Shown here: positions 1-44,613 of the stretch, in pieces | Layout of the letters: the number at the start of each line of letters is the position of its first letter | Position numbering within the stretch: position 1 is the first letter of the stretch | Source: Escherichia phage YD-2008.s | Sequence record: NC_027383.1 | Strand: one strand, 5' to 3' | Length of the DNA stretch: 44,613 nucleotides | Made by a program: the position numbers and the translations under genes | The notes under the pieces: generated by a model | What the model was told of the DNA's origin: nothing | Databases searched by the model: none | What the model saw: only the letters and a program-made list of their open reading frames with translations

Positions 1-1
1 G

Positions 2-523
2 AACGTTCGCCCGGATGGTAAGAAAGCGCTCAAGATAGTCCGCACGAAGGCGAAGCATGACCCAACCTTCGACGAGGAGCGCGACGACCCGAACGCGGCG
101 GGGTGGTGGCTTAAAATTGAGTTGCCGTCGGGGCGCATCATGAGTTATCCGGGCATCGCGCTGTCTGTCACGACCGAGATCGACGAAGACACCGGCAAGA
201 AGCGCACCAGCACCCGCATTAAATACCAGGGCGAGAATCAGACGACGCGTCAATGGGGGTTCCAGTACACCTACGGCGGCAAACTGACAGAGAACATCGT
301 GCAGGCGCTGTGTCGCGATATCCTCGCATGGTCCATGCCGGGTGTTGAAGCTGCTGGATATGAGATCGTACTGTCCGTACACGATGAACTGATCACCGAA
401 GTGCCGGATACTGACGACTACACGACCGAGGAGCTTTGCGCGCTGATGTGCGACCTGCCTATTTGGGCGAAAGGCTTCCCACTTGCCGCGGAAGGCGATT
501 GTATGTATCGATACAGGAAGTAA
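2..523 (+). CDS. DNA polymerase, family A (Pol I/T7-like), C-terminal fragment; 5' part lies at 42859..44613
   Basis: Frame open from base 2 with no start upstream; translation contains ...YEIVLSVHDELITEVPD... consistent with family A motif C; stop TAA 521-523. Confidence 0.7.
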   Translation, partial: NVRPDGKKALKIVRTKAKHDPTFDEERDDPNAAGWWLKIELPSGRIMSYPGIALSVTTEIDEDTGKKRTSTRIKYQGENQTTRQWGFQYTYGGKLTENIVQALCRDILAWSMPGVEAAGYEIVLSVHDELITEVPDTDDYTTEELCALMCDLPIWAKGFPLAAEGDCMYRYRK

Positions 524-527
524 GATT

Positions 528-719
528 ATGAAAGCAGAAATGAGCATTATGCGCGCTGGCGCGGCGGAAAACGACGAGATTCGAATCGTCATTAGACTGG
601 AACGTGGCAAGACCATTACGGCACTTGTCACGCCTGAAAACCTGGCGCTGGCGCTAACCGGGCGATCGGATATACCGGTAGACCTTCGTCTGCGTAACGT
701 GGAATTGCAAACTAAATGA
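528..719 (+). CDS. hypothetical small protein (63 aa)
   Basis: Track ORF 483..719 trimmed to ATG 528, which is preceded by AGGAAG; stop overlaps next gene start. Confidence 0.4.
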   Translation: MKAEMSIMRAGAAENDEIRIVIRLERGKTITALVTPENLALALTGRSDIPVDLRLRNVELQTK

Positions 720-994
720 CACCCGAGGGCAAGATTCAAAGTCACCTTATGAAGCTGGTGAAAGCCGTCGGCGGATTCTGCCGCAAAGTGGCCTGGGAGG
801 GGCGCGCAGGTGCGCCCGATCTGATTATCATCATCAACGGCAAGATAGTTTTCGTCGAAGTGAAGCGCCCTGGCGGCAAACCGAAGCCGCACCAGGTACG
901 AGAACATGAGCGAATGGCCCGCCGCGGTGCGGACGTTCGCGTCATCGACAACATAGCCGACTGTGATTTATTGGTTGCTGAATTGGTCGCGTAG
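716..994 (+). CDS. VRR-NUC-like nuclease (PD-(D/E)xK fold), putative
   Basis: 92 aa; ...GAPDLIIIINGKIVFVEVKRPGG... gives a D-x(n)-E-x-K signature; overlaps upstream stop (operon coupling). Confidence 0.55.
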   Translation: MTPEGKIQSHLMKLVKAVGGFCRKVAWEGRAGAPDLIIIINGKIVFVEVKRPGGKPKPHQVREHERMARRGADVRVIDNIADCDLLVAELVA

Positions 995-1034
995 CAGTAT
1001 AGTGGGCCGGTTAGCCCTATCGAGGATTTTAGAA

Positions 1035-1208
1035 ATGATTGAAGAAAAACGCTGCAGTAATTGCGGCTGCGTTAAACCGCTATCCCAGTTCCACAAATAC
1101 ACCGGTAAGACTGCGCGCAGCCCAGACGGGTATCGTGCCGAGTGCAAATCGTGCCGCAATAAAAAAGAGCGCGAACGGCAGCGCCGCTACCGCGCAGAGC
1201 AAAAATAA
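1035..1208 (+). CDS. small zinc-ribbon protein (57 aa)
   Basis: Two Cys pairs CSNCGC...CKSCR, basic C-terminus; ATG 1035 chosen inside track ORF 963..1208. Confidence 0.4.
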   Translation: MIEEKRCSNCGCVKPLSQFHKYTGKTARSPDGYRAECKSCRNKKERERQRRYRAEQK

Positions 1209-1288
1209 TTAATACGGCGGGCTTGTCCCGCCATTTTTGGGAGACATGACGATGAAACCGAAGTCTGGGAAAAAGGCGAAATAAAGCT

Positions 1289-2713
1289 ATGGCAAGATTC
1301 CGACGTCGCGAATATCAGAAGTTGATAACCGCGTTCATCCTCAAGCATAAGCGATGTAATATCTGGGCGACAATGGGGTCTGGTAAAACTGGCGCAACCA
1401 TGTGGGCGCTGAATAAAATGTTCCAGACCGGCATCCTGTCCAACCAGGAGGACCGCGTACTGGTGCTGGCCCCTCTGCGCGTTGCATCCGGCACATGGCC
1501 CCCGGAACAGGAAAAATGGCGTTTCCCCGCCCTGCTGGTAGTAGACGGCACCGGGTCAGAGAAGGACCGCATCGCTGCGCTTGAGAGTGACGCTAACGTG
1601 GTTTGTATTAACTATGATGTAGTTGAGTGGCTCGTCGAGTATTGCGGCGACGAATGGCCCTTCACGGTAGTTGTTGCCGATGAATCCACTAAGCTGAAAG
1701 GCTATCGAAGCAAGCAGGGAAGTAAGCGCGCCCGTGCGCTGGCGGCGATCGCACATAAGCACGTCAAGCGCTGGATTAACCTGACCGGCACACCCGCACC
1801 AAACGGGCTGAAAGACCTATGGGGTCAGACGTGGTTTGTCGACGGTGGCGAACGCCTCGGTAGTAGCTATAAGGCATTCACGGATCGCTGGTTTATTAGC
1901 AAGCCTGTTAAGCCTGGCAGCTTTACTATGCAGCACGCCCCGCTTAAGAACTCCGAGAAAGAAATCCAACAACGCCTGTCCGACGTGTCGTTAACAGTTG
2001 ACGCGGCTGAATACTTCGGGTGTGACAAGCCAATCTATACGCCGGTTGTAGTGGACCTGCCGAAGAAAGCCCGCAAGATTTATGACCAGTTCGAAGCGGA
2101 GCTATTTGCGGAACTGGAAAGCGGAACTGTGGAGGCGGCGAACGCTGCGTCGAAGACTATTAAGTGCCTTCAGCTTGCTTCGGGGGCCGTGTATAAAGTC
2201 GACGAAGACGGCGAGCGCACCGACGAATGGGTGAAAATTCACGACGCTAAACTGGACGCTCTGGAAAGTATCGTGGAGGAGTTGAACGGCGCACCGTTGC
2301 TCGTCGCGTACCAGTACAAGCATGACCTGGCGCGTCTCAAGAAGAAATTTCCGCACGGCGTTGCGTTGGGCAAGGGTAAGCAGGGCAATAAGGATATGGA
2401 AGCGTGGAACAGAGGCGAGATCCCCATCATGTTTGCGCACCCGGCATCGGCGGGCCACGGCCTTAACCTGCAGGACGGCGGACACCACCTTGCTATCTTC
2501 TCAGACACCTGGAACTTTGAGCACTTTTCACAGATCGTCGAACGTATTGGGCCTGTTCGCCAGATGCAAGCCGGACACCCTCGTCCGGTATTCGTCTACA
2601 TTATCCAGGCGCGTGGCACACTGGATGAACTGGTCGCGGAGCGTCGCGACAGTAAGCGAAACATTCAGGACGATTTAATGGAATACATGAAAGCTAAAAA
2701 GGCGCGCAAATGA
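1289..2713 (+). CDS. SNF2/DEAD-like superfamily 2 DNA helicase
   Basis: 474 aa; Walker A MGSGKTG, DExx box VVADESTKL, C-terminal helicase motif AHPASAGHGLNLQ. Confidence 0.8.
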   Translation: MARFRRREYQKLITAFILKHKRCNIWATMGSGKTGATMWALNKMFQTGILSNQEDRVLVLAPLRVASGTWPPEQEKWRFPALLVVDGTGSEKDRIAALESDANVVCINYDVVEWLVEYCGDEWPFTVVVADESTKLKGYRSKQGSKRARALAAIAHKHVKRWINLTGTPAPNGLKDLWGQTWFVDGGERLGSSYKAFTDRWFISKPVKPGSFTMQHAPLKNSEKEIQQRLSDVSLTVDAAEYFGCDKPIYTPVVVDLPKKARKIYDQFEAELFAELESGTVEAANAASKTIKCLQLASGAVYKVDEDGERTDEWVKIHDAKLDALESIVEELNGAPLLVAYQYKHDLARLKKKFPHGVALGKGKQGNKDMEAWNRGEIPIMFAHPASAGHGLNLQDGGHHLAIFSDTWNFEHFSQIVERIGPVRQMQAGHPRPVFVYIIQARGTLDELVAERRDSKRNIQDDLMEYMKAKKARK

Positions 2714-3405
2714 TTATCTGGTCATTGTTTGACGGCAGCGGCTTGATGATTGAGCGTGCTGCCGAGATGGGGCATAAGTGTTATTGCTTCAACTACTCCG
2801 AAGCCGATCACGGGTCGTACCTTGATTACCGGATTTATGGTCGCGGGATCCGATATCGCAATGAGTTTATTGATCTGGACTTCGTGGACCGCGCGATGAA
2901 TGGTGATTTCGGCACGCCGGATATCATCTATGCATTCCCGCCGTGTACGGATCTGGCGGTGAGTGGCGCGCCAGCTTTCCCGCGCAAACGCGCCCGCGAC
3001 CCTGCCTTCCAGCTTAAGGCGGTGCGCACCGCGAAGATTGCAGCTTACCTGGGTGATTTCTTCGAAGTGCCATATATGATTGAGAATCCGCGCAGCGTGC
3101 TTTCTACCCAATGGCGTAAGCCAGACCACTCGTTTGACCCGTGGGAGTATGGCGGCTATTTGCCGGAGGATGACGTGCACCCGCTCTTCCCGGAATACAT
3201 CAACGCCCGCGATTCATATCCGAAGCTGACCTGCTTATGGACCGGCAACGGCTTCCGTATGCCAGAGAAAAAGCCGGTATTCGTTGAAAAAGGGTACTCG
3301 AAGCAGTATAGTCGCCTCGGAGGCAAATCAGCCCGCACCAAATTAATCAGGTCGCCCACCCCGCGCGGCTTCGCAATCGCAGTCAATGAGGAAAATTTAG
3401 AATGA
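2710..3405 (+). CDS. DNA (cytosine-5)-methyltransferase, compact form
   Basis: 231 aa; motif I LFDGSG, catalytic Pro-Cys motif FPPCTDLAVSG, ENV-like IENP; ATGA overlap with helicase stop. Confidence 0.65.
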   Translation: MIIWSLFDGSGLMIERAAEMGHKCYCFNYSEADHGSYLDYRIYGRGIRYRNEFIDLDFVDRAMNGDFGTPDIIYAFPPCTDLAVSGAPAFPRKRARDPAFQLKAVRTAKIAAYLGDFFEVPYMIENPRSVLSTQWRKPDHSFDPWEYGGYLPEDDVHPLFPEYINARDSYPKLTCLWTGNGFRMPEKKPVFVEKGYSKQYSRLGGKSARTKLIRSPTPRGFAIAVNEENLE

Positions 3406-3725
3406 ACACTACATTCGAAGCCATCGACTTTTCAGTGGCAATGACCAATCAGCTTTTTTCCTACGACAGCAAAACAGGCGTTATCCGCCTAAAGTCCACC
3501 GGCTGCAAGATTGGCAACCTCAATACCGCCGATGGCGGTACTCGTATCGAATGCAACGGCAAGACGCTGTCTGGCGCACGCGTGGCGTGGATTATTGAGA
3601 CTGGCAATACAATCCCTCCAGGCTATGCCGTAGTGTGCCGTCAACGCACGCCAGGCCATTACGGCAACCGCATTAGTAACCTGTATCTGGTAGACGTTGC
3701 ACGCGACCCAAATTTTTATTCGTAA
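3402..3725 (+). CDS. hypothetical protein, HNH-endonuclease-like layout (possibly degenerate)
   Basis: 107 aa; ...NGKTLSGARVAWIIETG...PPGYAVVCRQ...GHYGNRISNLYLV resembles HNH_3-type nucleases but the usual catalytic His positions are substituted; ATGA overlap with upstream stop. Confidence 0.35.
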   Translation: MNTTFEAIDFSVAMTNQLFSYDSKTGVIRLKSTGCKIGNLNTADGGTRIECNGKTLSGARVAWIIETGNTIPPGYAVVCRQRTPGHYGNRISNLYLVDVARDPNFYS

Positions 3726-3730
3726 ATTGG

Positions 3731-3759
3731 TTGCATAACCGTATTGGTTGCATTATATT
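3731..3759 (+). promoter_or_regulatory. sigma70-like promoter TTGCAT-N17-TATATT with duplicated ATTGGTTGCAT box
   Basis: -35 TTGCAT 3731-3736, -10 TATATT 3754-3759; intergenic, ~45 bp upstream of ORF 3807. Confidence 0.5.
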
Positions 3760-3806
3760 GAGGGTGTCCGGTTTGGACGCCCTTTTTAATACCCGGAGAC
3801 AGTGCT

Positions 3807-4049
3807 ATGAAATCCTTATTTTTCGACTACGACGGCGACCTTCGATTTTGGGTGCTCCTCACCCTCATGATTGCCGTTTGTGTTTGCGTACCTACAGCGG
3901 CTATTTACTACACGGAACGCTACGAATGCAAGACCGTGTATGCCGAGCAAACCGGACGCAATACCCAATGGCGCTATGGTGTCTGCTGGGTGGAGATTGG
4001 CGGCAAACTTATTCCACGCAATGAAATCCGCACAACGGAGATTAAATAA
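3807..4049 (+). CDS. small membrane protein (80 aa)
   Basis: GGAGAC RBS before ATG 3807; hydrophobic segment FWVLLTLMIAVCVCVPTAAIYY. Confidence 0.45.
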   Translation: MKSLFFDYDGDLRFWVLLTLMIAVCVCVPTAAIYYTERYECKTVYAEQTGRNTQWRYGVCWVEIGGKLIPRNEIRTTEIK

Positions 4050-4514
4050 ATGAAAATTTTACAAGAAGAAAAAGATTACTGGGCCGCGCAATGCCTCGAA
4101 GCCCGCGAACAGGCCGAACGTGCGAACGCGCTGGCAGATACCTACCTGTCAAGCTATGAAACGGAAGAAAAGCGTCGCATGGAGTTAGAGGAGCGCTTCG
4201 AACTGCTTTTCGAACTGATGGGGATTATGCAGCGCACCGGATACACCACCAGCGTTGCACTAAACCGCGTCACGGCGGATGCGTTGCGGGAGCACTGTAA
4301 ACGTGCGGAGGAGTACGTGCGACCGAAGGGCCGCCAGTCTAAGGTTGACCGGAAAGACCTTGTGCTTATGGCGTGGCGCAACCCTACAAACGGCAGCTTC
4401 TACCCGGACGCGCGCCCGCTTAGTGCTGAGGAGTCAAAGCGCGTGCAACGCATTCTCAAAACCGGCAATAAAATCGCCCTGTATGCGATAGATCCAGACC
4501 ATGCAGAAGAGTGA
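4050..4514 (+). CDS. hypothetical protein (154 aa)
   Basis: ORF tightly packed in the plus-strand early operon; charged, helix-rich N-terminal half. Confidence 0.5.
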   Translation: MKILQEEKDYWAAQCLEAREQAERANALADTYLSSYETEEKRRMELEERFELLFELMGIMQRTGYTTSVALNRVTADALREHCKRAEEYVRPKGRQSKVDRKDLVLMAWRNPTNGSFYPDARPLSAEESKRVQRILKTGNKIALYAIDPDHAEE

Positions 4515-4986
4515 GCAAAAAGATAGCTGGCGCACGCCGCCAGCTTTATTTAAACCGCTGCGCCGGAAGTACAGATTCCGTTATGACATGGCGGCGAGCG
4601 ATGCCAACCACCTGCTACCGCGTTACTTCACGGCGGAGCACAGCGCGCTCGATGCGGACTGGTCAGAGTTGAAAGGGTGGAAGTGGTGCAACCCGCCGTA
4701 TTCCGATCCGCTGCCGTGGGTCGAGTGCGCGGCGCATGGACGTCGGACCGTCATGCTACTGAATCAGGACACGTCGACGAAGTGGGCTAAGCTGGCCCGG
4801 AAGACTGCAAACCTGATAATTCTTCTGGACTGGCGGATCCGATTCATACATGCAGTCACCGGTGAAGTCGGGCCGAGCAATAACAAGTGCCAGCAATTGA
4901 TAATCTTTGACGAAGCGCCACCCAGCGGCAGCGCACGAATTGAAATAATGAGCGAAGGAGAACTCCTTGAATATCTTAGTCGTTGA
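4501..4986 (+). CDS. DNA N6-adenine methyltransferase, phage Dam-like family
   Basis: 161 aa; catalytic NPPY motif (WCNPPYSD); overlaps neighbours. Confidence 0.7.
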   Translation: MQKSEQKDSWRTPPALFKPLRRKYRFRYDMAASDANHLLPRYFTAEHSALDADWSELKGWKWCNPPYSDPLPWVECAAHGRRTVMLLNQDTSTKWAKLARKTANLIILLDWRIRFIHAVTGEVGPSNNKCQQLIIFDEAPPSGSARIEIMSEGELLEYLSR

Positions 4987-5191
4987 TCGCAGTCCGCGAG
5001 TCGTGGACGAAATTGTTAAACGCTACCAAATTAATCCGAGGGAGAACAAAGTGCGGCGGGTCAGCCGCCCGGAGCAATTGCTCGGCCTGGACCTTACCGG
5101 TTGGCTTGTAATGACGGCCCGCTGCCATCTTGTGTGTGACACGTTTTCTGCCCGTATTGTTCGTGAAAATTTGATTGAGGAATTGAAATGA
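4967..5191 (+). CDS. hypothetical protein (74 aa)
   Basis: ORF overlapping both neighbours in the early operon. Confidence 0.4.
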   Translation: MNILVVDRSPRVVDEIVKRYQINPRENKVRRVSRPEQLLGLDLTGWLVMTARCHLVCDTFSARIVRENLIEELK

Positions 5192-5658
5192 AATTACTGA
5201 TTTGCGATTTGGATGGAGTTATTAACGGTTCAAGCGATGCGCGCGCTGACCTGGTGCCGGGTATAAAAACTAAATCCACCTTTTGGGCGAAGTGGCACAA
5301 AGCGCACGTCCGCGAAGACCTGAACATGGATATGCTGCCGCTACTGCGCATGTATAAAGAGCAAGGCTTCGAGATCGCGTATCTGACCAACCGGCAGCGA
5401 GAATGTTGGGACACCACCGCCGAGCAATTGGAGGTCTTCCCGGTAGGCCGGTTGTTTATGCGCCACATGCTGGACGACACCCCGCCGCCTGAGTTTAAAG
5501 CGTGCGCCGTGTTCAAAATGGTATGCTACGCGGACGTGTCGGAACTTGTCATCATTGAAGATTGCGAGAAGAACATCGCGGCAATTCGTCGGGCGTGTGG
5601 TGATTTGGTCCCGAAAATTTACGCAATAAACGTTGCAAAATTCACTTGCAACCAATAG
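5188..5658 (+). CDS. HAD-superfamily phosphatase/nucleotidase-like protein
   Basis: 156 aa; N-terminal DxDGV motif (LICDLDGVINGS) typical of HAD motif I. Confidence 0.55.
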   Translation: MKLLICDLDGVINGSSDARADLVPGIKTKSTFWAKWHKAHVREDLNMDMLPLLRMYKEQGFEIAYLTNRQRECWDTTAEQLEVFPVGRLFMRHMLDDTPPPEFKACAVFKMVCYADVSELVIIEDCEKNIAAIRRACGDLVPKIYAINVAKFTCNQ

Positions 5659-5675
5659 GTTGGTTGCACTATAGT
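5646..5675 (+). promoter_or_regulatory. sigma70-like promoter TTGCAA-N18-TATAGT overlapping an inverted GCAACCAAT/ATTGGTTGC box pair
   Basis: -35 5646-5651, -10 5670-5675; inverted repeat GCAACCAAT agg TTGGTTGCA inside the spacer. Confidence 0.45.
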
Positions 5676-5722
5676 AAACGTGTCGGAGGCAATACTGCCC
5701 CCTCACTAAAAAGGGTAATACT

Positions 5723-6277
5723 GTGAAAGCATACGAATACTGCAAAAACGCTGCCACCACTATGGAACAGCGCGGGAAAGAAAACGGCTATGACAACGCG
5801 AAAGAAGAACGCAGCGCTAAACAGATCGCCGCCGTGTTTAACGCGCTTACCGGTCGCGACCTTACCGAGCAAGAAGCCTGGACCTTCCTGATCTGCCTGA
5901 AGCTGGTGCGCCAGCACCGCAAGCACCAGGAAGATAACATCGTGGATCTGGTGGCGTATGCCGCCCTGCTGGGCGAGTCTTACATGACCGTTCATGATGA
6001 GATTCAGATCGATACAACGGCAGCACAATTCGATAGCCTCAAAGGCCTGTCCGTGCGCCTGGACGGCGAGATTAATGCGTATAACAGCGCAATTCGCGTT
6101 GCAGAGGACACGGTGGCCTCGTTCGGCAAGACGGTTAAGGCCACCAATTTTGGAGTTGTAGCCCAGGACGTCCAGCCTATGGTCGTGCTCACCGGCGAAG
6201 ACGGATCGAAAATCTGCATGACGCAGGAAGATTTCCGTAACATGGAAAAAACACTGGTGACTGGCGCACTTAAATAA
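5723..6277 (+). CDS. hypothetical protein (184 aa)
   Basis: GTG start with AAGGG RBS ~7 nt upstream; follows its own promoter. Confidence 0.5.
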   Translation: MKAYEYCKNAATTMEQRGKENGYDNAKEERSAKQIAAVFNALTGRDLTEQEAWTFLICLKLVRQHRKHQEDNIVDLVAYAALLGESYMTVHDEIQIDTTAAQFDSLKGLSVRLDGEINAYNSAIRVAEDTVASFGKTVKATNFGVVAQDVQPMVVLTGEDGSKICMTQEDFRNMEKTLVTGALK

Positions 6278-6319
6278 TTCTAATCGCGGGCTTCGGCCCG
6301 CATCAATGAGGGGTTCACA

Positions 6320-6895
6320 ATGTACGGCGAATATGAAATATCTGGTAAACAATTCCACCTGGCGGCAATGATAGCAAGCATCGAGTTTGACCAGTGGCGG
6401 TATAAGTCCGACGCGTGCAAGCAAAGCCGTCTTGTCGGTGTGCTGGGCGAAATGTTTGCAGGCATGTACCTCGAAGGCCAGGCGGGCGGGCGTAGTTGTA
6501 TCCCGCAAGGTTTGCTAATGCGTACCGGCCTGTTTAGCGCTAATACTATCGACCGCGGCGATATTATCATGGTCGGCAAGCGCAAGGTAAAATCCGGCCC
6601 CGACTTCCGAGAACATACGATTGATGCCGTCTGGACATACGAGGTCAAAGCTACCAGCGGCATCCGTCGCGGGCTGGTTGAGGCACGTTGCGCTCGCGAA
6701 TACCTTACCCGTCGCGTTGCCGGTGTTATCCTTGTGGGCGTAGATTTCGGGCAACATAGCGCGCGCGGCGTGATCGAGGATATCGCGGAGCCATACGTGA
6801 TAGTGAACGACTGGCCACTGGTGGAAGTGGATGGTAAGGAATACTACGAAAGCCCGCTGGTGCGGCGCAAAATGGACTGGGAGAACTCAAACTAA
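6320..6895 (+). CDS. hypothetical protein (191 aa), possible PD-(D/E)xK-like
   Basis: GAGGGG RBS before ATG 6320; DIIMVGKRK...TYEVKAT weakly resembles a D...E-x-K nuclease signature. Confidence 0.45.
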   Translation: MYGEYEISGKQFHLAAMIASIEFDQWRYKSDACKQSRLVGVLGEMFAGMYLEGQAGGRSCIPQGLLMRTGLFSANTIDRGDIIMVGKRKVKSGPDFREHTIDAVWTYEVKATSGIRRGLVEARCAREYLTRRVAGVILVGVDFGQHSARGVIEDIAEPYVIVNDWPLVEVDGKEYYESPLVRRKMDWENSN

Positions 6896-6916
6896 AAAAG
6901 GGGCCGTATGGCCCCT
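6896..6916. terminator. bidirectional intrinsic terminator between convergent genes
   Basis: AAAAAA GGGGCC gtat GGCCCC then T-rich; T-run on the minus strand, A-run on the plus side. Confidence 0.6.
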
Positions 6917-6921
6917 CCTAT

Positions 6922-9093
6922 TCATTTCTTCAGCGCCGCGATCTCGGCCTCCATAGCCTCGATCTTCTGCATCAACACTTGCACAACGTGCATGGTGTCC
7001 AGTAACAGCGGGGTAGTATCCAGTTCTTTCTGCGTTACGTCAGGTGTGTCACTGGTCAGTCCAGAGTATGTCCGGGTCTTGACGTAAAGACTATCCACAA
7101 CTTCCGCTTGTTGTGCAACGAGGCCGCGGCGTTGACGACCTTGCGTGTCGTTATTGTACACAAACGTGTGGAACCTTAACGCCTTGATATTACTCCACGC
7201 TTTATCAACGGTTGTAGGCGTGATGTCATGTTTCATATTGGCATCAGACACAGCACTTGTGACGAACTGGTAGTTGCCGGACGTACCTGATGATGCCGGG
7301 GCACCGTCTGCGGTAAAAGAAAAGGTTCGTTCGGTTACACCTGCGTCCTGTAGCACTAGCTGGTGACCACGGGTTGTCGCGTTACCACCAATCTGTCTGA
7401 ACGAATACGACAACGTTTCGTAGTTTACAGCGGTTCCAATTTTATAGGTCGACTTGATCATGCCCCCATTCACGGTGACACCGGATACTGGTGACGTAGT
7501 GTCTGCGTTTTCAACACTCCACGACGTATTGGCCGCTACGAATCCACCGGATGCACGGATCACCCAGACGCCTACGAAGTTACGGCCCATAATTTCATCG
7601 GTAGATCTTCCGTAGATAGGGTTTGACTGCGATGCGTCAACCACGAGGGTATTAAAGCGTCCGGATACTAAAGGTACAGTAGTTTCCGGAATTGCAACAC
7701 CTGCTCCGGCAGGGAATAGGTCGTTGTTTGTTTTAAATGCACCTTCAGTGATATCACTGAATATCTGAGCGTATGTCGATGCAGAATAACCAGCAACACT
7801 GCCAGAGATATTAGGTGCTGCTGATTCAAAAATCTGACCATTTGTGGAAGAAGTACCGCCATCACCACGACCATACAAGCCGGGTATTGAGTTAACTTGT
7901 ACACCGTTACGGTCGGGTACGCGAAACGTTGTCGTACCATTACCGAGCGAGTATTTACCGCGTTTTGCTGGGTCTGCCAGCCAGTCGGCGTCACTGATAG
8001 GTGAGAGCATCTGAGCATAAGCCCAAAGTTCAGGCCAGTCAGCGCGGTTAAGAAGCTGCCCGTCTGAGACGACTTCATAAGGCTGAATATATGCGCGACT
8101 ATCACGCAGGTGGAAGTCGCCGACACCGTAGTTCATCACGCCATTCATTGTTGGGCCAACTGTGCCCGTGTTAATCATGTTCTGCACCCAGCGCTTAGTA
8201 ACGGCGTCGTAGTCGTTAACTGGGTCGCCAGCAAGCGGCGTGGCCCCATCCGGGCGAACGTTAAGCCAGGCTTGCGGTTTGTCGGTGAGTCCTGCCAGGT
8301 TGCCGGATTTGGTTAGCAGGTCATCCACGTTTACGCTTTTCGCCCACTCCTCGGCCTCGTTACGGTATCCCAGCGCGGCATCACGGGCGGCTTGCGCATC
8401 AGTCTTCGCTGTATTAGCCTCGTCGCGAATAACGCCGGTGTCAGTCTTGATCTGGTTCGTTTGGTCTTTGATCGCCTGCGTATCAGCCTTAATCTGGGCA
8501 GTCTGCGTCTTTATGGTATTAGTGGCGTCGTGGATCGCCTGCGTATCGGCCTTGATTTGGTTGGTCTGCGTCTTGATGGTATTGGCATCGTTCTTGAAGC
8601 CTTCGGCCTCATTGCGAAATCCTTGCGCTGCTGCTTCAGACGCGGCGGCTTGTTGTTGTAGGTTGCGCATTTCAACGGGGTCGATCTGCTTCATCAATTG
8701 CGACAGGTAGCCCCATGACATACCCTGCATAACTTGCCCGTTGGGCAGCGTAACGGTGATCTCTTCAGCGTCGCCGAAGATTGCACGCCAGTTGTTTTCA
8801 TCCGCAATCATCAAGCGCAATGCTTTCTGTGCCTGGACTGTTACGCCCATCGTCGCCAGTGACATGGTATCGCGCGCAACGCCATCCCAGGCAAGGCCGG
8901 TTGCCGTGGGGCCGTCGAACGGCAGCACCAGCGTAAGCGCGGTGTCGCTTTCGACGGACGCGATAGCAACAGTGTAAGGGACTTGCCCCACCACCAGCGT
9001 TAAGAAGTCGCCAGCTTTAAACGCGGTGAACGTCGTGCCGACACCGACTACCGCCTTGCTGTTATTCGTTACGGATAGTGTACCCGCTGCCAT
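6922..9093 (-). CDS. tail fibre protein with C-terminal intramolecular chaperone (peptidase S74-like) domain
   Basis: 723 aa; 21-aa tandem coiled-coil repeats (NTIKTQTNQIKADTQAI...); C-terminal ~105 aa starts with an S-D-x-x-x-K motif (SDANMKHDI) and ends in a coiled coil. Confidence 0.65.
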   Translation of the reverse strand: MAAGTLSVTNNSKAVVGVGTTFTAFKAGDFLTLVVGQVPYTVAIASVESDTALTLVLPFDGPTATGLAWDGVARDTMSLATMGVTVQAQKALRLMIADENNWRAIFGDAEEITVTLPNGQVMQGMSWGYLSQLMKQIDPVEMRNLQQQAAASEAAAQGFRNEAEGFKNDANTIKTQTNQIKADTQAIHDATNTIKTQTAQIKADTQAIKDQTNQIKTDTGVIRDEANTAKTDAQAARDAALGYRNEAEEWAKSVNVDDLLTKSGNLAGLTDKPQAWLNVRPDGATPLAGDPVNDYDAVTKRWVQNMINTGTVGPTMNGVMNYGVGDFHLRDSRAYIQPYEVVSDGQLLNRADWPELWAYAQMLSPISDADWLADPAKRGKYSLGNGTTTFRVPDRNGVQVNSIPGLYGRGDGGTSSTNGQIFESAAPNISGSVAGYSASTYAQIFSDITEGAFKTNNDLFPAGAGVAIPETTVPLVSGRFNTLVVDASQSNPIYGRSTDEIMGRNFVGVWVIRASGGFVAANTSWSVENADTTSPVSGVTVNGGMIKSTYKIGTAVNYETLSYSFRQIGGNATTRGHQLVLQDAGVTERTFSFTADGAPASSGTSGNYQFVTSAVSDANMKHDITPTTVDKAWSNIKALRFHTFVYNNDTQGRQRRGLVAQQAEVVDSLYVKTRTYSGLTSDTPDVTQKELDTTPLLLDTMHVVQVLMQKIEAMEAEIAALKK
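8405..8600. repeat. ~63-bp tandem coding repeats inside the tail fibre gene
   Basis: GATCGCCTGCGTATC(A/G)GCCTT(A/G)AT...GTCTGCGTCTT(T/G)ATGGTATT repeated about three times. Confidence 0.6.
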
Positions 9094-9114
9094 AGCTGAA
9101 TCCTCTTAAATTGG

Positions 9115-9143
9115 TTGCATTCTTGGTTGAGCGGTGCAATACT
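9115..9143 (+). promoter_or_regulatory. candidate promoter for the plus-strand lipoprotein gene
   Basis: TTGCAT 9115-9120, N17, AATACT; weak -10; contains TTGGTTGCA box and an inverted TTGGTTGAG/CTCAACCAA pair. Confidence 0.3.
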
Positions 9144-9173
9144 AAAACTCAACCAAATATAGGGGATGATACC

Positions 9174-9392
9174 ATGAAAACTTTAATTATGATTTGTGCG
9201 GTTCTTTTGTCGGGTTGTGCCAACATGCCGTCTAAAATCTGCGACGCGACATATGTTAATAGCGGCATGGAATACTCGGTCCCGGTGTTCGGTGTTGCCG
9301 ATTTTAGTGGGCATAAAATGTTGCGGGCGGGCTACCCGTTCAACTTCCGGTATGTTTCGGTAGACCACTTCAAAAGCACCACTTGCAAATAA
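9174..9392 (+). CDS. small outer-membrane lipoprotein, Cor-like superinfection-exclusion candidate
   Basis: 72 aa; signal peptide MKTLIMICAVLLSGC with lipobox LSGC; opposite strand to the flanking tail genes. Confidence 0.45.
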   Translation: MKTLIMICAVLLSGCANMPSKICDATYVNSGMEYSVPVFGVADFSGHKMLRAGYPFNFRYVSVDHFKSTTCK

Positions 9393-9411
9393 GCCCCGAA
9401 AGGGGCTTTTC
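9392..9411. terminator. bidirectional intrinsic terminator
   Basis: AGCCCC gaaa GGGGCT followed by TTTT; sits between convergent ORFs. Confidence 0.6.
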
Positions 9412-10081
9412 ATATCCCATCCACGTTAATTGCGGTCAGCGCAACGCCGGTGTTTTGATACCCAGCGATGCTACCAGACCCAGCCTGCGTAGCGACTGCG
9501 TTAATGCGAGTTCCGCTTCCGTTGTCGTAAGCCCCCGCCCCTGCCGAGATCTGGATAATCTGCGGCTGCCCCTGTACGAATATCTGAATAAGAGTAGCCC
9601 CCATTAACATAGGTGATACCGCGTACTTACCCGGCAGCGTCTGGTCTATGTTGATACCGCCGTTATTGCCGAAGCTGCCAACTGTGACTAAATCGGTGAG
9701 TACCTTGCTTTCGTTGGTGAGTATGCAAGTCCCGCTGGCGTCCCAAATAGCAAACCCCCATCTCGGCAGCGGTTGCGGGAATCGCGCGAATATGTACGCC
9801 GTGACGGTAAAATGTGGGTTATTCTGCCCCTGAATGCTTCCGCTAAATATAATCCGGTTACCTGATCGTGACGCCGCCAGGACGCAACGGTTATCTGACC
9901 GCATAAACACCATCGCCGGATAGTTCGCGGGAATATCCACGCCCCCGCTTGCGGTTTTATAATCAGCACCGGCGTCCACTGAATTTGCCGACACCTTAGC
10001 GTAGAGGACGAACGGCGTTGAGTTTGGCGTGACGAATGGGTTGCCGTTGTTGTTATCGATTAACGCGCCGAAGTTTGCCAT
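9410..10081 (-). CDS. tail-associated protein, function unknown (223 aa)
   Basis: GGAGAA RBS; lies between the J-like gene and the tail fibre; Gly/Ser/Thr/Asn-rich like fibre components. Confidence 0.5.
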   Translation of the reverse strand: MANFGALIDNNNGNPFVTPNSTPFVLYAKVSANSVDAGADYKTASGGVDIPANYPAMVFMRSDNRCVLAASRSGNRIIFSGSIQGQNNPHFTVTAYIFARFPQPLPRWGFAIWDASGTCILTNESKVLTDLVTVGSFGNNGGINIDQTLPGKYAVSPMLMGATLIQIFVQGQPQIIQISAGAGAYDNGSGTRINAVATQAGSGSIAGYQNTGVALTAINVDGI

Positions 10082-10083
10082 TT

Positions 10084-10386
10084 TTACGCTTTCTCCACAA
10101 AAACTACTACTTCACATTCTGACGCCGGGTAGTTTCCAATACCGACGCTGTTTGCCGCAGATACTGTTATCGTGTTCCCGCTGGCACGGATCGCCCGACC
10201 TACCGTAGTGCCGCCAACGTCCAGCGTAACCGCAAAACCCACTTTCATACCGGACGGAATATCGAACGACCACGCCCCCCATGTTTGACCTTGTGCCAGT
10301 TTAATAATTCCGACAACTGAAACGGGCTTGATCCCGTAGTTGTTTGGTCGCCCTTGCGCGTCCCATGTTGCGACACCGAAAGCCAT
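10084..10386 (-). CDS. tail-associated small protein (100 aa)
   Basis: Track ORF 10084..10485 trimmed to ATG 10386 with GGAGG RBS, downstream of the J stop. Confidence 0.45.
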   Translation of the reverse strand: MAFGVATWDAQGRPNNYGIKPVSVVGIIKLAQGQTWGAWSFDIPSGMKVGFAVTLDVGGTTVGRAIRASGNTITVSAANSVGIGNYPASECEVVVFVEKA

Positions 10387-10423
10387 GTTATACCTCCAAA
10401 AGAAAGGGGCCGAAGCCCCTATG

Positions 10424-13400
10424 CTACCAACTACCTGTGATTTCACCAATCTGCACGCGGAGCACGCCGTTTCCGTCCCTAACACTGATTTGCGTGTTAG
10501 TCTGTTTCATCCCGCCGCCGTTACCGGTTCCCAGGTTGATAAACGTTCCATCTTTCCCTAAGCGCCAGCCGCGCGTGCTGCCGTCGTAGTTATTAGATTG
10601 CAGCGTGTCCGTGATCTGCGCGAAGTTGATAGTCGCGTCCTTGATGCGTGCCGTGTCAATATACACCGCGCCGCCGTCCACGATAAACGCGGACGAAAGC
10701 GACCCGTTAGATGGGTGCATGATGTAGAACTGGTCCGCCTTGAACGCGATGCGGGATTTAACCGCGCCACCTTCCGCAACAACAGAAAGCTGCATACCGG
10801 CATCGTAGTAAGTCCCTTTATACGTCACGCCAGCCTTAAGACTGTACGTGGCGCTGCCACCAGCATGGTTAAACGAGGACGTCATCTTCTGCTCGATAGC
10901 GGCGGACTGCTGACCGAACTGTGTCGCGACCTGGGTCTTATATTCCGCCAGCGCTCCCGCCACGTCTGCGGTTGCCGTTTGTACCTGCTGGATGGCGGCT
11001 TCCTGTTCCCCGAACTTAGCGGCGACAGTTTGCTGATACTGGGCGAACGCTTGTTCCTGTGTGCTCTGTGCGGTCTGCAACGTGTGGATCGCCGCTTCCG
11101 CGTCATCAAGTCGCGTGCCGATCAACGTCTCCAGTTGAGCTACCGCCTTGTGGGCGTCCGCCGCCACGTTATACGCGACCGAGATTTCCGCATAAATACC
11201 CTTGTACTCGGCGCGGGCGTTGAACAATTGCTGCGCATCGGTGAGCATCGCCTCGTAAATACCCTGCGGGATCGTGTTGATTGCTTCCTGGAAGCGTTTA
11301 CCATCCTCGGAAGTCAAGAACTCGTCATCAAGCCCCTTCATGTACTCGTCAACTTTGTCACTCACCTGCCCCTCAAACGGGGCCGACCAGTCCGACAGGT
11401 TGCCGATTTTATCCGCTACGCGTGCGCGCAACTGCTGGTATATGCCGAACTCAAGCGACGTTTGCGCGTACTCCGCGCCAGGATATGGGACGTTTGTTAA
11501 GAATTTCCATTCCGTTTCGCCCGTCTTGCGGACTTCAAGCTCGGTGTAAGAGATATCCGTCGCAGCGTTGTTGTGGTTCCACTTCCACAAAATCTGGTGA
11601 AGGCCAGAAATCGCGTTGGTGATGATTGGTGCGTTAAGCCCACCGAGGCGACCTTCCACCGGCGTGATCGCGGAAGACACCCACGGGGACGAGATTTCGC
11701 CCATGCCAATTGCGCGGACGCGTGCCTGGTAGTTGCCGGAGAACACGTTAGGGATGTGCGCACCATTCGACGCCGTGCGCGGGATATTCACCCAGTCGTT
11801 ACCCCACTGGATTTCCATATTCTGAAGGCTGGTACGTCGCCACTGGATTTCATACACCACGGCATCTTTCACCGGCGGGAAAACAATATCCACGTTGGTG
11901 ATTAGCTGGCCTTGCGATGAAATCTGCGACGGAGTTATGGTCACGGACTCCGGCCCCTTCATTACACCGTCCGGCACTTGCGTAAAGATTCCGGGGTCAA
12001 GGCGAGCGCCATTATCAACGGCATCATATTTGCTATCGTTGTATTCAATCCCGCGCACCGAGAAAGTGCTCGTAGAGTCGTCATATTCCAGGTCGGTGAT
12101 GCGGAATTTTTGCAACTGGATATCGTCGCCATCAACGCAAAACGGTTGGTCTGGAATCGGGTCGGCATCCAGTGCGGTTTTTAGCGTGACCTTGTTGCCG
12201 TTGACGCTGGCGATCTCGCGAGTCTCGACATTTCCGCTATCGGTGCGTACCAGGAACTTATCGCCAGGGCGGAACGTGATTTCGCAGTCCGTGTTCAGTA
12301 CGGTACGCGTTCCGGGGTCTGACAACAGGCGACCGCCGCGAGTCTCGAATCCGCCAGAAATATTAGTATCTGCGATCGCAACTACGCTACCGGGGATAAA
12401 GAATAACCCCTCCATGCCAACTTTAAAGCTGACCTGCTGGTCCAACTGGTTGGATATTAGTGCCCAGTGCCCGCGGCGTTGCGCTTCAGATTCGCGCGTA
12501 CAGCCGATCGCCGTTATATCAAGACGGTTAATCTTATGGCGGCGCACCAGTTCGACGCGCTGGCCCGTCGCTATAGCGTCATCATAGTGGTTTTTCGGGT
12601 TGCCGTATGCTACCGCGAAAGTGGAGTACCGCGTTTTCTGGCTGCCAGATGCGTAGTCGAAGCGCCCATCAATAACCGATGCGTTGGTGATAGTGTGGGA
12701 CACCGCGGCTACTGGTTGGTCACTGACTATATTCAACATCTGGTTGCCCCACCAGGTCATTCCGGCAAAGATGGCAGCCAAATCCTTAAGCACGGTCCAG
12801 GCATCCGTCTGAGACTGAATGTACATATCATTCTTAAAGCGGATTTCTCGACCACCGTTGCCGTCGCTGACCAACTGATCGCAGCGCTGCGCAATCTGGT
12901 AGAGCGCGTACCGGTTTAACATTTGCGGTTTGATACGCCGACCGAGGCCGAAGCGCTCAGTAATACAAATATCGTACCAGTGCCACGCAGGGTTATCCGT
13001 CCATGCGCGTTTAAACGTGCCGTCCCAGTCCCCGGAATAGGTATGATTAATCGGGTCGTAGTTGTTCGGTATTAGAACTTTACGGCCTTTGCACTTGATG
13101 GACACGCGCGGGATGTTCTGGAACGCTTTGGCGTCGAACTCCACAAACAACAGCGCGGTTAGCGGGTAACGCAGGCGGGCGTCGATAATCTCCGTGATGG
13201 ACTGCACCCGGATATCATTAACCACTTTCGCCGATGTGGAGTCTGCCGTTATGCGGTGCACCTCCACGCGCCAGCCGGTGTTAACGTTAGGCGGTAGCTC
13301 GATGCGGTGATCTCGCTCGTACAGCGACATTGTTTTACCAACGGCAGCGAATGTAAACTCACGCGGGTCTGCGTTATCCGTATACACAACGATCTTATAG

Positions 13401-13843
13401 TCGATGCGCCCGCCCACCAGGTCGCCATTATCTTCGCTAGTGTACAGGGCAGGTATACCGATGCGAACGCGCACAGCGTCAAGACTGGTGTCGTTAATCT
13501 GTCGCACCCACGGCGTGCCGTTCTCCAGTTTTACCCCAACGGATTGCTCACTTTCCACCGCTGAAAATCCGTGGATCACATCCTGGTGCTGTGTTCCGGG
13601 GCGGAACTCCACACGCGCTCCTGGGAAGTTTTCGGACAGGTCTGCGTTCTGGATCGGTGTTCCGTCCAGGTATACACGCTGCCGCAATTCGCTGGCGCTC
13701 GTAATGCCTTCGAATTCACCCTCGCCCAACGCGAGCAAGATGCGGATTTTAGCCAGCGAATGCAGGCTATCGGGCGTCTCCTGTGGGGTGTGCTGTTTGC
13801 CGCCGCCGCCTTTATGGCCCGTGACGTCGTAGATAATCGTCAT
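10424..13843 (-). CDS. central tail fibre / tip attachment protein, lambda gpJ-like
   Basis: ~1139 aa; N-terminus MTIIYDVTGHKGGGGKQHTP... resembles the gpJ N-terminus; ATGA overlap with upstream gpI-like stop; track start 13909 rejected. Confidence 0.75.
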   Translation of the reverse strand: MTIIYDVTGHKGGGGKQHTPQETPDSLHSLAKIRILLALGEGEFEGITSASELRQRVYLDGTPIQNADLSENFPGARVEFRPGTQHQDVIHGFSAVESEQSVGVKLENGTPWVRQINDTSLDAVRVRIGIPALYTSEDNGDLVGGRIDYKIVVYTDNADPREFTFAAVGKTMSLYERDHRIELPPNVNTGWRVEVHRITADSTSAKVVNDIRVQSITEIIDARLRYPLTALLFVEFDAKAFQNIPRVSIKCKGRKVLIPNNYDPINHTYSGDWDGTFKRAWTDNPAWHWYDICITERFGLGRRIKPQMLNRYALYQIAQRCDQLVSDGNGGREIRFKNDMYIQSQTDAWTVLKDLAAIFAGMTWWGNQMLNIVSDQPVAAVSHTITNASVIDGRFDYASGSQKTRYSTFAVAYGNPKNHYDDAIATGQRVELVRRHKINRLDITAIGCTRESEAQRRGHWALISNQLDQQVSFKVGMEGLFFIPGSVVAIADTNISGGFETRGGRLLSDPGTRTVLNTDCEITFRPGDKFLVRTDSGNVETREIASVNGNKVTLKTALDADPIPDQPFCVDGDDIQLQKFRITDLEYDDSTSTFSVRGIEYNDSKYDAVDNGARLDPGIFTQVPDGVMKGPESVTITPSQISSQGQLITNVDIVFPPVKDAVVYEIQWRRTSLQNMEIQWGNDWVNIPRTASNGAHIPNVFSGNYQARVRAIGMGEISSPWVSSAITPVEGRLGGLNAPIITNAISGLHQILWKWNHNNAATDISYTELEVRKTGETEWKFLTNVPYPGAEYAQTSLEFGIYQQLRARVADKIGNLSDWSAPFEGQVSDKVDEYMKGLDDEFLTSEDGKRFQEAINTIPQGIYEAMLTDAQQLFNARAEYKGIYAEISVAYNVAADAHKAVAQLETLIGTRLDDAEAAIHTLQTAQSTQEQAFAQYQQTVAAKFGEQEAAIQQVQTATADVAGALAEYKTQVATQFGQQSAAIEQKMTSSFNHAGGSATYSLKAGVTYKGTYYDAGMQLSVVAEGGAVKSRIAFKADQFYIMHPSNGSLSSAFIVDGGAVYIDTARIKDATINFAQITDTLQSNNYDGSTRGWRLGKDGTFINLGTGNGGGMKQTNTQISVRDGNGVLRVQIGEITGSW

Positions 13844-14457
13844 TCGTTCAAATCCTCGGTTACGATTCCGGCTGAAATAATAGCGCCACCGATCTCGCGC
13901 TCGCCCCATAATACACCAAGTGCTGTGCCTTGCGCGGTCGTGTTTACTGGTCCGCCGAACGCATACGACGCCTTGTTATCCACGTCCTGCCTTGTCTGCA
14001 ATCCTTTCGGTTGTGGCGACAGCAATTGCATAACGCCACCCAGCGCCATCGACATCCCGAACGAAAACGTCGCCGTACCGATAGCGGCAGCGGTTGCAGC
14101 CGAAGCCCCGAAAGCGGCAGTAGCAAGTCCGCCCGTATAGAACGACGCCACTACGATCGCGACACCCGCCAGCAATTGTCCCAACCCTCTTTTTGCGCCA
14201 GTCATAACCGGCGCGATGGTAACGACGCGGTTGCCGTGGAACTCTCCTAGCTCATCATAGCCGGTCATTGTGTGGTCGCCTTTGCGCACCTTGAACATCA
14301 TGTTGTCCAGGTGGGCCGACATTAAAAAGTCTTGTAACCCTGGCAACTTCACACACAAGCCGGTGATTCCTTCGCCCGGAGTGAAGCAATCCAGCTTATG
14401 CACTTTTCCGAATCGACGCCCTAAGACGCCGTACAATTTAAACGTTGTCATTGCCAT
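13840..14457 (-). CDS. tail assembly protein, lambda gpI-like
   Basis: 205 aa; position between K-like and J-like genes; Ala/Gly-rich hydrophobic C-terminal half. Confidence 0.55.
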   Translation of the reverse strand: MAMTTFKLYGVLGRRFGKVHKLDCFTPGEGITGLCVKLPGLQDFLMSAHLDNMMFKVRKGDHTMTGYDELGEFHGNRVVTIAPVMTGAKRGLGQLLAGVAIVVASFYTGGLATAAFGASAATAAAIGTATFSFGMSMALGGVMQLLSPQPKGLQTRQDVDNKASYAFGGPVNTTAQGTALGVLWGEREIGGAIISAGIVTEDLNE

Positions 14458-15188
14458 TCTGTGATATTCCCCGGTAGGTCTTTATGACGTACCCATTTAA
14501 CCACATTGTCGCGGAAAAATCCTGACCGGAAGGGTATCACGCTCGACAGACTGCCGTAGATATGGTGTAGTAGTTGGTTGCCCGGAAGGAATATCCCTGC
14601 GTGGTTTGGCACTGGTGCGCTAATCTGCATGATGACCATTGCCCCCGGCGTATTCTCCTCACACTCCCTGAAGCCCGCACCGTACCAATTGTCCATATAC
14701 AGGTTTTCGCCTGTCTCCCACCAGTTATACGGCACGCGGAAGTCTGGCAGGTTTACGCCCTGCTTTTTGTGCCATGCCATGACGAGGCCGTAACAGTCCG
14801 TAACCCCGAGAACAAATCGGCGACCTACCAGCGGCGGGTCTTCAGGGTCGATCTCGATAAAGTCGCCATATTCGTTAGTGATGGTCCAGACTACGCCGCT
14901 GCCGTTGCATCCGTTAACGTCGCCCAGCGAGGGGGTAAGCTCTCGCTGGCCCGGATGCGAGTGGACTACGCGCACTACGTCGCCCATATCCTCGGCATCC
15001 ATCCAGGCCATATCACTAATCGTGAATGCGTCTCTACGTGAACGCACGCCGGTAGGGTCTTCGAATACGTTCATGCACGGGACAAATACTTGTTTGCGGC
15101 CCACCATGACAACCAGGCCACAGGCTTCTTCGGGCAGACATGCCGCAACGTGCGCGGCGATATCGCTTTTAACCTTCTTCGTTAACAT
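14448..15188 (-). CDS. tail assembly protein, lambda gpK-like (MPN/JAMM + NlpC/P60 domains)
   Basis: 246 aa; JAMM-like HSHPG...SLGD motif and NlpC/P60-like Cys/His residues (TDCYGLV...NHAGIF). Confidence 0.65.
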   Translation of the reverse strand: MLTKKVKSDIAAHVAACLPEEACGLVVMVGRKQVFVPCMNVFEDPTGVRSRRDAFTISDMAWMDAEDMGDVVRVVHSHPGQRELTPSLGDVNGCNGSGVVWTITNEYGDFIEIDPEDPPLVGRRFVLGVTDCYGLVMAWHKKQGVNLPDFRVPYNWWETGENLYMDNWYGAGFRECEENTPGAMVIMQISAPVPNHAGIFLPGNQLLHHIYGSLSSVIPFRSGFFRDNVVKWVRHKDLPGNITEWQ

Positions 15189-15190
15189 AA

Positions 15191-15979
15191 CTACCCCTTA
15201 ATTAATCTGGACCCCGGAAAGCCGCCGAAGTCCAGCACCGCCGCTTTAGGGTCCGCAAGCCCTTGCCCAAATCGAAGATAACAGTCTGACAAACAGCCGC
15301 CACATCGGTCCATATTCATCGCAATGACTTCATTACCCCGCTCGTCATAATACTTTATACCAGGCTTCGCAAGGTTCCAGGTACACCCGTCCCCGCTGGC
15401 GTACTTCCCGTTGAGCGCCCACTCGCACATATTCATGATTTGGCGACGTGGAACGACCTGCCCTTCCATATCCGCAGGCGAGGATAGTGCGAAGGTAATT
15501 TGCTTGCCCGGATTGCGCCCGACCTGCGAGTCGATGTAATACTCCTGAACTCGTTTCTGCGTCGGGTCTGGATCTGTCCCGTTGTCCAGGAACTTCGCGA
15601 ACGTATCAATGATCTCAACCTTCGCGCCAAGTAGTTGGTCGTGGTTCAGCGACAGCCGGGTTATTATGCCGCCAATATCGACGATTGTTAGTTGCGGTTC
15701 TGCCGCCGTCGATGTGGAGAAGTTAAGGCCGGACAAATCGAAGGGCCAAAATTCGAACTCCTGCCCGCCGAAGAAGATTGATTTAGGTTTTAGCTTATCC
15801 TCGTCACCACCGGCGGCAGCAATATCCTCGGCAGTGTGCGGAATAAAGCAGTAGTGAAAATAGTGATGCCCCGCTCCGATCGCGCCGTCGCCTGGTTCCA
15901 CGTCCTGAGCGTCAATGTGAATCAGGCGAACGCGTCCTGATGGGTCAAAGCGCGTCGCTTCTCGATAGAGTTTATTCAT
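15191..15979 (-). CDS. minor tail protein, lambda gpL-like
   Basis: 262 aa; Cys-rich C-terminus (C..C...CGGC..C) consistent with the gpL Fe-S cluster region; conserved gene order. Confidence 0.6.
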   Translation of the reverse strand: MNKLYREATRFDPSGRVRLIHIDAQDVEPGDGAIGAGHHYFHYCFIPHTAEDIAAAGGDEDKLKPKSIFFGGQEFEFWPFDLSGLNFSTSTAAEPQLTIVDIGGIITRLSLNHDQLLGAKVEIIDTFAKFLDNGTDPDPTQKRVQEYYIDSQVGRNPGKQITFALSSPADMEGQVVPRRQIMNMCEWALNGKYASGDGCTWNLAKPGIKYYDERGNEVIAMNMDRCGGCLSDCYLRFGQGLADPKAAVLDFGGFPGSRLIKG

Positions 15980-16605
15980 CTTACGAATCCAATAGCAGTC
16001 TTAAGGGTGGCGGATACCGTTGCCGTGTAGTGCCCGTTGTCCGTGTACGACAAGCTAGAACGCTCGACCACGAATAAACCTGTTTCGCCATCCGGCGCGG
16101 TGACGACAAACGGCTTGACGAAGTGCCCGCGAAGGAAGTTGTAAACCAGTTTGGGGTCGCACCACTTGTCAGTAGTCAGTCCGATGAATTGCATGGGGAA
16201 CTGTTTCGTCTCGGCGTTCGGGCCGTCTGCGATGTTCTGACCGTAACCGTTACCAAATTGCAATTCCTCGGACCGGAAAGACAACTGCACGTCTCCGCCG
16301 CCTTGCAATTGCATGTGCCAGTAATAGGGCCATTCGTTTGATCGCGGGTCGTGTGCTTCGATTAGCTCATATGCCGCACCGGATTTCGTCGGACCGGCCC
16401 AGTTATCTTTCAGAGTAATGACCGTGTTCGAGTTGAATGCCGCAATTTTGCCGGTGTAGTCGTTGCCGTCGATGCGGGCGAATACGAGTACCTTCCCGAT
16501 CTCGCTAAGGAACGCCGTTCCCGCGCCCGTGACGGTCTTACTTCCTTTCGTTAGTGTGATTGTACCTTGTGACATAAAAAGCCCCCACGTTGTAGTGAGG
16601 GCCAT
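15976..16605 (-). CDS. minor tail protein (gpM-position)
   Basis: Track ORF trimmed to ATG 16605 just downstream of the tape-measure stop. Confidence 0.5.
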   Translation of the reverse strand: MALTTTWGLFMSQGTITLTKGSKTVTGAGTAFLSEIGKVLVFARIDGNDYTGKIAAFNSNTVITLKDNWAGPTKSGAAYELIEAHDPRSNEWPYYWHMQLQGGGDVQLSFRSEELQFGNGYGQNIADGPNAETKQFPMQFIGLTTDKWCDPKLVYNFLRGHFVKPFVVTAPDGETGLFVVERSSLSYTDNGHYTATVSATLKTAIGFVR

Positions 16606-16609
16606 TTTA

Positions 16610-19252
16610 TCATCGTTTGTAAAGTACACCACCCGGTTTCGTTGCCTTCACGATCTCGGCCTTCACCGCCTCGGTGATTTGCTTGCCGAACGCCTGCGCG
16701 GTACGGGGGTCCGGCCCGCTGACACTGGTATCCGTTTTACCGGTCCCCGTGTAAACGTTAGTCGTCACGACCATCCCCCCACCTGCGCCAGACGCGGCAA
16801 CGCCCAGTTTCCCGTCCGGCCCGCGCTTCAGTGGCATGATGGCCTCGGGTCCAGCCTCACCCATCAACCCAGCGCCCTTAGCGAACGCCTGGACGCCATA
16901 ACTGAAAAAGGTAGGCTGGCTTACCACTTTCCCGGAATAGGCCGCGAGATTGCCTCCTGCGTACGCTCCGCCGTCCGCATTCTTGGTGAGGCCCGAGAAG
17001 ATAGCGCCGAACAATCCGTTTTTGCCGCCGTCGCCACCGAAAGCGCTAACGATCGACTTGAAAGCCTGCGAGGTAGCCAGCTTGATTAATTCGCTAAGGA
17101 TGGACTTAACCATATCCTTTGCGTTCAGCTTGCCCGTCTCGAAAAACTCGTTCATCGTGTCTTGCATAGCGCTGAACGTGAATTTTGTGAGCGACATCAT
17201 CTGCGTATATCCGTTACCCATATCATCCACACTATCCTTAAGCCCGCGGCTGAAGCCATCCCATAGCGAGGCGTTAGCCCCGGTCTGTGCTTCCTGCACT
17301 TCACGCAGCTTAGACACCGCCTTGTCTATATCGGTATCGTTAGCGCCAACCCTCTTCAGGCGGTCAATTAGCTGCAATTCTTCACGCAGGTTTGCCGCTT
17401 CGCGAGTGGAAAGCGCATAGCCCGCAGCGGTGGCTTTTAGCTCGGCGTTCTGGTTCTTAACGAAGGCATCGATCTGCGCATGCGCCTTAACCTGCTTCTC
17501 TTTCGCGTCCAGCAATTTGGCTTCTTCGACGATCTGCTCGCGCACTTCCTTCACGCGTCCGAATTCGACCATCTGCTGCTTTTCTGCTGCCGTTAGCGCT
17601 CTTTTTTTGCTCGCAGCAATTAACTGCTCATTGTCAGCGATCAGCTTGTTTAATGCTGCTTGAGCGCGTTGCGTGCGGGTCTGCGTAGACGCGTTGGCTT
17701 CGATCTGCTTGCCGGATTCTCGAAGCTGGGCCAGTTCGCTCCGTGCAACTTCCAGCATTTTCATACCGGCATCCACGCGAACAGCCGCGGCCTTCTTCGG
17801 GGCCGGGTCTTTGTAGCGCTCGTTGACCTGCTTCACCGCCTCGGCTAGTTCTTTCTCATCAATAACGCCGCGCTTATTCAGCAAATTGAGGCGGGCGATC
17901 TCGTCTGCACGCTTTTTCGCGTTGGTTGCGTACTCCTTCTCGAACGCAGCGCGGTCGCGGGCGGTGCGGTTAGCCTCCTCGTTCGCCTTTGCGGATTCGT
18001 CTGCGGCGCGGGCGTTGTCTCGCTCCGCACGGTTACGCAGGGTGAGCGACGCCACCACTTTTTCCTGGGCGACCAGTTCGCTGTAAAGCATGTTAATACG
18101 CGCTTTCTGCGCTTCGGTCATAACTCCACCGGCAGCGTTTACCGCTTTCATCTCGGCATAGTAAGCCGTGGTCATGCGCTGCAATGATTCACGCGCTTTC
18201 ATCTCGGACTCATTCGAGGACTGCGCGCGGCCCACATCCAGGATGGCATCCCACATCGATTTAGCTGCCGATGTGACGACGTTCATCGACCGCTCAAGCG
18301 TGCCCATGTTTGACTTGATCTCATTGGTCATGCTGGTGAACGACGCAGCGGCGGTTTTGTTAGCCAACGCAACTGCGTCTGTCTCACGACCCGCATCAAC
18401 CAGCGACTGCACCTGCTGGATCTGCGCTTCGTTTACGACGTGATACTTATCCGCCAGTGCGCGCAAGCCGCCCACGGGGTCAGTGGAGAGCTTCGCCACC
18501 GCCGCCACCACATCCTCGATCGGCTGGCTGGACACCTTCGCAAAGTCATTAACTACCTTAGCCAATGCGCCGAAGTCACCACCCGCTTTCACCCCCGCCG
18601 CCGCCAGCGCCTGGATTGTGTCACGCGTCTTGCGAAATGACCCGCCCATGCGCTCGGCGTTCTCGGACAGCACAAGGATCTGGTTAGCTGTCAGGCCTGA
18701 AATATTACCGGACAGCGCCAGCGTCTTATTAAGCGCCGCCACCTGGTTCTCTGCGCGGGTCGTAATTGCCACCCCTACGCCGAGCGTTGCCGTTAATGCC
18801 GCGATGCCGATCCCTAATGGGCCGAGTGTGCCAACGACATAACGCAGCGTGTTTCCCAGTCCGCCAAACGCCCCAGTAAGCTGCGGTAACTGCTGAAGCA
18901 TAACGCGGTGCACCGGCATACCCATCTCAAGCGTAACCGCGATATCCTGTAACTGGAATGCGGCGTTCCGCGATGCGAATCCCAGGTTTTTGGTCGACAT
19001 GCCTAATCGGCTGGCGAGTCGCTCCTGTTTCGTCATGCCGTCGGCGGCGCGCTGCGATTCAGTCGCTAACTTTTCCATTCCGCCAGCAGCGTCGCCAGTA
19101 ACCTTTTTCGACTTGCCAAGTGTGTCGTTTAATTTTTTTACTTTCTGTTCTGTGTTCTCGGATTTCTGCGCAAATGTGTCCAGCACAGTATTAGCCGTTT
19201 TAATTTGCGCGACGTCCGCCTTGAGCGTGATGCCCGCTGCCTGATCTGCCAT
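16610..19252 (-). CDS. tail tape measure protein
   Basis: 880 aa; long Ala/Gln/Lys/Glu-rich coiled-coil protein with Gly-rich C-terminus, downstream of the G/GT chaperone. Confidence 0.8.
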   Translation of the reverse strand: MADQAAGITLKADVAQIKTANTVLDTFAQKSENTEQKVKKLNDTLGKSKKVTGDAAGGMEKLATESQRAADGMTKQERLASRLGMSTKNLGFASRNAAFQLQDIAVTLEMGMPVHRVMLQQLPQLTGAFGGLGNTLRYVVGTLGPLGIGIAALTATLGVGVAITTRAENQVAALNKTLALSGNISGLTANQILVLSENAERMGGSFRKTRDTIQALAAAGVKAGGDFGALAKVVNDFAKVSSQPIEDVVAAVAKLSTDPVGGLRALADKYHVVNEAQIQQVQSLVDAGRETDAVALANKTAAASFTSMTNEIKSNMGTLERSMNVVTSAAKSMWDAILDVGRAQSSNESEMKARESLQRMTTAYYAEMKAVNAAGGVMTEAQKARINMLYSELVAQEKVVASLTLRNRAERDNARAADESAKANEEANRTARDRAAFEKEYATNAKKRADEIARLNLLNKRGVIDEKELAEAVKQVNERYKDPAPKKAAAVRVDAGMKMLEVARSELAQLRESGKQIEANASTQTRTQRAQAALNKLIADNEQLIAASKKRALTAAEKQQMVEFGRVKEVREQIVEEAKLLDAKEKQVKAHAQIDAFVKNQNAELKATAAGYALSTREAANLREELQLIDRLKRVGANDTDIDKAVSKLREVQEAQTGANASLWDGFSRGLKDSVDDMGNGYTQMMSLTKFTFSAMQDTMNEFFETGKLNAKDMVKSILSELIKLATSQAFKSIVSAFGGDGGKNGLFGAIFSGLTKNADGGAYAGGNLAAYSGKVVSQPTFFSYGVQAFAKGAGLMGEAGPEAIMPLKRGPDGKLGVAASGAGGGMVVTTNVYTGTGKTDTSVSGPDPRTAQAFGKQITEAVKAEIVKATKPGGVLYKR

Positions 19253-19267
19253 TATGCAGTCCCCCTT

Positions 19268-19650
19268 TTTATGCAGTTGCCGTCGGTCATTGTATCAGCG
19301 AATTTAAAACAAACCTTATTCAGTCTCAGACGAGGGGGGCCATTGACCCCCGTCTAGTCTGAAAGACTGGGCTTTGTCCCGCCTGTCCCGATCGGCTAAA
19401 ACCCGCGGCAGCACTGGCTGGGACAGGGGTGCTGTCCCGCTTTGTCCCGCCCAATTCTGCCCCGCTTTTTGTCCCGTTTGTTTTATGCAGAAAAACCGCA
19501 TAGCCATTCACTTTTGAGGGGTGGGACAGATCGGGACAGCACCCCCGTCCCGCTTTTAGTTTATGCAATGAAAGTGAGTATATATGCGGTTTAATGGTGG
19601 CGGGACAAAACGGGACGTCCCGCCTGTCCCGCTTCGTTATGCGGGGTTCT
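19268..19650. repeat. iteron-rich structured noncoding element A
   Basis: ~380 bp without a credible ORF; at least 12 GTCCCGC/GCGGGAC heptamers; hairpin AGACGAGGGGG...CCCCCGTCT; palindromes GGGACAGGGGTGCTGTCCC and CGGGACGTCCCG; core 19307..19480 is homologous to 35962..36135. Confidence 0.6.
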
Positions 19651-20313
19651 GCCGCGCCATTTCATCCAGCGCAACGCGTTCCATTAGCTTGATATCTTTA
19701 AACGCGCGTTGCGCGTTTTCGATGCCGTGCATCTTAAATAACCATTCCAGCACGCCGTAGTCGATGCCGTATGCGCCACCGAATCCGGTGCGCCATTGCG
19801 TGGAGCAATCTGTGAAGACTGCGACTACCTTCGCATTGTCGGGCCATAGTGCAACCGGGGGGCAAACGTCTTCAGGGGTCGCCCCCCATAAACTCGCGGC
19901 TAAATCTTCGGAGGGTGGCGGCGGGCCATAAAAGCGTCGCGCCGCCTCAATTAGTTTTTTTCACGCAATCCCATCAGTTCGAGATAGTACGACGTATGGA
20001 ACACGCCGAACGCGCGCGGGTAGTTGACCACCAGGCGGCGGACGTTCTCCGCGTTAAATTCGTCCGGCAGATTCCAGCCTTCTGCGACGTGCATGATGGC
20101 CTCGACCATAACGTTAAAGCCGTCCGGATCATTGTCGTCATACTCCGACAACTTGCGCTCAGTATCCTGCATGGTCTGCGAAAACTCGTCAATCGGACGG
20201 TGGCGCACGGTAAACGTCATTTTGCCTGGTTCGTTCTCACCAGGGCGCGGGATCTCAATCGGCAGCTTAAAGGTCGGTTTAGGGTCTAGTGTGAAGAGTG
20301 GTGATTTAGCCAT
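19637..20313 (-). CDS. tail assembly chaperone GT fusion via -1 programmed ribosomal frameshift
   Basis: Canonical slippery heptamer A AAA AAC (minus strand, 19960-19954) at the end of G; the -1 frame stays open for ~106 codons to TAA at 19637-19639. Confidence 0.55.
19951..20313 (-). CDS. tail assembly chaperone G
   Basis: 120 aa from ATG 20313 (GGAGAA RBS); ends ...LREKN at a slippery site. Confidence 0.65.
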   Translation of the reverse strand: MAKSPLFTLDPKPTFKLPIEIPRPGENEPGKMTFTVRHRPIDEFSQTMQDTERKLSEYDDNDPDGFNVMVEAIMHVAEGWNLPDEFNAENVRRLVVNYPRAFGVFHTSYYLELMGLREKN

Positions 20314-20335
20314 TATATAATTCTCCAATAAAAAA

Positions 20336-20352
20336 GGGGCCGTACTGGCCCC
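20336..20352 (-). terminator. intrinsic terminator after the major tail protein gene
   Basis: Minus strand GGGGCC agtac GGCCCC followed by TTTTTTATT. Confidence 0.6.
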
Positions 20353-20382
20353 ATATTAACACCCGCTATTTAAGCGACCAAA

Positions 20383-21108
20383 TTACGACAGCGCCTCGAC
20401 CAAGTCCTTACGGTAAATAACCATATCGGACTGCATAGTGAGGGTGGACTCCACCGTCTCCACGTTGTTTACTTCAGCCGACGGAATCTTGCGGAAAGAC
20501 ACCTTAGCCGGGTAAATGCGGATTTCACCTTTGCCGCTTGCCGCTGCCGGGTTAGTGAACTTAATCACAGTGGTTTTCTGTGTGTCGTCCAGGTCTTCCA
20601 GAATCGGGCGGATCGGGTCTTCTTCGTCGTGGGTGAAAGTGTAGGTCTGGACCAACGGGTTTTTCGTGGTGTTCAGACTGATCGCGGTATTCACCTGCAA
20701 CGGCTGGAAGGTGGTGGTCTGCTGGTCGCCACCCGACACGGCAACGTTAGTGATAAACGGGAAGTCGATAAAGCTCGACACCTTCACGACCTCACCCGGT
20801 GTGCCTACGCCGAAAGCACCGGTCGGGTATTTGGTGGCGTCTTGAGTATCGAAGCGCGCCAGCGTCACGTCGTTCCCGGACACTTTACCCACGATGAACG
20901 CGCGGTTCAGCGCACGGACCCACGGGGTTTTAGTGAACATAACAACGTCGCCAACAACCAGACCGTGAGACTCCGCGCAGGTAATTACGCAACCTTGCGT
21001 AAGGTCGGAGATCGACGCAGCGGCGTTGGTAGCTGCCGTAACCGCGATACCATTGCCTAGTACGGACCCGATCTGGACGCTGGACCCGTTAGGAAGTTGA
21101 TAACCCAT
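20383..21108 (-). CDS. major tail protein
   Basis: 241 aa; sits between neck genes and the G/GT chaperone; followed by a terminator. Confidence 0.65.
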   Translation of the reverse strand: MGYQLPNGSSVQIGSVLGNGIAVTAATNAAASISDLTQGCVITCAESHGLVVGDVVMFTKTPWVRALNRAFIVGKVSGNDVTLARFDTQDATKYPTGAFGVGTPGEVVKVSSFIDFPFITNVAVSGGDQQTTTFQPLQVNTAISLNTTKNPLVQTYTFTHDEEDPIRPILEDLDDTQKTTVIKFTNPAAASGKGEIRIYPAKVSFRKIPSAEVNNVETVESTLTMQSDMVIYRKDLVEALS

Positions 21109-21169
21109 AATGAACGCTCCTGTTTAGATATACGGTTTAATGATACAGCACGCGCAGAATTGCGCCAAA

Positions 21170-21592
21170 TCAGGCGCAACAGGTGTAGGGGACTGTAACC
21201 ACGATGCGGGCGCGATCAACGTCCTCGACCACCGAACTGGTATAAGGCGAGTCCTGAAGCTGGAAGGCCGCTCCCGAAATCTTCACCGCCAGCCACTTAT
21301 CCGACGTCGCGATGGCGTCCGCCAGTTCGCTCGCGTACTGTGTACCAGTGCCAGCGGGAAACACCACGGCAACCTGATATACGCCAGCATAGATCCGGCC
21401 CTTCTGCTGGAAGCCCACAAACTGGGTCGGGGCCGGTAGCAGGTACGGCTCCAGGTAGACACCGCTGCCGTTTGCGTGGTCGCCGCTCACGTTCTCCCAG
21501 TTAACCCTAATCGGACGCTGGCTTGTGCTCAGGCTTGCCGATAACTCTTCAACCACGCTGTTAAGCGCTTTGCGGATTGCGGTATTGCTCAT
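21170..21592 (-). CDS. tail terminator / tail completion protein (putative)
   Basis: 140 aa; position immediately upstream of the major tail protein gene. Confidence 0.45.
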   Translation of the reverse strand: MSNTAIRKALNSVVEELSASLSTSQRPIRVNWENVSGDHANGSGVYLEPYLLPAPTQFVGFQQKGRIYAGVYQVAVVFPAGTGTQYASELADAIATSDKWLAVKISGAAFQLQDSPYTSSVVEDVDRARIVVTVPYTCCA

Positions 21593-22185
21593 TATTTCAC
21601 CTTCGAATTAATTTCTGCCGCTACGACGCGAACAATCCCCGCTGGCGCTTGTTTACTCCAGCCATACTCAAGTCGCTGCGCGTATGGCACGTTGTTAGTA
21701 AACCAGATCGACCCGTATTCACTCGAATCATAGTGCGCCAACACTTCACGCCCAGCGGCTAATGTTGCCGTTCCGGCCTTGTCCACGCGGTCAATAGCGC
21801 CAACAGCCGGGCGGTCGAACGTCACCTGCCAGTTTCCCCGGAAGCGTCCGCCGGTGTAATTCTTCGCAGCCCAGCCACGCTGGCGGAACGTGACGTTGCC
21901 GTTTTTAGTCTTGAACGAGACGAGTACGCTGGCGTGCTTCTTCTGCCCGCGCTTCAGTTTGCCGCCATTCTTGCGTCGCTGTGCGGCGTTCACCTTGTTC
22001 GCGTGTTCGCGTGCAAGCGCGTAAGCCTTGTTAATCTTCCACCGGCGAGGGTCGCCCACCGGGGAGATCTCGATCAGGCGTCCGAGTATTTGCATCCCGT
22101 ACGCCCGCACCGCCTTATCGTTGTTCTCCTTCGTCTTATCCACCCACGTAGCAATAGTGGCGGCGAACGAGTAGACTTCAGCCAC
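21592..22185 (-). CDS. neck protein, HK97 gp10-like (putative)
   Basis: 197 aa; basic, neck-module position. Confidence 0.45.
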   Translation of the reverse strand: MAEVYSFAATIATWVDKTKENNDKAVRAYGMQILGRLIEISPVGDPRRWKINKAYALAREHANKVNAAQRRKNGGKLKRGQKKHASVLVSFKTKNGNVTFRQRGWAAKNYTGGRFRGNWQVTFDRPAVGAIDRVDKAGTATLAAGREVLAHYDSSEYGSIWFTNNVPYAQRLEYGWSKQAPAGIVRVVAAEINSKVK

Positions 22186-22186
22186 G

Positions 22187-22540
22187 TTAGCCCCTTAGCT
22201 GTAGTTGAAACAGCATGGTCGTGCCTGCTGGTTGCAGTGGGTTAGGATTGATGACCCGGTAGTCAGTGCCGTTCAGGTTAACCAGGTCGCCCACCCGCAA
22301 TTGCTCAACCGCCCGACATAAAAACTTCACATCACCGGCAACGATACGCGTTCCGTCGATCTCGCTAGGCTTGTACTCCTCGCGAAGACCGATGACGTCA
22401 AACGAGGTCGGCGGGATGACCACTTCTTCGCCGTCTACGCGGTCAACCGACCCCGGACGCGTAACAGTAACGGTCATGCCGAATTTTTTAATCAGCGGAT
22501 TAACTTTCCGCTTTAATCCTGCGTAATTAAAGCCCGCCAT
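22187..22540 (-). CDS. head closure / head-tail joining protein (putative)
   Basis: 117 aa; neck-module position. Confidence 0.45.
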   Translation of the reverse strand: MAGFNYAGLKRKVNPLIKKFGMTVTVTRPGSVDRVDGEEVVIPPTSFDVIGLREEYKPSEIDGTRIVAGDVKFLCRAVEQLRVGDLVNLNGTDYRVINPNPLQPAGTTMLFQLQLRG

Positions 22541-22646
22541 CTACTTCACTCTCCTGTGCCGGTGGTACTGGTTCTGGCTCCGGTTCTTGTTCCGGCGGCT
22601 GTTTAGTATTTGCAGCAATAATAGCCGCGAGTAATGCAGGATTCAT
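22527..22646 (-). CDS. possible small ORF (39 aa, Pro/Glu-rich)
   Basis: ATG one nucleotide after the upstream stop; MNPALLAAIIAANTKQPPEQEPEPEPVPP...; below the ORF-track size cutoff. Confidence 0.25.
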   Translation of the reverse strand: MNPALLAAIIAANTKQPPEQEPEPEPVPPAQESEVDGGL

Positions 22647-22647
22647 A

Positions 22648-23148
22648 TTACCCCCTGAATACGTCGAAATTGCCTGCGGCGTTACCGCCAGAATCAACCC
22701 AGTGCCCTAACAAGCCATCCCACCACGGGAACGATACCCCGCTACCAATCGACGCCGGGTCATACTCCATCGTGATCGGGCCGACCGTTTCGCGAATAGT
22801 CTCTTTACCATCGCCGATCGGAGAAATATCAACATCGTCAGCCACCAGCATTGCCAGCCGGTAGACGGCTTGCTCAACGGCAACTGGGATTGATGCGAAG
22901 TCAACAATCTGCCCAGCGGGTACTACTGCCAAATCTTCAGTAAGCGTGTTTAGTACCGGCTTACCGTCTGATTGGTAGTTGATGCGAGGCCATGCGTCTA
23001 TTCCTGTCTGGTCCGCCTGTTCGCCGATCCAGTTGATGCCGTTAAGGAAGTCATTAACGACGGTGAGGTGTCGAGTTGCATCGCTCAGCGTGACTTCAAC
23101 GCCTCGCGCTGCGGCATAATCGACAAAGGTTTGCGGGTCGCCATACAT
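22648..23148 (-). CDS. head-tail connector/adaptor protein (putative)
   Basis: Track ORF 22648..23178 trimmed to ATG 23148 (GGAG RBS), because 23178 lies inside the capsid terminator hairpin. Confidence 0.45.
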   Translation of the reverse strand: MYGDPQTFVDYAAARGVEVTLSDATRHLTVVNDFLNGINWIGEQADQTGIDAWPRINYQSDGKPVLNTLTEDLAVVPAGQIVDFASIPVAVEQAVYRLAMLVADDVDISPIGDGKETIRETVGPITMEYDPASIGSGVSFPWWDGLLGHWVDSGGNAAGNFDVFRG

Positions 23149-23169
23149 TTCATTCACTCCTATAAAAAA

Positions 23170-23187
23170 GGCGGGCATAAGCCCGCC
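23170..23187 (-). terminator. intrinsic terminator after the major capsid gene
   Basis: Minus strand GGCGGGC ttat GCCCGCC followed by TTTTTTATA. Confidence 0.55.
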
Positions 23188-23206
23188 CCTTTGGGATGTG
23201 CGCCTG

Positions 23207-24307
23207 TTAGGACGCTGTGGTCGCAGTCAGCGTAACCAGTACGCCCGCCGTTTCTTTGATGTGACGGGTAGGCACTGCCTGTGCGGCCTGGGTCTTACGA
23301 CGGCCTTTAGTATCGCTGTCACCAACAGCGCCAACATCCTGAACGGTTGCCGGTGCGTTGTCTACCTGGCCCTGATCCAGTTCCCAGTTAGCGGAAGTGG
23401 TAATATCGTCCAGTTTGAACGAGCGAACGCCTTCGATCGGAGTACGAGCGGACGCCTTCAGACGATAGCCTTTAACAGCCACGTTGAAGTCGAACTCGCC
23501 CTGCCACCAGCGCTCAATGTTCTCGTTACCACCTTTTTCCTGCGCCAGCATATCAAGGCCGTTGGTGGTAACTGCAACCGCGCCAGGGACCAGACCCAGC
23601 ATTTTGCCAGCGCCCATAGCATCGGCAGCGGCATCGGAGATAATGAAACGGCGGCCCAGGCCGTCGCCCATCACTTGCAGATCGCCGATCGCGAATACCT
23701 GCTCGGCGGAAGGGAGCGCCTGGTAAGCAATGAAGTTTGCCCAGGTAACGCCGTCCATAAACCAGGATTTAATCAAAGACGCCTGATCGCCGAACTTAGA
23801 AGCCGCCAGCGGGAAGTCTGCCAGGGTTGGGAAGGTACGACCGCCAACGCCGTCAACGCGCGCCGGTTGGGTGTAGTTTGCCGCTGTGTTGCTTTCAATA
23901 GCGGCTTTGCCCGCACCGATACCAGCCTTCAGGTAATGCAGCATAATCGCTTGAGTAGCCTGTGCCGCAATCTCCGCCGCAACGCTGTTAACGTTGGTTT
24001 CGATCTTAGCCATCATGGCCTTCGTGATTGCTACCGGACCCACTTTCGCGGAAAGGTTAACGGAGTTGGTCAGCATACGCGCCAGCACTTTTGCGGTCGC
24101 CGGAGTACCTACCGGGGCATAGGCGTTACGGTCGGTAACGAGGTTGGCGATCAAGCCTACGGACATTTTTTCTACAACGTCCTTCAGCACTTCACCCGTG
24201 CCGAGAACAACAGCACCGTTAGCGGCAGCGTTGAACACGTTCAGGTTGTCGGGGATCATTTGCGTAACCGCGGTGACGAGTTTACGCTGGAACACTGTTA
24301 AAGACAT
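23207..24307 (-). CDS. major capsid protein
   Basis: 366 aa; balanced composition; follows scaffold gene and precedes a strong terminator; the antisense ORF is Arg/Cys/His-rich. Confidence 0.8.
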   Translation of the reverse strand: MSLTVFQRKLVTAVTQMIPDNLNVFNAAANGAVVLGTGEVLKDVVEKMSVGLIANLVTDRNAYAPVGTPATAKVLARMLTNSVNLSAKVGPVAITKAMMAKIETNVNSVAAEIAAQATQAIMLHYLKAGIGAGKAAIESNTAANYTQPARVDGVGGRTFPTLADFPLAASKFGDQASLIKSWFMDGVTWANFIAYQALPSAEQVFAIGDLQVMGDGLGRRFIISDAAADAMGAGKMLGLVPGAVAVTTNGLDMLAQEKGGNENIERWWQGEFDFNVAVKGYRLKASARTPIEGVRSFKLDDITTSANWELDQGQVDNAPATVQDVGAVGDSDTKGRRKTQAAQAVPTRHIKETAGVLVTLTATTAS

Positions 24308-24380
24308 ATCGAAATCCTTTGAGTTGTGAGCATTCGCCCAGTACCGTTAATGTTACCTTAGATTTACGCGCTCGCAAAAT

Positions 24381-24398
24381 TGCCCGCTTTCGCGGGCA
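24381..24398 (-). terminator. stem-loop / partial terminator between scaffold and capsid genes
   Basis: TGCCCGC tttc GCGGGCA hairpin followed on the minus strand by a short T-run. Confidence 0.35.
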
Positions 24399-24404
24399 AT
24401 GTGC

Positions 24405-25106
24405 TTACTCGTCGCCCATTTTAGCGATGATGTCACCAGCCTGTTTCGTCAGATCGGTGATGCCGAAGCTGTGGCCCATAGAGATTTTCGACTTCACATC
24501 TTCGACAACATGCGTCGGTTTGCTCGGCGCACCACCGGCTGGCGTGCCAGCCAGGACGGATGCAAAATCGGCGTTATTACGGAACTCTTTTTCAAGCTCT
24601 TCCATAGTCAGCGCGGAGGGTTTGCCGTCCTTCAGTACCCGCACCTTCAAGCTGCCGTCCTCGCCGTCTTCCAGCGTGAGGCGGTCCATAACGTGGCGTT
24701 GCATGATGCCAGCATTCTTACCGAACAGCTTCGAGGCCAAATCTTTGGCAGCGCTGCCGATGGTCAGGTCGTGGATCTGCTTGCGGTAGGCTTCGATTTT
24801 CCCCGATGTGTCCGCTTCATGTTTTGCGAACTTATCTTTCCAGGACTTATCGATCGCTTCGAGGTCGCCATTTTTGCGCGCGGCGGCTTCCTCTTTCTCT
24901 TTCGCAAGGCGCTCAGCTTCGGCGCGGCGTTCGGCTTCTGCTTTCTTCTCGCTAACCAGCTTCGCATTGTTGTCTTTCAGACCCTTGATCTCCGCCTGTA
25001 CTTCTTCGGCGGTCATGAACGTGGATTTATACCCATCGCCATCGGCAACAAATAAGGCCTTCATGCCTTCTGGCAACGCGTCATATTCTGCTTTAGTAAG
25101 TTTCAT
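24405..25106 (-). CDS. capsid scaffolding protein
   Basis: 233 aa from ATG 25106 (GGGGG RBS); highly charged Ala/Glu/Lys-rich helical protein immediately upstream of the capsid gene. Confidence 0.6.
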   Translation of the reverse strand: MKLTKAEYDALPEGMKALFVADGDGYKSTFMTAEEVQAEIKGLKDNNAKLVSEKKAEAERRAEAERLAKEKEEAAARKNGDLEAIDKSWKDKFAKHEADTSGKIEAYRKQIHDLTIGSAAKDLASKLFGKNAGIMQRHVMDRLTLEDGEDGSLKVRVLKDGKPSALTMEELEKEFRNNADFASVLAGTPAGGAPSKPTHVVEDVKSKISMGHSFGITDLTKQAGDIIAKMGDE

Positions 25107-25195
25107 GCTATCCCCCTGGGATTGTGGCAAAGCGGGCCACCCGCTTGACTTCACGCCTTAATATTATCAGCGATAAAAATAATCGCAAAATTCGC

Positions 25196-25225
25196 TTGCA
25201 TTGCGGATGTTGGTCGCATTATATT
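25196..25225 (+). promoter_or_regulatory. sigma70-like promoter TTGCAT-N17/18-TTATATT with TTGGTCGCA/TTGGTTGCA boxes
   Basis: -35 25196-25201, -10 25219-25225; drives a two-gene plus-strand cassette. Confidence 0.5.
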
Positions 25226-25260
25226 GGTTGCACACCAACAGAGATATGAAGGAAAACAAA

Positions 25261-25575
25261 ATGACTAACATGACCGTAGCAACTCCAGTAGACGCCGCAA
25301 TGGTCCGCTTCAATAAAGCTACCGTAGCGAATACCTTTACCTTTCACGCAATGCGTAACGCGGAAGCGCTGAATCTGTGCCAGAGCATGAATGCTTCCGA
25401 AGCGGCAAAAGCGGCGATCAACTCTGCGATATTCGATAATCCGGCTTGCGGCCTGGTTCCGGCATCTTTCATCAACGCCCTGGTAGAAGCCTTTAACGAT
25501 TTCATGTGCGTCGATGCCGTTGAGGCTGTATGCGCTCGCTTAACTTCCACCGATGGCAACATCAAGTTTAACTAA
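25261..25575 (+). CDS. hypothetical protein (104 aa), island gene 1
   Basis: AAGGA RBS 7 nt before ATG 25261; plus strand inside the minus-strand structural module. Confidence 0.5.
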   Translation: MTNMTVATPVDAAMVRFNKATVANTFTFHAMRNAEALNLCQSMNASEAAKAAINSAIFDNPACGLVPASFINALVEAFNDFMCVDAVEAVCARLTSTDGNIKFN

Positions 25576-25614
25576 ACCAAATGGGGCGAAAGCCCCAATA
25601 ATGAGGACACAAAA

Positions 25615-26379
25615 ATGAGACTGACGAAAGACATTAAAAATCAGATCCTGGCTAACATCCTGCGCGACCACGAAATCGCTACCGAAGCCAAAACAATCAT
25701 GATGGACTCTCGCGACCTGGCGTACGCAATCACGCGGGACTGTATGCCGGACGGCATTCGCACATTCTCCGCGCTACGCGAGCATATCCTGTTAATCCGC
25801 GATGACCAGTCGCAGATGTACGGCGTCAGCGTATACACCGACAAGGCGACGTATAGTTATAACTCCGACCGCCCGAAGGGTATCGGCAGCGTCTATAACG
25901 CCACCTTTGAAATCAACGCAGGCGGCAATGTTCGCACCTTGTCCTTGAGCGGTGACGGTCGCCAATACCGCGTACATCGCGGGTACTGGGAAGAGAAATA
26001 TATGAATAAGCTCGCGCCTGATCTCGGCGATATCGTTCCGGGGTTCGAGACTGTTATGCTCGCGTCGGTGTGCGAAGTGGACGAGGACGGAAAAGCGCTG
26101 CCGATATATCTCCCACGCGGTCGCGTAGACTACCCGGCGGATCATGATTTCTGTAAGCGCCTGGACCGCAACGACAAGGCACGTCGCGAGTTGCGCGCGA
26201 AGTATGATGCGTTCAAACTAACAGTTACCGGCGTGCTGGATATGCACAATACGGACAAGAAGCTGATTAAGGCATGGCCTGAAGTTGAGCAATTCATCCC
26301 ATACCCGGACAAGCCAAAATCCACGGCGGTGGCGCTGGATGTGAAAACTCTCAACGAGATTTGCGGTATTCCGCGCTAA
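25615..26379 (+). CDS. hypothetical protein (254 aa), island gene 2
   Basis: GAGGA RBS; preceded by a GGGGC gaaa GCCCC hairpin; followed by a terminator. Confidence 0.55.
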   Translation: MRLTKDIKNQILANILRDHEIATEAKTIMMDSRDLAYAITRDCMPDGIRTFSALREHILLIRDDQSQMYGVSVYTDKATYSYNSDRPKGIGSVYNATFEINAGGNVRTLSLSGDGRQYRVHRGYWEEKYMNKLAPDLGDIVPGFETVMLASVCEVDEDGKALPIYLPRGRVDYPADHDFCKRLDRNDKARRELRAKYDAFKLTVTGVLDMHNTDKKLIKAWPEVEQFIPYPDKPKSTAVALDVKTLNEICGIPR

Positions 26380-26386
26380 CGAAAAA

Positions 26387-26403
26387 GGGGCCATTACGGC
26401 CCC
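26387..26403. terminator. bidirectional intrinsic terminator
   Basis: GGGGCC atta cGGCCCC flanked by an A-run upstream and TTAATTATTT downstream. Confidence 0.6.
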
Positions 26404-26624
26404 TTAATTATTTGCTGCAACTCCAGCACCTGCGCCCTTAGCTTCGCCCCGCATTCCATATTTTTCACGTCAATCATCAAATCCTCGTCGGGGTCTGCGG
26501 ACGGGCTATCGAACTTGCACGGCGGCCGCAGTGCCGACTCCGTTAGCGGCATCAACGGCACGTTGCTTGATCCGCACGCGCTCAGCATCAAAACTACAAT
26601 CAGGGCGGTTAGGGCGCGTAACAT
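26394..26624 (-). CDS. o-spanin (Rz1-like outer-membrane lipoprotein), putative
   Basis: 76 aa from ATG 26624; signal peptide with lipobox MLSAC; Pro-containing mature part; overlaps the i-spanin ORF out of frame. Confidence 0.4.
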   Translation of the reverse strand: MLRALTALIVVLMLSACGSSNVPLMPLTESALRPPCKFDSPSADPDEDLMIDVKNMECGAKLRAQVLELQQIIKGP

Positions 26625-26865
26625 ATTTAACAACCTCTTTCGTGATAGTCCTGTATTCCACGTCGCGGGCCTGTTCGGCCTGCACGGAGCGCTCAACAAC
26701 TTTAGTTTGCTGCCGTTGGGCTTCGGCTTGCGCTTCTTGCGCCGCCTCCGCCACTACGCCAGCGCGATAGGAGTCACCTAGCCAGAATCCTACCGCCAGA
26801 CCGATAACCAGTCCAATCGCTGCATATTTAATCACGCCATAACCCCCGGTTTTTAAGCTGTGCAA
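26506..26865 (-). CDS. i-spanin (Rz-like), putative
   Basis: 119 aa; N-terminal transmembrane helix YAAIGLVIGLAVGFWLG then coiled-coil Ala/Gln/Glu-rich region; classic overlapped Rz/Rz1 layout. Confidence 0.45.
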   Translation of the reverse strand: MHSLKTGGYGVIKYAAIGLVIGLAVGFWLGDSYRAGVVAEAAQEAQAEAQRQQTKVVERSVQAEQARDVEYRTITKEVVKYVTRPNRPDCSFDAERVRIKQRAVDAANGVGTAAAVQVR

Positions 26866-27931
26866 TAGTCATCAGTTCGCCCGAATCGGTGAACATCTTC
26901 GGTACTTTCACGCCGCGCATAATCTGGTCGGCGCGTTGCACTCCGTATAGTTCTTCCAGGATATGGCGCGGCTGGCGCTGTACCCATGAGAAGAAATCAG
27001 TCTGCGCGTCAACCTGCTCACTCAGCAATCGACCCGCGTCAGCCTTCAGTGCCGGACGCTTACCACTGGGCCAATCTTCCATGCCTTTAACCTTCCACGT
27101 CTCCGTCGATCGGCAGCAATAATGCAGCTTGCCCGGACCAGCGCCATATTGTGATCCAGCCACCACTTTCCCGCCGCGCTTTCCTTTGGTGTCGGGAGTA
27201 ACATCAACCGGATAAAACAGGCGATCGCGTAGCTGGCACATGGGAGAAGTATGAGTGTCCAATGTAGATAACCATTGGCGACCTTCGAGAATATCGTCAT
27301 TAGCTTTTACCATTAATTCGCGGGCTGTCGCCGCATAGTGGTTGACTGCGGACTTAACAACGCTCGAGATAGCTTGCGCACTACGACCACCTAGCGCGCG
27401 CCTCACGTCCGCGATAATTTCCATCGTTGGCTTGCCCTGGATGAATCCCGCTCGCACCTGGTTACCGATCTGCGTCCTGGTCCACTCAGAAAGTGAGTCA
27501 GGCCATTGCATCATAGTATTACCCTGGAACGGGTTCTTCATAGCCGTCGCTGCGATCTGCGCACCGGTCACTACGCCAACCACCTCGACAGCAGGTACAG
27601 CGACCACCGGCTGGATCGCTGCCGTTAATGTGTCGGTGAGATAATCAGCCTCCGTGTCGGCAAACTCCTGAAGGCTTTCAGCTAACACCTTAAACTCGGT
27701 GCGCAGTTCCGTTTTGACGGTCTTGTCCAGTTGCGTCAACAGTGTGGTAAGTGCTTTGTTATTCATGGACTTTTTGCCGTCAAGTAACTCGGTCAGCTTT
27801 CCCAGTAATGTAGGCCGGAACTTCCCCCACATGGACAGCACCCTTCGCGCCTGGTCATTACTCAGGCGCTGGGTGAAGATGTGTCGGCGAATCATTCGAT
27901 CCGCCATATATTGATTAATTGTCTTCGCCAT
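26828..27931 (-). CDS. head morphogenesis protein (minor capsid protein)
   Basis: 367 aa; immediately downstream of and overlapping the portal gene. Confidence 0.55.
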   Translation of the reverse strand: MAKTINQYMADRMIRRHIFTQRLSNDQARRVLSMWGKFRPTLLGKLTELLDGKKSMNNKALTTLLTQLDKTVKTELRTEFKVLAESLQEFADTEADYLTDTLTAAIQPVVAVPAVEVVGVVTGAQIAATAMKNPFQGNTMMQWPDSLSEWTRTQIGNQVRAGFIQGKPTMEIIADVRRALGGRSAQAISSVVKSAVNHYAATARELMVKANDDILEGRQWLSTLDTHTSPMCQLRDRLFYPVDVTPDTKGKRGGKVVAGSQYGAGPGKLHYCCRSTETWKVKGMEDWPSGKRPALKADAGRLLSEQVDAQTDFFSWVQRQPRHILEELYGVQRADQIMRGVKVPKMFTDSGELMTIAQLKNRGLWRD

Positions 27932-29435
27932 TGTCCGCTACCTTGTCCGGGTCTTCTTCGGTAGATTCTACCGCATCAGGGGACATTTGAGGCAATGGAT
28001 TCTGATTTCGCAGTTCGTCTTCCACCTGCTCGACGGTTTGCGAGTCGTCAATAACGCCCTGGGCCATCATCCACTTGATAAAGTCTGCCAGACGGACCGT
28101 ACCGGTCTGCACACCAGCCATCATTGCGGTCATAAGCTGTGCGTCAACCGTGATTTCGGTGTAGAACTTATTCAGCGTTACGCGTTGATCTGCGGTGTCG
28201 CCCGTGAACAGCTTGACGATTTGCAGCGCACGGTTGAAAGCCTTCTCGACGTTACCGGCAATCAGCGACAGGATACTGTTATCAGTCTGCGCATCGTAGG
28301 CCGCTTCAGTTGCCGTCTTAGGTGCGGTCCCCTTCTCGACCAGGGCCGCGCCCAGTTTAGCCATTTGCAATTCGCGTCGCTCACACAGCGCAACTGACAG
28401 GTTTCTCTCCTCAGCTTGAAGCAGTTTAGCGTCCATGTTCTGGCCCAAGATAACGCCCTTAGTTGCACCGAGCGCGATGCCTCCCTTCAGGTTTTTATCG
28501 GCCCATGATTGGGTCAGACCAGTCGCAATGAGGGTAGGTTGCCCCACGATGTGCGCAATCTCGGCGACGTCTGCTTCGGCGTTGTAGTGCTTAATGTTGA
28601 TGGACGCAATATCCGCCAGCGGTGCGGCGTCCGGTGTCGCGTTGTTGTCCACCGCACCACACCAGCAAAATGGCAGTTGAGTAAGCGCATTACCGGAGGC
28701 ATCCACCAGCGGTACAAGATCGGTGCGGGTGAATCCCCGCGGCAAGTCCATTTGCACCTCGGACGTGTCCGCGTTGTAAAACCAGCGGCGGGCATGTGCC
28801 GCACCGTTAATCATGCGAAGCTCGGTCCAGATCGTAACTTCGTGGTTTGCGAAGTCGTCCGGGTCTTCGGTGCTGATTTCGTCCGTCTCCTTCAGCACGA
28901 TTAGCGTGTCTACCCCGTGTGTCTGCCGCCAGTTGATGATCTGTTCAGCCGTATACAGGCGGATAAGCGGGCGGTGTGCCGCCATTTCAGCGGCGGTCTG
29001 CGGCACTACGTTACCCAGTTCGTCAAAATGCGCCTGGCGGTCGTAGTCCACCATAAAACCGGCACGGCCTGATTGCAGCACTTCCGACATAGCGCCGCGC
29101 AGTAGTTGCGCCAGTGGCATCCCGCTGCCGTCTACGTCATCAATCAGGTCAGCCATTGCCCCGGAAAGGTCCATACTCACCGGTTTGGCGAAGGCGACAC
29201 CTAACAGCGCATTCAGTGTGCGGGCGGTGGCGTTCAGGAAGACAGCGCGTTGCTTATATGCCTTATAGCGTGCCCGTGATTTCGGGTCGGTGGTGTCCCC
29301 GCTTGCGGGGTGTGGCAGGTACAATGGCCCGCACGCCTTCACGGCGCGCTCCCCTGCTACGCAGTCACGGATCATTTTCCACTCTGGCGCTATGCGCGCA
29401 TAGAGAGGGTGCTGGTTGTCAACGTTAACGGTCAT
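27915..29435 (-). CDS. portal protein
   Basis: 506 aa; directly downstream of terminase large subunit; acidic C-terminus. Confidence 0.75.
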   Translation of the reverse strand: MTVNVDNQHPLYARIAPEWKMIRDCVAGERAVKACGPLYLPHPASGDTTDPKSRARYKAYKQRAVFLNATARTLNALLGVAFAKPVSMDLSGAMADLIDDVDGSGMPLAQLLRGAMSEVLQSGRAGFMVDYDRQAHFDELGNVVPQTAAEMAAHRPLIRLYTAEQIINWRQTHGVDTLIVLKETDEISTEDPDDFANHEVTIWTELRMINGAAHARRWFYNADTSEVQMDLPRGFTRTDLVPLVDASGNALTQLPFCWCGAVDNNATPDAAPLADIASINIKHYNAEADVAEIAHIVGQPTLIATGLTQSWADKNLKGGIALGATKGVILGQNMDAKLLQAEERNLSVALCERRELQMAKLGAALVEKGTAPKTATEAAYDAQTDNSILSLIAGNVEKAFNRALQIVKLFTGDTADQRVTLNKFYTEITVDAQLMTAMMAGVQTGTVRLADFIKWMMAQGVIDDSQTVEQVEDELRNQNPLPQMSPDAVESTEEDPDKVADNGEDN

Positions 29436-29446
29436 GGTCGGTTTCC

Positions 29447-30832
29447 TTAGTAGAAGTCTACGGTTGGAACAACGGCGATCGGACGAATCACAGGGAACAA
29501 GTGCGCAATAGGGTAGCCTGCCGCGTCATTCATGTGGTCCACACCGGCAGTTTTATCCGGTTCGCCTTTCTTCAGGTCGTACACCTGCTGTTCCAGACAT
29601 TTCGCTAGTGTAGGGCATTTATCCAGGTTGACAAAATACTGGCGCACGCCCTTCGAGTTGCACATCATCGTATTCATCGCGATCAATCGGTCTTTCACAG
29701 GCGGGTTAACGCTGTCATACTCCACCTCGAAGCCCGCGTCTTCCAGTTGTGCGATATCGGACGACGACGCGTTGACCGTCTTGCGGGATTTGCCGCTGCT
29801 ATCCGGGTAAACGACGACCCTACCGGCGGCACAATGTTCCGGGTAGCGCTCCTCGATCGCCTCAATCATAGCCGGGGTGTCAAACAGGTCCACAAATTCA
29901 TCCACTGCGTGGATCTCGTCGCGGAACTCCTTGTTCTCGGTGATGCGCTGCCGTCTGACATACACAACCGCCGCCATTTTCGTGACGTTAAAGTCCATAC
30001 CGATAATCAGCGTGTCGTCCGGCTGCACTTCTTCGGTGCTGGCGTTCTCCTCGCGGTTGAACATCTTGTACACCGCGCCCGACGTAAGGTTAACAAACAG
30101 GCCGTTCAGGTACGCATCAATCAGGTTAGCCGGGTACTGACTGCGCAGCGTGTCGATAAAGTCTGCCGGTAAATGGTGGTTGTCCGTGGTCTTCGCCCGG
30201 ATCAGGCGCTTCTGGCTACCCTTCTCCACCTCGAATATTTGATACATCGCCCGGTAGCCTTCCGGCGTGGACACGATGACAAACTGGCGGACGAAGCCCG
30301 CACGCAGACGACCGAGCAATTTGTGGTATGCCGCCATTGCGACGTCTTGTTTCGTGGTGTCGAACTCGTCGGCAACAATCCACGCGGCGTTGACCCCGAT
30401 CAGGCGGGTATAGTTCTCCATTGACTCACAGATAACGCGAGTCCATTTGCCTTTCACCAGCACGTTGTAGATCTTGTCCTGCTTATTGAACTTCCACCGT
30501 AAGCCAGCCTCGTCGAATGCCTTCTCCAGTTCCGGGTACATGATTTTGACCAGGAGTGGAATAGTCGGTTCGGTCACGATGCCGTCATAACCAGGGTTAA
30601 GTGTCAGAAGCTGGATGACCTTACGTGCGGCAACCCATGACTTGCCACCGCCGAAGCCGGAACACAGGCCGAGGATTTTAGTCTTCGTGTCGCGCAGTAG
30701 TTCAACCTGGTGAGGAAGGCAATCTGGCTGGTAAAGACGCACAGCCTGCGCAACGCGTGTGGGGCGTGGTGGTCGGTTGCGCTTTGCGATCGCGCGTTCC
30801 AGTGCGCGGTGTTCTGCCGCATAGTTACGCAT
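29447..30832 (-). CDS. terminase large subunit
   Basis: 461 aa; Walker A-like LCSGFGGGKS near N-terminus, acidic nuclease-type residues in C-terminal half. Confidence 0.8.
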   Translation of the reverse strand: MRNYAAEHRALERAIAKRNRPPRPTRVAQAVRLYQPDCLPHQVELLRDTKTKILGLCSGFGGGKSWVAARKVIQLLTLNPGYDGIVTEPTIPLLVKIMYPELEKAFDEAGLRWKFNKQDKIYNVLVKGKWTRVICESMENYTRLIGVNAAWIVADEFDTTKQDVAMAAYHKLLGRLRAGFVRQFVIVSTPEGYRAMYQIFEVEKGSQKRLIRAKTTDNHHLPADFIDTLRSQYPANLIDAYLNGLFVNLTSGAVYKMFNREENASTEEVQPDDTLIIGMDFNVTKMAAVVYVRRQRITENKEFRDEIHAVDEFVDLFDTPAMIEAIEERYPEHCAAGRVVVYPDSSGKSRKTVNASSSDIAQLEDAGFEVEYDSVNPPVKDRLIAMNTMMCNSKGVRQYFVNLDKCPTLAKCLEQQVYDLKKGEPDKTAGVDHMNDAAGYPIAHLFPVIRPIAVVPTVDFY

Positions 30833-31383
30833 TAATCACCCTGACCTTTGCCGGTAGGTTCCACAACGACGTCGCCGTTATCATCTTCGTCGTCGTCCAG
30901 CGGTACATCGTCGCGGACGCCGTGGTTTGCTTTAAGCAGGAACGTAGCGAAGCCCGCCGCGATGGTTACGCCACCAGCTTCCATCAGGAAAGTTTTCTGC
31001 AACTCCATAGCATCCGCCATCGCCTCGGCGAACTCCTCATGTGCGCGCGCCCAGCGATACAGGCAAGCTACGCCCACACCGATTTCCGCGGCAAATCGAC
31101 CAAAGGTTGGCATTTTGTTGCGGGGGATTACTTGCGCAGCGCCTTTATCGGAGTAGTTGACCTGCCAGGCGTCGGCGTCGGCAAAATAGCGGCGAAGCTG
31201 GTCGCAGTAAACGGATCGGTAGTCCGTAGGGCGTCCACATTTGCCGCCTTTACGGCGCTTTCCGTACTCGATTTCAGGTCCGAGATTGGTATGCTCGGTT
31301 TGCTCGCCTGGTTTACGGCGCGGGGTAACTGCTACTCGTCCGTCCAGTTTGGCGCGTCGGCCCTTAACTTTGATTTCTGCCAT
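30832..31383 (-). CDS. terminase small subunit (putative)
   Basis: Track ORF trimmed to ATG 31383; HTH-like segment PTFGRFAAEIGVGVACLYRWARA; acidic C-terminus; TAATG overlap with large subunit. Confidence 0.55.
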   Translation of the reverse strand: MAEIKVKGRRAKLDGRVAVTPRRKPGEQTEHTNLGPEIEYGKRRKGGKCGRPTDYRSVYCDQLRRYFADADAWQVNYSDKGAAQVIPRNKMPTFGRFAAEIGVGVACLYRWARAHEEFAEAMADAMELQKTFLMEAGGVTIAAGFATFLLKANHGVRDDVPLDDDEDDNGDVVVEPTGKGQGD

Positions 31384-31513
31384 GATATATGCCCTTTTGT
31401 TCATATGCGCCGACCATCGGCAACATAGGAGACGGCCCTGCCATCTAACGGGGATTATAACAGGCACAAAAAAGCCCACCAAATCGGCAGGCTGGGCTGG
31501 TTACGGGTCGCCG

Positions 31514-32656
31514 TTACTTCAACATTTCCGGGCTAATGGTTAAGCGCGCTACTTCGCCGTAGTTGGCGCTGTAGGTAATGACGTTGGCACTGCGACCGCT
31601 CATCCAGCCGCCGCGGCTGGCGTAGGCATCTTTCGCTGCGAGCGTCCGGTGCTGTTCAACAATCATGTTGCGAGACTCGACAATCTTCTGGTGGTGCAAA
31701 TGGCCTACGTGCGCGTAGCTATATTCGCTCGACCCGAACGCCTGTCTGAATTTAGCGATCATAACCTGCTCGATAACATCGAATCGCGCTTTGTGCCCGT
31801 GGTGGAAAAATAGCGTGGTCTTACCGTGCTGCACCATTTTGTAGACGTCCGGGGACGTGTCCACATCGACGCGCGGCTCGTTCTCATACAGGGTATTGAA
31901 CATCTCAGCAAGCCAAATCATGCCCGACTCGTCATGATTACCCTGGACGATTAGCAGTTTTACTTTGTGGTGTTTTTGCAGCGCCAGGTCAACCACGTTG
32001 CGCACCATGCGAATCATATAGCGGACCAACTTCTGGTATCGTGTGTCGGCGTCCAGTACGTGACCGCTTGCTGGTGTGACGGCGTCGAGGCTATCAAAGT
32101 GGGCCGTATCACCGAGGATATTGATAACGGCAGTGCCTGCGTCCGGTGCGCGGGCGAAGGCTTCGACAAACCAGCGGTAGAACAGGTCTTCGGCGATCGC
32201 CATATCCCAGTCTTCGCCAGTCTCCTCGCCCCATGCCAACATGCCCAGGTGGAAGTCTGACACCGTGTACAGGTTGAGCAAGTCGAGCGCCTGGATCGGT
32301 ACTGGCGGTGCGCTTACCGGTGCTGCCGGTGTGATTTCGCTGTTCATACCCTCGACAACAGCGTGCATGGCTTCGAGTTGGCGCTCCTTGTCCTGCTCAG
32401 TGATGACCCACGACATGACCTCTTCGCCATTGCCGCGCACCAGGGCCGATACGCGCTTAACGCCGAAGCCATCGGCAACGCGCTGGCGGATTACGGCGTC
32501 GTTGCCGTGCCCAATGCCTTTTTTCGATAGGCGGGCTTTCCGCATATAGACATTGCGTAGGGCAATCCCGTATTTCTTCGCAATCTCTTTAACCGTAGTC
32601 CCTGCCTGAATTTCTGCGATCAATTGCTCATCGGTAATTTTAGTTTGCGGGTGCAT
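31514..32656 (-). CDS. HTH domain fused to calcineurin-like metallophosphoesterase
   Basis: 380 aa; N-terminal HTH (TVKEIAKKYGIALRNVYMRKARL); phosphoesterase motifs GDTAH, GNHDE, GHLHH. Confidence 0.6.
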   Translation of the reverse strand: MHPQTKITDEQLIAEIQAGTTVKEIAKKYGIALRNVYMRKARLSKKGIGHGNDAVIRQRVADGFGVKRVSALVRGNGEEVMSWVITEQDKERQLEAMHAVVEGMNSEITPAAPVSAPPVPIQALDLLNLYTVSDFHLGMLAWGEETGEDWDMAIAEDLFYRWFVEAFARAPDAGTAVINILGDTAHFDSLDAVTPASGHVLDADTRYQKLVRYMIRMVRNVVDLALQKHHKVKLLIVQGNHDESGMIWLAEMFNTLYENEPRVDVDTSPDVYKMVQHGKTTLFFHHGHKARFDVIEQVMIAKFRQAFGSSEYSYAHVGHLHHQKIVESRNMIVEQHRTLAAKDAYASRGGWMSGRSANVITYSANYGEVARLTISPEMLK

Positions 32657-32724
32657 ATTTAATTAATTCCTGATTAGTGTACCGCGGACAATATATCATG
32701 GGACTTATTGAGGCGGGCAATAAA

Positions 32725-32747
32725 AAGCCCGGAATTAACCGGGCTTG
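32725..32747 (-). terminator. intrinsic terminator after the lysis cassette
   Basis: Minus strand AGCCCGG ttaatt CCGGGCT followed by TTTTTATT. Confidence 0.5.
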
Positions 32748-32752
32748 ATTGT

Positions 32753-32914
32753 TTACTCTTCTGGCTCTGCAGTCGGTGGTGGGCTTGGCAGCTTCGCATC
32801 GAAGACCCCAGCGTGGTTGATAGTGTCCGCGATGATAGCGCGAGCGCCCGGATCTTCGGTTTTAGCCAGTGCGGCAAGCGCGTCCGCATTATGATCAAGA
32901 ATGCTTTTTAACAT
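32753..32914 (-). CDS. possible small ORF (53 aa) downstream of the endolysin
   Basis: GAGGT RBS before ATG 32914; below track cutoff; the track ORF 32674..32898 in another frame looks spurious. Confidence 0.3.
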   Translation of the reverse strand: MLKSILDHNADALAALAKTEDPGARAIIADTINHAGVFDAKLPSPPPTAEPEE

Positions 32915-32930
32915 ACTGTGTTACCTCGTA

Positions 32931-33422
32931 TTATGCAGCGTTACGACCGATTCGCTCGGCAACGTCCCACTGCTTACCATCAAACAACGCCTGTCTGCCG
33001 ATTGCACGGCGTACCAGACCCTTAAGCACTTCGCCGCCTTGCTTGCGAAACTGCGGCAGCGTAGCACGGACCTTCGCCCAGTCGCCCAACCGTACCGCAT
33101 CATCGAAATCATTCGCGACGTCATCCGGTACGATCGGACCAGGACCGGCGTTGATTACCAGGTCCACCAGCGCGTCGAATTGCGCCTGGTTAATGCTCGG
33201 ATGTGCGTATTTGTTAACCCAGTCCTCAGCATACGCCACATCGCGCTTGAGCAGTGCCAGCGCTTCCTCGCGGGTAATGCTTCGAGGCGGATTAGTGCCG
33301 GTATGACCATAACCCCAGGTGTACAGGCCGCGGGCCTGCTCTTTCTTGGTCGCGAAATACGGCACCGGGCTGAAAGCCTCCCATGCTGCCGTAAATCGTA
33401 GACCGTTGTCACTGAATCGCAT
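32931..33422 (-). CDS. endolysin, lysozyme-like (GH24-type)
   Basis: 163 aa; ...GLYTWGYGHTG... lysozyme-like motif; adjacent to holin-like membrane proteins. Confidence 0.65.
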   Translation of the reverse strand: MRFSDNGLRFTAAWEAFSPVPYFATKKEQARGLYTWGYGHTGTNPPRSITREEALALLKRDVAYAEDWVNKYAHPSINQAQFDALVDLVINAGPGPIVPDDVANDFDDAVRLGDWAKVRATLPQFRKQGGEVLKGLVRRAIGRQALFDGKQWDVAERIGRNAA

Positions 33423-33654
33423 GTTTTACCCCATTCAAAACAGCATTACGCAGTGTGCGCAACGCAAACAGCCAGATTAACGCGGTCCAGGTGGTGTCAG
33501 ATACGTCTCCTGTTTGCAGCAATCCGATAAAACAGACCATTGCCGTTAACAGATACAGCACCCGACCGAAAATGCCATCCTGGACGGACGGCGCATACAC
33601 GTTAAACAGGGACGAAGCCCCGATGATAACAAACAACAGGACGGAGATAATCAT
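33409..33654 (-). CDS. holin/antiholin-like membrane protein
   Basis: 81 aa with 2-3 predicted transmembrane segments; overlaps the endolysin start. Confidence 0.45.
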   Translation of the reverse strand: MIISVLLFVIIGASSLFNVYAPSVQDGIFGRVLYLLTAMVCFIGLLQTGDVSDTTWTALIWLFALRTLRNAVLNGVKHAIQ

Positions 33655-33941
33655 TTTGCACCCCCCGGAAGTCGGAACGACGCAATAGTCTCCCTGATCC
33701 GGTCGGCGATTGGCATCCAGAAGATGGCAGTTACGAAGCCCAAACCGGCAACAGTGCGCTCACCGGACAAACCAGACCACTCGGCAATAGCTGGCGCACC
33801 AAATATGGCACACAGGAAGCCAACTACGACATATAAAACGAAGTTCAACGGCCCTTTCGTTGCCTCGCCATGAATGCGTGCGCCTACGAAGCCACCAGCA
33901 AGACACGCAAGGGCGAATAACCACTCGTTTAGCTTATCCAT
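33651..33941 (-). CDS. holin (putative)
   Basis: 96 aa; multiple hydrophobic helices, charged C-terminus; immediately upstream of antiholin/endolysin. Confidence 0.5.
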   Translation of the reverse strand: MDKLNEWLFALACLAGGFVGARIHGEATKGPLNFVLYVVVGFLCAIFGAPAIAEWSGLSGERTVAGLGFVTAIFWMPIADRIRETIASFRLPGGAK

Positions 33942-33993
33942 AAAAAAGTCCCAGTAAGTTTCAGCTCACTGGGACTATATCACGCTTGCATAA

Positions 33994-34281
33994 TTAATCG
34001 AAAATGGACCACTTGCCGACGCCTTTCCATTCCCATCCTGCCGATCGGACGACCTCGAATGTTCTACCGCCTATCATATCCCGATACCACAGCCACCACA
34101 TGCGCAACCTGGTAGGGTGATCCGTGATTCCACGGCGCTTGTAGATCTCGAACGTCATGCGGGTAATGCTGGCTGCTTCCACGGCGGGCCAGACTACGAA
34201 CATCAGGACGCCCAACAGCACCGCGGTAAGCAGGCACAGCCCGCAGATCAAACCAAACCAATAAATCACATCGTGTAACAT
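33994..34281 (-). CDS. membrane protein, function unknown
   Basis: Track ORF trimmed to ATG 34281; N-terminal transmembrane helix WFGLICGLCLLTAVLLGVLMFVVW; Trp/Arg-rich C-terminus. Confidence 0.35.
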   Translation of the reverse strand: MLHDVIYWFGLICGLCLLTAVLLGVLMFVVWPAVEAASITRMTFEIYKRRGITDHPTRLRMWWLWYRDMIGGRTFEVVRSAGWEWKGVGKWSIFD

Positions 34282-34402
34282 CGAATTGCCCCTTCCGGTT
34301 TGCCAATATGGCGCGCCCATGCACGCGCCACGAAGTAATTGCGAAATACCCGACCGCCTATCTCAAAGCGGTTGTGCTGAAGCATATCGCGGATCGTCGC
34401 AC

Positions 34403-35122
34403 TCATTTCAGAATCACCGAGCACGGGTCGATGGCTTTCATGCTGCCGTCCCGTTCTACCCGGATGAATCCAACGCCGTATTCCTGCGCATGGCGCTGTG
34501 CATTCGTCACGGCATCAAAGCGATTTACGATTTGGTGTGCGGCGCGGCCCATCTTCGCTTGCACCTGGTGGGAGTCGTAGGTCGCATAGGCGGGCTGCGA
34601 CTTGCGGAACTCCACACGCGTCTTCTGCGCCACGTCATGCGTTACGCGGTTAACTGCGTCCGCTATGGCGCTCGCTCGCTCATGCGGCGGGCGGTCACGA
34701 AGGCAGTATTTTCGGCCCACTCGCTCGTAGTTGACCAGCCCGAAGTAAGTCATACCTGCTACGCCATCCTTGCGGGATTGCATACGCAGGCCATGAAGAC
34801 CGACATATTCAACGATCCACATACTACCGTCGCGAATATCACGCAGCACATCTCCGCGCTCGATATCGTGAGTGAGTACGTCGAAGAACTGCTGCAGCGT
34901 GTGTTTCTGCGCCCGCCACACCCGATTGCCTGCCGCGTTTTGCAGGCGGACGTAGGAATCCAGGGTCTGGATCGGCTTCAGGATTTTGCCATCTGCTTTA
35001 CGGCGGAATAGTAATTTCATTTGCTCAGTCTCCGATAGTTCTTTTTCAGGGTAAATTGGCTGATAGTGTGGCGTGATTTGGTTTTTGGGTGCATGAGCGT
35101 AACGCTTCCGTTCCCTTCCCAC
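34403..35122 (-). CDS. hypothetical protein (start uncertain: 35122 or 35020)
   Basis: Long ORF with balanced composition on the same strand as its neighbours. Confidence 0.45.
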   Translation of the reverse strand: MGRERKRYAHAPKNQITPHYQPIYPEKELSETEQMKLLFRRKADGKILKPIQTLDSYVRLQNAAGNRVWRAQKHTLQQFFDVLTHDIERGDVLRDIRDGSMWIVEYVGLHGLRMQSRKDGVAGMTYFGLVNYERVGRKYCLRDRPPHERASAIADAVNRVTHDVAQKTRVEFRKSQPAYATYDSHQVQAKMGRAAHQIVNRFDAVTNAQRHAQEYGVGFIRVERDGSMKAIDPCSVILK

Positions 35123-35165
35123 ACCACGAGATAAATCAATCCGGTGGCCTTGCTCTTGACTCGGA

Positions 35166-35435
35166 TCATTTGCTCAGTCTCCAGTGTTTGCCTACCCGCT
35201 CAACGGCGTGCTTCCGGCGGATAGTAATACGTATGCCGATTGGTTGCAAGGACGTTTTTACAGCAAGCCCATGCTCCCTGGCGAACTGGTGCAGATAGCG
35301 AGTCTGCGTTAGTGGCTTCACATCGTCGCGATAGCTCCAGAACACAGAATCGCCCTCAATCGCATTCTGCGCCCATATTCGTATGCAATGCAGTGGAATA
35401 TGCCACGAAAGCTGTTTCGCGCGTCTGCGGTCCAT
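35166..35435 (-). CDS. hypothetical protein (89 aa)
   Basis: Basic small protein in the minus-strand operon. Confidence 0.4.
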   Translation of the reverse strand: MDRRRAKQLSWHIPLHCIRIWAQNAIEGDSVFWSYRDDVKPLTQTRYLHQFAREHGLAVKTSLQPIGIRITIRRKHAVERVGKHWRLSK

Positions 35436-35444
35436 TTTGGCCCC

Positions 35445-35750
35445 TTATTTCGCAAGCTGGGCGAATAGTTCGCGCTGGGCTTTAATCCGGGCGACGTTTG
35501 CCACTGCCGTCTCGCCGATCCCGAAGCGATACGCCAGGCGCTCACGGGAGAATGCCTGCGCGAATGTATGGATGGCCTTACGCAACGGCCTCAGTTCGTC
35601 CATGCTGGCGCCCATACCGTAAAGCGCGCTGCGGAGTGATTGATGCGCCAGTATCGCGACCTGAAGCGCCGAGTCTACGTTGCCGTTTAGTGCCTTCGCT
35701 TCGTCCAGCTTTGCCACGGCCAGGGAGTAATTCCAGATAATCGCTTTCAT
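35445..35750 (-). CDS. hypothetical protein (101 aa)
   Basis: First gene downstream of a minus-strand promoter; helical, Ala-rich. Confidence 0.45.
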   Translation of the reverse strand: MKAIIWNYSLAVAKLDEAKALNGNVDSALQVAILAHQSLRSALYGMGASMDELRPLRKAIHTFAQAFSRERLAYRFGIGETAVANVARIKAQRELFAQLAK

Positions 35751-35778
35751 TGTTCAGTCCTCTTGTTGGTGTGCAACC

Positions 35779-35807
35779 AATATAGCTGGGTGCGGGCACG
35801 AATGCAA
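35779..35807 (-). promoter_or_regulatory. sigma70-like promoter TTGCAT-N17-TATATT (minus strand) with two GCAACCAATAT boxes
   Basis: -35 = complement of 35802-35807, -10 = complement of 35779-35784; boxes overlap both hexamers. Confidence 0.5.
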
Positions 35808-35961
35808 CCAATATTAATCACGCGCATGAAAAAGTCGATCGCTATCCGTTGCAACTGCAAACTGCATTTCCCGCCCGCCATTCTGCACCTCGCATTGGTT
35901 GCCTAGTTCATCGACGACCGCAATCCGCAACATGCTGCCGTGTATTTTGCAGTCCTGGATT

Positions 35962-36135
35962 TTATGCAGTCTCAGACGAGGGGGTGACAGACCCCCCGTC
36001 TAGTCTGAAAGACTGGGGTGCTGTCCCGCTGTCCCGCTCCTCGCCAGGCCGCGTCATCCGGGGCGGGACAGGGGTGCTGTCCCGCTTTGTCCCGCCTCCT
36101 GTTTGTCCCGCTTTTTGTCCCGCTTACTTTATGCA
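35962..36135. repeat. iteron-rich structured noncoding element B (homologue of 19307..19480)
   Basis: Same hairpin stem AGACGAGGGGG/CCCCCGTCT with a different loop; GGGACAGGGGTGCTGTCCCGCTTTGTCCCGCC shared block; about 7 GTCCCGC copies; bounded by TTATGCAG on both sides; AT-rich stretch follows. Confidence 0.6.
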
Positions 36136-36229
36136 GTTTTATTGCATAACTATTCATTATATTTACATTACACGGCAACCAATGCGACTAACTAAAAACA
36201 CGCAAAACGGCAACCAATGCGCGCAAAAT

Positions 36230-38500
36230 TTAATCTTTCAGGTCATCATCGGTCGCCGAAAGCGTAATGGGGATACCCGATTTGATAACTAAATTCGACG
36301 ACCCATAGATGGCCCCGGTGTGCGGATCTGTATAGAAACCAATCACGCCGCGCTCTACCATATCGTCAATTGCCTTCGTCGATGTGCCACCTTTCGCGAG
36401 TCCCGCCTGGCGGACGATTGCCGATTTGCTGAATCCGGTATGGTCCGGGTTATCTTCCATCAGCTTCTCCAGTGCTGCATAAAGCACTTTCTCTTTTTCG
36501 GTGCGCGGTCCGGCGGTGTTCTCTTCCTTAACTGCGGCTTTTCCTGCGGCCTTCGCCTGTTCTATAGCGAACGGTGCCAGGGCGACCGGTACGAGGTATA
36601 AAGTCTCGTCGCGCGGGGTGGACGCAATTGGTTTGACGTCCCAACCGGCAACTACGTCTCCGAAGTCCGGACCGGTGCTGGTGGACTGGTGCGACGCGAA
36701 CGCTTCTGACTTGCGGAGATCTATCGCCACCTTGCACTTGAGCAGGACGAAGCCACGCGGCGCTTGCTTGATGCCGTTACGTGATTTTTCGTGGTACAGG
36801 TTAAGTTGTCCCGGCTGGTTGTCGTCCGGCTGTTCCAGGAAGAAAGCGGAATCGACAGCGCCATGAAGCGCACCGGACCCGCGCGGGGATCTGCTGCCGT
36901 TTGCACCCTTCGCCGGGTGGTGGATGACGCCCGCACTGCCACCTGTATTTTCCGCAATGGCTTTCAGCGCTTTGACCACTTCACCCATATCGCTGGCGTT
37001 GTTCTCGTCAAACGGTTTAGCCTCGGCGGACCGCAGCGCAACAGTCTGGTTGAGTGAGTCGAACGCCACCAGGCCAACCGGTTCGCCGTTAGCGGTGCGG
37101 TTGATAAAGCTGATAACTTCGCGCAAGCCTGATTTGCTGGTGATATCCCAGCCGCGTGACTGCAGGTCTATAATGTGCAGCTTGTCCAGGTCGTGCTCAT
37201 ATTTAATCTGCAATGCTTCTTTACGCTGGTTGGAGGCTTCGCCACCTTCCGCGTCGAAATAGAAGCAATGAGACTGGACGACCTTCGCACCGCCGAACGG
37301 AATACCCGCGGCAACCGCACCCATCTGCCCCAGCACATAGAATGACTTGCCTATGTTCGACTCACCCGCCATGTACCAGGTCGATTTGAAGTTAATCAGA
37401 CCTTCGATGATCGGGTCGTGCTTACTGAATAGTGCGACCGGCTCGTTATCCAGGTCCGCATCGGTGCACACGCCGTATTCTTCGCCGTCTCCAACCGCAT
37501 CAACAATATGCTCATATAAGGATTCGACTTCCTCGTCGTCCAGCCCTGGAAGGATGGCGGCGATTTGCTTACGGGACATATTGTGTGGCTCGACGTTCAG
37601 GTGGTCCGGGATCCCGATAAGACGTAGCGCCAGGTGCTGGTGTCTATTCAGTTCCGAGCAACACTCGTTGCCGGTGTGCATACACTTGAAACGGATCTCG
37701 CCATCCTTAACCATGATAGCCGTCGACCCTTCGCCGCTGTGCAGATGTTCGTTCGGGCACGGCACTTCATAACCGCGACCGGAAGATAACTCCTCGAATC
37801 CTGCCTGGAAGCACCAGTCCAGAATACCGTCTGCCACTGCGTCGTCGCCCTGGGTAAGCTCGCGGCGTACTTCCTCTTTTTCCACCCCCAGCTTATCCGC
37901 CAGGCGGAGCAGACGCCGCACATTGGCACGTTTGCCGTAGTGGCACTTAATAACTGACTGCTGGTGTGGCAGGTACATCAGGCGGTTTGTGTCTTTCGTG
38001 CAATCGTCGAAGTCCACATCTGACAGACCAAGTTGGTGTAATAGCGCATACTGGACACGGCCCAGGTCTTCAGCCGGGACAGGCTTGTCAGTGAGTACCA
38101 GGAATCGAGCGCAACGCGTGCCGCCTTTCAGTGGGTGACGGTCGCCGGTGGTTGTGTGAAAAACGTGTTCAAGACCCGCGTCGATGAAAGCCTTACGGCA
38201 GCGGCGCAAGGTGCGAGTGTCGGTGCGGTCGATATCGAAGAACAGGATCGAGCGGTCCACCGCACTGGTCTTGCGGCGAAGGCCGTCACTGGTATATGCC
38301 ACGATGCCATCGGCCTTACGCTTGCGGCGCGCATACTCGGCTTTATCTTCCGTCTTATTGATATGCACCGAGGAGATTTCTTTCGCATCTTTGATAAATT
38401 CGAAAAATTCATCGGTGGTCATCTGGAAGTTTTCCGCCCTGGCTTTTTCGCCTTTTTTAGCGGGTCTTGTTACGGCGAATTTAATTAAACTCATGGTCAT
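36230..38500 (-). CDS. DNA primase/helicase (primase domain + P-loop NTPase)
   Basis: 756 aa; Walker A AGESNIGKS and Walker B-like VGLVAFDS in the central region; size and layout of phage primase-helicases. Confidence 0.75.
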   Translation of the reverse strand: MTMSLIKFAVTRPAKKGEKARAENFQMTTDEFFEFIKDAKEISSVHINKTEDKAEYARRKRKADGIVAYTSDGLRRKTSAVDRSILFFDIDRTDTRTLRRCRKAFIDAGLEHVFHTTTGDRHPLKGGTRCARFLVLTDKPVPAEDLGRVQYALLHQLGLSDVDFDDCTKDTNRLMYLPHQQSVIKCHYGKRANVRRLLRLADKLGVEKEEVRRELTQGDDAVADGILDWCFQAGFEELSSGRGYEVPCPNEHLHSGEGSTAIMVKDGEIRFKCMHTGNECCSELNRHQHLALRLIGIPDHLNVEPHNMSRKQIAAILPGLDDEEVESLYEHIVDAVGDGEEYGVCTDADLDNEPVALFSKHDPIIEGLINFKSTWYMAGESNIGKSFYVLGQMGAVAAGIPFGGAKVVQSHCFYFDAEGGEASNQRKEALQIKYEHDLDKLHIIDLQSRGWDITSKSGLREVISFINRTANGEPVGLVAFDSLNQTVALRSAEAKPFDENNASDMGEVVKALKAIAENTGGSAGVIHHPAKGANGSRSPRGSGALHGAVDSAFFLEQPDDNQPGQLNLYHEKSRNGIKQAPRGFVLLKCKVAIDLRKSEAFASHQSTSTGPDFGDVVAGWDVKPIASTPRDETLYLVPVALAPFAIEQAKAAGKAAVKEENTAGPRTEKEKVLYAALEKLMEDNPDHTGFSKSAIVRQAGLAKGGTSTKAIDDMVERGVIGFYTDPHTGAIYGSSNLVIKSGIPITLSATDDDLKD

Positions 38501-38504
38501 AGCC

Positions 38505-38834
38505 TTATTTGGAAGTTTTATTATTGCGTACCCAGGAGCGCACAGTGCTCTGGTTGATTCCGGTTAGCTCGGCGATCATAGCCCAGGATTTACCTTCCTC
38601 ACGTAGACGGATAACCTGCTTTTTGTATTCTTCCATTTCTTCATTGTGCTTTTGCAGCTTGCTGGCTGCCGTACCGTTGAGTAATTCCAGCTTCGCGCGC
38701 AATTCTTTTTCGGTGAGTCGTAGGCGTTCGATTTCAAATAGCACCGCCCCCACGGCATCGGTATACGCCCAGGACCGGCTTGTTTCACTGCAAACAGTCT
38801 TAGTTAACATTTCGATTGCGTCGTTGATATTCAT
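38505..38834 (-). CDS. HTH DNA-binding protein, candidate transcriptional regulator
   Basis: 109 aa; C-terminal HTH SWAMIAELTGINQSTVRSWVRN; coiled-coil middle; first gene after the divergent promoter region. Confidence 0.5.
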   Translation of the reverse strand: MNINDAIEMLTKTVCSETSRSWAYTDAVGAVLFEIERLRLTEKELRAKLELLNGTAASKLQKHNEEMEEYKKQVIRLREEGKSWAMIAELTGINQSTVRSWVRNNKTSK

Positions 38835-38864
38835 TTTTCTGTCCCCGGTTGGTTAATGACCAAC

Positions 38865-38894
38865 GAAACTACACCTAAAACCGCAGGGTGTCAA
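38865..38894 (-). promoter_or_regulatory. candidate minus-strand promoter TTGACA-N17/18-TAGTTT
   Basis: Perfect -35 TTGACA (complement of 38889-38894), weaker -10; upstream of the HTH gene. Confidence 0.35.
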
Positions 38895-38965
38895 CTCCTT
38901 TGGGATATTGAAACGGGCGCGCACGCGTGTAATAATAATCCCCGTCTCATTGTCTCTTATTGGTT

Positions 38966-39003
38966 AGCGCCGTCGCATTTTGCCTCGGCGCTTTTTTTTT
39001 TTT
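38966..39003 (+). terminator. GC hairpin followed by a T12 tract (terminator-like, or UP element of the next promoter)
   Basis: GCGCCGTCGC atttt GCCTCGGCGC then 12 consecutive T (38992-39003). Confidence 0.35.
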
Positions 39004-39014
39004 GAAATTAGTTG

Positions 39015-39043
39015 TTGACTCCCTTCTGCAACCAATCTAATAT
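39015..39043 (+). promoter_or_regulatory. sigma70-like early promoter TTGACT-N17-TAATAT with GCAACCAAT box in the spacer
   Basis: -35 39015-39020, -10 39038-39043; GGAGAT RBS and ATG 39104 downstream. Confidence 0.5.
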
Positions 39044-39103
39044 TCACTCCGTCGACAGGGCATACCGCCCGGACACCTAAACTTAACCAATCGGAGATAC
39101 ACC

Positions 39104-39616
39104 ATGTTTGAACAAATCGTAAACCTGATTACTCGCGGCGTAGTAGCACTGGAAACCATCGCTAAGCATTATGAAACCGTCGGCGCTGCCGTTGGTAAGC
39201 AGGAAGACAAGAAGCCGTCTAAGGCCAAAAAAGAAGTCGTAGAAGATGACGACGCTGAAGACGAAGCACCGGCGAAAACCAAAAAAGCACCGGCTAAAGG
39301 TAAGGCCAAAAAAGAAGTCGTAGAAGATGACGACGATGAAGAAGCCGAAGACGAAAAACCGGCGAAAACCAAAAAAGCTCCGGCGAAAGGCAAAGGCAAG
39401 AAAGATGCCGACCCGCTGGCAGAGATGCGCGACGAAATCAAACAGTATGCCGCGATTATCGCCGGTGGTGATGACGACGATGCCAACGACGAATTTGACG
39501 ACCTGCTGGAAGCGTTCGAGATCAAATCGATCGCAAAACTGGAAGATGACGACGTAGAAGACTTCCACAAAGATCTGAAAGAAATTGTAGAAACCTATTT
39601 CGAACTGGAAGACTAA
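39104..39616 (+). CDS. acidic/basic repeat protein (170 aa), first early gene
   Basis: Two ~27-aa tandem repeats KKEVVEDDD...PAKTKKAPAKGK; D/E-rich C-terminal half; followed by a terminator. Confidence 0.55.
   Translation: MFEQIVNLITRGVVALETIAKHYETVGAAVGKQEDKKPSKAKKEVVEDDDAEDEAPAKTKKAPAKGKAKKEVVEDDDDEEAEDEKPAKTKKAPAKGKGKKDADPLAEMRDEIKQYAAIIAGGDDDDANDEFDDLLEAFEIKSIAKLEDDDVEDFHKDLKEIVETYFELED
39222..39390. repeat. ~81-bp tandem coding repeat (2 copies) within the acidic protein gene
   Basis: GGCCAAAAAAGAAGTCGTAGAAGATGACGAC...CCGGCGAAAACCAAAAAAGC repeated. Confidence 0.55.
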
Positions 39617-39624
39617 TATTATCC

Positions 39625-39651
39625 GGCCCGCAGATTAGCGGGCCTATTTTT
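39625..39651 (+). terminator. intrinsic terminator
   Basis: GGCCCGC agatta GCGGGCC followed by TATTTTT. Confidence 0.6.
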
Positions 39652-39664
39652 AGAGGACGAGACA

Positions 39665-39916
39665 ATGGCACGCTTCACGCTAATCGAGGCGGTGGATTCC
39701 CGCGACCAGCGCCCGTACTATTGGCTATTCGAACGCATCGGCAGCTTTCAATCCCGCGTTGCCGTAATAGATAAACGCCGTAACACCCCCGCGCAAATTA
39801 AGCGCACCACCTTTACTAACCCCGACTTTTATATTTGGGCGGACTCCAATCTGGAATATGTTCGCTTTGCAGTTGCATCCGAAGCAAGAACGATTGACCG
39901 CTGGGAGACGAAATAA
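39665..39916 (+). CDS. hypothetical protein (83 aa)
   Basis: ORF with TAATG coupling to the next ORF. Confidence 0.45.
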   Translation: MARFTLIEAVDSRDQRPYYWLFERIGSFQSRVAVIDKRRNTPAQIKRTTFTNPDFYIWADSNLEYVRFAVASEARTIDRWETK

Positions 39917-40095
39917 TGAAATTTTTCGTGCTGGCAACATGCCACGAATTAGACGACCATTGCTCTTTTATTGTTGAAAACACTAATGCAAGCAATTGCT
40001 TTGTGGACGCACAAAACGAAGTTAAGCGCCGCGTCGAAAAAGCGGGCTTGGCGAATGTGAAATATGTAATTGTCCAGTTTACACGGGTGGAATAA
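39916..40095 (+). CDS. possible small protein (59 aa)
   Basis: ATG 39916 overlaps the upstream stop; its stop overlaps the exonuclease start; below track cutoff. Confidence 0.3.
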   Translation: MKFFVLATCHELDDHCSFIVENTNASNCFVDAQNEVKRRVEKAGLANVKYVIVQFTRVE

Positions 40096-41525
40096 TGGCG
40101 ATTAAACCAAAACGTAAAACGCAATCCGGTAGCAACACGGAACACTCATTACTCGGCCCATCCGGTGCTAAAAAATGGATGGGGTGTCCTGCCGCCCTGG
40201 TGGTGGAAAAAGATATCCCGAACGAATCCGGGCAAGCCGCGATTAACGGTACGAGTATGCACACCGTATCTGAAGTGGTGCTAAACCGCATTATCGCCGG
40301 TGAGAAGCTGATTACCGCGAAGACATATAAAGGGTGCTACGTCGAGAACGAAGGCAAGGGGCCGGTAAAGGCCCACCCGAAAGCACAGAAAGGCGGCGTA
40401 CTGGTCAACGACGATATGGTGAAGCAGTGCGATGCGTACATCGACCACTGGCGTCCGCTCCTTGAAGTGGCGGAGTTTGTCCAGCTTGAGATGCGCGCCG
40501 ATCTGACCCGCGTCCTTCACCCAGGCTTCGAGATCGACGGCAACCGGGTTAAGACGTTCGGTACCGCCGATATGGTCATGGTCATGAAGAAGACCGACGG
40601 CACGTACATGCTGATTGTTGGCGACCTGAAGACGGGACGACATAAGGTCGAGGCGAAAGAAAATAAACAGCTTATGCTGTATGCGCTCGGCCTGCTGCGC
40701 AAGCTGCAAACTATGTACGACATTACGACCGTTCGCCTGGTTATCTTCCAGCCGTATTGCGGCGGGGCGTCGGAGTGGGATATTTCGGTAGAAGCGCTGG
40801 AGATATTCGCGAAGTTTGCATCCAAGCGCGCTATTGCCGCACTGGAGGCGTATTCCCGAGGCAAGAAGGGACTCACCCGCGCTGACTTCCGGCCCAGCGT
40901 CGATGCGTGCCAGTGGTGCAGATTTGCGGACCAGTGCAGCATCCGGGCGAAGGCCGCAATCGACACGATGACACCACCAACGGCAACCGACGAAGACCTG
41001 GGCGACGACGTGAGTATCGCTACCGAGGAAGAATGCGCCAACCACGATCGCAATATGGCCCGCGAAGCCCGGAAGGCTGCTCGACGTGCTAAACGAGGCA
41101 AGAAGGAATCCACACCAGGCGCTATGAGCGCTGCGGAACTGCGCAAGGCTTATGAAGGCCTGGACGCAATGCGCCAGCACATCAAGGCTATCGAGTCCGC
41201 GGTATTCAAGGCGGTCATGGCGGGCGATGGCGAATCGCTGGGCCTCAAGATGGTTGCCGGTAAGGAAGGGATCCGGAAGTGGGCGGACGAGAGCGAAGTG
41301 ATTGAAATATTCACGAAGGCCCGGATTAAGCGCGATGTGATGTACAAAGAAACATTGCTCAGCCCGACAGATGCCGAGAAGGTACTGAAGGACGAAAAAC
41401 CGAAAGTGTGGGCAAAGCTGTGTGCTAAAATCACACGCGCACCCGCTAAACCGGTGTTAGCACCAATCGACGACCCGCGCCCTGCGTGGTCGGAGGCCAC
41501 TGACGAGGACTTAAGCAATGAATAA
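40095..41525 (+). CDS. PD-(D/E)xK exonuclease, Cas4/RecB-like with C-terminal Cys cluster
   Basis: 476 aa; ...GTADMVMVM...IVGDLKTGRHK... nuclease core; Cys cluster CQWCRFADQC; long charged C-terminal extension. Confidence 0.65.
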   Translation: MAIKPKRKTQSGSNTEHSLLGPSGAKKWMGCPAALVVEKDIPNESGQAAINGTSMHTVSEVVLNRIIAGEKLITAKTYKGCYVENEGKGPVKAHPKAQKGGVLVNDDMVKQCDAYIDHWRPLLEVAEFVQLEMRADLTRVLHPGFEIDGNRVKTFGTADMVMVMKKTDGTYMLIVGDLKTGRHKVEAKENKQLMLYALGLLRKLQTMYDITTVRLVIFQPYCGGASEWDISVEALEIFAKFASKRAIAALEAYSRGKKGLTRADFRPSVDACQWCRFADQCSIRAKAAIDTMTPPTATDEDLGDDVSIATEEECANHDRNMAREARKAARRAKRGKKESTPGAMSAAELRKAYEGLDAMRQHIKAIESAVFKAVMAGDGESLGLKMVAGKEGIRKWADESEVIEIFTKARIKRDVMYKETLLSPTDAEKVLKDEKPKVWAKLCAKITRAPAKPVLAPIDDPRPAWSEATDEDLSNE

Positions 41526-41760
41526 AGTATTCGCAATCTTATTGATGTTTTTGCTAGGCGCACTGGGCTTTATCCTGCATTGCGTGCAAGGCGTGTTAAT
41601 GGTGGCCTGGATGATTCGCCATCCGACCCGCTGGCTGGACGACGGCTATAGAGAAGCTGCCGTCGATTGGGTGGAAAAGAACATCGAACGCCCGCCGTTA
41701 AGCTGGATCGAGAACGCCGTCAACTACGTGACCAGAAATATTTTTAATAAAAGTGCTTGA
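41518..41760 (+). CDS. small membrane protein (80 aa)
   Basis: N-terminal hydrophobic helices AILLMFLLGALGFILHCVQGVLMVAWMI. Confidence 0.45.
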   Translation: MNKVFAILLMFLLGALGFILHCVQGVLMVAWMIRHPTRWLDDGYREAAVDWVEKNIERPPLSWIENAVNYVTRNIFNKSA

Positions 41761-41785
41761 CCGCTTAGGCGCAACCAAGTAAATT
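41757..41785 (+). promoter_or_regulatory. sigma70-like promoter TTGACC-N17-TAAATT with two GCAACCAAG boxes
   Basis: -35 41757-41762, -10 41780-41785; GAGGAA RBS and ATG 41851 downstream. Confidence 0.45.
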
Positions 41786-41850
41786 GGCAACCAAGCCGAA
41801 CGGGGTGGCTCACAATAACCCCGATACATGTGAAAATGAGGAATTGGAAA

Positions 41851-42633
41851 ATGGCTAAAGTCAACCTGAAAAATGTGCGCGTATGTTTCCTTAATATTTG
41901 GGAACGTGATACCCCTAAACAGGCTGGACAAAAACCGGCATACCGCGCCGTGATTCTTCTGGATAAAGAAGATCCGCAGGTGGATAAAGTGGAAGCGGCA
42001 GCGCGCGCAGCGCTCACCGTCAAGCTGAAATCCGAGAAGAATGCCGATAAGTGGATGGACCGCCACTACGCCCAGGATTCTAAGGAATGCGCAGTCCGCG
42101 ACGGTGACGAGCGTGACGAAGTAACCGAAGAATTTGAAGGCATGTTGTACATCAACGCCAAATCGTTCAAACAGCCGAACATTCAAACGTCACTCGGCGA
42201 GAAGCAGACGGAACAAGGTCTGACTGTAGAAGGCGACGAGATCGAAGGCCAGGAGATCTACTCCGGTTGCTATTGCAATGTGTCCCTGGATATTTGGGCG
42301 TGGAACAATACCAACGGCAAGGGACTCGGTGCTGGCCTTTTGGGTCTGCGCTTCCGTGATGACGGCGAAGCCTTCGGCGGTGGCGGTTCTTCTTGCTCCG
42401 ACGAAGACCTGGGCGACGATGACGAAGATGAACGCCCGCGCAAGTCCAAAAAGTCAAAACGTCGTGATGACGATGACGAAGACGACAAGCCGCGCAAGTC
42501 CAAAAAGTCCAAGCGCCGCGATGACGATGATGATGACGAAGACGAGAAACCTCGTAAACGTCGTAAGCCACGCGATGACGAAGATGAGGACGACGACGAA
42601 GACGAAGCGCCACGTAAACGTCGCCGCCGTTAA
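41851..42633 (+). CDS. putative single-stranded DNA-binding protein with repeated acidic/basic C-terminal tail
   Basis: Start at ATG 41851 with GAGGAA RBS (track start 41830 rejected); N-terminus MAKVNLKNVRVCFLNIWE... resembles phage SSB-like proteins paired with Cas4-like exonucleases; C-terminal tail has four repeats of (D/E)n-PRK(S/R)KK. Confidence 0.5.
   Translation: MAKVNLKNVRVCFLNIWERDTPKQAGQKPAYRAVILLDKEDPQVDKVEAAARAALTVKLKSEKNADKWMDRHYAQDSKECAVRDGDERDEVTEEFEGMLYINAKSFKQPNIQTSLGEKQTEQGLTVEGDEIEGQEIYSGCYCNVSLDIWAWNNTNGKGLGAGLLGLRFRDDGEAFGGGGSSCSDEDLGDDDEDERPRKSKKSKRRDDDDEDDKPRKSKKSKRRDDDDDDEDEKPRKRRKPRDDEDEDDDEDEAPRKRRRR
42412..42630. repeat. ~54-bp tandem coding repeats (4 copies) in the SSB-like gene 3' end
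   Basis: GATGACGA(T/A)GA...CCGCGCAAGTCCAAAAAGTC...CG(T/C)CG(T/C) repeated. Confidence 0.55.
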
Positions 42634-42652
42634 GGGCAAAGCCCACTATTCA

Positions 42653-42676
42653 AGCCCGCTTAATGCGGGCTTTTTA
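42653..42676 (+). terminator. intrinsic terminator
   Basis: AGCCCGC ttaat GCGGGCT followed by TTTTT. Confidence 0.6.
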
Positions 42677-42691
42677 ATAGGACAATGAAAA

Positions 42692-42862
42692 ATGCGCATT
42701 AAAGCCAGCGAAGTAAAAGTCGGAATGCAGGTATGGTCTAAACTGCTGGGCGAGTATTTCACCGTTGCCGAGATTCGCAACAACGGCGAGGAGATAACCC
42801 TTTCCGACGGTATCTTCTCCATGATCGGCAGCGCCGACGCCGTAGTGAGGATTAAGCAATGA
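42692..42862 (+). CDS. possible small protein (56 aa) upstream of the polymerase
   Basis: ATG 42692; stop TGA overlaps the polymerase ATG; below track cutoff. Confidence 0.3.
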   Translation: MRIKASEVKVGMQVWSKLLGEYFTVAEIRNNGEEITLSDGIFSMIGSADAVVRIKQ

Positions 42863-44613
42863 AAGACTTCGAACGCCTGTTTCTCGATACCGAGACATTT
42901 AGCGGGGTAGACCTGAAGAAAGTTGGCGCATACGCCTACGCAGAGCACCCGACAACCGAGATTATGATTTGCACCTACGCCATCGACGAGGGCCGCGTGC
43001 AGACATGGGATTGCACCGAGTCCCCAACAATGCCGCGTGAACTGCGCAAGGCGCTCCGCAGGGTATCCCGCAAGAAAGCAAAAATAGTGATGGCTAACGG
43101 CCTCCTGTTTGACCGCCTGGTCATTCGCGAGAAGTGGGGCATTGACCTGCCAGTGTGCCAGATCGAAGACACCATGATTATGGCCTTTCGACACGCGCTG
43201 CCGGGTGGCCTCGATATGCAGTGCCAGGTGTTGGGCGTTGACGCAGAGCACGCGAAGGATAAGGCGGGCAAGGCGCTGATCAAACGATTCTGTAAGCCAA
43301 CCCCTAAGACCTACAAAATCCGCCGCTACACGCGCGAGACGCACCCCGAGGAGTGGGCTAAATTCCTGCGCTATGCCGCGTTGGATATCATCGCTATGAG
43401 GGAAGTCTATTGGCGCATACCGGACTGGGGTAACACGCCGAAGGAAGACGAAATCCTGCTTATCGACCAGTTGATCAATGACCGCGGCTTCTATGTGGAC
43501 GTTGACCTGGCGCGCGCTGCGATCAAAGCGGTACAGGCGCATAAAGAAGAATTGAAGGAAGAAGCCTGGGAGCGCTTCGGCGGTAAGCTGACAGGCAATG
43601 ACTTCCTGCCAGCGCTGCGGGACCTCGCGCCTGCGTTCACAATCCACAACGCGCAGAAATCCACGCTTAACGACCTGCTGGAAGATCCAGACTTCCCCGA
43701 AGAGGGCAAAGTGCTTATCGAGATGCGCCTCGGTGCGTCATCCACGGCATCGACTAAGTACAATCCGCTCGTTAATGGCCTATCCGCCGATGGTCGCCGC
43801 CGTGGGTGTCTTCAGTATGGTGGGGCAAAGCGCACGCTACGCTGGGCCGGTAAAGGCTTCCAGCCGCAAAACCTGGCGCGTGGCGAGTATAGCGACGACC
43901 ACGAAGGGAAGATTAAACGCCGTGAAGGCGAGAGCGACGTCGCGTTTTGGGTGCGGTCGCACATGCTCACCAACGGCATCAACTCCCTGTTACGTGGGAC
44001 AGCGCACTGGGCGTATGACATATCGAAGCTAACGGCCTCGACCGTTCGCGGGTGCATTATTCCAGCGAAGGGTAAGAAGTTTGTCGTAGCGGACTATTCT
44101 AACGTGGAAGGGCGTGGCCTCGCCTGGATCGCTGGTGAGAAAACCGCGCTAATGGTGTTTAGGGCCGGTCGCGACATTTATTGTGAGACTGCCGGTAAGA
44201 TGTTCGGCCTTGACCCGGAATACATTAAAGCCAACCGCAAAGACCTACGCCAGATTGGTAAGGCGTGTGAGTTGGGACTTGGCTATGGCGGCGGCGTGGC
44301 TGCGTTCTTGCAGTTCGCTAAAAACCTGGGCCTCGACCTTTACGCGATGGCGGACGTAATGAAGGGCACATTCCCCGATCACATTTGGGCAGCGGCTAAA
44401 CGGGGTTATGAGTACGCCCGCATTAACGAAGCGAAGCGACCGCCGAAGCCTGGCAAGAAGGACGAGCGCCCGACTTACATACTGCCGAAAAACGTATGGC
44501 TTACGTGTGATGCGATTAAACGCATGTGGCGAGAGGCGCACCCGAAGACGGTAGCCTTTTGGGCCGAGCTTGAGGACGCGGTGTTGTGTGCAATCCGCAA
44601 TCCTGGCAAAGCG
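42859..44613 (+). CDS. DNA polymerase, family A (Pol I/T7-like), N-terminal 585 aa; runs off the window end
   Basis: 3'-5' exonuclease motif LFLDTETFS, polymerase motif A VVADYSNVEGR, motif B RQIGKACELGLGYGGG; no stop before base 44613. Confidence 0.85.
   Translation, partial: MKDFERLFLDTETFSGVDLKKVGAYAYAEHPTTEIMICTYAIDEGRVQTWDCTESPTMPRELRKALRRVSRKKAKIVMANGLLFDRLVIREKWGIDLPVCQIEDTMIMAFRHALPGGLDMQCQVLGVDAEHAKDKAGKALIKRFCKPTPKTYKIRRYTRETHPEEWAKFLRYAALDIIAMREVYWRIPDWGNTPKEDEILLIDQLINDRGFYVDVDLARAAIKAVQAHKEELKEEAWERFGGKLTGNDFLPALRDLAPAFTIHNAQKSTLNDLLEDPDFPEEGKVLIEMRLGASSTASTKYNPLVNGLSADGRRRGCLQYGGAKRTLRWAGKGFQPQNLARGEYSDDHEGKIKRREGESDVAFWVRSHMLTNGINSLLRGTAHWAYDISKLTASTVRGCIIPAKGKKFVVADYSNVEGRGLAWIAGEKTALMVFRAGRDIYCETAGKMFGLDPEYIKANRKDLRQIGKACELGLGYGGGVAAFLQFAKNLGLDLYAMADVMKGTFPDHIWAAAKRGYEYARINEAKRPPKPGKKDERPTYILPKNVWLTCDAIKRMWREAHPKTVAFWAELEDAVLCAIRNPGKA

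Follow-up and report, generated by a model that had tools for sequence, protein, structure and literature searches.

A Dhillonvirus genome record opened inside its DNA polymerase gene and 14 bases short at the join

Polymerase fragments at the two ends of the window

We analyzed the complete 44,613-nucleotide record of Escherichia phage YD-2008.s (NC_027383.1, one strand), here called the window, both ends of which lie in coding sequence for a polymerase. On the plus strand, translation gave 585 stop-free codons from an ATG at 42859 to the last base, 44613, with a codon boundary at the very end, in agreement with a preliminary description that had placed 585 N-terminal codons without a stop at exactly this position. 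At the window start, the plus-strand frame from base 2 provides 173 open codons and closes with a TAA stop at 521-523, while the base-1 frame is closed at codon 7 and the base-3 frame at codon 12. The base-2 frame had been described as the only open one at the window start; this holds for the plus strand but not overall, as an antisense frame in register with 1-523 is also free of stops. Such shadow frames are usual in G+C-rich genes, and we found no coding support for this one; the G+C content of the window is 54.6%. The long antisense stop-free frames over the polymerase, 1-523 and 42646-43647 (both minus strand, including a 333-aa open reading frame (ORF)), are shadow ORFs typical of G+C-rich coding DNA, with no support as genes. 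The features at and around the two ends are as follows.

42692..42862, plus strand: conserved 56-aa ORF, its stop overlapping the polymerase ATG (ATGA); same layout in relatives
42859..44613, plus strand: first 585 codons of the polymerase, running off the window end without a stop (Pfam DNA_pol_A, PHROG 17, Taq/Klenow alignment of motifs A and B)
42883-42903, plus strand: Exo I, LDTETFS, residues 9-15 (motif reading)
43093-43119, plus strand: Exo II, ANGLLFDRL, residues 79-87 (motif reading)
43372-43395, plus strand: Exo III, YAALDIIA, residues 172-179 (motif reading)
44092-44115, plus strand: motif A, DYSNVEGR, residues 412-419 of the restored chain (motif, Taq alignment)
44248-44289, plus strand: motif B, RQIGKACELGLGYG, residues 464-477 of the restored chain (motif, Taq alignment)
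44613..44613, plus strand: final base of the record, on the left of the join; in relatives, a further 14 bases precede the match to window base 1
1..1, plus strand: third base (G) of the fifth absent codon, GC|G, Ala590 of the restored protein (comparison with relatives)
2..523, plus strand: last 173 codons of the polymerase and the TAA stop at 521-523 (PHROG 7766, PHROG 17, Taq alignment of motif C)
374-391, plus strand: motif C, SVHDEL, residues 715-720 of the restored chain (motif, Taq alignment)
528-719, plus strand: 63-aa ORF downstream of the polymerase, PHROG 1222 (function unknown)
716-994, plus strand: VRR-NUC nuclease downstream of the polymerase

The gene order after the polymerase (528..994) is that of slur05 and other relatives, indicating that one operon runs off the window at its end and carries on at its start. 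The two frames had been said not to join directly, and base 44613 followed plainly by base 1 indeed reads ...NPGKA ERSPGW*, with a stop after 6 codons and 591 codons translated in all. Together, the fragments contribute 758 residues (585 + 173), or 763 after restoration of five absent codons, close to the ~760-aa polymerase anticipated earlier. The gene occupies 1755 + 523 = 2278 bases in the window versus 2292 bases annotated in Escherichia phage EC115 and in slur05.

One family A DNA polymerase

Profile searches assigned both fragments to the same protein. The PHROG 17 ‘DNA polymerase’ profile is covered at positions 671-1116 by the piece at the window end (E value 5.5e-103) and at 1122-1232 by the piece at the window start. 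PHROG 7766 spans the join, its positions 5-40 corresponding to the last residues of the end piece and 50-185 to the start piece (E value 1e-61 for the start piece). For Pfam DNA_pol_A (PF00476), the score rose from 48.1 bits with the N-terminal fragment alone to 60 bits with the restored protein, which passes the curated cutoff of 34.3 bits. Alignment to Klentaq (Taq; E value 3.8e-9) matched residues 395-478 to motifs A and B and residues 700-727 to motif C. Motifs A (DYSxxE), B (RxxxKxxxxxxxYG) and C (HDE) occur in order in the restored chain, the first two in the window-end piece and the third in the window-start piece; motif C and the end of the frame at 523 had already been noted. Compared with the EC115 polymerase (annotated as DNA polymerase I, URO83351.1), the restored protein is identical at 756 of 763 positions without gaps. 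The alignment of the joined translation to family A polymerases that the preliminary description had proposed thus yielded a single protein, a family A DNA polymerase in which the two fragments follow one another without overlap. Its motifs and their conservation in more than 150 isolated lytic phages suggest polymerase activity, which we infer on this basis.

Motifs A, B and C can be aligned with those of the large fragment of bacterial Pol I enzymes (Taq, Klenow, Bst), but the distance from motif B to motif C is ~220 residues in the window polymerase versus ~95 in Taq. The join lies within this motif B-C expansion (~130 residues relative to Taq), as does a deletion in the relative vB_EcoS-EE09 described below. 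Toward the N terminus, exonuclease-like motifs Exo I (DxE), Exo II (Nx2-3[FY]D) and Exo III (Yx3D) appear in the expected order, an assignment made by motif reading alone; the polymerase had no match to a Pfam exonuclease family, the putative proofreading (DnaQ-like) 3'-5' exonuclease domain being too diverged.

Fourteen bases are absent at the join

To relate the join to homologous loci, we used the last and first 250 bases of the window, plainly joined, as a query. It matched 152 phage records, nearly all labeled Dhillonvirus or Escherichia phage, and 151 of them over at least 80% of its length. Among full-length rows sampled from the 152 records at even ranking steps, the record span exceeded the query span by 14 bases in every case (59/59). 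We also aligned locally 20 fetched stretches that cross the site, taken from phage records and contigs of ENA, IMG/VR and Logan, with some phages represented in two collections. Each of the 20 showed a gap of 14 bases located precisely at polymerase nucleotide 1755; for Escherichia phage vB_EcoD_Pubbukkers, the gap was split 10 + 4 around a nearby substitution. The relatives examined across the join (59 of 59 sampled records and the 20 fetched stretches) all carry exactly 14 bases between window bases 44613 and 1, TACTGGGC(T/G/C)GGCGC. In EC115 and slur05, identity is 60/60 on either flank, with TACTGGGCTGGCGC in between. A pattern search of natural sequences that allowed N{0,30} between the two ends recovered the 14-base form only, with neither a direct join nor any other gap size.

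Translated, the 14 bases read Y W A G with two bases left over, which open an Ala codon. Window base 1 completes that codon; the resulting 15 bases make up five codons (Y W A G A) and account for the resumption of the frame at base 2. Variation is confined to the third position of the Ala codon GCN (T, G or C) and the one nearby Pubbukkers substitution; this synonymous pattern, Pubbukkers aside, identifies the stretch as coding, conserved and under selection. Ten contigs found through the neighboring VRR-NUC protein all have a called polymerase of 763 aa (10/10). The two pieces are therefore parts of one gene, and the circle is complete in the record but for exactly 14 bases. The preliminary description had left two options, one or a few bases missing at the junction or more sequence between the fragments; comparison with all relatives examined bears out the first, at exactly 14 bases, and goes against the second, since none of the 59 sampled records or 20 fetched stretches has a longer intervening sequence at this site.

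These data also bear on whether translation in the phage might yield the polymerase in two polypeptide chains or pass over base 1 by a programmed +1 shift. Some other phages have family A polymerase genes that are split. In all relatives of the window, however, the gene is a single uninterrupted frame of 763 codons, and the residues absent here, YWAGA, are conserved in their protein with synonymous change only. The first possible start codon in the second piece would be a TTG at 122. Such an arrangement is effectively refuted by the comparison with relatives, and we consider it extremely improbable.

Genome comparison within Dhillonvirus

Both window ends match ~150 Dhillonvirus records in the phage collection at 87-99% identity, with a best local identity of 98.6% (megablast). 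The window sequence itself did not turn up in INPHARED (August 2025), and exact-pattern scans of IMG/VR, the JGI/ENA metagenome contigs and GTDB genomes retrieved other Dhillonviruses only. Local BLAST aligned the window collinearly to EC115 (ON210136.1/NC_073080.1) around its entire circle, apart from 14 EC115 bases at the join. Both arms of the alignment run down the EC115 numbering: window 1-31404 pairs with EC115 31137-1, and window 31405-44613 with EC115 44849-31152. At the join, this leaves just EC115 31138-31151 unpaired. The window thus represents a complete Dhillonvirus genome (HK578/SO-1-like E. coli siphovirus) in circularly permuted form, which confirms the earlier suggestion of a full genome record opened in the polymerase gene. 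EC115 has the neighboring genes of the polymerase in the same order, but its record is opened at the small terminase gene with the polymerase gene whole, whereas the window record begins and ends within that gene and is short of the 14 bases. In other Dhillonvirus records (152, including HK578, SO-1, slur05, JL1 and BASEL phages), the polymerase region has 87-94% BLAST identity with the 14-base gap counted against it; the 14 bases are present at the join in all that were sampled, and headful packaging and circular assemblies are reported for the group.

In total, 41,275 of 44,613 window bases (93%) align to EC115 at 82-97% identity. Modules that differ comprise 6932-8646, 9409-10011, the 63-aa ORF (528-719) and some short segments between 34.4 and 35.7 kb. 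The window is a distinct Dhillonvirus genome, mosaic relative to EC115, from which it differs in the tail-fiber region and in small early genes. A 723-aa ORF at 6922-9093 (minus strand) with a C-terminal Peptidase_S74 (endosialidase chaperone) domain is probably the tail fiber; much of it (6932-8646) and the nearby 9409-10011 have no BLAST match in EC115, the usual swap of a host-range module. Other window ORFs include a 474-aa helicase and a 476-aa DUF2800/PDDEXK protein, neither of which had an identical entry in the exact-protein index. Tandem and dispersed repeats rich in GAT/GAC/GAA at 39232-39410 and 42412-42617 encode acidic-basic low-complexity tails, in which D/E runs are followed by KPRK-type motifs. 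One set lies in the C terminus of an Enc34-type single-stranded DNA-binding protein (ORF 41830-42633) and the other inside a 170-aa ORF at 39104-39616. Rfam and tRNA scans of the whole window returned no match.

We also observed two related non-coding stretches, 19300-19640 and 35960-36160, with a common block of ~175 nt that is present at both matching places in EC115. The word TGTCCCGC occurs 13 times in the window against 2.2 expected (0 of 100 shuffles reached 13), and 12 of the 13 copies fall in these two stretches, which additionally have in common repeated TTATGCAG words and a GACGAGGGGG...CCCCCGTC hairpin. The first is located just upstream of the tape-measure ORF (16610-19252, minus strand) and the second just past the stop of a 756-aa AAA_25 (primase/helicase-like) ORF (36230-38500, minus strand). 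From their sequence, they look like candidate binding-site arrays for a phage regulator or origin iterons. Many independent Dhillonvirus assemblies in Logan end as contigs of 27.4-27.9 kb (for example, L015, L016, L017, L021 and L022), a length approximating the longer arc between the two repeat blocks, which are 16,646 bases apart on a circle of ~44.6 kb. K-mer assemblies of Dhillonvirus genomes seem to break at the two blocks and not at the polymerase site.

Polymerase variation in relatives

Three relatives have larger changes in the polymerase region. Pubbukkers (OK499988.1; L012:1508-2402) carries an in-frame insert of 299 codons after codon ~470, inside motif B, that is annotated as an intein; it is absent from the window and EC115 and is the sole insert seen in the genus. 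In Escherichia phage vB_EcoS-EE09 (OR756193.1; L010:2749-2782), 44 aa of the polymerase are deleted in frame (restored residues ~597-640, window ~20-151), beginning 11 codons after the window join. The deleted segment, within the motif B-C expansion, seems dispensable. Escherichia virus TH13 (MT446391.1, an UNVERIFIED record; L011:2945-4120) has a 589-bp tandem duplication over the polymerase 3' end and the genes that follow, probably another assembly or closure artifact, of an overlapping type. The Pubbukkers intein, TH13 duplication and EE09 deletion are all at other positions, and none coincides with the join.

Taken literally, the window sequence gives a frameshift and an early stop, as would result from a real 14-bp deletion in the phage. 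The circle would then join 44613 to 1 (GCAAAGCG directly followed by GAACGTTC), and the frameshifted polymerase would stop after 591 codons, in a defective genome or a population mutant. Some change is tolerated nearby, given that EE09 was isolated without the neighboring 44-aa segment, but that deletion is in frame, whereas the loss of 14 bases is out of frame and would leave a truncated protein without motif C, which bears a catalytic aspartate. The presence of the 14 bases in every relative checked, borders without microhomology and an exact coincidence with the record ends that would itself be very improbable further argue against a real deletion, to which we assign only a very slight chance.

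A different reading is that more than 14 bases originally separated the ends, with an intein, intron or homing-endonuclease insertion at codon 585-590 that interrupted the assembly and, like the 14 bases, dropped out of it. The Pubbukkers intein demonstrates that mobile inserts in this gene occur in the genus, and genus genome sizes of 41.8-46.0 kb would leave room for ~1 kb more. Codons 585-590 are, however, free of inserts in all relatives, the known insert is 115 codons away and the remainder of the EC115 circle is all accounted for. Moreover, the repeats that break k-mer assemblies are at ~19.4 kb and ~36.0 kb in the window and not at the join. An insertion lost in this way is therefore very unlikely on the strength of the relatives, albeit with precedent in the genus. 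No intein or other interruption of the polymerase was encountered at the break, where the window has 14 bases fewer than its homologs, not more.

Record ends, packaging and origin of the break

The preliminary description had proposed a search for terminal repeats, and this came back empty for the window ends: they have no exact overlap of 4 bases or longer, and comparing the first 1000 bases with the last 1000 gave no significant similarity. Sharing no repeat, the ends are not direct terminal repeats, nor are they cohesive. In circular maps of the relatives, the record ends are adjacent, 14 bases apart in EC115 and all others checked. The large terminase of the window belongs to Pfam Terminase_6N/6C; for the small terminase, we obtained sub-threshold hits only, to the P22 gp3 and Sf6 families. 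Genome announcements for Opt-212 (PMC9022532) and UDS3lw (PMC13348001) report circular assemblies of Dhillonvirus reads and a PhageTerm prediction of headful packaging. According to their record coordinates, Dhillonvirus records open at many different places. For a circularly permuted genome without a natural first base, the opening point of a record is arbitrary.

A linear record with both ends in one gene might alternatively reflect the physical ends of virion DNA, that is, a fixed-end genome whose polymerase gene becomes whole only after circularization or in concatemers. Against this stand the lack of terminal repeats or matching ends, the opening of genus records at many sites and the headful packaging and circular assemblies reported for relatives. 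In addition, joining the ends leaves the gene unrestored. We regard physical ends at these positions as having almost no probability.

Bases missing at closure of complete assemblies are a recognized assembly outcome, termed ‘gapped circularization’ in the assembler benchmark of Wick and Holt (PMC6966772, Fig. S5B). As in the window, a complete replicon is there contained in one contig with a few bases absent where the ends meet; the category was described for long-read assemblies of bacterial replicons. Applied to the window, virion DNA would be packaged headful and would consequently be circularly permuted and terminally redundant, giving reads that assemble to a circle without a natural start. 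This circle would have been cut at an arbitrary point during record making, 1755 bases into the DNA polymerase gene, and 14 bases at the contig ends would have been lost on opening, as in gapped circularization.

The loss is best attributed to assembly, end trimming or record handling and not to the phage, a step we infer from the chance of ~1 in 44,600 that a real deletion would fall at an arbitrary opening point, if the two were independent. One point weighs against an artifact. Short-read de Bruijn assemblers normally leave overlapping ends, not gapped ends, so that an extra trimming step or another kind of assembler must be assumed. No sequence reason for a break at the join site was found among the palindromes, microhomology and repeats examined. 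Reading of the sequence revealed no microhomology at the borders of the absent 14 bases, and a 12-base palindrome across the restored join, GCGAACGTTCGC, was rejected as the cause of the break, with 10 such palindromes in the genome and an estimated ~11 expected by chance. Overall, we assign a probability of roughly 0.93 to the window being a complete Dhillonvirus genome record that was opened in the polymerase gene and from which 14 bases were dropped at the join, as a record or assembly artifact and not as a matter of biology.

Implications for the record and the phage

The gap is a matter of data quality only, an ordinary property of the record and not of the phage. Annotated as it stands, the record yields two polymerase fragments or, once circularized, a frameshifted pseudogene, with the risk that a split or defective phage polymerase is wrongly inferred. 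The 14 bases should be put back to close it, and its start should be moved to the small terminase gene, the customary opening point for the genus. As predicted from the relatives, the polymerase gene of the real phage is almost certainly continuous over 2292 bases and encodes a 763-aa family A enzyme with a putative 3'-5' exonuclease domain. On phage biology or on family A polymerases, the finding adds nothing new.

Follow-up and report, generated by a model that had tools for sequence, protein, structure and literature searches.

The closest described system is the 'Dcm' of phage K42 (KarlJaspers-like, Drexlerviridae), which was identified as the trigger of retron Ec86/Eco1 and was found by LC-MS to form 5mC on DNA (bioRxiv 10.1101/2023.08.16.553469). 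Mutating either cytosine of the CCTGG in the msDNA abolished Ec86 defence against K42, and dcm+ MG1655 with an empty vector showed little 5mC in the msDNA and no triggering of the retron. The CCWGG specificity of the K42 enzyme was taken over from host Dcm, its only test being the mutation of these two msDNA cytosines, and the Dcm mutant used was a quadruple mutant, in which no single residue was proven catalytic (bioRxiv 10.1101/2023.08.16.553469).

In this study, we analyzed a compact gene of this family in Escherichia phage YD-2008.s, a Dhillonvirus coliphage (NC_027383.1); the window, i.e. the whole stretch of DNA analyzed, comprises 44,613 nucleotides. The encoded protein resembled K42 Dcm in family, architecture, length (~230-236 aa) and location in an early/replication module, with the predicted catalytic Cys, Glu and Lys positions offset by +3. 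Cys79 and Glu125 are thus equivalent to C82 and E128 of K42 Dcm, and K175/K176, which were mutated there, correspond to K172/L173 here, the second Lys (K176) being replaced by Leu. A Warwickvirus orthologue of the K42 type, equated with K42 Dcm from its ORF length and four residue numbers, was 52% identical over the full length (E 9e-84). The two enzymes differ in phage group (Dhillonvirus versus Drexlerviridae) and in the class of a C-terminal loop (GYSxQ versus NPGW); 5mC formation and retron triggering were shown for the K42 homologue.

More distant systems were also compared. In contrast with canonical C5-methyltransferases (PF00145: M.HhaI, M.HaeIII, E. coli Dcm/M.EcoRII), the phage enzyme is 100-240 aa shorter, has no detectable motif VIII or X, and shows a halved interval between motifs VI and IX. 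The catalytic domain of DNMT3A/DNMT3B (PDB 6u8p, 6w89, 4u7t) shares only ~15% identity with it; unlike the YD-2008.s enzyme, DNMT3 keeps motifs VIII and X, comprises ~280 aa, methylates CpG and functions as an oligomer with regulatory domains. An orthologue of E. coli Dcm/M.EcoRII was ruled out, as tblastn with E. coli Dcm reached 557 phage records of which none came from Dhillonvirus or Drexlerviridae; hhalign with E. coli Dcm as a single sequence gave no significant alignment (E 0.37). Orphan phage Dam (T1/T2/T4/P1 Dam, and the Dam-type enzyme of YD-2008.s itself) may follow the same logic of host-like orphan methylation, with early expression ensuring full modification of DNA that replicates fast, although it is an N6-adenine enzyme with a different chemistry and an unrelated set of catalytic motifs. 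Phage Dam has likewise been reported as a retron trigger.

Gene neighbourhood

The gene sits in the DNA replication module, with a Dam-type methyltransferase nearby:

1289..2713, + strand: SNF2-type helicase gene, upstream (Pfam SNF2-rel_dom E 2e-11; PHROG 62 E 6e-156)
2710..3405, + strand: probable compact DNA cytosine-C5 methyltransferase gene (PHROG 757 family), an ORF of 231 aa
3402..3725, + strand: HNH endonuclease gene, downstream (PHROG 99 E 1.2e-16)
4501..4986, + strand: Dam-type N6-adenine DNA methyltransferase, the second methyltransferase of the module (Pfam PF05869 E 6.1e-36; PHROG 111 E 2e-55)

The helicase stop codon overlaps the methyltransferase ATG in an ATGA (2710-2713), and the methyltransferase stop codon overlaps the ATG of the HNH gene in another (3402-3405). 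The helicase-methyltransferase arrangement was also present in phages HH3 and jat, and family members fused to helicase-like proteins were found in BFVD. A general functional tie between the two proteins, prompted by the overlap and these fusions, was rejected, as the two genes are not adjacent in Vibrio, Serratia and PVP-SE1 phages. Thus, the translational coupling to the helicase that a preliminary description of this DNA had proposed is real, but specific to Dhillonvirus; the Dam-like enzyme that it had placed at 4501..4986 was borne out by the PF05869 match (E 6e-36).

Catalytic core and family membership

Three motifs, which the preliminary description had recognized within the 231 aa, were located in the N-terminal part:

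2728..2742, + strand: motif I, F-D-G-S-G (aa 7-11), predicted AdoMet-binding loop after strand 1, aligned by hhalign to the canonical F-x-G-x-G-G (FAGIGG)
2935..2952, + strand: motif IV, F-P-P-C-T-D (aa 76-81; PPC at aa 77-79), aligned to the canonical GFPCQ, with the predicted nucleophile Cys79 at 2944-2946
3079..3090, + strand: motif VI, I-E-N-P (aa 124-127), the equivalent of ENV with Glu125, aligned to the canonical ENV

Because they are conserved across homologues, these motifs are not chance strings. F7, G9, S10 and G11 were invariant in the alignment of 37 closer homologues, and in 69 homologues (down to ~32% identity) C79, E125 and P127 were invariant while F76, P77 and N126 were at least 90% conserved. 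Every family-invariant residue (C79, G86, E125, P127, P144, Y170, K172, T174, W177 and P185) was present in the 231-aa protein, whose one departure is Pro in place of the nearly invariant L216, and a dN/dS of 0.03-0.04 revealed purifying selection. The N-terminal 133 residues are a recognizable C5-methyltransferase catalytic core (motifs I-VI).

The 231-aa protein had no Pfam or NCBIfam match even at E<=1, failing the curated PF00145 threshold, and sequence and profile searches of the PDB with the protein and the family profiles returned nothing significant; therefore, homology had to be assessed by profile-profile and fold comparison. Of 37 relatives, 25 matched PF00145 in motifs I-IV only, and four reached the 22-bit cut-off. 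A canonical C5-methyltransferase profile of eight members, built after the single Dcm sequence had given no significance, revealed homology by hhalign, and PHROG 757 matched aa 1-229 (E 1.4e-81). The predicted structure showed a class-I Rossmann-like AdoMet-methyltransferase fold with a seven-stranded sheet, whose top structural matches were DNA methyltransferases (~15% identity to templates); Z differences between C5-methyltransferase subfamilies were small and non-discriminating.

Taken together, the predicted fold, motifs I, IV and VI, the profile-profile homology and the 52%-identical homologue, which matches the 5mC-forming K42 enzyme, make it probable that the gene encodes a DNA C5-methyltransferase of a compact phage family. 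The C5-cytosine methyltransferase call made earlier was upheld, and the annotation is justified despite the silence of Pfam. A total of 2,719 clusters matched with E<=1e-3, and nearly all of the 798 representatives at 50% identity were 210-280 aa long and matched end to end; the protein is thus not truncated, small size being characteristic of the family. Members occurred in 1,509 of 50,697 deposited phage genome records (~3%), from Escherichia, Klebsiella, Salmonella, Vibrio and Campylobacter phages. The family is very common and the gene already known.

C-terminal half and proposed mechanism

Three elements were distinguished in the C-terminal half:

3118..3279, + strand: family-specific conserved block (aa 137-190), delimited by low column entropy, invariant residues and secondary structure
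3280..3318, + strand: hypervariable, indel-prone loop (aa 191-203, 13 aa), with the highest entropy and insertion load of the C-terminal half, at the canonical TRD position
3346..3369, + strand: motif IX-like element I-R-S-P-T-P-R-G (aa 213-220), with R214, S215, P218 and G220 at least 90% conserved

The remark that the protein has 'no obvious target-recognition region' was correct in that a canonical TRD is absent; however, its position is filled by a ~70-aa segment consisting of the conserved 55-aa block and the 13-aa hypervariable loop. The interval between motifs VI and IX (ENP to RSxTPR) is 87 aa, compared with ~174 aa in canonical enzymes, Dcm among them. The conserved block (~55 aa) covers predicted strands 6 and 7, which are separated by an insertion of ~30 aa, and contains the invariant P144, Y170, K172 (3223-3225), T174, W177 and P185. 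We infer that it replaces motif VIII and contacts DNA or the flipped base; judging from the superposition on DNMT3A in the K42 paper, K172, which is invariant and lies on or near strand 7, may be the motif VIII substitute. The adjoining loop is a candidate specificity element: the GYSxQ class, to which the YD-2008.s protein belongs, accounted for 98 of 155 sequences, the NPGW class (K42/tunus type) for 21 and other forms for 36.

When the C-terminal half was compared with the canonical profile by hhalign, motif VIII (QxRxR / PQxRER) gave no alignment and motif X (GNxV / GNSV) no match. The protein stops 11 residues past RSxTPRG, and a single N229, invariant among the 37 closer homologues, is the sole remnant of motif X. 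IRSPTPRG was the top local match to the canonical RxLTPR; it covers nine columns with an E of 0.05-0.09, not significant alone, and is collinear with the N-terminal alignment.

The following mechanism is proposed, in which the activity of the YD-2008.s allele, the target site and the biological benefit are what we infer. The gene would be expressed from an early/replication operon in which the helicase, methyltransferase and HNH genes are linked by overlapping stop and start codons. With AdoMet bound at the FDGSG loop as methyl donor, Cys79 of PPC would attack C6 of a flipped-out cytosine and Glu125 of ENP would protonate N3, as in standard C5-methyltransferase chemistry. The C-terminal ~100 residues, i.e. 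the conserved block around K172, the variable loop and the RSxTPRG element, would be a shortened family-specific stand-in for motif VIII, the TRD, motif IX and motif X. The enzyme would outpace host Dcm in methylating phage DNA as it replicates, protecting this DNA from restriction enzymes blocked by the 5mC mark, at the cost that methylation-sensing defences, among them retron Ec86/Eco1, could detect the phage. The broad anti-restriction protection that the preliminary description had expected from the two methyltransferases was not supported: the BASEL study reported a comparatively high sensitivity of Dhillonvirus phages to type I and II restriction-modification and, in related Drexlerviridae, no simple link between carrying methyltransferase genes and resisting restriction (PMC8594841). 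Protection, if any, should extend only to enzymes that the particular methylated sites block.

Alternative explanations and significance

By analogy with the K42 enzyme, CCWGG (mimicry of host Dcm) is the leading candidate for the target, much less certain than the assignment of the core and held with somewhat less than even confidence. We found no base-resolution methylomes of Dhillonvirus or Drexlerviridae in the literature, and no determination of the target site of any Dhillonvirus enzyme of the compact family. It is quite conceivable that the enzyme is an active DNA C5-methyltransferase whose site is another or a shorter one, dictated by the variable loop that lies where a TRD would be, in which case the label 'Dcm-like' would mislead as to which restriction enzymes are blocked. 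The halved VI-to-IX interval, the GYSxQ loop in place of the NPGW of K42/tunus and the tblastn result, which shows that the family is not orthologous to Dcm, all favor such a site, and the low 5mC of msDNA in dcm+ MG1655 suggests that the phage enzyme does what host Dcm does not. Against this, Ec86 defence depended on both cytosines of the msDNA CCTGG, and the strong family-wide conservation of the 55-aa block beside the loop argues for a shared recognition mode; that CCWGG is undepleted in the genome fits protection but is weak evidence, since CCWGG, CCGG and GCGC all occurred at the expected frequency and do not discriminate between candidate targets. A further reading, a minimal architecture that dispenses with a canonical TRD and with motifs VIII and X and reads DNA via the conserved ~55-aa insertion around strands 6 and 7 and the 13-aa loop, appears less likely than not. 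If true, the loop classes (GYSxQ, NPGW) could set different targets, possibly of fewer than five bases, the Dhillonvirus enzyme would be no copy of host Dcm, and assumptions on how a very common coliphage group is methylated would be wrong.

Other explanations concern the allele or the activity itself. Pro216 (3355-3357; CCC here, CTC in relatives) is private to YD-2008.s: none of 183 homologues with the motif had Pro there (Leu in 129, Ala in 35, Cys in seven and others in 12), and Henu5_1, the closest relative (99.1% identical), has Leu216 and differs by the single change CTC to CCC. The residue lies in the motif IX-like element, where hhalign aligns it to the Leu of canonical RxLTPRE that is invariant in eight canonical enzymes, so the family could be active while this allele is crippled or strongly hypomorphic. 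We regard this as improbable: position 216 accepts A, C, T, E and S within the family and is thus not strictly essential, residues 215-218 lie between helices 208-214 and 219-229 in the AF2 model, where proline is more tolerable, apart from this change the ORF is intact and retains every catalytic residue, and the substitution could be a sequencing error. A C5-methyltransferase fold serving another substrate or chemistry, either RNA m5C (Dnmt2-like) or carboxymethyl transfer from Cx-SAM (like the PDB 8yf3 enzyme), seems very unlikely given the 5mC made on DNA by the K42 homologue, the placement of the gene near a Dam-type methyltransferase within a DNA replication module, and best structural matches to DNA methyltransferases, though Z differences between subfamilies are small. 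Least probable of all is a non-catalytic DNA-binding or structural remnant retained for another role. The distant relatives P0222, P0227 and P0229 do lack the catalytic Cys and Glu (PPG or PPS; SNP, ANP or LNP), but C79, E125 and K172 were invariant in the YD-2008.s protein and all 69 aligned homologues, the dN/dS was that of a constrained gene, and the K42 homologue is catalytically active.

A compact DNA C5-methyltransferase remains the preferred reading, with the provisos that its target site is not simply to be taken as CCWGG and that the L216P allele of YD-2008.s may be less than fully active. As a family-level curiosity, and not a discovery specific to YD-2008.s, a ~230-aa C5-methyltransferase without motifs VIII and X would be an attractive minimal scaffold for enzymologists. 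Because it is present in ~3% of deposited phage genomes, the family shapes the encounters of many therapeutic and model phages with restriction systems and with defences that sense methylation, such as retron Ec86.

Gene neighbourhood and conservation

The compact methyltransferase gene and the neighbours relevant to it were located as follows:

1289..2713, + strand: SNF2-type helicase gene, upstream of the methyltransferase; its stop overlaps the methyltransferase ATG
2710..3405, + strand: compact methyltransferase ORF, 231 aa
3402..3725, + strand: HNH endonuclease gene, downstream of the methyltransferase; its ATG overlaps the methyltransferase stop
4501..4986: Dam-type N6-adenine methyltransferase (Pfam PF05869, E 6e-36)

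Both overlaps read ATGA (2710-2713 and 3402-3405); thus, the helicase, methyltransferase and HNH genes form a tightly packed operon segment. ORF reading and Pfam searches bore out the ORF, the three motifs named in the preliminary description (FDGSG, residues 7-11; FPPCTD, 76-81; IENP, 124-127) and the Dam-type neighbour. The 5' end of the window falls within a family-A DNA polymerase gene (122..523; weak Pfam DNA_pol_A match, C-terminal fragment), and a VRR-NUC nuclease gene lies at 716..994 (PF08774, E 6.6e-6); therefore, the methyltransferase belongs to a replication/recombination module. The proposed coupling to the helicase was retained only in part: the ATGA overlap is kept within Dhillonvirus, but no helicase adjoins the methyltransferase gene in a Vibrio phage, Serratia phage JS26 or Salmonella phage PVP-SE1, and we treat the overlap as operon packing rather than a functional partnership. 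The methyltransferase domain is fused within two uncultured Caudovirales proteins in BFVD, A0A6J5SE15 (1397 aa) and A0A6J5NPY6 (1126 aa; domains with 21-26% identity, TM 0.64-0.66), one of which is annotated 'Helicase/UvrB, N-terminal'.

The surrounding 3.7-kb region showed 90-93% DNA identity to about 150 Dhillonvirus genomes (HK578/SSL-2009a-like coliphages), with coverage of at least 80% in 148 of the 159 matching records. Compared with phages HH3 and jat, the methyltransferase gene was 93.5-94% identical in nucleotides (dS about 0.3, dN about 0.01), and its dN/dS of 0.03-0.04 shows that it encodes a protein on which purifying selection is strong. Its name varies among Dhillonvirus records ("C-5 cytosine-specific DNA methylase", "DNA methyltransferase" or "hypothetical protein"), and its start is annotated 15 nt further upstream in HH3 than in the window and jat.

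Two further ORFs nearby deserve mention. The 154-aa ORF at 4050..4514 (+) matches PHROG 10530, labelled 'DNA ligase' (E 3e-97), as its SSL-2009a and HH3 counterparts are also annotated; this looks like a propagated misannotation, because the product is far below the size of known ATP- or NAD-dependent ligases and a Pfam search gave no match. A 74-aa ORF with a TTG start (4967..5191, +), between the Dam-type gene and a HAD-type phosphatase-like gene (5188..5658; Pfam Acid_phosphat_B, E 3.6e-5, under cut-off), matches the description of Ksap1, a Dhillonvirus protein activating KpAvs2 defence, as shown for KarlBarth/Bas17 Ksap1 (PMC11564622). It is 92% identical to the KarlBarth/Bas17 copy and was found by tblastn in only ~156 records, almost all Dhillonvirus.

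A family of compact C5-methyltransferases

The window protein had no match in Pfam or NCBIfam even at E<=1, and sequence searches of the PDB gave none. Despite this Pfam silence, profile searches placed it among methyltransferases: PHROG 757 ("DNA methyltransferase") covers residues 1-229 (E 1.4e-81), and a canonical C5 profile, built from E. coli Dcm and seven diverse phage enzymes (n=8, all classical motifs visible), matched the family profile in hhalign (probability 90.8%, E 1.2e-6), pairing FDGSG with FxGxGG, PPC with GFPCQ and ENP with ENV over window residues 1-133 only. PF00145 matches, weak and confined to profile positions 4-94 (motifs I-IV), were found in 25 of 37 relatives, four of which passed the gathering score. 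With the C-terminal half alone, hhalign gave one 9-column match to the canonical profile, pairing "KLIRSPTPR" with "RRLTPR" of motif IX (E 0.05-0.09, short of significance by itself); neither motif VIII (PQxRER) nor motif X (GNSV) was matched. A confident AlphaFold2 model (37 sequences; pLDDT 89, pTM 0.89) had seven strands. Its top 50 Foldseek matches in the PDB were DNMT3A/3B, DNMT1 and the prophage enzyme 3g7u (best E 3e-6), and every match outside the family itself in a viral structure library was a cytosine methyltransferase.

The family is widespread: a search of 5.8 billion proteins matched 2,719 clusters, and tblastn detected it in 1,509 of 50,697 phage records (Escherichia 574, Klebsiella 521, Salmonella 107; also Shigella, Campylobacter, Vibrio and others). 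Of the 798 representatives (50% identity) from an exhaustive search, almost every one had 210-280 aa and matched end to end; thus, small size is a family trait. C79, G86, E125, P127, P144, Y170, K172, T174, W177 and P185 did not vary among 69 homologues with identities as low as ~32%. Five distant relatives (P0222, P0227, P0229, P0220 and P0240) are longer, at 284-453 aa, and carry N-terminal extensions of low complexity; P0222, P0227 and P0229 have lost the catalytic Cys (PPG/PPS) and the ENP Glu (SNP/ANP/LNP) and kept the C-terminal block. These relatives may be inactive derivatives from genomes other than those of phages, perhaps eukaryotic ones.

An experimental anchor is available in Drexlerviridae phage K42, whose four mutants escaping retron Ec86/Eco1 all carry changes that break, or might break, a 711-bp "dcm" gene (bioRxiv 10.1101/2023.08.16.553469). 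In the same preprint, an AlphaFold model superposed on DNMT3A assigned C82 as catalytic and E128, K175 and K176 as substrate-binding; dcm expression increased 5mC on msDNA (LC-MS), whereas the quadruple mutant gave no rise; and defence was lost when either C of the CCTGG in msDNA was mutated. By ORF length and residue numbering, we likened K42 dcm to gp63 of the Warwickvirus phage tunus: from an internal ATG, gp63 is exactly 711 bp, with Cys82 in PPC, Glu128 in ENP and Lys175-Lys176 in YFKK. The annotated 774-bp gp63 (2926..3699 in tunus record L002) probably starts too far upstream, since the internal ATG gives the published length and numbering. The tunus and window proteins are 52% identical over their full length (E 9e-84), the window counterparts of the four residues being C79, E125, K172 and L173. 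We therefore regard the family, by homology, as experimentally validated for 5mC formation, which does not extend to the window protein itself.

Target recognition and possible role

According to the preliminary description, the enzyme had no obvious target-recognition region. The ENP-to-RSxTPR distance is indeed halved (87 aa vs about 174 aa for the canonical enzymes), and 17 residues follow the motif IX arginine vs roughly 50-60; however, this stretch is occupied by a strongly conserved block and a variable loop. The block (residues 137-190) covers predicted strands 6 and 7, which are separated by an insertion of ~30 aa, and contains the invariant P144, Y170, K172, T174, W177 and P185; it may supply the base-flipping and phosphate contacts that normally come from motif VIII. 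Residues 191-203, at the canonical TRD position, are hypervariable and indel-prone, and this loop would be the best candidate for sequence discrimination. Among 155 scored homologues, 98 carried the GYSxQ class, as in the window, and 21 the NPGW class of K42 and tunus.

CCWGG is only a candidate target of the window enzyme, because it was assumed from the host Dcm and probed just at its two C's, BLAST detects no similarity between E. coli Dcm and the family (557 phage matches to Dcm, none of them from Dhillonvirus or Drexlerviridae), and the loop class differs from that of the characterised enzyme. Moreover, without the phage gene, the retron was not triggered in dcm+ MG1655 and its msDNA carried little 5mC (bioRxiv 10.1101/2023.08.16.553469), which suggests that the target or the potency of the phage enzyme is not that of host Dcm. 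Neither CCWGG (148 sites, obs/exp 0.96) nor GATC (172, 0.86) is strongly avoided in the genome. GAATTC (2 vs ~7-9 expected) and CTAG (15 vs ~54) are strongly depleted, GGCC and GGWCC mildly so (0.65-0.73), and CCGG and GCGC are near expectation; these counts are compatible with methylation protection and do not discriminate between targets. The suggestion of broad anti-restriction protection is not supported: BASEL describes Dhillonvirus and Drexlerviridae as relatively sensitive to RM systems of types I and II, and in Drexlerviridae methyltransferase genes had no simple link with resistance (PMC8594841). The Ec86 preprint casts Dcm as a liability to the phage, such a Dcm being present in 34 of 35 Ec86-sensitive phages (Drexlerviridae, Siphoviridae, Demerecviridae) (bioRxiv 10.1101/2023.08.16.553469).

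The L216P allele

The window protein differs from its closest relative, that of phage Henu5_1 (99.1% identical), only by L216P and K231E. Codon 216 (3355..3357) is CCC in the window vs CTC, and Pro216, at a nearly invariant position of a motif IX-like element, aligns with the invariant Leu of canonical motif IX and occurs in none of the 183 homologues carrying the motif. Loss of function would be conceivable but appears rather unlikely, because the family tolerates A, C, T and E at this position, which lies between two predicted helices; the change could also represent a hypomorphic allele or a sequencing error.

The original identification of the gene is thus correct; the gene is already widely annotated, with a characterised homologue. 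The interest at the family level is a minimal C5-methyltransferase without motifs VIII and X, and part of the residual interest lies in L216P as an unusual allele of this isolate.

Follow-up and report, generated by a model that had tools for sequence, protein, structure and literature searches.

A Short Asymmetric Box on the Promoters of a Dhillonvirus Genome, a Candidate Operator of a Small Phage HTH Protein

Results

Gene Organization of the Window

The window, i.e., the whole 44,613-nt stretch of DNA analyzed here, was 93.5% identical in its first 25 kb to Escherichia phage SSL-2009a over 94% of its length, and about 150 further Dhillonvirus records also matched it. As judged by these matches, the window is a near-complete Dhillonvirus (HK578/SSL-2009a-like) genome. 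A gene map was obtained by transferring the SSL-2009a annotation by tblastn, which gave 2,747 nt (6.2%) of intergenic DNA and 41,866 nt of coding sequence (CDS). The transcription units are listed in Table 1 together with the promoters, the boxes described below and the candidate regulator. One of the two rightward islands holds a gene for an Nmad5 domain (nucleotide modification associated domain 5; Pfam, 1.1e-58) at 25615-26379 on the plus strand; this gene is driven by the box promoter P5, and its island opposes the direction of the structural genes. An Rfam scan of the window gave no match.

Table 1. Transcription units, promoters, boxes and the candidate regulator in the window.
Feature	Position	Strand	Details
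Divergent early control region	38835-39103		
Rightward operon	past window end, resumes at window start to ~6.9 kb		orf51, exonuclease, SSB, DNA polymerase, helicase, methylases
Leftward operon	down to 9.4 kb		HTH protein, primase-helicase, 479-bp gap, small genes, lysis, terminase, head, tail
Two small rightward islands			cor; orf8 and Nmad5 gene
P1, box ATTGGTTGCT	970-979	+	supplies -35 TTGCTG (975-980)
P1, second box ATTGGTCGCG	982-991	+	in spacer; -10 TATAGT at 998-1003
P2, first box	3726-3735	+	supplies -35 TTGCAT (3731-3736)
P2, second box	3743-3752	+	1 nt from -10 TATATT (3754-3759)
P3, inverted pair	5646..5675	+	reverse box 5647-5656 overlaps -35 TTGCAA (5646-5651)
P3, forward box GTTGGTTGCA	5659-5668		1 nt from -10 TATAGT (5670-5675)
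P4, upstream of cor	9110..9156	+	box 9110-9119 supplies -35 TTGCAT, then N17 and TGcAATACT
P4, degenerate boxes	9122-9131; 9150-9156	+; -	
P5, upstream of orf8 and Nmad5 gene	25196..25238	+	-35 TTGCAT at 25196-25201
P5, box GTTGGTCGCA	25209-25218		1 nt from -10 TATATT (25220-25225)
P5, second box	25223-25232		across -10 and +1; part of palindrome TTGGTTGCACACCAA (25224-25238)
Candidate internal promoter in orf56	35221..35249	-	TTGCAAccaat-N17-TACTAT on perfect box 35239-35248 (+)
P6	35772..35812	-	box 35803-35812 supplies -35 TTGCAT (35802-35807); -10 TATATT 35779-35784
P6, second box	35772-35781		across -10 and +1 (TATATTGGTTGCACACCAACA)
Box ATTGGTTGCC	35894..35903	+	no recognisable promoter; far side of iteron region
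Two ATTGGTTGCC boxes	36174..36218	-	36209-36218 and 36174-36183; just after primase-helicase stop codon
Candidate regulator (HTH protein), 109 aa	38505..38834	-	Pfam HTH_23 5.9e-7; Sigma70_r4_2 2.1e-6 (27.7 bits)
HTH-gene promoter	38849..38894	-	TTGACA (38889-38894), N17, TAGTTT (38866-38871)
Palindrome TTGGTcattaACCAA of box halves	38849-38863		~+3 to +18 of HTH-gene promoter
P(orf51), early rightward	39015..39043	+	TTGACT-N17-TAATAT; reversed box 39027-39036 (GCAACCAAT on + strand), 1 nt from -10
P(SSB)	41757..41795	+	TTGACC-N17-TAAATT, hexamers within 41757-41785; reversed box 41770-41779 touches -10
P(SSB), second reversed box	41786-41795		at about +1

A Short Box Is Enriched in Intergenic DNA and Lies on Promoter Cores

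A first-pass annotation of the window had pointed to a recurrent box in its promoter regions, and all of the sites listed there were present, the one placed at 25211 being in fact GTTGGTCGCA at 25209. We found that the box, ATTGGTTGCA, 9-10 bp in length, is positioned at the core of nearly all early and middle promoters. In the motif scan with a shuffled-sequence control that the annotation had proposed, the exact sequence ATTGGTTGC was observed 13 times, as compared with 0.55 expected, and none of 100 shuffles reached 13. A weight matrix built from 17 sites carried about 14 bits; these lie in A-TTGGTTGC, and A is weakly preferred at position 10. At a threshold of at least 12 bits this matrix found 21 sites, as compared with 4.2 in Markov simulations. 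Seventeen of the 21 fall in the intergenic 6% of the genome or in the last codons of genes; the other four, deep inside genes, equal the background expectation. The imperfect boxes at 14573, 17921 and 39987 were at chance level.

The sequence TTGGTTG was counted 15 times in intergenic DNA (2,747 nt) and 6 times in CDS (41,866 nt; odds ratio 38, p = 2.5e-14), and the similar density inside genes that the annotation had named as evidence against its proposal was thus not seen. Its statement that the box does not occur inside coding sequence holds in that the distribution is strongly intergenic, but sites 970 and 982 (P1) are within the final 25 codons of the endonuclease gene, with the Lar-like and helicase genes downstream of P1, site 5647 (P3) is within the final 4 codons of orf32, and the perfect 10-mer at 35239 is inside orf56. 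The claim that every promoter carries the box was too broad, as the core of the candidate promoter at 38908-38936 is free of boxes and the 26-kb late region has no intergenic box except 25209/25223. Furthermore, the boxes at 39027 and 41770/41786 are reversed boxes in the spacers of plus-strand consensus promoters, rather than parts of minus-strand TTGCAT promoters.

The promoter at 38908-38936, TTGAAA-N17-TGtAATAAT, belongs to a plus-strand unit (38908-39001) upstream of the rightward early promoter, in which a hairpin GCGCCG...CGGCGC with a 12-T run follows about 55 nt later. The transcribed part of this unit holds the box-like ATTGGTTAGC, and the sequence is highly conserved, with the T run varying from 8 to 12 among relatives. 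The unit could represent a small RNA, or the T run could be an UP element.

Literature searches with the motif string and on the promoters of Dhillonvirus, HK578 and SSL-2009a retrieved no description of the box or of transcriptional control in these phages, and a scan of IMG/VR for paired boxes returned mostly unrelated tandem repeats, giant-virus contigs among them. Readings as a sigma-54 promoter (GG-N10-GC), a DnaA box, Chi or a CspA/Y-box (ATTGG) were rejected, as these showed mismatches in spacing or sequence and the motif is clade-specific.

Arrangement of the Boxes Relative to the Promoter Elements

The boxes occupied several distinct places at the promoters. Forward boxes acting as the -35 element read ATTGG-TTGCAT, followed by N17 and then by TATATT, TATAGT or TGcAATACT, and the start of the box was always 28 nt before the -10 (P1 at 970, P2 at 3726, P4 at 9110 and P6 at 35803). 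Reversed boxes served as the -35 element, TTGCAAccaat, at P3 (5646; 18-nt spacer) and at 35249 (17 nt). Other forward boxes lay within the spacer, separated from the -10 by 1 nt at 3743, 5659 and 25209 and by 7 nt at 982, or spanned the -10 and +1, with the common sequence TATATTGGTTGCACACCAACA, at 25223 and 35772. At the near-consensus promoters P(orf51) and P(SSB), a reversed box touches the -10 within the 17-nt spacer, and a weaker AACCAAT is present at about 39078, near P(orf51). The palindrome of box halves, TTGGTcattaACCAA, is located just after the -10 of the HTH gene's own promoter. Finally, the iteron region that follows the primase gene is bordered by three boxes, two at one edge (36209 and 36174) and an inverted one at the other (35894). 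The former two are upstream of a TATAAT and of the GCGGGACA iterons, and a box there overlaps the -35 zone at a different offset from the -10; the existence of a promoter P7 at this place is uncertain.

Overall, both orientations of the box occurred, and its placement with respect to the -10 took at least four forms. Two boxes are present at most promoters, with variable spacings of 9, 12, 13, 14, 16, 17, 31 and 35 bp and in mixed orientations. P6 is the first promoter of the leftward operon, which runs from orf55 through the lysis, terminase and structural genes. A 37-aa "orf54" of the SSL-2009a annotation (35750-35860, minus strand) exactly overlies P6 and its two boxes, and is probably not a gene. 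P3 and P5 have a common upstream segment, GCAAAATTCRCTTGCA.

Conservation of the Box among Relatives

The annotation had suggested conservation in related phages as a further check. The promoter regions were aligned with 4 to 15 unique relatives each (SSL-2009a, HK578, Ioannina and IMG/VR contigs), and 91.5% of the box columns were invariant, as compared with 54% of the neighbouring columns, many of which are coding (Fisher p = 1e-21). At P1 both boxes were invariant in 11 unique relatives. At P2 all 18 box columns were at least 86% identical, 17 of them invariant, and the 7 nt between the boxes varied. Both boxes of P6 were almost invariant in 14 unique relatives, in which the 17-nt spacer was freely variable, and box 35894 was invariant in 14 unique relatives with varying flanks. 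Site 25209 of P5 is a perfect ATTGGTTGC in SSL-2009a, HK578 and Ioannina, and the box of the candidate promoter inside orf56 is present at the matching place in the same three phages.

The box was also kept in metagenomic sister lineages. Exact TTGGTTGC occurred 9 times in 6.1 kb of L020 (primase about 69% identical), 13 times in 20 kb of each of L140 and L141 (primases about 68% and 66% identical, respectively; about 1 expected in each case), and 13 times in 20 kb of L143. The first three share about 71% nucleotide identity with the window where alignable, and in all three the distance between the forward box and the -10 is again 28 nt. As in the window, the sister lineages carry reversed boxes in the spacer of the early TTGAC promoter, and the layout of P(orf51) recurs in all four; the P6 equivalent of L143 has the -35 box only. 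No enrichment of the box was found in Cornellvirus FSL SP-031 or Kagunavirus K1ind2, whose primases are 41-44% identical. These data, all of them read from sequence, indicate that the box is a real, strongly conserved and clade-specific cis-regulatory element.

One of the two readings offered by the annotation was an extended promoter consensus. In its strict form, the box would serve the host sigma-70 holoenzyme only, with copies arising by common descent or cassette duplication and with no dedicated binder. The use of the TTGCA end as the -35 hexamer at six sites (P1, P2, P4 and P6, and reversed at P3 and 35249) agrees with this, and the GCAAAATTCRCTTGCA segment of P3 and P5 suggests duplication. 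However, a placement proper to a -35 element, 16-18 nt from the -10 in one orientation, is shown only by the forward boxes 970, 3726, 9110 and 35803 and, in reverse, by 5647 and 35239; it does not apply to 982, 3743, 5659, 25209, 25223, 35772, 35894, 36174, 36209, 39027, 41770 and 41786. Boxes next to or across the -10, reversed boxes in TTGAC spacers, the promoterless box 35894, and the occurrence of two orientations at four or more positions cannot be accounted for by a promoter consensus. In addition, the ATTGG half lies outside the usual contacts of sigma-70 with the -35 hexamer and is nevertheless invariant, and the adjoining spacers diverged freely whereas the boxes did not, even at about 71% genome identity. 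We therefore regard the consensus reading as correct only in part, and a pure promoter consensus as improbable.

The HTH Protein as Candidate Regulator

The other reading was that the box is the operator of a regulator, for which the HTH protein encoded at 38505..38834 had been named as the candidate. An AlphaFold2 model of this protein (pLDDT 86.6) consists of a short helix, a 59-residue helix (residues 21-79) and a C-terminal HTH (84-107). When the model was compared with the PDB by Foldseek, the matches were local and of a generic HTH kind only (DeoR, LuxR/GerE, resolvase and sigma region 4; E > 0.8), and a sequence-profile search of the PDB yielded no useful match. We rejected the possibility that the protein is a sigma factor, as only a region-4-like HTH was present and region 2 was not matched; the NCBIfam sigma70-ECF profile scored 21.4 bits against a cut-off of 42.9. 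Among 20 small or unassigned proteins scanned with Pfam, 10 early ones of which were also scanned with PHROGs, no other DNA-binding domain was found.

The HTH family comprises 26 clusters among 5.8 billion proteins. In the phage collection its matches are genomes of the Dhillonvirus type, a few of which were deposited with the names of other hosts, and no homologue was found there in Cornellvirus or Kagunavirus. The last 60 residues of the protein are almost invariant and the first 45 are hypervariable, which may reflect a partner-binding or defence-exposed surface; the N-terminal third (38700-38834) is replaced outright in HK578 and several metagenomic lineages. In the HTH proteins of HK578 and L143, with 36-44% identity, residues T91, G92, I93, N94, S96, T97 and W101 are all kept.

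All 8 genomes or contigs that carry the HTH family showed enrichment of the box, and neither of the 2 related genomes that lack the family did. The motif thus goes together with a matching protein encoded by the same genome and is missing where the protein is missing, a co-occurrence that is confounded by shared ancestry, as all box-bearing genomes form one clade. At the promoter of the HTH gene, a reversed full box takes the equivalent place in L020 and L140, and L141 has a reversed box at the same coordinate; HK578 has no palindrome there, which counts against the operator reading. Profile searches and contig look-ups found no lineage with a joint change of the HTH domain and the box, which was identical everywhere. 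In particular, L143, the HTH protein of which is 44% identical and differs in several residues of the recognition helix, retains an unchanged box, and this also speaks against the HTH protein as its reader. As seen in these sequences, nothing else in the clade is conserved as strongly as the HTH domain and the box, and the two occur together, a correlation within one clade.

The binder might instead be a host DNA-binding protein, or a phage protein without a recognisable DNA-binding fold. The link between the box and the HTH protein is correlative, many small early ORFs have no annotation, and the persistence of the box in L143 despite the changes in the recognition helix fits another binder as well. 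On the other hand, the box is absent from related Guernseyvirinae phages of E. coli and Salmonella, which have the same or closely related hosts, and we know of no E. coli regulator with this box consensus. The parallel conservation of the HTH domain and the box also argues for the HTH protein, and we consider a different binder to be rather unlikely.

Box-Derived -35 Elements and the Sigma-70 Scan

A generic sigma-70 scan detected the TTGAC promoters and P3 and missed P1, P2, P4, P5 and P6, which have TTGCAT or TTGCTG as the -35 element; TTGCAT matches only 3 of the 6 consensus bases. This raises the alternative that the box is a factor-dependent promoter element, in which a protein bound to the forward box at -40 to -31 would replace or assist region 4 of sigma-70. 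The same protein would also repress the TTGAC early promoters through the reversed boxes in their spacers, giving an early-to-middle/late switch like that of T4 MotA/AsiA or phi29 p4. In accordance with this, the 28-nt distance is exact at P1, P2, P4 and P6 and in three sister lineages, the -35 elements concerned are weak and escape the scan, the orientation of the box differs between the two promoter classes, the HTH matches profiles of sigma-70 region 4, and the P6 equivalent of L143 keeps just its -35 box. However, the extra boxes at the -10 and +1 (3743, 5659, 25209, 25223 and 35772) would block the polymerase. TTGCAT preserves the critical TTG, together with a 17-nt spacer and a good -10, and can therefore function unaided; the -35 of P5 is a TTGCAT that lacks a full box, and the proteins scanned (20 with Pfam, 10 with PHROGs) included no homologue of AsiA or MotA. 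We consider a factor-dependent element, the main rival of the operator reading, to be unlikely.

The Iteron Element and the Late Region

An element of about 200 nt occurs twice on the minus strand, at 35950-36140 after the primase-helicase gene and at 19290-19480 within the 700 bp that separate the tail chaperone and tape-measure genes. Overall, the two intergenic regions with these copies are 75% identical, and more so in the core. Both copies contain GCGGGACA repeats, of which there are 13 in the genome and none in CDS, and an almost invariant imperfect palindrome, CAGTCTTTCAGACTAGACGGGGG-loop-CCCCCTCGTCTGAGACTG, that is kept in the sister lineages. The element showed no informative covariation and no Rfam match. 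It is probably an origin, or else a cis-acting RNA, and its second copy is possibly a second cis site, by analogy with P4 ori/crr.

The repeats by the primase-helicase gene differ between sister lineages, being CGGGAC (7 copies) in some and GGTGCC (9 copies) in others. The switch was located at 12573-13076 in L141 and 12600-13131 in L143, as compared with 35861-36229 in the window, and it leaves the flanking ATTGGTTGC boxes and the palindrome unchanged. This suggests that the iterons were swapped together with the specificity of their initiator; none of the primase-helicase domains clearly follows the change of iteron type. L140 and L141 have different repeat types and near-identical HTH domains, and the HTH protein therefore does not follow the iterons and is not their binder. 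With origin binding excluded as its main alternative job, the box is left as its likely target.

The boxes themselves are not origin iterons, as the clustered repeat is a different sequence (GCGGGACA, or GGTGCCA in L141 and L143) that the boxes only flank. They could nonetheless be primarily DnaA-box-like sites that organise replication or the origin, with their location on promoters being secondary. Three to six boxes flank the iteron region by the primase-helicase gene in every lineage, and one of the flanking boxes is promoterless. However, the promoter cores on which most boxes lie are far from the iteron region, and the second copy of the iteron element (19.3-19.6 kb) is boxless in the window; a primary role in replication therefore appears very improbable.

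The late operon (9400-34000, minus strand) contains many terminator-like hairpins, several of them with the stem AAAGGGGC (6 copies, all intergenic). The 26-kb late region showed no excess of sigma-70-like sites and no convincing internal sigma-70 promoters. Since hairpins are abundant and convincing internal promoters absent, late transcription may need read-through or antitermination.

Discussion

We propose that ATTGGTTGC(A) is an asymmetric operator of 9-10 bp for a phage regulator, most probably the HTH protein, which would mainly block promoters. To this proposal as a whole we give roughly an even chance. That the box is bound at all, that the HTH protein binds it and that repression is the effect are each what we infer from the patterns described above. 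Of the two readings of the first-pass annotation, an HTH operator is the one that fits all sites, the co-occurrence, the parallel conservation and the box-like site after the gene's own -10; the sites also coincide with the core elements of promoters, and their conservation exceeds that of the flanking sequence.

Since the boxes sit on the -35, the -10, the +1 and the spacers of consensus promoters, a bound protein must be expected to interfere with the polymerase. The proposed mechanism is as follows. The boxes are placed on the -35, beside the -10 or spanning the -10 and +1, and, at the regulator's own promoter, just past the -10, and a protein bound there would compete with the host sigma-70 RNA polymerase. 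The TTGCA end of the box would double as the -35 hexamer, and because of this reuse the fixed 28-nt distance would arise without an activator. Repression alone could account for every site, with the one after the regulator's own -10 representing autoregulation. In the simplest reading, the outcome would be an autoregulated, genome-wide turn-down of transcription, Cro-like in its logic and acting through many asymmetric sites. Because most promoters carry two boxes at variable spacing, the arrangement suggests cooperative or multivalent binding, possibly via the long helix of the protein.

Some of the observations sit uneasily with such an operator. The spacings and mixed orientations would be unusual for a rigid coiled-coil dimer, and repression of every promoter, P6 included, calls for an additional explanation of late expression. 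Under a repressor, the late genes might be reached by read-through with antitermination, or the repressor might be titrated by replicated genomes, both of which are speculative.

A more far-reaching possibility is that one small HTH protein resembling sigma region 4 runs the whole transcription programme of a genus of virulent siphophages. In that case the reversed boxes would shut off early transcription, the forward -35 boxes would turn on middle and late transcription by replacement of region 4, the boxes at the iteron element would couple origin transcription to the switch, and the hypervariable N-terminal domain would contact the polymerase or evade host defence. If true, this would represent a MotA-like appropriation of sigma, independently invented and without an AsiA partner. 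We see it as a long shot.

Returning to the HTH operator, promoter-overlapping operators of a phage HTH protein belong to a conventional class of mechanism, and it is the box that is apparently undescribed. Dhillonviruses are common E. coli phages that are present in the BASEL collection and used in studies of phage defence and phage therapy. The GenBank record of HK578 has three annotated consensus promoters and no more, to which the box would add about 10 candidate promoters and a candidate master regulator, giving a concrete and easily tested map of the regulatory circuit. A compact candidate pair of operator and regulator might also serve phage engineering.

Comparison with Known Systems

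The closest parallels in arrangement are the operators of P1 C1 and the operators/stoperators of gp71 of mycobacteriophage L5, which are asymmetric sites, present in about 15-30 copies, mostly in short intergenic regions, many of them overlapping promoters, and bound by immunity repressors of temperate phages. The Dhillonvirus genus is, as we take it, virulent. The box resembles these systems in having asymmetric, scattered intergenic sites, many of them on promoters, and one regulator, here a candidate; there is no sequence relationship. Unlike the stoperators of L5, which have a single orientation with respect to transcription, the box has two. The annotation of SSL-2009a contains no integrase and none was detected among the window proteins scanned, and the box is thus not of the L5 stoperator type of a temperate repressor. 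The stoperators are cited in PMC11447400.

As in lambda Cro/CI, a small HTH gene lies in a divergent early control region, the sites overlap the -35 and -10, and a site at the gene's own promoter suggests autoregulation. In contrast, the lambda operators are 17-bp palindromes confined to two control regions, whereas here single or paired asymmetric boxes lie at 10 or more promoters with variable spacing. The resemblance to the T4 MotA box consists in a phage-specific box that stands in for a consensus -35, with a fixed spacing to an ordinary sigma-70 -10. Unlike the MotA box, the box described here is also found in spacers, across the -10, in reverse and away from promoters, and the MotA and AsiA families were not found in the protein scans described above.

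The T1-like phage TLS has about 18 conserved intergenic repeats of 21 nt, aaATAGCACnnnTTGnTAAAA, upstream of genes, the function of which is unexplained (PMC11447400). Both cases concern a virulent E. coli siphophage with few consensus promoters and conserved intergenic elements. The TLS repeats show that elements of this kind are common among virulent coliphages and frequently go without an explanation. The two elements differ in sequence and length, and the TLS repeats all point along the direction of transcription. Furthermore, no candidate binding protein has been proposed for the TLS repeats, in contrast to the box described here, for which the HTH protein is the candidate.

Follow-up and report, generated by a model that had tools for sequence, protein, structure and literature searches.

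Closest described fibers

The closest described relatives of the fiber analyzed here are the lateral fibers of Dhillonvirus, represented in BASEL by RuthEpting (Bas85) Gp29 and by those of GeorgBuechner and PaulFeyerabend, which have been described as a coiled coil with a T5-like tip and a chaperone, serving to cross the O-antigen (PMC8594841, PMC11990801). "T-shaped" fibers with two receptor-binding domains (RBD1 and RBD2) comprise Tequintavirus IrisVonRoten Gp24, Wifcevirus ManiWeber Gp114, and Gordonclarkvirinae AnnaHegner Gp10 (Humolli et al. 2025, PMC11990801). The 1,076-aa LtfA of DT57C carries a branch (LtfB) and threads into the LtfC ring; its O22 versus O87 specificity is set by the divergent C-terminal part, and a pfam13884 cleavage site has been predicted in the protein (PMC4728585). 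In PDB 8hqz (chain d), LtfA is resolved at the N terminus only (PMC10713586), and therefore this entry gives no structure for the region homologous to the fiber studied here.

Peptidase S74 chaperones, including those of K1F endosialidase (3gw6), GA-1 gp12 (3gud), T5 pb1, and the MyRF ICA (7dc3), are C-terminal domains of trimeric fibers; each opens with an S-x-x-x-x-K dyad and has a small β core that leads into a long C-terminal helix. The homologous domains of K1F endosialidase, GA-1 gp12, and T5 pb1 are released. Coiled-coil shafts are also found in phage fibers, as in the segmented shaft of T4 fibritin and the heptad-based helix of the T7 gp17 proximal shaft, which contains FRNEAEGFKN-type motifs.

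A predicted Dhillonvirus lateral tail fiber gene

The window analyzed is the 44,613 nucleotides of Escherichia phage YD-2008.s (NC_027383.1), a Dhillonvirus genome with 93.5% identity to SSL-2009a. An earlier note on this DNA had placed an open reading frame (ORF) at 6922-9093 and assigned it to a tail fiber, and both calls were borne out. The ORF runs on the minus strand from 9093 to 6922 with a start, MAAGTLSVTNNSK, that is kept in homologues; its 723-aa product matches PHROG tail fiber families (E values of 1e-189 and 9e-125), and homologues in BASEL Dhillonviruses are annotated as lateral tail fibers. By context comparison, gpJ and the RBP/cor locus lie upstream of the gene, as expected from the Dhillonvirus gene order. 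The gene and its first domain are as follows.

6922..9093, minus strand: predicted lateral tail fiber gene, a single ORF of 723 aa plus stop, identified by PHROG families and Dhillonvirus context
8686..9093, minus strand: N-terminal tail-anchor domain, aa 1-136, defined by conservation among Dhillonvirus homologues

The N-terminal 136 to 140 aa or so are 91 to 99% identical in all Dhillonvirus homologues, and the anchor (aa 1-136) has no counterpart in the T5-like and Wifcevirus homologues. Its first 72 aa match the N terminus of 23gd_B, a PDB chain with the deposited name "distal tail protein gp20." This first module would be a genus-specific anchor attaching the fiber to the tail tip. Judging from the genus-specific anchor and the gene position, the product is a Dhillonvirus lateral (side) tail fiber.

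Besides the anchor and the genomic position, the fiber has a coiled-coil shaft and an S74 chaperone C terminus in common with the described Dhillonvirus fibers, whereas its distal 460 aa are a different mosaic and include a putative Gp12-like RBD1 that is missing from many Dhillonvirus fibers of about 600 aa. The segment of aa 260-723 is homologous end to end with IrisVonRoten Gp24 (homologous blocks, aa 260-575 and 603-722), with 59% identity in RBD1 (Gp24 aa 19-325) and 50% in the chaperone, and Wifcevirus WFC shows 63% identity over 98% of the same segment. In contrast to the T-shaped fibers, in which the module stands on a separate proximal fiber, here it is fused to a siphovirus anchor and a coiled coil in one polypeptide. 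DT57C LtfA is matched by aa 212-570 (LtfA 489-841, covering the RBD1 region; domain E value of 1.5e-118) and by aa 612-722 (LtfA 955-1073). Both proteins end in a pfam13884 domain and are predicted to combine a helical trimerizing shaft with a distal region specific for the O-antigen; they differ in their N-terminal attachment, in length, and in the LtfB branch carried by LtfA. In the protein search, no database protein exceeded 77% identity over 82% of the fiber length.

The architecture has been published before, and the fiber represents a new mosaic allele of it. Since this fiber design is well known, the finding is ordinary though correct, and it leaves the current understanding of phage fibers unchanged; it would widen the known range of the dual-RBD module (Gp12-like/T5-like) to include small Dhillonvirus siphophages. 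Very probably, the gene encodes a homotrimeric Dhillonvirus lateral fiber built of five modules: an anchor, a heptad shaft, RBD1, a distal β domain, and a self-cleaving S74 chaperone. What the sequences and models show for this explanation is homology of the domains, invariance of the dyad, a chaperone fold, a heptad register, and length polymorphism in relatives.

Predicted receptor-binding region between the shaft and the chaperone

The third and fourth modules lie between the shaft and the C-terminal domain.

7507..8316, minus strand: putative Gp12-like RBD1 with a conserved neck, aa 260-529, by homology to IrisVonRoten Gp24 and DT57C LtfA
7594..7833, minus strand: hypervariable head of RBD1, aa 421-500, by the drop in identity relative to its flanks
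7249..7506, minus strand: compact distal β domain at the T5-like RBD2 position, aa 530-615, by the AF2 model and alignment to Gp24

Among homologues, the RBD1 head shows 35 to 88% identity, compared with 80 to 90% in its flanks, and T5-like phages have stand-alone proteins of some 300 aa that share 74% identity with the RBD1 region. Just six matches were returned when the variable region alone was used in a word-indexed protein search, a count that reflects a sensitivity limit and is no sign of rarity. Two results were counted against the five-module explanation. One is the Collar domain (PF07484), which scored 15.3 bits in this fiber and stayed below the cut-off of 24, whereas the aligned position passed with 26.9 to 27.1 bits in homologues P0013, P0015, and P0021. 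The other is the full-length AF2 monomer model, which is mediocre overall (pLDDT 66, pTM 0.27) and poor across RBD1 (pLDDT 32 to 60 in places), with nothing informative on that domain.

For the distal domain, AF2 predicted long β-hairpins (aa 540-603) with a pLDDT of about 80 to 92. The segment at the RBD2 position is some 100 aa shorter than that of IrisVonRoten Gp24, with 27 aa here versus 125 aa there between the aligned blocks, and most close relatives are longer by 70 to 90 aa overall. Fold searches retrieved neither T5 pb1 nor the T5 tip, and RBD1-only stand-alone proteins are known in T5-like phages. All of this would fit a deletion remnant of a T5-like RBD2 without a binding role, in which case the fiber would effectively be a single-RBD fiber whose chaperone folds a stub. 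We consider such a remnant unlikely, given that a regular β domain is predicted confidently and that P0081 at least, the best relative of aa 530-615 (71% identity), shares the compact arrangement, which suggests a maintained variant rather than debris.

With aa 530-615 taken as a domain in its own right, RBD1 would provide Gp12-like receptor binding, and the small β domain would sit where a T5-like RBD2 is expected. Together, the two modules are predicted to bind a glycan, most likely the O-antigen or a similar surface glycan; the phage would thereby cross the glycan layer, and the central fiber would then engage an outer-membrane protein receptor. The host range determinants are predicted to lie in aa 260-615, and swapping this region together with its cognate chaperone should reprogram host range. 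The earlier note had attached host range to the repeats and the chaperone that flank this region. That link is indirect, the chaperone helping the fiber to fold and the shaft determining how far it extends; the specificity domains themselves had been overlooked.

Heptad shaft and its length variants

The second module and the repeats associated with it map as follows.

8335..8679, minus strand: coiled-coil shaft, aa 139-253, by heptad register and AF2 helix
8521..8583, minus strand: 21-aa/63-nt unit, copy 1, aa 171-191, NTIKTQTNQIKADTQAIHDAT, by repeat search and self-identity
8458..8520, minus strand: 21-aa/63-nt unit, copy 2, aa 192-212, NTIKTQTAQIKADTQAIKDQT, with 18 of 21 aa as in copy 1
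8395..8457, minus strand: degenerate third unit, aa 213-233, with 7 of 21 aa as in copy 2
8603..8631, minus strand: flanking direct repeat, upstream arm, AAQGFRNEAEGF, by repeat search (family D2; arm spacing, 252 nt)
8351..8379, minus strand: flanking direct repeat, downstream arm, AALGYRNEAEEW, by repeat search (family D2)

About 15 uninterrupted heptads follow one register over aa 150-254, with A or T at position a, F, I, A, Y, or W at d, and K or R at e, so that the a and d positions are apolar or β-branched throughout. AF2 modeled the shaft as a single unbroken helix over aa 139-253, with a pLDDT of 80 to 89 over approximately aa 170-250 and of 68 to 72 toward the N-terminal end. The shaft weakly matches that of T7 gp17 (E value of 0.022), with FRNEAEGFKN-type motifs in common with aa 168-249 of gp17; unlike the segmented shafts of T7 gp17 and T4 fibritin, the heptads here are uninterrupted and form 21-aa super-repeats. 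The shaft is proposed to be a trimeric α-helical coiled coil of roughly 17 nm that would act as a spacer.

The basic period of the shaft is 7 aa (21 nt), since protein self-identity reached 0.30 to 0.36 at each multiple of 7 over a background of about 0.07. In the DNA, self-identity at an offset of 63 was 0.49 versus 0.31 in codon shuffles (z = 6.3), and the offset of 21 gave z = 4.5, values that place the periodicity well above chance. The repeat search returned two 63-nt copies (8444-8506 and 8507-8569) with 73% identity. Three to four coiled-coil repeats of 21 aa, encoded by 63-bp tandem repeats, had been claimed previously. Of these, two clear copies stood, together with the periodicity and the 21-aa super-repeats, while the remaining copies proved to be degenerate and the true period to be the heptad. 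The label "tandem repeat array" was rejected as too strong: the DNA of the units has diverged too far, and Tandem Repeats Finder detected no array in 6500-9500 even at a minimum score of 30.

Shaft lengths in relatives fall into classes of +21, +14, +7, 0, −7, −14, −21, −28, and −84 aa, and the differences are nearly always multiples of 7 aa. The 63-nt unit, present in two copies in this genome, occurs in zero to three copies in relatives: it is single copy in HH3 (P0015) and P0016, and CHD5UKE2 has three units, two of them 100% identical. Phages bob, Pubbukkers, and PaulFeyerabend have exactly 84 aa fewer, and in these the two flanking direct-repeat arms are joined. The counts of one (HH3), two (here), and three (CHD5UKE2) indicate that expansion and contraction do occur, as had been anticipated together with a proposal to check copy number in related genomes. 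The unit of shaft variation is the heptad, beyond just the 63-nt block. Over evolutionary time, duplications and deletions between internal repeats would lengthen or shorten the shaft in steps of whole heptads. Whole-heptad changes are tolerated by the shaft, and among the relatives the length of the coiled coil varies in a clean natural series.

The spread of zero to three copies, and the identical units in CHD5UKE2 that point to a recent duplication, might also be taken to mark an actively unstable contingency locus at which 63-bp units are frequently gained and lost, giving length variants within one population. We regard this as very improbable. The copies in this genome are just 73 to 76% identical in DNA, with a longest exact repeat of 15 nt, and no array was detected by Tandem Repeats Finder. 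In addition, most relatives share the modal length, namely 34 of 45 when counted by protein and 24 of 36 when counted by phage record, or roughly two thirds to three quarters. The pattern suits infrequent events that persist when the heptad register is preserved, rather than rapid switching, and a diversity-generating or phase-variation mechanism for the shaft was rejected on the same evidence. Because the unit copies have diverged, instability in this genome should be low.

Shaft length may influence host range. A bolder reading, which we hold only tentatively and think more doubtful than not, is that the fiber represents a one-polypeptide form of the T-shaped dual-RBD type whose RBD2 is pared down to about 85 aa and has a fold of its own, and that the heptad-quantized shaft polymorphism within the genus (zero to three units, spanning about 12 nm) adaptively tunes reach to the thickness of the host glycan layer.

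Predicted self-cleaving C-terminal chaperone

The fifth module and its putative catalytic residues are listed below.

6925..7248, minus strand: peptidase S74/intramolecular chaperone domain, aa 616-723, by Pfam, dyad, fold, and profile search
7246..7248, minus strand: Ser616 codon; predicted nucleophile, with which the released chaperone would begin, invariant, aligned with residue 1 of 3gud_A
7231..7233, minus strand: Lys621 codon; Lys of the Ser-Lys dyad and its predicted general base, invariant

An S-D-x-x-x-K motif about 105 aa from the C terminus had been read in the earlier note as the start of an S74 chaperone, with an HMM search suggested as a check, and this reading held on four lines of evidence. 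First, PF13884 matched the fiber with 36.1 bits (cut-off of 22; E value of 7.8e-9), aligning aa 616-666 with profile positions 1-52 of 58. The motif is SDANMK (aa 616-621), and the domain that it opens takes up the final 108 aa, after the β-hairpin domain of aa 540-603. Second, Ser616 and Lys621 are invariant in 65 homologues, in which the chaperone domains are only 29 to 70% identical, and also in a redundancy-filtered set of 14 sequences. Invariance of the dyad at such domain identity implies selection for catalysis. Third, the chaperone model (pLDDT 88.7) shows a small β core and a long C-terminal helix (aa 693-722); Foldseek matched it to 7dc3 with a probability of 1.00 (TM to target of 0.57 to 0.61) and to 3gw6 with a probability of 0.99, and the fold also matches 3gud. 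Fourth, a domain profile of the 14 sequences searched against the PDB recovered 7dc3 (2.6e-8), 6f45 (4e-6), and 3gud (0.002), reaching the MyRF ICA, phage S16 gp37, and the GA-1 chaperone. Sequence identity to the S74 chaperones (3gw6, 3gud, T5 pb1, and 7dc3) is just 12 to 16%. A single-sequence phmmer search of the PDB with the last 122 aa found DT57C LtfA alone, the profile being needed for the remoter matches.

The chaperone would trimerize via its C-terminal helix, template the folding of the preceding β structure, and then remove itself through Ser616/Lys621-catalyzed cleavage of the bond before Ser616. Autocleavage of the fiber in virions is predicted, and the mature fiber should end at residue 615. 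It is very improbable that the domain stays on the mature fiber to cap it structurally or to serve as an additional binding module: it is well folded in the model and no cleavage has been demonstrated for any Dhillonvirus fiber in the literature examined, but the dyad is invariant in otherwise divergent domains, the homologous K1F endosialidase, GA-1 gp12, and T5 pb1 domains are released, and the deposited GA-1 chain 3gud_A begins exactly at the Ser aligned with Ser616. Precise boundaries for the five modules aid annotation and engineering.

Overlapping and downstream elements

ORFs on the opposite strand over the repeat region (e.g., 8240..8710, plus strand) were rejected as mirror-frame artifacts of a repetitive coding region with biased composition. 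One further element lies just downstream of the fiber gene, starting 3 nt past its stop codon.

6896..6919, minus strand: intrinsic-terminator-like hairpin with a 10-bp stem, including 6 G-C pairs, followed by a T-run

An S74 chaperone at the C terminus of the lateral tail fibre

Across 94% of its first 25 kb, the window is 93.5% identical to Escherichia phage SSL-2009a and to further Dhillonvirus genomes. The fibre is encoded as follows:

9093..6922, minus strand: lateral tail fibre gene, single ORF, 723 aa

Tail-fibre PHROG profiles match the product (E 1e-189 and 9e-125), and homologues in BASEL Dhillonviruses carry the database label "lateral tail fibre protein," which upholds its assignment as a tail fibre in the earlier note. 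The fibre start MAAGTLSVTNNSK is kept in homologues, as revealed by an alignment of 65 of them, and a strong hairpin with a T-run starts 3 nt past the stop codon. Residues 1 to 72 (8878..9093, minus strand) match the N terminus of the 199-aa PDB chain 23gd_B, "Distal tail protein gp20" (E 1.9e-4), as well as phrog_9922, "minor tail protein"; they may form a tail-attachment module common to both.

The same note had proposed a self-cleaving S74 chaperone at the C terminus. The motif SDANMK is found at aa 616 to 621, with 108 aa from there to the C-terminal end, and an HMM search placed Pfam PF13884 (Peptidase_S74, "chaperone of endosialidase") at aa 616 to 666 with 36.1 bits versus a gathering score of 22. 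Only seven columns are invariant in the whole protein among the 65 homologues, two of them being S616 and K621, and the homologues' chaperone domains share just 29 to 70% identity with that of the window. The invariance of both residues also holds in a redundancy-filtered set. The AlphaFold2 model of aa 530 to 723 is confident (mean pLDDT 88.7), and Foldseek matched it to the intramolecular chaperone domain of MyRF (7dc3; probability 1.00, TM to target 0.57 to 0.61) and to the K1F endosialidase chaperone (3gw6; probability 0.99). Searched as a profile, the chaperone domain hit 7dc3 at E 2.6e-8, 6f45 (long tail fibre of phage S16) at E 4e-6, and 3gud at E 0.002; the 3gud chain opens with the Ser aligned with S616. 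By its sequence, the fibre C terminus carries every defining feature of the S74 family that a sequence can reveal, and we infer that the fibre cleaves itself in virions. The S74 domain is precomputed in databases for nearly all fibre homologues, and that pfam13884 domain and the same cleavage site had already been predicted in the homologous LtfA and LtfB of DT57C (PMC4728585).

A heptad coiled-coil shaft of variable length

Three to four 21-aa repeats had been suggested for the shaft. The repeats are real, but they amount to two copies: the units at aa 171 to 191 and 192 to 212 are identical at 18 of 21 residues in the protein register, and a DNA repeat search returned two 63-nt copies with 73% identity, whereas the unit following aa 212 shares just 7 of 21 residues and Tandem Repeats Finder reported no array in the fibre region. 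Self-identity maxima occur at every multiple of 7 aa, which indicates an underlying heptad period; DNA self-identity compared with codon shuffles gave z = 4.5 at offset 21 and z = 6.3 at offset 63. About 15 unbroken heptads run in one register from about aa 150 to 254, with A/T at position a, F/I/A/Y/W at d, and K/R at e. AlphaFold2 predicted a single helix at aa 139 to 253, which would be about 17 nm long under standard helix geometry. Given the heptad period and the two good copies, the shaft is more aptly called a heptad coiled coil carrying a 21-aa super-repeat in two copies.

Copy number varies among relatives. The segment delimited by two fixed motifs was measured in 45 database homologues that have the same anchor: it spans 117 aa in 34, 110 aa in 7, 103 aa in 1, 96 aa in 2, and 33 aa in 1. 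A spread of phage records was sampled as well; in the 36 that covered the segment fully, length differences were 0 (24 records), −7, −14, −21 (5 records), −28, −84 (2 records), +14, and +21, and one further record of low identity stood at −6. The 21-aa unit occurs exactly once in the homologous protein of HH3 (P0015) and three times in CHD5UKE2, where two 63-nt copies are 100% identical in DNA, indicative of a recent duplication. bob, Pubbukkers, and PaulFeyerabend lack 84 aa, through a deletion whose junction unites the two arms of a flanking direct repeat:

8603-8631 and 8351-8379: arms of the direct repeat, 252 nt apart

The type phage HK578 (NC_019724.1, 21831-22438; locus L004) has a different heptad family at the same shaft position, with AVTAKND-type heptads followed by a 14-aa unit (AETARDQ ANTAKTG) present about three times, so whole repeat families are exchanged, beyond copy numbers alone. 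These data show that the shaft repeats do expand and contract over evolutionary time, as had been anticipated, with length classes mostly in 7-aa steps, and this heptad-quantised series is a detail worth keeping. Since the window's own copies have diverged (longest exact match, 15 nt), high-frequency length switching is unlikely in its shaft.

A mosaic distal part

The predicted specificity region, missed by the earlier note, lies between the shaft repeats and the chaperone. Segment-by-segment comparison with homologues revealed a mosaic.

Identity of fibre segments to homologues
aa 1-140, anchor: 91-99%; Dhillonviruses only
aa 141-260, shaft: 61-91% in most, with lower values or no alignment for a few shortened shafts; Dhillonviruses only
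aa 261-420: 80-90%; shared as well with proteins from contigs that are T5-like (about 108 kb) or Wifcevirus-size (about 68 kb)
aa 421-520: 35-88%; variable
aa 521-615: no higher than 71%; variable

The best full-length match reached 74 to 77% identity over 82 to 84% of the query, and this allele is, on the aligned sequences, a new mosaic. Stand-alone proteins of ~300 aa (P0121-P0124, 277 to 322 aa, including the Salmonella phage VSe12 tail fibre) cover only aa 257 to 551 at 72 to 74% identity, representing the Gp12-like RBD1 without RBD2 or the S74 domain. They sit on 73- to 110-kb contigs, mostly T5-like in size, and could be true short fibres or the products of split genes; the RBD1 boundary is partly defined by them. 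Between RBD1 and the chaperone, AlphaFold2 predicted a confident beta-hairpin domain. This compact candidate RBD2 has one close counterpart only, the homologous protein P0081, among the best 120 matches, and the T5 pb1 tip was not retrieved by fold searches with the compact distal segment, so its "T5-like" status is only putative.

IrisVonRoten Gp24 and its Wifcevirus and Gordonclarkvirinae counterparts were described by Humolli et al. 2025 (PMC11990801) as "T-shaped" fibres, in which a Gp12-like RBD1 precedes a T5-like RBD2 and the chaperone, with O-antigen as the probable ligand. The window's fibre is homologous to IrisVonRoten Gp24 at aa 260 to 575 (Gp24 19 to 325, 59% identity) and aa 603 to 722 (Gp24 451 to 568, 50% identity), but its RBD1-to-chaperone segment is about 100 aa shorter. 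Homology of its distal part extends to fibres of Wifcevirus and Gordonclarkvirinae and to residues 489 to 841 and 955 to 1073 of DT57C LtfA. In DT57C, recombination showed that the divergent C-terminal part of LtfA switches the phage between O22-like and O87 hosts (PMC4728585). Gp29 of the Dhillonvirus RuthEpting combines a coiled coil, a T5-like tip, and a chaperone (PMC11990801). The architecture is already published, and the earlier interpretation is essentially correct and the finding ordinary; the putative dual-RBD module in a Dhillonvirus is worth keeping.

We propose that three chains would join via the shaft and the C-terminal helix of the chaperone. As family knowledge suggests, the chaperone would template folding of the distal beta domains and then cut the bond before Ser616, with the Ser616/Lys621 dyad as the predicted catalyst. 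By analogy with the BASEL and DT57C work, the mature fibre would bind a surface glycan, most likely O-antigen, letting the phage cross this layer before the central fibre meets its porin receptor; its reach would be set by shaft length.

Neighbouring genes

On the minus strand, gpJ is followed by two small genes and then by the fibre gene.

13909..10424, minus strand: gpJ
10084..10485, minus strand: small gene, phrog_557 ("outer membrane protein") match
9410..10081, minus strand: small gene, phrog_425 ("membrane associated protein") match
9111..9392 (likely start ATG at 9174), plus strand: Cor-type superinfection-exclusion lipoprotein gene (phrog_1119, E 1.3e-27; lipobox LLSGC)

The two small genes correspond to what Maffei et al. 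[quoted passage not shown] As listed, ORF 10084..10485 overlaps the gpJ end by 62 nt and its profile match begins at aa 34, so translation probably starts inside the listed ORF. The Cor-like gene separates the RBP locus from the fibre gene, is encoded on the other strand, and is the immediate upstream neighbour of the fibre start. By analogy with Cor of T1, phi80, and N15, this neighbour suggests that FhuA is presumably the terminal (porin) receptor. Three plus-strand genes (5188..6895) converge on the fibre gene: one polynucleotide-kinase-like (phrog_415), one of phrog_9871, weakly similar to families named "phosphofructokinase," and one of phrog_10558, a family with no assigned function.

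Follow-up and report, generated by a model that had tools for sequence, protein, structure and literature searches.

A Cor-family lipoprotein gene, probably directed against FhuA, inverted among the tail genes of Escherichia phage YD-2008.s

The sequence of Escherichia phage YD-2008.s (NC_027383.1) comprises 44,613 nt, and this whole stretch, numbered on one strand from 5′ to 3′, is the window analysed here. On its plus strand, positions 9174..9392 (ATG at 9174, TAA at 9390-9392) encode a prolipoprotein of 72 aa, and we refer to this gene as cor. It is flanked by two genes of the minus strand, a lateral tail fibre gene (6922..9093) and a gp23-like gene (9410..10081). Because the lateral tail fibre gene lies beyond it, cor interrupts a row of minus-strand tail genes. 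This arrangement is the one described by the original prediction, namely a 72-aa lipoprotein with the lipobox LSGC encoded on the plus strand between minus-strand tail genes, and both the open reading frame and a rule-based lipobox match agree with it. The span highlighted in that prediction, 9115-9411, extends from a candidate -35 element to the end of the T-run of a terminator hairpin.

The sequence is a complete genome of a Dhillonvirus, an E. coli siphophage. It is collinear over its whole length with SSL-2009a of the same genus, at about 90-94% DNA identity, with breaks in the distal part of the lateral tail fibre gene (6928-8347) and in two short stretches. No integrase and no repressor are present in the annotation of SSL-2009a, and YD-2008.s appears to be virulent.

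The product of cor is MKTLIMICAVLLSGCANMPSKICDATYVNSGMEYSVPVFGVADFSGHKMLRAGYPFNFRYVSVDHFKSTTCK. Its N-terminus, MKTLIMICAVLLSGC followed by A, has K2 in the n-region, a hydrophobic core, the lipobox LSGC and Ala at position +2. Ala at +2 leads to sorting of a lipoprotein to the outer membrane, and this residue predicts an outer-membrane location for Cor. The putative lipoprotein signal peptide (residues 1-14) together with Cys15 is encoded at 9174..9218 on the plus strand, with the lipobox L12-S13-G14-C15 at 9207-9218. The lipoprotein prediction proposed as a check of the original claim was carried out with a regular expression modelled on PROSITE rule PS51257, and this pattern fits residues 5-15 (IMICAVLLSGC). 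The mature domain (9216..9389, plus strand) would be a small beta protein of 58 aa. It carries the RAGYPF motif and two cysteines, Cys23 and Cys71, which are positions 9 and 57 of the mature protein.

The lateral tail fibre gene encodes 723 aa and matches PHROGs 6921 and 1980. Its start is 81 nt from cor, and the two genes diverge. Within this gene, positions 6928-8347 are without a match in SSL-2009a, and the protein has 723 aa versus 538 aa there. This segment is a swapped host-range domain, and it is probably O-antigen-binding.

On the other side, the gp23-like gene (minus strand, 223 aa) matches PHROG 425 at E=7e-67, and its protein is 48% identical to phi80 gp23 and 47% identical to T1 orf31. 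It is followed by the gp22-like gene (10084..10386, minus strand, 100 aa), which matches PHROG 557 at E=2e-31 and whose product is 75% identical to phi80 gp22. Both genes are part of a receptor-specific cassette; the gp23-like gene's own role is putative. The mechanically called open reading frame of the gp22-like gene, 10084-10485 (133 aa), is too long: the alignment with phi80 gp22 begins at the ATG at 10386, giving 100 aa. Taken as a whole, the central tail fibre or host specificity protein J (10424..13909, minus strand, PHROG 31) shares 37% identity with phi80 J. Its C-terminal tip is conserved, and its last ~43 codons (10424-~10550) fall within the exchangeable cassette. Here too, the mechanical open reading frame (10424-13909) is longer than the likely gene, and J of SSL-2009a is annotated about 22 codons shorter. 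The FhuA cassette is complete in YD-2008.s, with the J tip, the gp22-like gene, the gp23-like gene and cor.

YD-2008.s shares the gene order J, gp22, gp23, cor with phi80 and T1. In the temperate phage phi80, cor is co-directional with the tail genes and expressed from the prophage, whereas cor of YD-2008.s is inverted. The cor gene of T1 is inverted as well, and convergent with the gp23-like gene, as in YD-2008.s. The cor genes of SSL-2009a, UAE_MI-01, SECphi18 and other Dhillonviruses have the same context and orientation, with no difference of substance; YD-2008.s is a separate isolate, with a DNA identity of about 93% to SSL-2009a, from which it differs in the tip of its lateral tail fibre.

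Upstream of cor we found a candidate sigma-70 promoter of the extended -10 type on the plus strand (9115..9143), made of TTGCAT (9115-9120), a 17-nt spacer, TG (9135-9136) and AATACT (9138-9143), with a predicted transcription start near 9150. A Shine-Dalgarno-like AGGGGA (9161..9166, plus strand), which reads AGGGGA or AGGAGA in relatives, ends 7 nt before the ATG and could plausibly serve as the ribosome-binding site. Neither the hexamers nor the TG vary among the 11 Dhillonvirus loci compared (11/11). Nonetheless conservation is about 93% over all 81 nt between the two genes, so that the invariance of the hexamers does not single out the promoter, which remains a candidate. The site is missing from the output of a consensus scan, as its -35 matches the consensus at just 3/6 positions. 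In phi80, cor has its own annotated promoter, also of the extended -10 type, and its own annotated terminator.

The -10 element is bracketed by a 9-bp inverted repeat, TTGGTTGAG (9123-9131) and CTCAACCAA (9148-9156). Folding of this region (9123..9156) gives -11.4 kcal/mol on the plus strand (z -3.5) and -12.2 kcal/mol on the minus strand (z -3.0). Covariation among 11 sequences is mixed: one change is compensatory, two wobble changes fit the minus strand only, one fits the plus strand only and two break the pairing. The repeat may serve as an operator; alternatively, it may form a stem-loop in the leader of the mRNA for the tail fibre gene on the minus strand.

The other end of cor is marked by a hairpin, AAGCCCC-GAAA-GGGGCTT (9391-9408), which together with a T-run occupies 9391..9410 and is a candidate bidirectional intrinsic terminator. 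It fills the entire gap between two convergent stop codons, the TAA of cor (9390-9392) and the TGA of the gp23-like gene (complement of 9410-9412). The predicted energy is -13.0 kcal/mol on the plus strand (z -3.1) and -12.6 kcal/mol on the minus strand (z -2.1). In five relatives the GCCCC/GGGGC core of the stem is invariant, with GAAA, TTCC, GGAA or TTTC as the loop. A terminator scan passed over this hairpin, probably because too few T are left once the stem is extended. T1 has a GC hairpin in the equivalent place, listed in its annotation as a terminator and assigned to the strand of the convergent gene. The original prediction had given the locus a candidate promoter and a bidirectional terminator, and both are plausible from the sequence. 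The hairpin is present with a conserved stem core; the promoter stands as a conserved extended -10 candidate with a poor -35 (3/6). Signals of its own at both ends would mark a gene as a moron, an independent transcription unit within a late operon of a phage, and cor may be one.

We also considered other signals within cor. Two weak promoter-like sites at 9166-9193 (plus strand) and 9213-9186 (minus strand) overlap the start of cor, and two weak terminator-like sites lie at 9283-9301. We attribute all of these to chance, as the counts of such sites are not clearly above those in shuffled sequences. For the minus-strand site at 9213-9186, the -35 moreover varies at wobble positions among relatives. 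This site, a weak one, is also the only promoter-like match antisense to cor. Minus-strand transcripts reach the cor hairpin before the lateral tail fibre gene, so transcription of that gene needs either read-through at the hairpin or a promoter antisense to cor.

A further hairpin, AGGGGCC-GTAT-GGCCCCT (6896-6919), strong and GC-rich, separates the plus-strand early genes, which end at 6895, from the tail fibre gene of the minus strand, which ends at 6922. Its T-run is good on the minus strand and poor on the plus strand. Judged by this asymmetry, early plus-strand transcripts might read through it, antisense to the tail fibre gene and towards cor, and so be a source of cor mRNA.

Elsewhere the genome contains a pair of direct repeats outside coding sequence (19316-19490 and 35962-36135), each about 175 bp long and 82% identical to the other. 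Each has a GC hairpin (GACGAGGGGG...CCCCCGTC) and, after it, a TGTCCCGC / TTTGTCCCGC motif in several copies, more of which are found nearby in the opposite orientation. The repeats are located in gaps without a long open reading frame, just upstream of long minus-strand open reading frames (one tape-measure-like, the other primase/helicase-like), and both occur in SSL-2009a too. They are candidate regulator-binding arrays or phage promoters.

The original prediction had proposed a Cor-type protein from the size, the lipobox and the position of the gene. Profile and homology searches, gene order and the predicted fold all point the same way. The protein matches PHROG 1119, 'Cor superinfection exclusion protein', at E=6.3e-28 (residues 1-72 on positions 1-75 of a 78-position profile), and the NCBIfam equivalog NF047972, 'phage exclusion lipoprotein Cor', with 60.7 bits against a cut-off of 31 bits (residues 2-71 on positions 2-76 of 78). 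A tblastn search of phage records with Cor gave matches in 244 records. Among these, identity is 49-51% to T1, 46% to HK022, 42% to phi80 and 40% to N15, so the homology to Cor proteins asked for as a check lies at 40-51%. Proteins at least 74% identical are found in about 75 Dhillonvirus records. For example, a UAE_MI-01 protein annotated as 'superinfection exclusion protein' is 100% identical to YD-2008.s Cor, gp27 of SSL-2009a, annotated as 'Cor superinfection exclusion protein', is 94% identical, and identity is 85% for the Cor proteins of JLBYU37 and Teewinot. By these matches the gene is a member of the Cor family that is already known and annotated within Dhillonvirus.

A profile built from five sequences retrieved 156 relatives from a large protein database, many of which bear the name 'phage exclusion lipoprotein Cor'. 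A query with one sequence alone, limited by the word index of this database, found 6 close relatives only. Pfam has no family for Cor, and the sole match there, DcuA_DcuB at E=0.26, is noise; PADLOC gave no match to cor. The search of PDB sequences returned only matches at E~1 (gamma-crystallin S and Llp).

In comparisons with five relatives, cor has pS of 0.09-0.56, pN of 0.02-0.07 and pN/pS of 0.05-0.27: cor is a real gene under purifying selection. Across an alignment of 42 Cor members, Cys15, Cys23, Cys71, A52, G53 and P55 are invariant, and Gly14 is at least 90% conserved. YD-2008.s Cor carries LRAGYPF, and A52-G53-x-P55 is the invariant core of this motif. Like the Cor proteins of phi80, N15, HK022, mEp167 and T1, YD-2008.s Cor has the lipobox, both mature cysteines and the RAGYPF motif.

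An AlphaFold2 model of Cor, computed from the 42-sequence alignment, is all beta with a mean pLDDT of 84, rising to 93-94 over residues 21-70. The predicted fold is that of Llp of phage T5, which has been solved in complex with FhuA (PDB 8A60 chain B; 7QJF). In a Foldseek comparison the likeness of the model to Llp (8a60_B) is weak (E=0.09), with Tudor domains slightly ahead of it. In a library of viral models, Dhillonvirus Cor comes first, followed by small proteins of phages DT571/2 and slur09. With phmmer against PDB sequences, the Llp match (8a60_B) is insignificant (E=0.97) and covers residues 3-40 in an alignment that begins within the signal peptide, which places Cor in a sequence family separate from Llp despite the similar predicted fold. 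Llp has a Cys11-Cys58 disulfide that ties its two ends together and is common to the Cor family (PMC9586334). The same Llp-like fold has been reported for other Cor proteins (PMC13164509; bioRxiv 10.64898/2026.03.26.714494).

Taken together, we consider it very probable that the open reading frame at 9174..9392 is the cor gene of a virulent Dhillonvirus and that its product is a lipoprotein which inactivates FhuA of the infected cell. The gene would be transcribed by the host RNA polymerase from its own extended -10 promoter, as the upstream sequence suggests. The 72-aa precursor would pass through the Sec, Lgt, LspA and Lnt pathway, that is, be exported, lipidated at Cys15 and cleaved. By analogy with the Llp complex, mature Cor would be tethered to the outer membrane on its inner leaflet, as a small beta protein of 58 aa with a Cys23-Cys71 disulfide that probably links its two ends. 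It may then bind the periplasmic face of the FhuA plug, on the model of the T5 Llp-FhuA complex and of the genetics of the phi80, N15 and mEp167 Cor proteins. In the solved Llp-FhuA complex, binding to the plug from the periplasm forces the extracellular loops EL7 and EL8 inward (PMC9586334). If Cor acts like Llp, the same inward movement of EL7 and EL8 would remove the phage binding site and leave FhuA unusable. The infected cell and its debris would then no longer take up or inactivate FhuA-dependent phages, the phage's own progeny included.

Several published observations bear on this proposal. The Dhillonviruses JLBYU37, JLBYU60 and Teewinot depend on FhuA by experiment and need its loop 8 (PMC10373560), and this loop 8 dependence fits a mechanism of loop displacement. 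Llp-like binding of FhuA by Cor has been published solely as AlphaFold3 models of other Cor proteins (PMC13164509; bioRxiv 10.64898/2026.03.26.714494), and how Cor itself works at the molecular level, as opposed to Llp, is said to await elucidation (bioRxiv 10.64898/2026.03.26.714494). We found no experiments on any Dhillonvirus Cor in the literature.

Inactivation of FhuA could bring two different benefits. Besides excluding other phages, it may have been selected because it spares released progeny from receptors in debris or vesicles, as proposed for T5 Llp. SSL-2009a, with which YD-2008.s is collinear, has no annotated integrase or repressor, so there is no lysogen to protect, and PMC13164509 cites progeny protection as a role of such proteins. 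The sequence does not distinguish between these benefits, and both may apply. We regard progeny protection as a serious possibility, somewhat short of an even chance, and one compatible with the reading of cor as an inactivator of FhuA.

It is improbable, in our judgement, that Cor of YD-2008.s blocks another outer-membrane receptor instead, such as BtuB or a different TonB-dependent transporter. Cor-like proteins are also found in BtuB-using phages, namely BtuB-dependent Markadamsvirinae and a Tempevirinae phage (PMC13164509), and hence membership of the Cor family alone does not fix the target. Nevertheless these BtuB cases lack one or both of the accompanying genes, whereas YD-2008.s has the gp22-like and gp23-like genes, with products 48-75% identical to those of the FhuA-dependent phi80. 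In the BASEL collection, the three-gene Cor cassette is found in 10 Drexlerviridae and Dhillonvirus phages, all of them FhuA users (10/10), and the full cassette is found only among FhuA users (PMC13164509). The FhuA-dependent Dhillonviruses of PMC10373560 that carry an 85% identical Cor also argue against a different target.

The case for FhuA gains further support from the way in which the cor locus is exchanged among Dhillonviruses. SO-1, EK99P-1, slur05 and other members of the genus match residues 1-16 of Cor only. The DNA shared with the SO-1-type locus comprises the start of the tail fibre gene, the promoter region and codons 1-16 (9060-9221). Homology to these Dhillonviruses of the LptD type ends at 9221, the end of codon 16, and resumes at about 10550, within J and ~43 codons short of its end. 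Between these two points the SO-1 type carries two plus-strand genes instead, a lipoprotein gene followed by a receptor-binding gene. The SO-1 lipoprotein is of the Rtp45 family (9rps_D, E=1.5e-8), and the receptor-binding protein is of the Oekolampad type directed at LptD (9rpt_C, E=1.7e-210). The receptor-binding gene of the LptD cassette is on the strand of the lipoprotein gene, whereas the gp22-like and gp23-like genes of YD-2008.s are on the strand opposite to cor. The promoter kept in the LptD version presumably drives a virion protein gene in addition to the lipoprotein gene.

Rtp45-type lipoproteins (PDB 9RPS chain D) thus occupy the same slot behind the same promoter in other Dhillonviruses, in the SO-1 type with the same 16 N-terminal residues. 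Both they and, by prediction, Cor are periplasmic lipoproteins that block the receptor of their own phage. The mature domain of the Rtp45 type is unrelated to that of Cor, and its target is LptD; Rtp45 is absent from the PDB sequence matches of YD-2008.s Cor at E<=10. The Rtp45/LptD version of the slot is found in about 60 records, and the stretch of promoter plus signal peptide in 156 records. HK578 keeps the promoter and the first five codons and then has a different, Rtp45-like signal peptide. As far as these sequences indicate, the slot always holds an exclusion lipoprotein that matches the receptor cassette, and this tracking supports the functional assignment of cor. Such swapping fits the account of exchangeable receptor-binding loci in PMC8594841.

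Joint exchange with the receptor-binding cassette, together with the location of cor among tail genes, would also be expected of a structural or chaperone helper in the assembly of the tail tip or of the receptor-binding protein, with no part in exclusion. We considered this explanation and rejected it as very unlikely. Tail assembly takes place in the cytoplasm, the wrong compartment for a helper that is lipidated and periplasmic, and the predicted fold matches a solved exclusion protein. In addition, bioRxiv 10.64898/2026.03.26.714494 cites work (Uc-Mass 2004; Hernandez-Sanchez 2008) in which homologues act when expressed alone from a prophage.

Least likely of all, and likewise rejected, is an Rz1-like outer-membrane spanin subunit or another lysis lipoprotein: Cor is a small protein with the predicted features of an outer-membrane lipoprotein, and its residues 3-23 weakly match PHROG 456, 'Rz-like spanin' (E=0.11), but this match is limited to the signal peptide, the mature domain matches Cor profiles over its full length, and cor lies between tail genes whereas the collinear SSL-2009a has a spanin pair annotated after a head morphogenesis gene and its holins and endolysin in another block. 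Genes for outer-membrane spanin subunits belong in or beside the lysis genes, in most cases inside the gene of the inner-membrane spanin or after it.

Beyond the assignment of cor to exclusion, we tentatively put forward a wider idea, which we think possible though on balance doubtful. Dhillonviruses may have a fixed expression socket beside the lateral tail fibre gene, consisting of a promoter, a ribosome-binding site and a signal peptide of 16 codons, into which receptor-specific mature domains recombine together with the receptor-binding cassette. In SO-1 the junction falls exactly after the lipobox (Cys15-Ala16), resulting in a chimeric lipoprotein of the Rtp45 family with a Cor-type signal peptide.

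The Cor family, its position and its annotation in Dhillonvirus have already been published, so the identification of cor adds no new biology in itself. For YD-2008.s, cor marks the phage as a probable user of FhuA. Cells infected by it are predicted to resist other FhuA-dependent phages such as T1, T5 and phi80, and they would probably lose ferrichrome uptake. Such loci can therefore be of use in predicting receptors and in choosing phages for cocktails. Finally, if the junction after the lipobox is selected, and not the mere edge of flanking homology, the slot would represent a natural design rule for joint swaps of receptor specificity and exclusion.

Follow-up and report, generated by a model that had tools for sequence, protein, structure and literature searches.

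The most likely identity of the noncoding DNA that separates the tail assembly chaperone and tape measure genes of Escherichia phage YD-2008.s (NC_027383.1; the 44,613 nucleotides analyzed are called the window below) is a second site of the replication-origin type, rather than junk DNA or a mobile element. The source phage is an E. coli phage of the genus Dhillonvirus. The gap holds a conserved cluster of putative protein-binding repeats and a hairpin, copied from beside a replication gene, and it is this combination that makes a second origin-type site the most likely reading. We judge it somewhat better than an even bet that the region next to the helicase-primase gene (element B) is the origin and that the region in the tail operon (element A) is an ancient second copy of it, both being sites of the origin type where an initiator would assemble. 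The features of element A and its surroundings are as follows.

16610 to 19252, minus strand: tape measure protein gene, 880 aa, with its ATG at 19252.
19253 to 19636, no strand: element A, the entire spacer from the GT chaperone stop to the tape measure start (frame translation, ORF list, alignment of relatives).
19289 to 19297, minus strand: promoter-like box of the extended −10 type, TGATACAAT, with the tape measure ATG ~37 nt downstream.
19321 to 19369, no strand: element A hairpin or imperfect palindrome, 49 nt (MFE folds, conservation in 14 genomes).
19375 to 19477, no strand: iteron block 1, inside the 175-bp core common to element B (site map, alignment).
19521 to 19632, no strand: iteron blocks 2 and 3 (repeat families D1, I1, I2, and I5, site map).
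19556 to 19599, no strand: AT-rich stretch between iteron blocks (GC about 0.33 versus 0.546 for the genome).
19637 to 20328, minus strand: tail assembly chaperone G (19951 to 20328) with its −1-frame T extension (T stop TAA at 19637 to 19639).

Frame translation and the ORF list leave 384 bp without a conserved ORF between the GT stop and the tape measure start, in line with the ~380 bp of noncoding DNA that had been predicted to split the two genes; the predicted palindromes and long hairpin are present as well. Homologues of GT are annotated in GenBank as DUF1789/DUF1799 and, in T1-like phages, as tape measure chaperone; in phage T1 itself, the gap between the homologous GT and the tape measure gene is only 40 bp. 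Copies of element A measure 386 to 411 bp in an alignment of 14 Dhillonvirus genomes, with length differences between relatives that are not multiples of 3. The ORFs called in the gap, both in our ORF listing and in several GenBank records, were rejected as coding sequences because indels among relatives break their frame. A tRNA/tmRNA search found none.

The original prediction placed at least 12 copies of the heptamer GTCCCGC/GCGGGAC in the gap, spaced 8 to 12 bp apart. Exact copies number 7, and 12 are reached only with one mismatch allowed; the regular spacing did not hold either, since neighboring sites in element A lie 6 to 54 bp apart and only some of them 9 to 10 bp. Sites with a GGGAC core number 13 (19375 to 19632, 258 bp), plus one degenerate GCGGGGCA in block 1 at about 19458. 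The remaining sites of block 1 have the motif on the minus strand (starts at 19375, 19384, 19433, 19443, and 19470) or on the plus strand (19418), while blocks 2 and 3 are two copies of a ~79-bp unit (19520 to 19555 and 19599 to 19634) with head-to-head sites (19521+, 19531+, 19546−; 19600+, 19610+, 19616−, 19625−). A 33-nt arm (19519 to 19551) is inverted relative to 19420 to 19452. The heptamer is enriched relative to a shuffled genome, as had been anticipated: it occurs 19 times across the window versus 8.9 expected, a count reached by none of 100 shuffles. For the octamer GCGGGACA, 12 of the 13 copies in the 44.6-kb window lie in elements A and B (0.25 expected). The CGGGAC cores of the element A iterons are invariant across the 14-copy alignment, and the number of sites is kept, at 6 + 1 in element B in all 14 genomes and 13 to 16 in element A. 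Both elements thus appear to possess one trait of iteron-type origins, a noncoding cluster of short, repeated, origin-specific putative initiator sites. The AT-rich stretch of element A is modest, at about 40 bp. TTATGCA motifs are also present in the gap; neither these nor the invariant extended −10 promoter had been part of the original prediction.

The partner region and the genes beside it are as follows.

35751 to 36229, no strand: element B, the probable primary origin (hairpin, octamers, AT-rich stretch).
36230 to 38500, minus strand: replicative helicase-primase, 756 aa, candidate iteron reader (phrog_3228, E = 0).
38505 to 38834, minus strand: small HTH protein, 109 aa, alternative candidate iteron binder (Pfam HTH_23/Sigma70_r4_2).

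Element B adjoins the stop codon of the helicase-primase gene, directly 3′ of it. It contains 7 perfect GCGGGACA octamers (36022 to 36123), 6 on the minus strand and 1 on the plus strand, as well as ATTGGTTGC repeats and an AT-rich stretch of ~60 bp (36120 to 36180) with a GC content of 0.28 to 0.30, beside iterons at 0.75. This stretch holds the palindrome TTATGCA-N7-TGCATAA. Judged from the seven perfect octamers, the strongly AT-rich flank, the conserved hairpin, and the adjoining helicase-primase gene, element B is likely the primary origin. In a BLAST alignment, positions 19316 to 19490 match 35962 to 36136 with 81.6% identity over 179 columns (E = 6e-39). The homology of a 174-bp core with element B was therefore correctly predicted (it spans 175 bp), with the element A coordinates given ~10 nt too far to the left. 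The core is flanked on both sides by a CTGCATAA-like sequence, and the two loci are 16.6 kb apart, far from the terminase genes. Mean identity is 0.88 within the set of A copies, 0.87 within the set of B copies, and 0.79 between the sets; the A copies and the B copies are thus separate orthologous sets, both kept since before the genus radiated.

Each element has one hairpin, in the same orientation. The stems are identical in A (19321 to 19369) and B (35967 to 36015), and the loops are different. In element A, the arms consist of outer CAGTCT/AGACTG and TCAGAC/GTCTGA and inner GGGGG/CCCCC segments around an apical 7 nt that vary; the MFE fold has a z score of about −3 on either strand. Across 14 genomes, 95% of stem columns and 14% of loop columns are invariant. 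The predicted contrast between a conserved stem and a differing loop is thus real, but the selection on structure read into it was not demonstrated: in 14 distinct hairpins, all 18 predicted stem pairs are either invariant or broken, with no compensatory change. Since the stems are invariant within the genus, this covariation test is uninformative, and the same pattern would be expected from a palindromic protein-binding site in duplex DNA. Given the lack of compensatory changes, the hairpin may be a duplex palindromic operator just upstream of the tape measure −10 box. A related hairpin precedes the tape measure gene of phage eiAU, where the outer stems differ in sequence and pairing is retained; this cross-genus comparison is the sole hint of selection on structure.

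Element A is found in 157 phage records, the same number as for the GT T domain at ≥80% identity, and occupies the same locus in all genomes examined, so the element is indeed kept in close relatives. Mean pairwise identity is 0.66 at 4-fold synonymous sites, 0.78 in the spacers, 0.73 in the hairpin loop, 0.90 in the iterons, and 0.99 in the hairpin stem. An element so much more conserved than synonymous sites is under strong purifying selection. The two loci have been noticed before: the GenBank record of Sodalis phage SO-1 (NC_013600) already annotates them as repeat_region features, “region A” between gp16 and the tape measure gene and “region B” after the helicase-primase gene, with a note on direct, inverted, and palindromic repeats and on similarity with region B. 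The SO-1 copy is 86% identical to element A here. Unlike the present analysis, the SO-1 regions are annotation only, and in the literature searched we found neither a published analysis or test of these regions nor a mapped Dhillonvirus replication origin.

The predicted parts of the helicase-primase are a RepB′/PrimPol-like AEP domain, a Cys/His zinc motif, a RepA-like AAA_25 helicase (Pfam AAA_25 at residues 359 to 533, 2.4e-19), and a C-terminal winged helix (about residues 665 to 756). When AF2 models were compared with Foldseek, the N-terminal part matched 6zp9 (E = 3e-5) as well as 3h25 at a probability of 0.99 (E = 5.5e-3). For the C-terminal part, the matches were to winged helices. 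A PDB sequence search with the protein gave nothing significant; the helicase has a weak match to 1g8y. As a query for homologues, the C-terminal 157 aa recovered one fragment only, and the full-length protein was required. Just upstream of the helicase-primase gene lies the small HTH gene, and relatives have a small HTH gene in the same position.

The position 3′ of the helicase-primase gene was compared in six lineages (3 phage records and 3 metagenomic contigs), and five of them have a clear cluster of short repeats there; the repeats are of five different sequences. The lineage with 68% helicase-primase identity retains GCGGGACA and the hairpin. Salmonella phage vB_STM-ZS, with a diverged helicase-primase, has GGGGAGA (7 copies), eiAU has CGCCCCG repeats, and two metagenomic phages with 48% protein identity have TTGCGAGT (6 to 9 copies) and TCGCAAT (11 copies). 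In the sixth lineage (L042, the contig encoding P0018, 46% identity) the cluster is less clear. Where the repeat differs, so do the first residues of the recognition helix in the predicted winged helix (TSTK/SSTK/TNTT, DRYK, NYKK, HYGK). Linkage to the initiator gene and covariation with it, another trait of iteron-type origins, therefore seem to hold for element B, with the reservation that the covariation is confounded by phylogeny and is equally common to the upstream small HTH gene; they do not cover the location of element A. The nearest outgroup with both modules is eiAU, which has large gaps at both positions and shared repeats. Kagunavirus and Jerseyvirus homologues are without a noncoding gap 3′ of the gene and have unrelated repeats in the noncoding DNA upstream of it. 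The layout thus does not extend to the whole family.

Four roles had been listed for the element. The comparative evidence supports a replication origin or a regulator-binding array: the partner region adjoins a helicase-primase gene, diverged lineages have other repeats at that place, the flanks are AT rich, and the repeats are conserved in number and in core sequence. A selfish element and a structured RNA were not borne out. Several observations count against an origin. The iterons are 8-mers with irregular spacing, unlike the classical 17- to 22-bp plasmid iterons; A and B are both at transcription-unit boundaries, where a regulatory role fits equally well; and, besides the modest AT-rich stretch of element A, the closed 3′ position in Kagunavirus and Jerseyvirus, and the lack of compensatory changes in the hairpin, GC skew gives no origin signal and tracks gene and transcription orientation. 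A search of the elements for the IHF consensus found no site, and one for DnaA boxes found only one DnaA-like match, with 1 mismatch (TTATGCAGA).

A serious rival, if in our estimate an unlikely one, is that A and B are purely transcriptional modules without a replication role. The octamers and the palindrome would then be operator or activator sites, for instance for the 109-aa HTH protein, and the regulator would time a promoter after the replication genes (B) and an internal promoter for the tape measure and tail tip genes (A). Such a reading fits the location of element B between the replication genes and the small-ORF, lysis, and structural genes and that of element A inside the late operon. 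It also fits the TGATACAAT box, which lies 23 nt downstream of the element A hairpin and is invariant in 9 of 9 columns in 14 genomes, with adjoining bases that vary. Consensus scans of A and B for sigma-70 promoters and terminators returned no promoter, and the box was missed because it has no −35 match; it probably restarts transcription for the tape measure and distal tail genes. eiAU has a canonical terminator after its GT gene, which means that transcription has to start anew ahead of the tape measure gene; here the GT stop is followed by a short CGGGACGTCCCG palindrome and TTTT, weakly terminator-like, and the HK578 record annotates a terminator directly after the gene. Invariant arms, a free center, and no covariation are the signature of a dimer-binding palindrome, and the HTH gene differs by lineage, as the repeats do. 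However, 7 to 16 sites in both orientations are far above what an activator or repressor usually needs, and no other promoter region of the genome contains the octamer. No promoter was recognizable in element B at the site matching the −10 box of element A, and the promoters downstream of B use a different, genome-wide motif, ATTGGTTGC. Moreover, lineage-specific repeats linked to the 3′ end of the helicase-primase gene and lying by AT-rich DNA are the usual layout of an origin-initiator cassette.

That the element works as RNA, through processing, stability, or attenuation that uncouples chaperone from tape measure expression or as a small RNA, we consider improbable. Late-operon read-through, if present, would transcribe the region, the RNA of the hairpin region folds at −33 kcal/mol (z = −2.95), its loop is free to vary, and the weak terminator-like palindrome lies just past the GT stop. 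Yet Rfam 15 covariance models gave no match in the whole window at the gathering score and only miRNA-type hairpins in relaxed searches (18 to 24 bits versus gathering scores of 37 to 105). The large hairpin has no U/T tract in either element (the next bases are GAAUAAGG... in A and GCAUAAAA... in B), the sole terminator-like site in the scans is on the antisense strand and none is on the minus (gene) strand, and compensatory substitutions number zero. Nor would an RNA account for the 13 short repeats in both orientations or for the second copy at the helicase-primase gene. We find it more improbable still that the element is a recombination hotspot or a site recognized for packaging (pac/terminase). 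This idea was suggested by the records of UAE_MI-01, CHD5UKE2, Maverick, Kente, and eiAU, which begin or end within element A, and by the binding of small terminases to repeated sites. But the four Dhillonvirus breaks (query positions 106, 95, 74, and 174) all fall inside blocks common to A and B, which points to an assembler breaking the contig at the repeat, and the eiAU record ends overlap inside a duplicated GCAACCAAC stretch. Genome termini or a pac site in element A were accordingly rejected as an assembly artifact; two sites 16.6 kb apart and distant from the terminase genes are likewise a misfit. We give very little credence to a small selfish or MITE-like mobile element inserted twice, although there are two homologous copies and the CTGCATAA-like sequence bounding the core resembles a target-site duplication. 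Matches to the hairpin 22-mer were confined to viral contigs of Dhillonvirus size, with no more than two per contig and all on the same strand, and there was none in 185,579 bacterial and archaeal species genomes. The loci are the same two in every genome examined, and A clusters with A and B with B under strong purifying selection. TTATGCA/TGCATAA is found elsewhere within the elements and in eiAU, indicating a functional motif and not a duplication scar. A mobile element is thus largely refuted.

Returning to an origin at B with an ancient copy at A, we infer protein binding, melting, priming, and any start of replication at the two elements from their sequence anatomy, enrichment, conservation, and synteny, from the lineage-specific repeats, and from predicted protein folds. 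Element A would be an old duplicate of the 175-bp core of element B, enlarged by two more 79-bp iteron units and fixed between the GT chaperone and tape measure genes before the genus diversified. The octamers would be bound by an initiator, which would be the helicase-primase, through its C-terminal winged helix, or else the upstream small HTH protein, and the adjoining AT-rich DNA would melt. The RepA-like helicase domain would then load, and the RepB′-like primase domain would prime, possibly at the conserved hairpin acting as an ssi-type signal. Element A may be a second origin or a bound fork barrier, as proposed for oriR of SPP1.

The closest parallel in layout is SPP1, whose oriL and oriR are two similar regions of repeats and AT-rich DNA, one in a replication gene and the other intergenic among virion-assembly genes (PMC6316719). 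The oriR segment is bracketed by transcription signals, and this second copy binds the same origin protein and has been proposed to stall forks and trigger the switch from theta to sigma replication (PMC6316719). Each of the two phages is a lytic siphovirus with a genome of about 44 kb and two repeat and AT-rich regions, and elements A and B appear to share the SPP1-type arrangement of homologous regions at an initiator gene and between late structural genes. In contrast, SPP1 has a separate origin binder (gp38), loader (gp39), and DnaB-type helicase (gp40) and uses the host primase, while one helicase-primase is found here; oriL lies inside gene 38, while element B is 3′ of the gene; and oriR breaks the run of virion-assembly genes at a place other than the GT-tape measure junction. 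The resemblance, as judged by layout and description, would be functional, and we do not class the element as a member of the SPP1 type.

The replication protein itself invites other comparisons. P4 has octamer repeats, oriented both ways and divided between two cis regions (ori and crr), and the helicase of its alpha protein belongs to superfamily 3. P4 alpha is a multidomain primase-helicase with a Toprim-type primase, and its C-terminal winged helix binds the repeats of its own origin (PMC4234260). The present protein shares with it only a C-terminal winged helix as a fold class, and the top fold matches of its C-terminal part did not include the 1KA8 domain. With an AEP/RepB′-like primase and a RepA/AAA_25-like helicase, it lacks the P4 domain set; since primase and helicase types both differ, the resemblance is one of architecture and not of homology. 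In plasmid RSF1010 (IncQ), oriV has direct iterons of about 20 bp, AT-rich DNA, and two hairpin priming signals, ssiA and ssiB, on opposite strands. Initiation is the work of separate RepA, RepB′, and RepC proteins, and RepC recognizes the iterons (PMC4234260). The RepB′-like primase fold and RepA-family helicase predicted here match two of these components, but in a predicted single fusion instead of three proteins, and the iterons and ssi signals of oriV differ from the 8-mers in two orientations and the single hairpin of each element. In pRN1, the origin stem-loop lies 3′ of a gene for a prim-pol/helicase/winged-helix protein that is preceded by a small repressor gene, and its authors note that the orf56/orf904 layout also occurs in some bacteriophages (PMC4234260). 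The order of small DNA-binding regulator, replication protein, and stem-loop directly 3′ (essential in pRN1) is the same here; pRN1 differs in its superfamily 3 helicase and in its single-copy origin, which according to the authors has no iterons (PMC4234260).

A bolder reading, which we regard as doubtful, is that dhillonviruses use RSF1010-like machinery in one polypeptide on bipartite octamer and hairpin sites, with element A as a working second origin or programmed fork barrier. The fusion would join a RepB′-type primase with a RepA-type helicase and a winged helix that reads the iterons, and element A would determine when the phage switches to concatemer synthesis and would link replication with transcription of the tail genes. 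The palindromic iterons of element A could then be replication-dependent DNA structures sensed by defenses such as OLD. HK578 escapers of OLD defense carry mutations in the helicase-primase gene and in the promoter of its operon, and OLD has been proposed to sense origin-derived DNA structures (bioRxiv 10.64898/2026.07.10.737580). The position of these mutations ties the genes to replication initiation, which favors an origin at B with a copy at A and makes the two elements relevant to work on OLD.

Few E. coli phages are isolated as often as dhillonviruses, which are used in therapy collections and in defense-system screens. With two specific candidate loci, a defined 8-bp site, and two proteins that may bind it, origin mapping, minimal replicons, and engineering can be tested directly. 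For those who assemble and annotate these genomes, the 175-bp repeat shared by A and B breaks short-read assemblies, and ORF calls inside the element should stop. If an origin at B with a second copy at A is true, it would explain why the otherwise adjacent chaperone and tape measure genes are split in Dhillonvirus and Eiauvirus, and it would provide a Gram-negative counterpart to the oriL/oriR puzzle of SPP1.

BLAST with 19000-19900 of the window matched 157 phage records, almost all of them from Escherichia/Shigella Dhillonvirus (among them HK578, SSL-2009a, JL1, EP23, and SO-1), with top matches at 96.8% identity; the window is essentially a single 44.6-kb genome. Its late genes are carried on the minus strand. 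The first three features below were obtained by three-frame translation, and the hairpins have fold z values of about -3.

19951-20328, minus strand: G chaperone
19637-19639, minus strand: stop codon (TAA) of the T extension of the G chaperone, -1 frame
19252, minus strand: start of the tape-measure gene (880 aa)
19321-19369: hairpin of element A
35967-36015: hairpin of element B

Because the GT stop lies at 19637-19639 and the tape-measure gene starts at 19252, the noncoding spacer between them (element A) is 384 bp long (19253-19636), in agreement with the ~380 bp originally predicted; in phage T1, whose GT is homologous, the gap is only 40 bp. ORF finders predict ORFs of 31 to 80 aa inside element A (19316-19568, minus strand), and "hypothetical proteins" have been deposited there in many records (e.g., MG581355 and NC_012223 orf18). 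Element A measures 386 to 411 bp among relatives, with indels that disrupt the reading frames, and these annotated proteins are therefore spurious.

The at least 12 GCGGGAC heptamers predicted in the element A interval are found when one mismatch is allowed (12 copies), while only 7 are exact; GGGAC-core sites number 13. The true repeat unit is the octamer GCGGGACA (the iteron), 12 of whose 13 window copies lie inside element A or its partner element B (35751-36229) versus 0.25 expected. Their predicted core homology is real (81.6% identity between 19316-19490 and 35962-36136, E 6e-39), although the A coordinates had been placed ~10 nt too far left. As anticipated, the two hairpins have identical stems and different loops. 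Element A also holds two units of ~79 bp in which the sites are arranged head to head, as well as an inverted repeat of 33 nt, and element B contains a 60-bp stretch at GC 0.28.

A second motif, TTATGCA/TGCATAA, occurs 15 times in the window, with 6 copies in A and B where 0.29 would be expected (P about 6e-7), and precedes each iteron run. Copies overlap the start codon of the tape-measure gene (TGCATAATG) and the stop codon of GT; in the AT-rich stretch of B the motif makes up the palindrome TTATGCA-N7-TGCATAA, and one copy, TTATGCAGA, has a single mismatch to the DnaA-box consensus.

TTATGCA/TGCATAA sites: 19252, 19269, 19483, 19561, 19637 (TTATGCG), 35962, 36129, 36143

Element A was matched in 157 records, a count equal to that of records with a GT T-domain of at least 80% identity. 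Mean pairwise identity in 14 genomes was 0.66 at 4-fold synonymous sites of the tape-measure gene and, within element A, 0.78 in spacers, 0.90 in iteron octamers, 0.95 in TTATGC motifs, 0.99 in hairpin arms (95% invariant columns), 0.73 in the hairpin loop, and 1.00 in the box TGATACAAT (19289-19297, minus strand). Element B has 6 direct sites and 1 inverted site in 14/14 genomes, and element A has 13 to 16 sites. The A-A (0.88) and B-B (0.87) similarities exceed the A-B similarity (0.79, or 0.81 inside the same genome), so the duplication is older than the genus and both copies have been maintained since, perhaps with occasional gene conversion. Of the selection on structure originally proposed, stem conservation stands, but no compensatory changes were found among the 14 distinct sequences, and within the genus the data fit a folded hairpin or a duplex palindromic operator alike. 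Region B varies from 466 to 659 bp among Dhillonviruses; in some, the helicase-primase stop is directly followed by 54 additional bp, a ATTGGTTGC unit that includes the palindrome GATATGGGGATTCCCATATC. In HK578 and SO-1, the 3' end of region B is longer by ~175 bp just before the next gene; this added stretch begins with ATG and resembles a small ORF.

Element B adjoins the stop codon of a gene encoding a replicative helicase-primase of 756 aa (phrog_3228), and a gene for an HTH protein of 109 aa precedes this gene. The helicase-primase has a Pfam AAA_25 match (residues 359-533), and AlphaFold models of its parts were built from a 40-sequence alignment. The N-terminal model (pLDDT 86) best matches cyanophage S-2L PrimPol in the PDB (E 3e-5) and also the RSF1010 RepB' catalytic domain with initiator DNA (E 5.5e-3, probability 0.99). 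The C-terminal model is a winged helix (core pLDDT 80 to 90) resembling those of MarR, H1/H5, Rio2, and ORC. Together, the AAA_25 match and the two models point to a predicted fusion of a RepB'-type primase, a RepA-type helicase, and a DNA-binding winged helix. The iteron-binding protein could just as well be the 109-aa HTH protein.

Full-length helicase-primase homologues form graded lineages. In a metagenomic phage at 68% identity, GCGGGACA repeats and the same hairpin lie directly 3' of the gene; a (CACACG)n microsatellite lies in region B of this sister lineage, downstream of the hairpin (contig L041, 12590-12615). Homologues at 43 to 48% identity have other short repeats at the same position: seven GGGGAGA copies in Salmonella phage vB_STM-ZS, the sole such cluster in that genome, and TTGCGAGT (6 to 9 copies) and TCGCAAT (11 copies) in two metagenomic phages. 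No gap separates the chaperone and tape-measure genes of vB_STM-ZS. Edwardsiella phage eiAU (GT 46% and helicase-primase 44% identical to those of the window) has large noncoding gaps at both the A and B positions, each with CGCCCCG repeats and a common 25-nt block. In its hairpin before the tape-measure gene, the inner stem GACGGGGGT...CCCCTCGTC is nearly unchanged, and the outer stems differ in sequence with pairing kept. Residues where the predicted recognition helix begins vary alongside the repeats (TSTK/SSTK/TNTT, DRYK, NYKK, HYGK), and the small HTH protein family also differs between lineages. Kagunavirus/Jerseyvirus homologues have no 3' gap, so the layout is not universal.

The eiAU chaperone-tape-measure gap is ~1.1 kb long (record L022, 42120-43015 and 1-221). 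The GT gene is immediately followed there by a canonical intrinsic terminator; the gap also includes a reverse-strand ORF annotated at 42365-42718, beyond which the reverse strand stays open, and a promoter-like stretch rich in GCAACCAAC, after which come the iterons and the hairpin. This layout resembles the SPP1 moron-plus-oriR island. The eiAU and vB_STM-ZS elements also carry TTATGCA/TGCATAA.

The motif GCAACCAA(T)/ATTGGTTGC has 18 copies genome-wide versus about 1.4 expected, most of them outside long ORFs and beside or overlapping -10-like boxes.

GCAACCAA(T)/ATTGGTTGC copies: 971, 3727, 3744, 5648-5667, 9111, 25224, 35240, 35773, 35804, 35895, 36175, 36210, 39028, 41771, 41787, and others

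The copy at 5648-5667 forms a perfect palindrome (GCAACCAA-tagg-TTGGTTGC), and eiAU has 23 copies of GCAACCAA, 15 as GCAACCAAC. Upstream of the HTH and helicase-primase genes (38968-39045, plus strand), a terminator-like GC hairpin and T12 run are directly followed by a good rightward sigma-70 promoter, TTGACT-N17-TAATAT (39016-39045), with the motif in its spacer. The motif looks like an operator/promoter motif of a phage regulator, distinct from the iterons. Dense CTTCGTC/CGTCATC/ATGACGA repeats at 42350-42450 look ordinary; they lie under ORFs of both strands, of which 41830-42633 (plus) is probably the real gene and may, judging from SO-1 synteny, encode a Gp2.5-like ssDNA-binding protein, while 42167-42646 (minus) translates as Arg/His-rich nonsense.

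The A hairpin lies just upstream of an invariant extended -10 box, which makes a transcriptional role likely as at least part of A function; that A and B are purely transcriptional is a serious but less likely alternative. An Rfam search gave no match, and the structured RNA role originally suggested was not borne out. A terminator role is not supported either, since the large hairpin is not followed by a U-tract. Several genomes start or end inside A (NC_073074 [UAE_MI-01], NC_073059 [CHD5UKE2], LR990702 [Maverick], OX460974 [Kente], and KF772233 [eiAU]). All four Dhillonvirus breaks fall inside blocks common to A and B, pointing to an assembly artefact rather than a pac site, and the eiAU ends overlap in a duplicated repeat; the breaks look like assembler breaks at a repeat, not physical termini. 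The idea of a small selfish or mobile element was dropped: each phage has no more than two copies, at fixed positions, and a search of 185,579 bacterial and archaeal species genomes gave no hit.

With short lineage-specific repeats in both orientations, the 60-bp stretch of low GC, the conserved hairpin, and immediate linkage to a putative initiator gene, element B is organised like an origin-initiator cassette as judged from sequence. Element A is a further, enlarged copy within the tail operon; we infer protein binding, DNA melting, and priming at both. RSF1010 has hairpin priming signals. The closest functional precedent for the pair is SPP1, whose two similarly organised origins lie ~13 kb from each other: oriL is part of gene 38, and oriR occupies an intergenic segment breaking up virion-assembly genes, where bound gp38 is proposed to stall forks and lead to concatemer synthesis (PMC6316719). 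Further precedents (PMC4234260) are P4 alpha, whose winged helix binds origin repeats, pRN1, with an origin stem-loop 3' of a prim-pol/helicase/winged-helix gene and a small repressor gene before it, and RSF1010, in which RepA, RepB', and RepC are separate proteins and RepC recognises the iterons. In a 2026 preprint, HK578 escapers of OLD defence were mapped to the helicase-primase gene and to the promoter of its operon, treated there as replication-initiation genes without origin mapping (bioRxiv 10.64898/2026.07.10.737580). The SO-1 GenBank record labels both loci as repeat regions ("region A" and "region B") with a role worded "possible ...", and we found no paper analysing these regions in the literature searched. 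Duplicated phage origins that carry short iterons are an already known kind of element; what would be new here is the specific reading of A and B, their link to a RepB'/RepA/winged-helix fusion, the lineage-specific repeats, and a candidate internal promoter.

Follow-up and report, generated by a model that had tools for sequence, protein, structure and literature searches.

Introduction

The window analysed here is the whole of a 44,613-nt stretch of DNA from Escherichia phage YD-2008.s (sequence record NC_027383.1). Within it a short gene, located between the tail tube gene and the tape measure gene, ends on A_AAA_AAC, and an open reading frame continues past its stop codon in the -1 register. 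The locus raises the question of whether this second frame is expressed and, if it is, whether it is joined to the upstream gene. A preliminary description of the DNA had proposed that the two frames, G and T, form a G/GT pair of tail assembly chaperones in which the longer product arises by programmed frameshifting. We have examined the proposal by comparing the locus with its relatives, by searching for protein families and RNA structure, and by weighing the other ways in which such an arrangement might come about.

Results

Gene G and the T segment lie between the tube and tape measure genes

Comparison of the 1.1-kb region around the locus with phage records gave 157 matches at 80–99% DNA identity. 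Nearly all of these belong to Dhillonvirus siphophages of Escherichia or Shigella, among them HK578, JL1, SSL-2009a and EP23. All four frames are on the minus strand, G and T following the tube gene and preceding the tape measure gene, and the gene order in HK578 is identical. The features of the locus are collected in Table 1.

Table 1. Features of the G/T locus, in positions of the window.
Feature	Position	Strand	Remarks
Major tail (tube) gene	21108-20383	minus	
Shine-Dalgarno sequence GGAG of G	20323..20326	minus	9 nt 5' of the G start; direct sequence reading: ttGGAGaattatataATG
Gene G	19951..20313	minus	Tail assembly chaperone, 120 aa, 14.0 kDa, product of standard translation; ATG 20313-20311
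TGA in the -1 frame	19961..19963	minus	Abuts the 5' side of the heptamer; cgTGAaaaaaac
Slippery heptamer A_AAA_AAC	19954..19960	minus	X_XXY_YYZ phase of the G frame; codons Lys119 and Asn120
Stop codon TAA of G	19951..19953	minus	Abuts the heptamer directly
Probable stimulatory hairpin	19917..19946	minus	7-bp stem, all G:C; 16-nt loop; starts 7 nt past the heptamer
T segment	19637..19954	minus	-1 frame, 105 sense codons and TAA; C-terminal DUF1799 domain of the predicted GT
Predicted GT fusion	19637..20313	minus	225 aa, 25.6 kDa; junction ...GLREKN–LIEAARR...
Terminator-like palindrome	19607..19622	minus	CGGGACGTCCCG, then TTTT; 15 nt past the T stop
Non-coding gap between T and the tape measure gene	19636-19253		385 nt
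Tape measure gene	19252-16610	minus	

The product of G matches the Pfam family PF08748 (Phage_TAC_4) over the full length of the profile (positions 1–124 of 124), with an E-value of 1.4e-23 and a score of 83.9 bits against a gathering threshold of 21.1, and among the PHROGs it matches phrog_569 (E 1e-40). G is annotated as a 363-nt CDS in every relative inspected. The translation of T matches PF08809 (DUF1799), also from one end of the profile to the other (positions 1–80 of 80; E 2.8e-21; 76 bits against a gathering threshold of 26), the domain covering T residues 23–99, and it matches phrog_680 with an E-value of 3e-31. Both halves are thereby assigned to families of the tail category.

Downstream of T the palindrome CGGGACGTCCCG doubles as unit 1 of the GCGGGACA repeat cluster. 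A rho-independent terminator is annotated at the equivalent position in HK578, and in the records of phage T1 and Klebsiella phage Sweeny a terminator likewise follows directly after GT. A scan of positions 19100–20400 against Rfam returned only sub-threshold chance matches to miRNA and sRNA families. More remotely, the conserved field of GCGGGACA repeats that separates T from the tape measure gene could provide extra control of the ratio of chaperone to tape measure protein.

The T frame lacks a usable start and evolves as a coding sequence

The sequence around the proposed shift site reads ...GGA TTG CGT GAA AAA AAC TAA TTG AGG..., in which G ends with CGT GAA AAA AAC TAA (AAC at 19956–19954). 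Read from C19954, the T translation begins LIEAARRFYG and ends ARQNPA at a TAA at 19639–19637. The earliest ATG, GTG or TTG in this frame is a GTG at residue 67, which is unusable as a start because initiation there would lose most of the DUF1799 domain, and no Shine-Dalgarno sequence for T was found in the A-rich stretch 5' of the ATT codon that overlaps the G stop. The frame is also absent from the mechanical list of open reading frames, which has a threshold of at least 40 aa. These observations bear out the preliminary description in all its coordinates and numbers. It had placed the end of the G chaperone, ...LREKN, on A AAA AAC at 19960–19954, which is right to the base. It had noted that the -1 frame stays open for about 106 codons to 19637, which we find to be 105 sense codons and a stop; that there is no ATG of its own near the site, and the first candidate of any kind comes only at residue 67; and that the frame was missing from the list, where indeed no open reading frame of at least 40 aa is found. 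Its estimate of about 225 aa for the fusion agrees with our conceptual translation of 225 aa and 25.6 kDa.

As a null model we considered how far the -1 frame stays open past the stop codons of the mechanical open reading frames in general, and 21 of the 105 extend for at least 100 codons. Long extensions of this kind are common because compact phage genomes have many overlaps of the ATGA type, and therefore the openness of a frame by itself proves little; the model was dropped as a test. What does discriminate is the lack of a start codon, together with the heptamer and the match to a domain.

In 20 distinct Dhillonvirus sequences the variable columns of the T segment are distributed 23/8/67 over codon positions 1/2/3 of the -1 frame, a periodicity that is confined to that frame, and the codon differences comprise 330 synonymous and 79 non-synonymous changes. 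The frame is kept in 157 phage records at the DNA level (80–99% identity) and in 1,152 records at the protein level, T1 and its relatives among them. Together with the domain match, these substitution patterns indicate that the T frame is translated and is under purifying selection.

The two frames overlap only across the slippery heptamer

The heptamer is invariant across 27 distinct Dhillonvirus sequences. Directly 5' of it the -1 frame is closed by TGA, and therefore both frames are open only across the heptamer itself; the overlap, bounded by TGA in the -1 frame and by TAA in the 0 frame, is no wider than these seven nucleotides. In all Dhillonvirus loci the T frame opens just two codons before the CTA with which T begins. 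This TGA at 19963–19961 is not mentioned in the preliminary description.

When G and T are joined by a -1 shift on the heptamer, the conceptual fusion recovers both Pfam domains. The single PHROG profile phrog_17368 aligns to the G half as well as to the T half, so fused versions exist among its members. A search of a protein database with the 225-aa fusion returned two G-only proteins (58% identity) and zero fusions, near-identical phage proteins evidently lying outside the reach of that search, and a sequence search of the PDB gave no solved relative.

The slippery site is conserved among relatives that differ in its sequence

To compare the site over greater distances we used 44 IMG/VR loci that encode relatives of T, of which 43 could be sorted into three groups. 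The Dhillonvirus group, with T identities of 88–100%, ends G with CGT GAA AAA AAC TAA. A second group, with T identities of 43–45%, ends it with CGG GAA AAA AAC followed by TAA or TGA, and in a third, with identities of 36–41%, the end is CTG GGA AAC followed by TGA or TAA, which provides the heptamer G_GGA_AAC. All 43 of these loci have T in the -1 frame relative to G, with a slippery heptamer abutting the G stop. The remaining locus (L048), a match of 36 residues, falls outside the three groups, and no slippery site was found there. The same arrangement is seen in 20 metagenome loci and in T1-like loci. A_AAA_AAC itself recurs in phage T1 and in Aeromonas phage pAEv1818, and some Drexlerviridae have GCA AAG GTC TAA or GCA AAA GTT TAA at the site. 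Between the groups the X of the heptamer changes from A to G and yet the site stays slippery, as would be expected of a site at which tRNAs re-pair.

A constrained hairpin follows the heptamer

The preliminary description had suggested looking for a downstream RNA structure that might stimulate the shift. A candidate was found: a hairpin with an all-G:C stem, beginning 7 nt past the heptamer, in which GGCGGCG (19946–19940) pairs with CGCCGCC (19923–19917). The fold of positions 19953–19915 has a predicted energy of -17.1 kcal/mol (z -2.45), and 4 of 200 shuffled sequences are as stable. When a longer stretch of 103 nt downstream is folded the overall z is -0.65, which is not significant, so that it is the local 39-nt hairpin alone that stands out. 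The 7-nt spacer falls within the 5–9 nt expected between heptamer and stable structure in -1 frameshifting cassettes of the dnaX and IS3 type.

By investigating the pattern of synonymous variation in 27 distinct Dhillonvirus sequences we found that this part of the locus is unusually constrained. Over G and T together 67% of the third codon positions are variable, whereas a single third position varies in the stretch of 16 codons that begins at CGT, four codons ahead of the G stop, and closes with the 3' arm. This stretch, which spans the heptamer, the spacer and the hairpin, is the least variable at synonymous sites anywhere in G and T; the binomial probability corrected for the number of stretches is about 1e-4, and none of 20,000 permutations reaches it (P < 5e-5). 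Variation restarts right upstream of CGT and at the first base past the 3' arm. Both arms are invariant in the 27 sequences, and a stem without variation in the genus offers no compensatory covariation. The arms encode Ala and Pro-Pro residues that are conserved, so their conservation is partly driven by the protein.

T1-like phages have a hairpin at the identical spacing of 7 nt (GGCGGTTT/AAACCGCC). The core GGCGG/CCGCC is common to both lineages, and the distal pairs of the stem are TTT:AAA in the T1-like phages as against GCG:CGC here. No hairpin at the canonical spacing was predicted in the 45% group, in the 36–41% group or in Rtp-like phages; hairpins about 27 nt downstream in the distant groups were set aside as too far away to act as stimulators. 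A stimulator of the Shine-Dalgarno type upstream of the site was also considered. No conserved motif was found there and the 12 nt upstream (ATG GGN YTG) vary freely at third positions, on which ground it was rejected. On balance we regard the hairpin as a probable stimulator of the frameshift.

The predicted frameshift is missing from Dhillonvirus annotations

Ten of the 157 Dhillonvirus records were inspected for their annotation (JL1, Kenya-K19, Zumzum, HK578, EP23, Opt212, Haito_Bas83, L-h 1M, CS16 and JLBYU60), and none of the ten carries a joined G-T CDS. The claim that the frameshift is unannotated therefore holds not only for the present phage but, to judge from these records, for the genus. 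One record, NC_073086.1, contains N residues and has a feature table offset from its sequence, and was counted solely for the absence of a join. In the inspected records T is omitted, or appears as fragments of 31–76 aa labelled 'hypothetical protein' or 'DUF1799 domain-containing protein', or is started at ATT, as in HK578. G often bears the wrong name, 'tail length tape measure protein', which derives from PHROG names. The absence of joins from tail chaperone annotations is a known and common gap (PMC10885494). In the literature we found no account of the frameshift in Dhillonvirus or HK578, nor any detection of the GT protein in this phage or another Dhillonvirus.

Discussion

The arrangement of G and T, with its predicted frameshift, is supported by sequence at every point at which a conserved tail chaperone frameshift can be tested in silico. 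The preliminary description had called it the classic G/GT arrangement, and position, frame, the missing start, the in-phase heptamer, the protein families, their conservation and the precedent of T1 all fit that name. We think it very probable that a single start codon gives rise to two products here through -1 programmed ribosomal frameshifting, by tandem slippage on A_AAA_AAC. Most ribosomes starting at the ATG at 20313 would read 120 codons and stop at the TAA at 19953–19951, giving G. A minority would slip one base back on the heptamer, with tRNA-Lys on AAA and tRNA-Asn on AAC re-pairing to AAA and AAA, and would then read CTA ATT GAG... for a further 105 codons to yield GT, the C-terminal part of which would be the DUF1799 'T' domain. 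The GC-rich hairpin probably holds ribosomes back as they cross the slippery site, so that more of them slip. As for the purpose of the two proteins, we infer from the analogy with lambda (PMC5009743) that many copies of G would coat the tape measure protein, while the rare GT would bind it through its G part and bring in tail tube protein by way of its T part; by the same analogy neither G nor GT would be expected to end up in the virion.

In E. coli A_AAA_AAC is much less prone to shifting than A_AAA_AAG, and in lambda G and GT are made at a ratio of about 30:1 that matters for tail assembly (PMC5009743). The yield of GT may be low given so weak a heptamer, which is compatible with the lambda ratio; since a small ratio of GT to G is what is needed, the weak heptamer would suit.

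A fusion of the same kind could also be made without a slip by the ribosome, if RNA polymerase were to add an extra A within the run of seven (19961–19955), though we consider it quite unlikely that this is the main route. Some of the mRNAs would then read GAA AAA AAA CTA..., with G and T in one frame and a junction of ...REKK-LIE... A ribosomal slip confined to the P site would produce the EKK junction as well. Slippage of transcription at homopolymer runs is well established as a source of such products (reviewed in PMC5009743), and the seven As occur in the 45% group and in T1 as well as at the site itself. However, the 36–41% relatives keep the arrangement with G_GGA_AAC, which offers only three A. 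Since sites poor in A are retained, it is the X_XXY_YYZ phase that is conserved and not the length of the run. The Drexlerviridae sites GCA AAG GTC TAA and GCA AAA GTT TAA, like G_GGA_AAC, can support re-pairing of tRNAs but not slippage of the polymerase. For efficient slippage bacterial RNA polymerase needs runs of about nine or more. A constrained 3' hairpin at a spacing of 7 nt, moreover, fits a ribosomal mechanism, and we infer that the shift is made by the ribosome; transcriptional slippage may make a small contribution to the fusion.

Less likely still is that T is an independent gene, begun from a non-canonical start or by termination and reinitiation at the G stop, for instance at the ATT that overlaps TAA, and expressed as a free protein of about 104 aa with no fusion. 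The HK578 record could be read in this way, as it starts gp16 at record position 10795, on the final base of the G stop, so that ATT becomes the first codon, and other records annotate short internal open reading frames in the T frame. Against this stand the lack of any ATG, GTG or TTG before residue 67 and of a Shine-Dalgarno sequence before the ATT, a codon that is not conserved as a start, being ATA in the 45% group and AGA in the 36–41% group. All three main groups, on the other hand, conserve the slippery heptamer and the -1 phase, the annotated products of 31–76 aa would truncate the DUF1799 domain, and the homologous T1 and Sweeny records annotate a fusion. Of the readings considered, the one to which we give least credence is that the open frame is a chance occurrence or a decaying remnant without a product, leaving G as the sole chaperone. 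Long -1 extensions are, as noted above, frequent in a genome as compact as this (21 of 105 extend for at least 100 codons), but chance would not be expected to produce a match to the whole of the DUF1799 profile, nor third-position periodicity with a 330:79 ratio of synonymous to non-synonymous changes, which marks purifying selection, nor a frame retained in 157 records in DNA and 1,152 in protein. Purifying selection on T together with the full-length domain match led us to exclude it.

Frameshifting by the ribosome is thus the reading we prefer, and its main value lies in annotation: one added joined CDS would correct the whole genus. Dhillonviruses are used in studies of phage therapy and of defence systems, so a complete list of their proteins is useful. 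Because the site is also unusually well delimited, with a candidate hairpin stimulator under synonymous constraint, it lends itself as a natural test of the tuning of a weak A_AAA_AAC in E. coli. More tentatively, the Dhillonvirus/T1 site may represent a compact, delimited cassette, made up of UGA in the -1 frame, A_AAA_AAC, UAA in the 0 frame, a 7-nt spacer and a GC hairpin, in which the hairpin is a genuine, lineage-specific stimulator that sets the ratio of GT to G. Were this so, structured stimulators, and not the slippery sequence alone, would be a tunable part of G/GT frameshifting in phages.

Comparison with known systems

The heptamer has a precedent in the same host. In E. coli the insA-insB' genes of IS1 are proven to shift by -1 on A_AAA_AAC, a motif of low efficiency (PMC4066793; PMC5009743), and the two systems share the heptamer, the small amount of fusion, which is predicted here, and a reduced synonymous variability (PMC4066793). 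They differ in that the proteins are unrelated and serve another purpose, in IS1 the dosage of transposase, and in that no stimulator has been established for IS1.

Among tail chaperones the closest parallel is phage T1, whose tape measure chaperones are AAP49960.1 and the frameshift product AAP50000.2. The GenBank record of T1 has a joined CDS, j2, described as 'tape measure chaperone, frameshift product'; a join of the same kind is given in the record of Klebsiella phage Sweeny, and the paper on Citrobacter phage Stevie mentions one (PMC4319613). In a tblastn comparison GT is 38.5% identical to T1 over residues 7–223 (96% of its length), the match falling in two frames. The two phages have the same gene order, A_AAA_AAC followed directly by TAA (GCA AAA AAC TAA in T1), a hairpin 7 nt 3' of the heptamer and a terminator right after T. 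T1, however, belongs to a different genus and shows only about 38% identity. Its tape measure gene comes after about 40 nt at most, where the present phage has a repeat-rich gap of 385 nt; its -1 frame is open well 5' of the heptamer, whereas here it is closed immediately by TGA; and its record has the join that the Dhillonvirus records lack. Judged by homology, the present site is the ortholog of one that is already accepted in a neighbouring phage family.

The logic of the system is that of lambda G/GT (Levin, Hendrix & Casjens 1993; Xu, Hendrix & Duda 2004, 2013, 2014; all as cited in PMC5009743). In both cases two open reading frames lie between the major tail and tape measure genes, and a fusion of low abundance results from a -1 shift on an X_XXY_YYZ heptamer close to where G ends, the chaperones being absent from virions; for the present phage GT and its fate are predictions. 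The lambda heptamer is G_GGA_AAG. No dependence of the lambda site on a simple 3' hairpin is known, whereas here one is probably used. No similarity to the lambda G and T families was found, as PF08748 and PF08809 were the only families to match G, T or GT at E ≤ 1. In predicted function and in layout the locus is therefore that of lambda G/GT, whereas its sequence families, Phage_TAC_4 and DUF1799, are those of T1 and not those of lambda. It is a new and unannotated member of a very well-known G/GT system, a gap in annotation and otherwise ordinary biology, and the points that are mildly new are only the tight delimitation by TGA and TAA and the constrained hairpin that it has in common with T1.

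Annotation of the chaperone region in relatives

The 120-aa tail assembly chaperone (G) is named 'tail length tape measure protein' in several RefSeq and GenBank records with PHROG-style names, a label inherited from phrog_569 and phrog_680, the families matched by G and by the -1-frame DUF1799 segment (T) respectively. Annotation is odd in several relatives (L001, L003, L049, L051 and L004). In the last of these, phage HK578 (NC_019724.1), gp16 (10795-11109) is annotated from the final base of the stop codon of G, which makes ATT its first codon. In the RefSeq record of Escherichia phage vB_EcoS_L-h 1M (NC_073086.1), some bases of T are given as N, and the feature table is shifted against the sequence: the CDS labelled 'major tail protein' translates to the sequence of the G chaperone.

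Shift sites and downstream hairpins

The slippery heptamer is absent at the homologous position in some T1-family phages (Drexlerviridae, among L103-L107 and L053), in some of which it is replaced by GCA AAG GTC TAA. In Klebsiella phage Sweeny GCA AAA GTT TAA stands in its place, yet the join is annotated. The sequence of these sites suggests that a single tRNA may slip on A_AAG or A_AAA instead of a tandem slip. In the IMG/VR loci L019-L047, where T is 45% or 36-41% identical to that of the window, strong hairpins are seen approximately 27-28 nt 3' of the heptamer, in contrast to the canonical spacing of 5-9 nt.

Non-coding elements flanking G and T

Just upstream of the ribosome-binding site of G there is a terminator-like hairpin, and a terminator is annotated at the equivalent place in the CS16 record. 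Because of the hairpin, the genes for the chaperone and the tape measure protein are probably expressed at a lower level than the abundant tube protein.

T and the tape measure gene are separated by a non-coding gap of 385 nt, which is unusual. The window has 19 copies of the motif GCGGGAC(A), compared with an expectation of 9.0 ± 3.1; two clusters account for 15 of the 19. The copies in the gap build long imperfect inverted repeats, in one of which the arms are 88% complementary. This cluster is kept in nearly all of the Dhillonvirus loci fetched, with 5-9 copies mostly oriented along the direction of transcription. Candidate roles for the repeats are as terminators or attenuators, as binding sites for a regulator, or as iterons. 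T1 differs in being without such a gap, its tape measure gene beginning approximately 40 nt past the fusion of G and T.

Repeat clusters and hairpins in the window
Feature	Position	Strand	Location
GCGGGAC(A) cluster, 7 copies	19253-19636		gap separating T from tape measure gene
Inverted repeat, 33-nt arms	19420-19452 and 19519-19551		within the same gap
Terminator-like hairpin GGGGCCAGTACGGCCCC, then TTTTTT	20336-20352	-	between tail tube gene and G
GCGGGAC(A) cluster, 8 copies	36023-36406		downstream of 756-aa helicase-primase ORF
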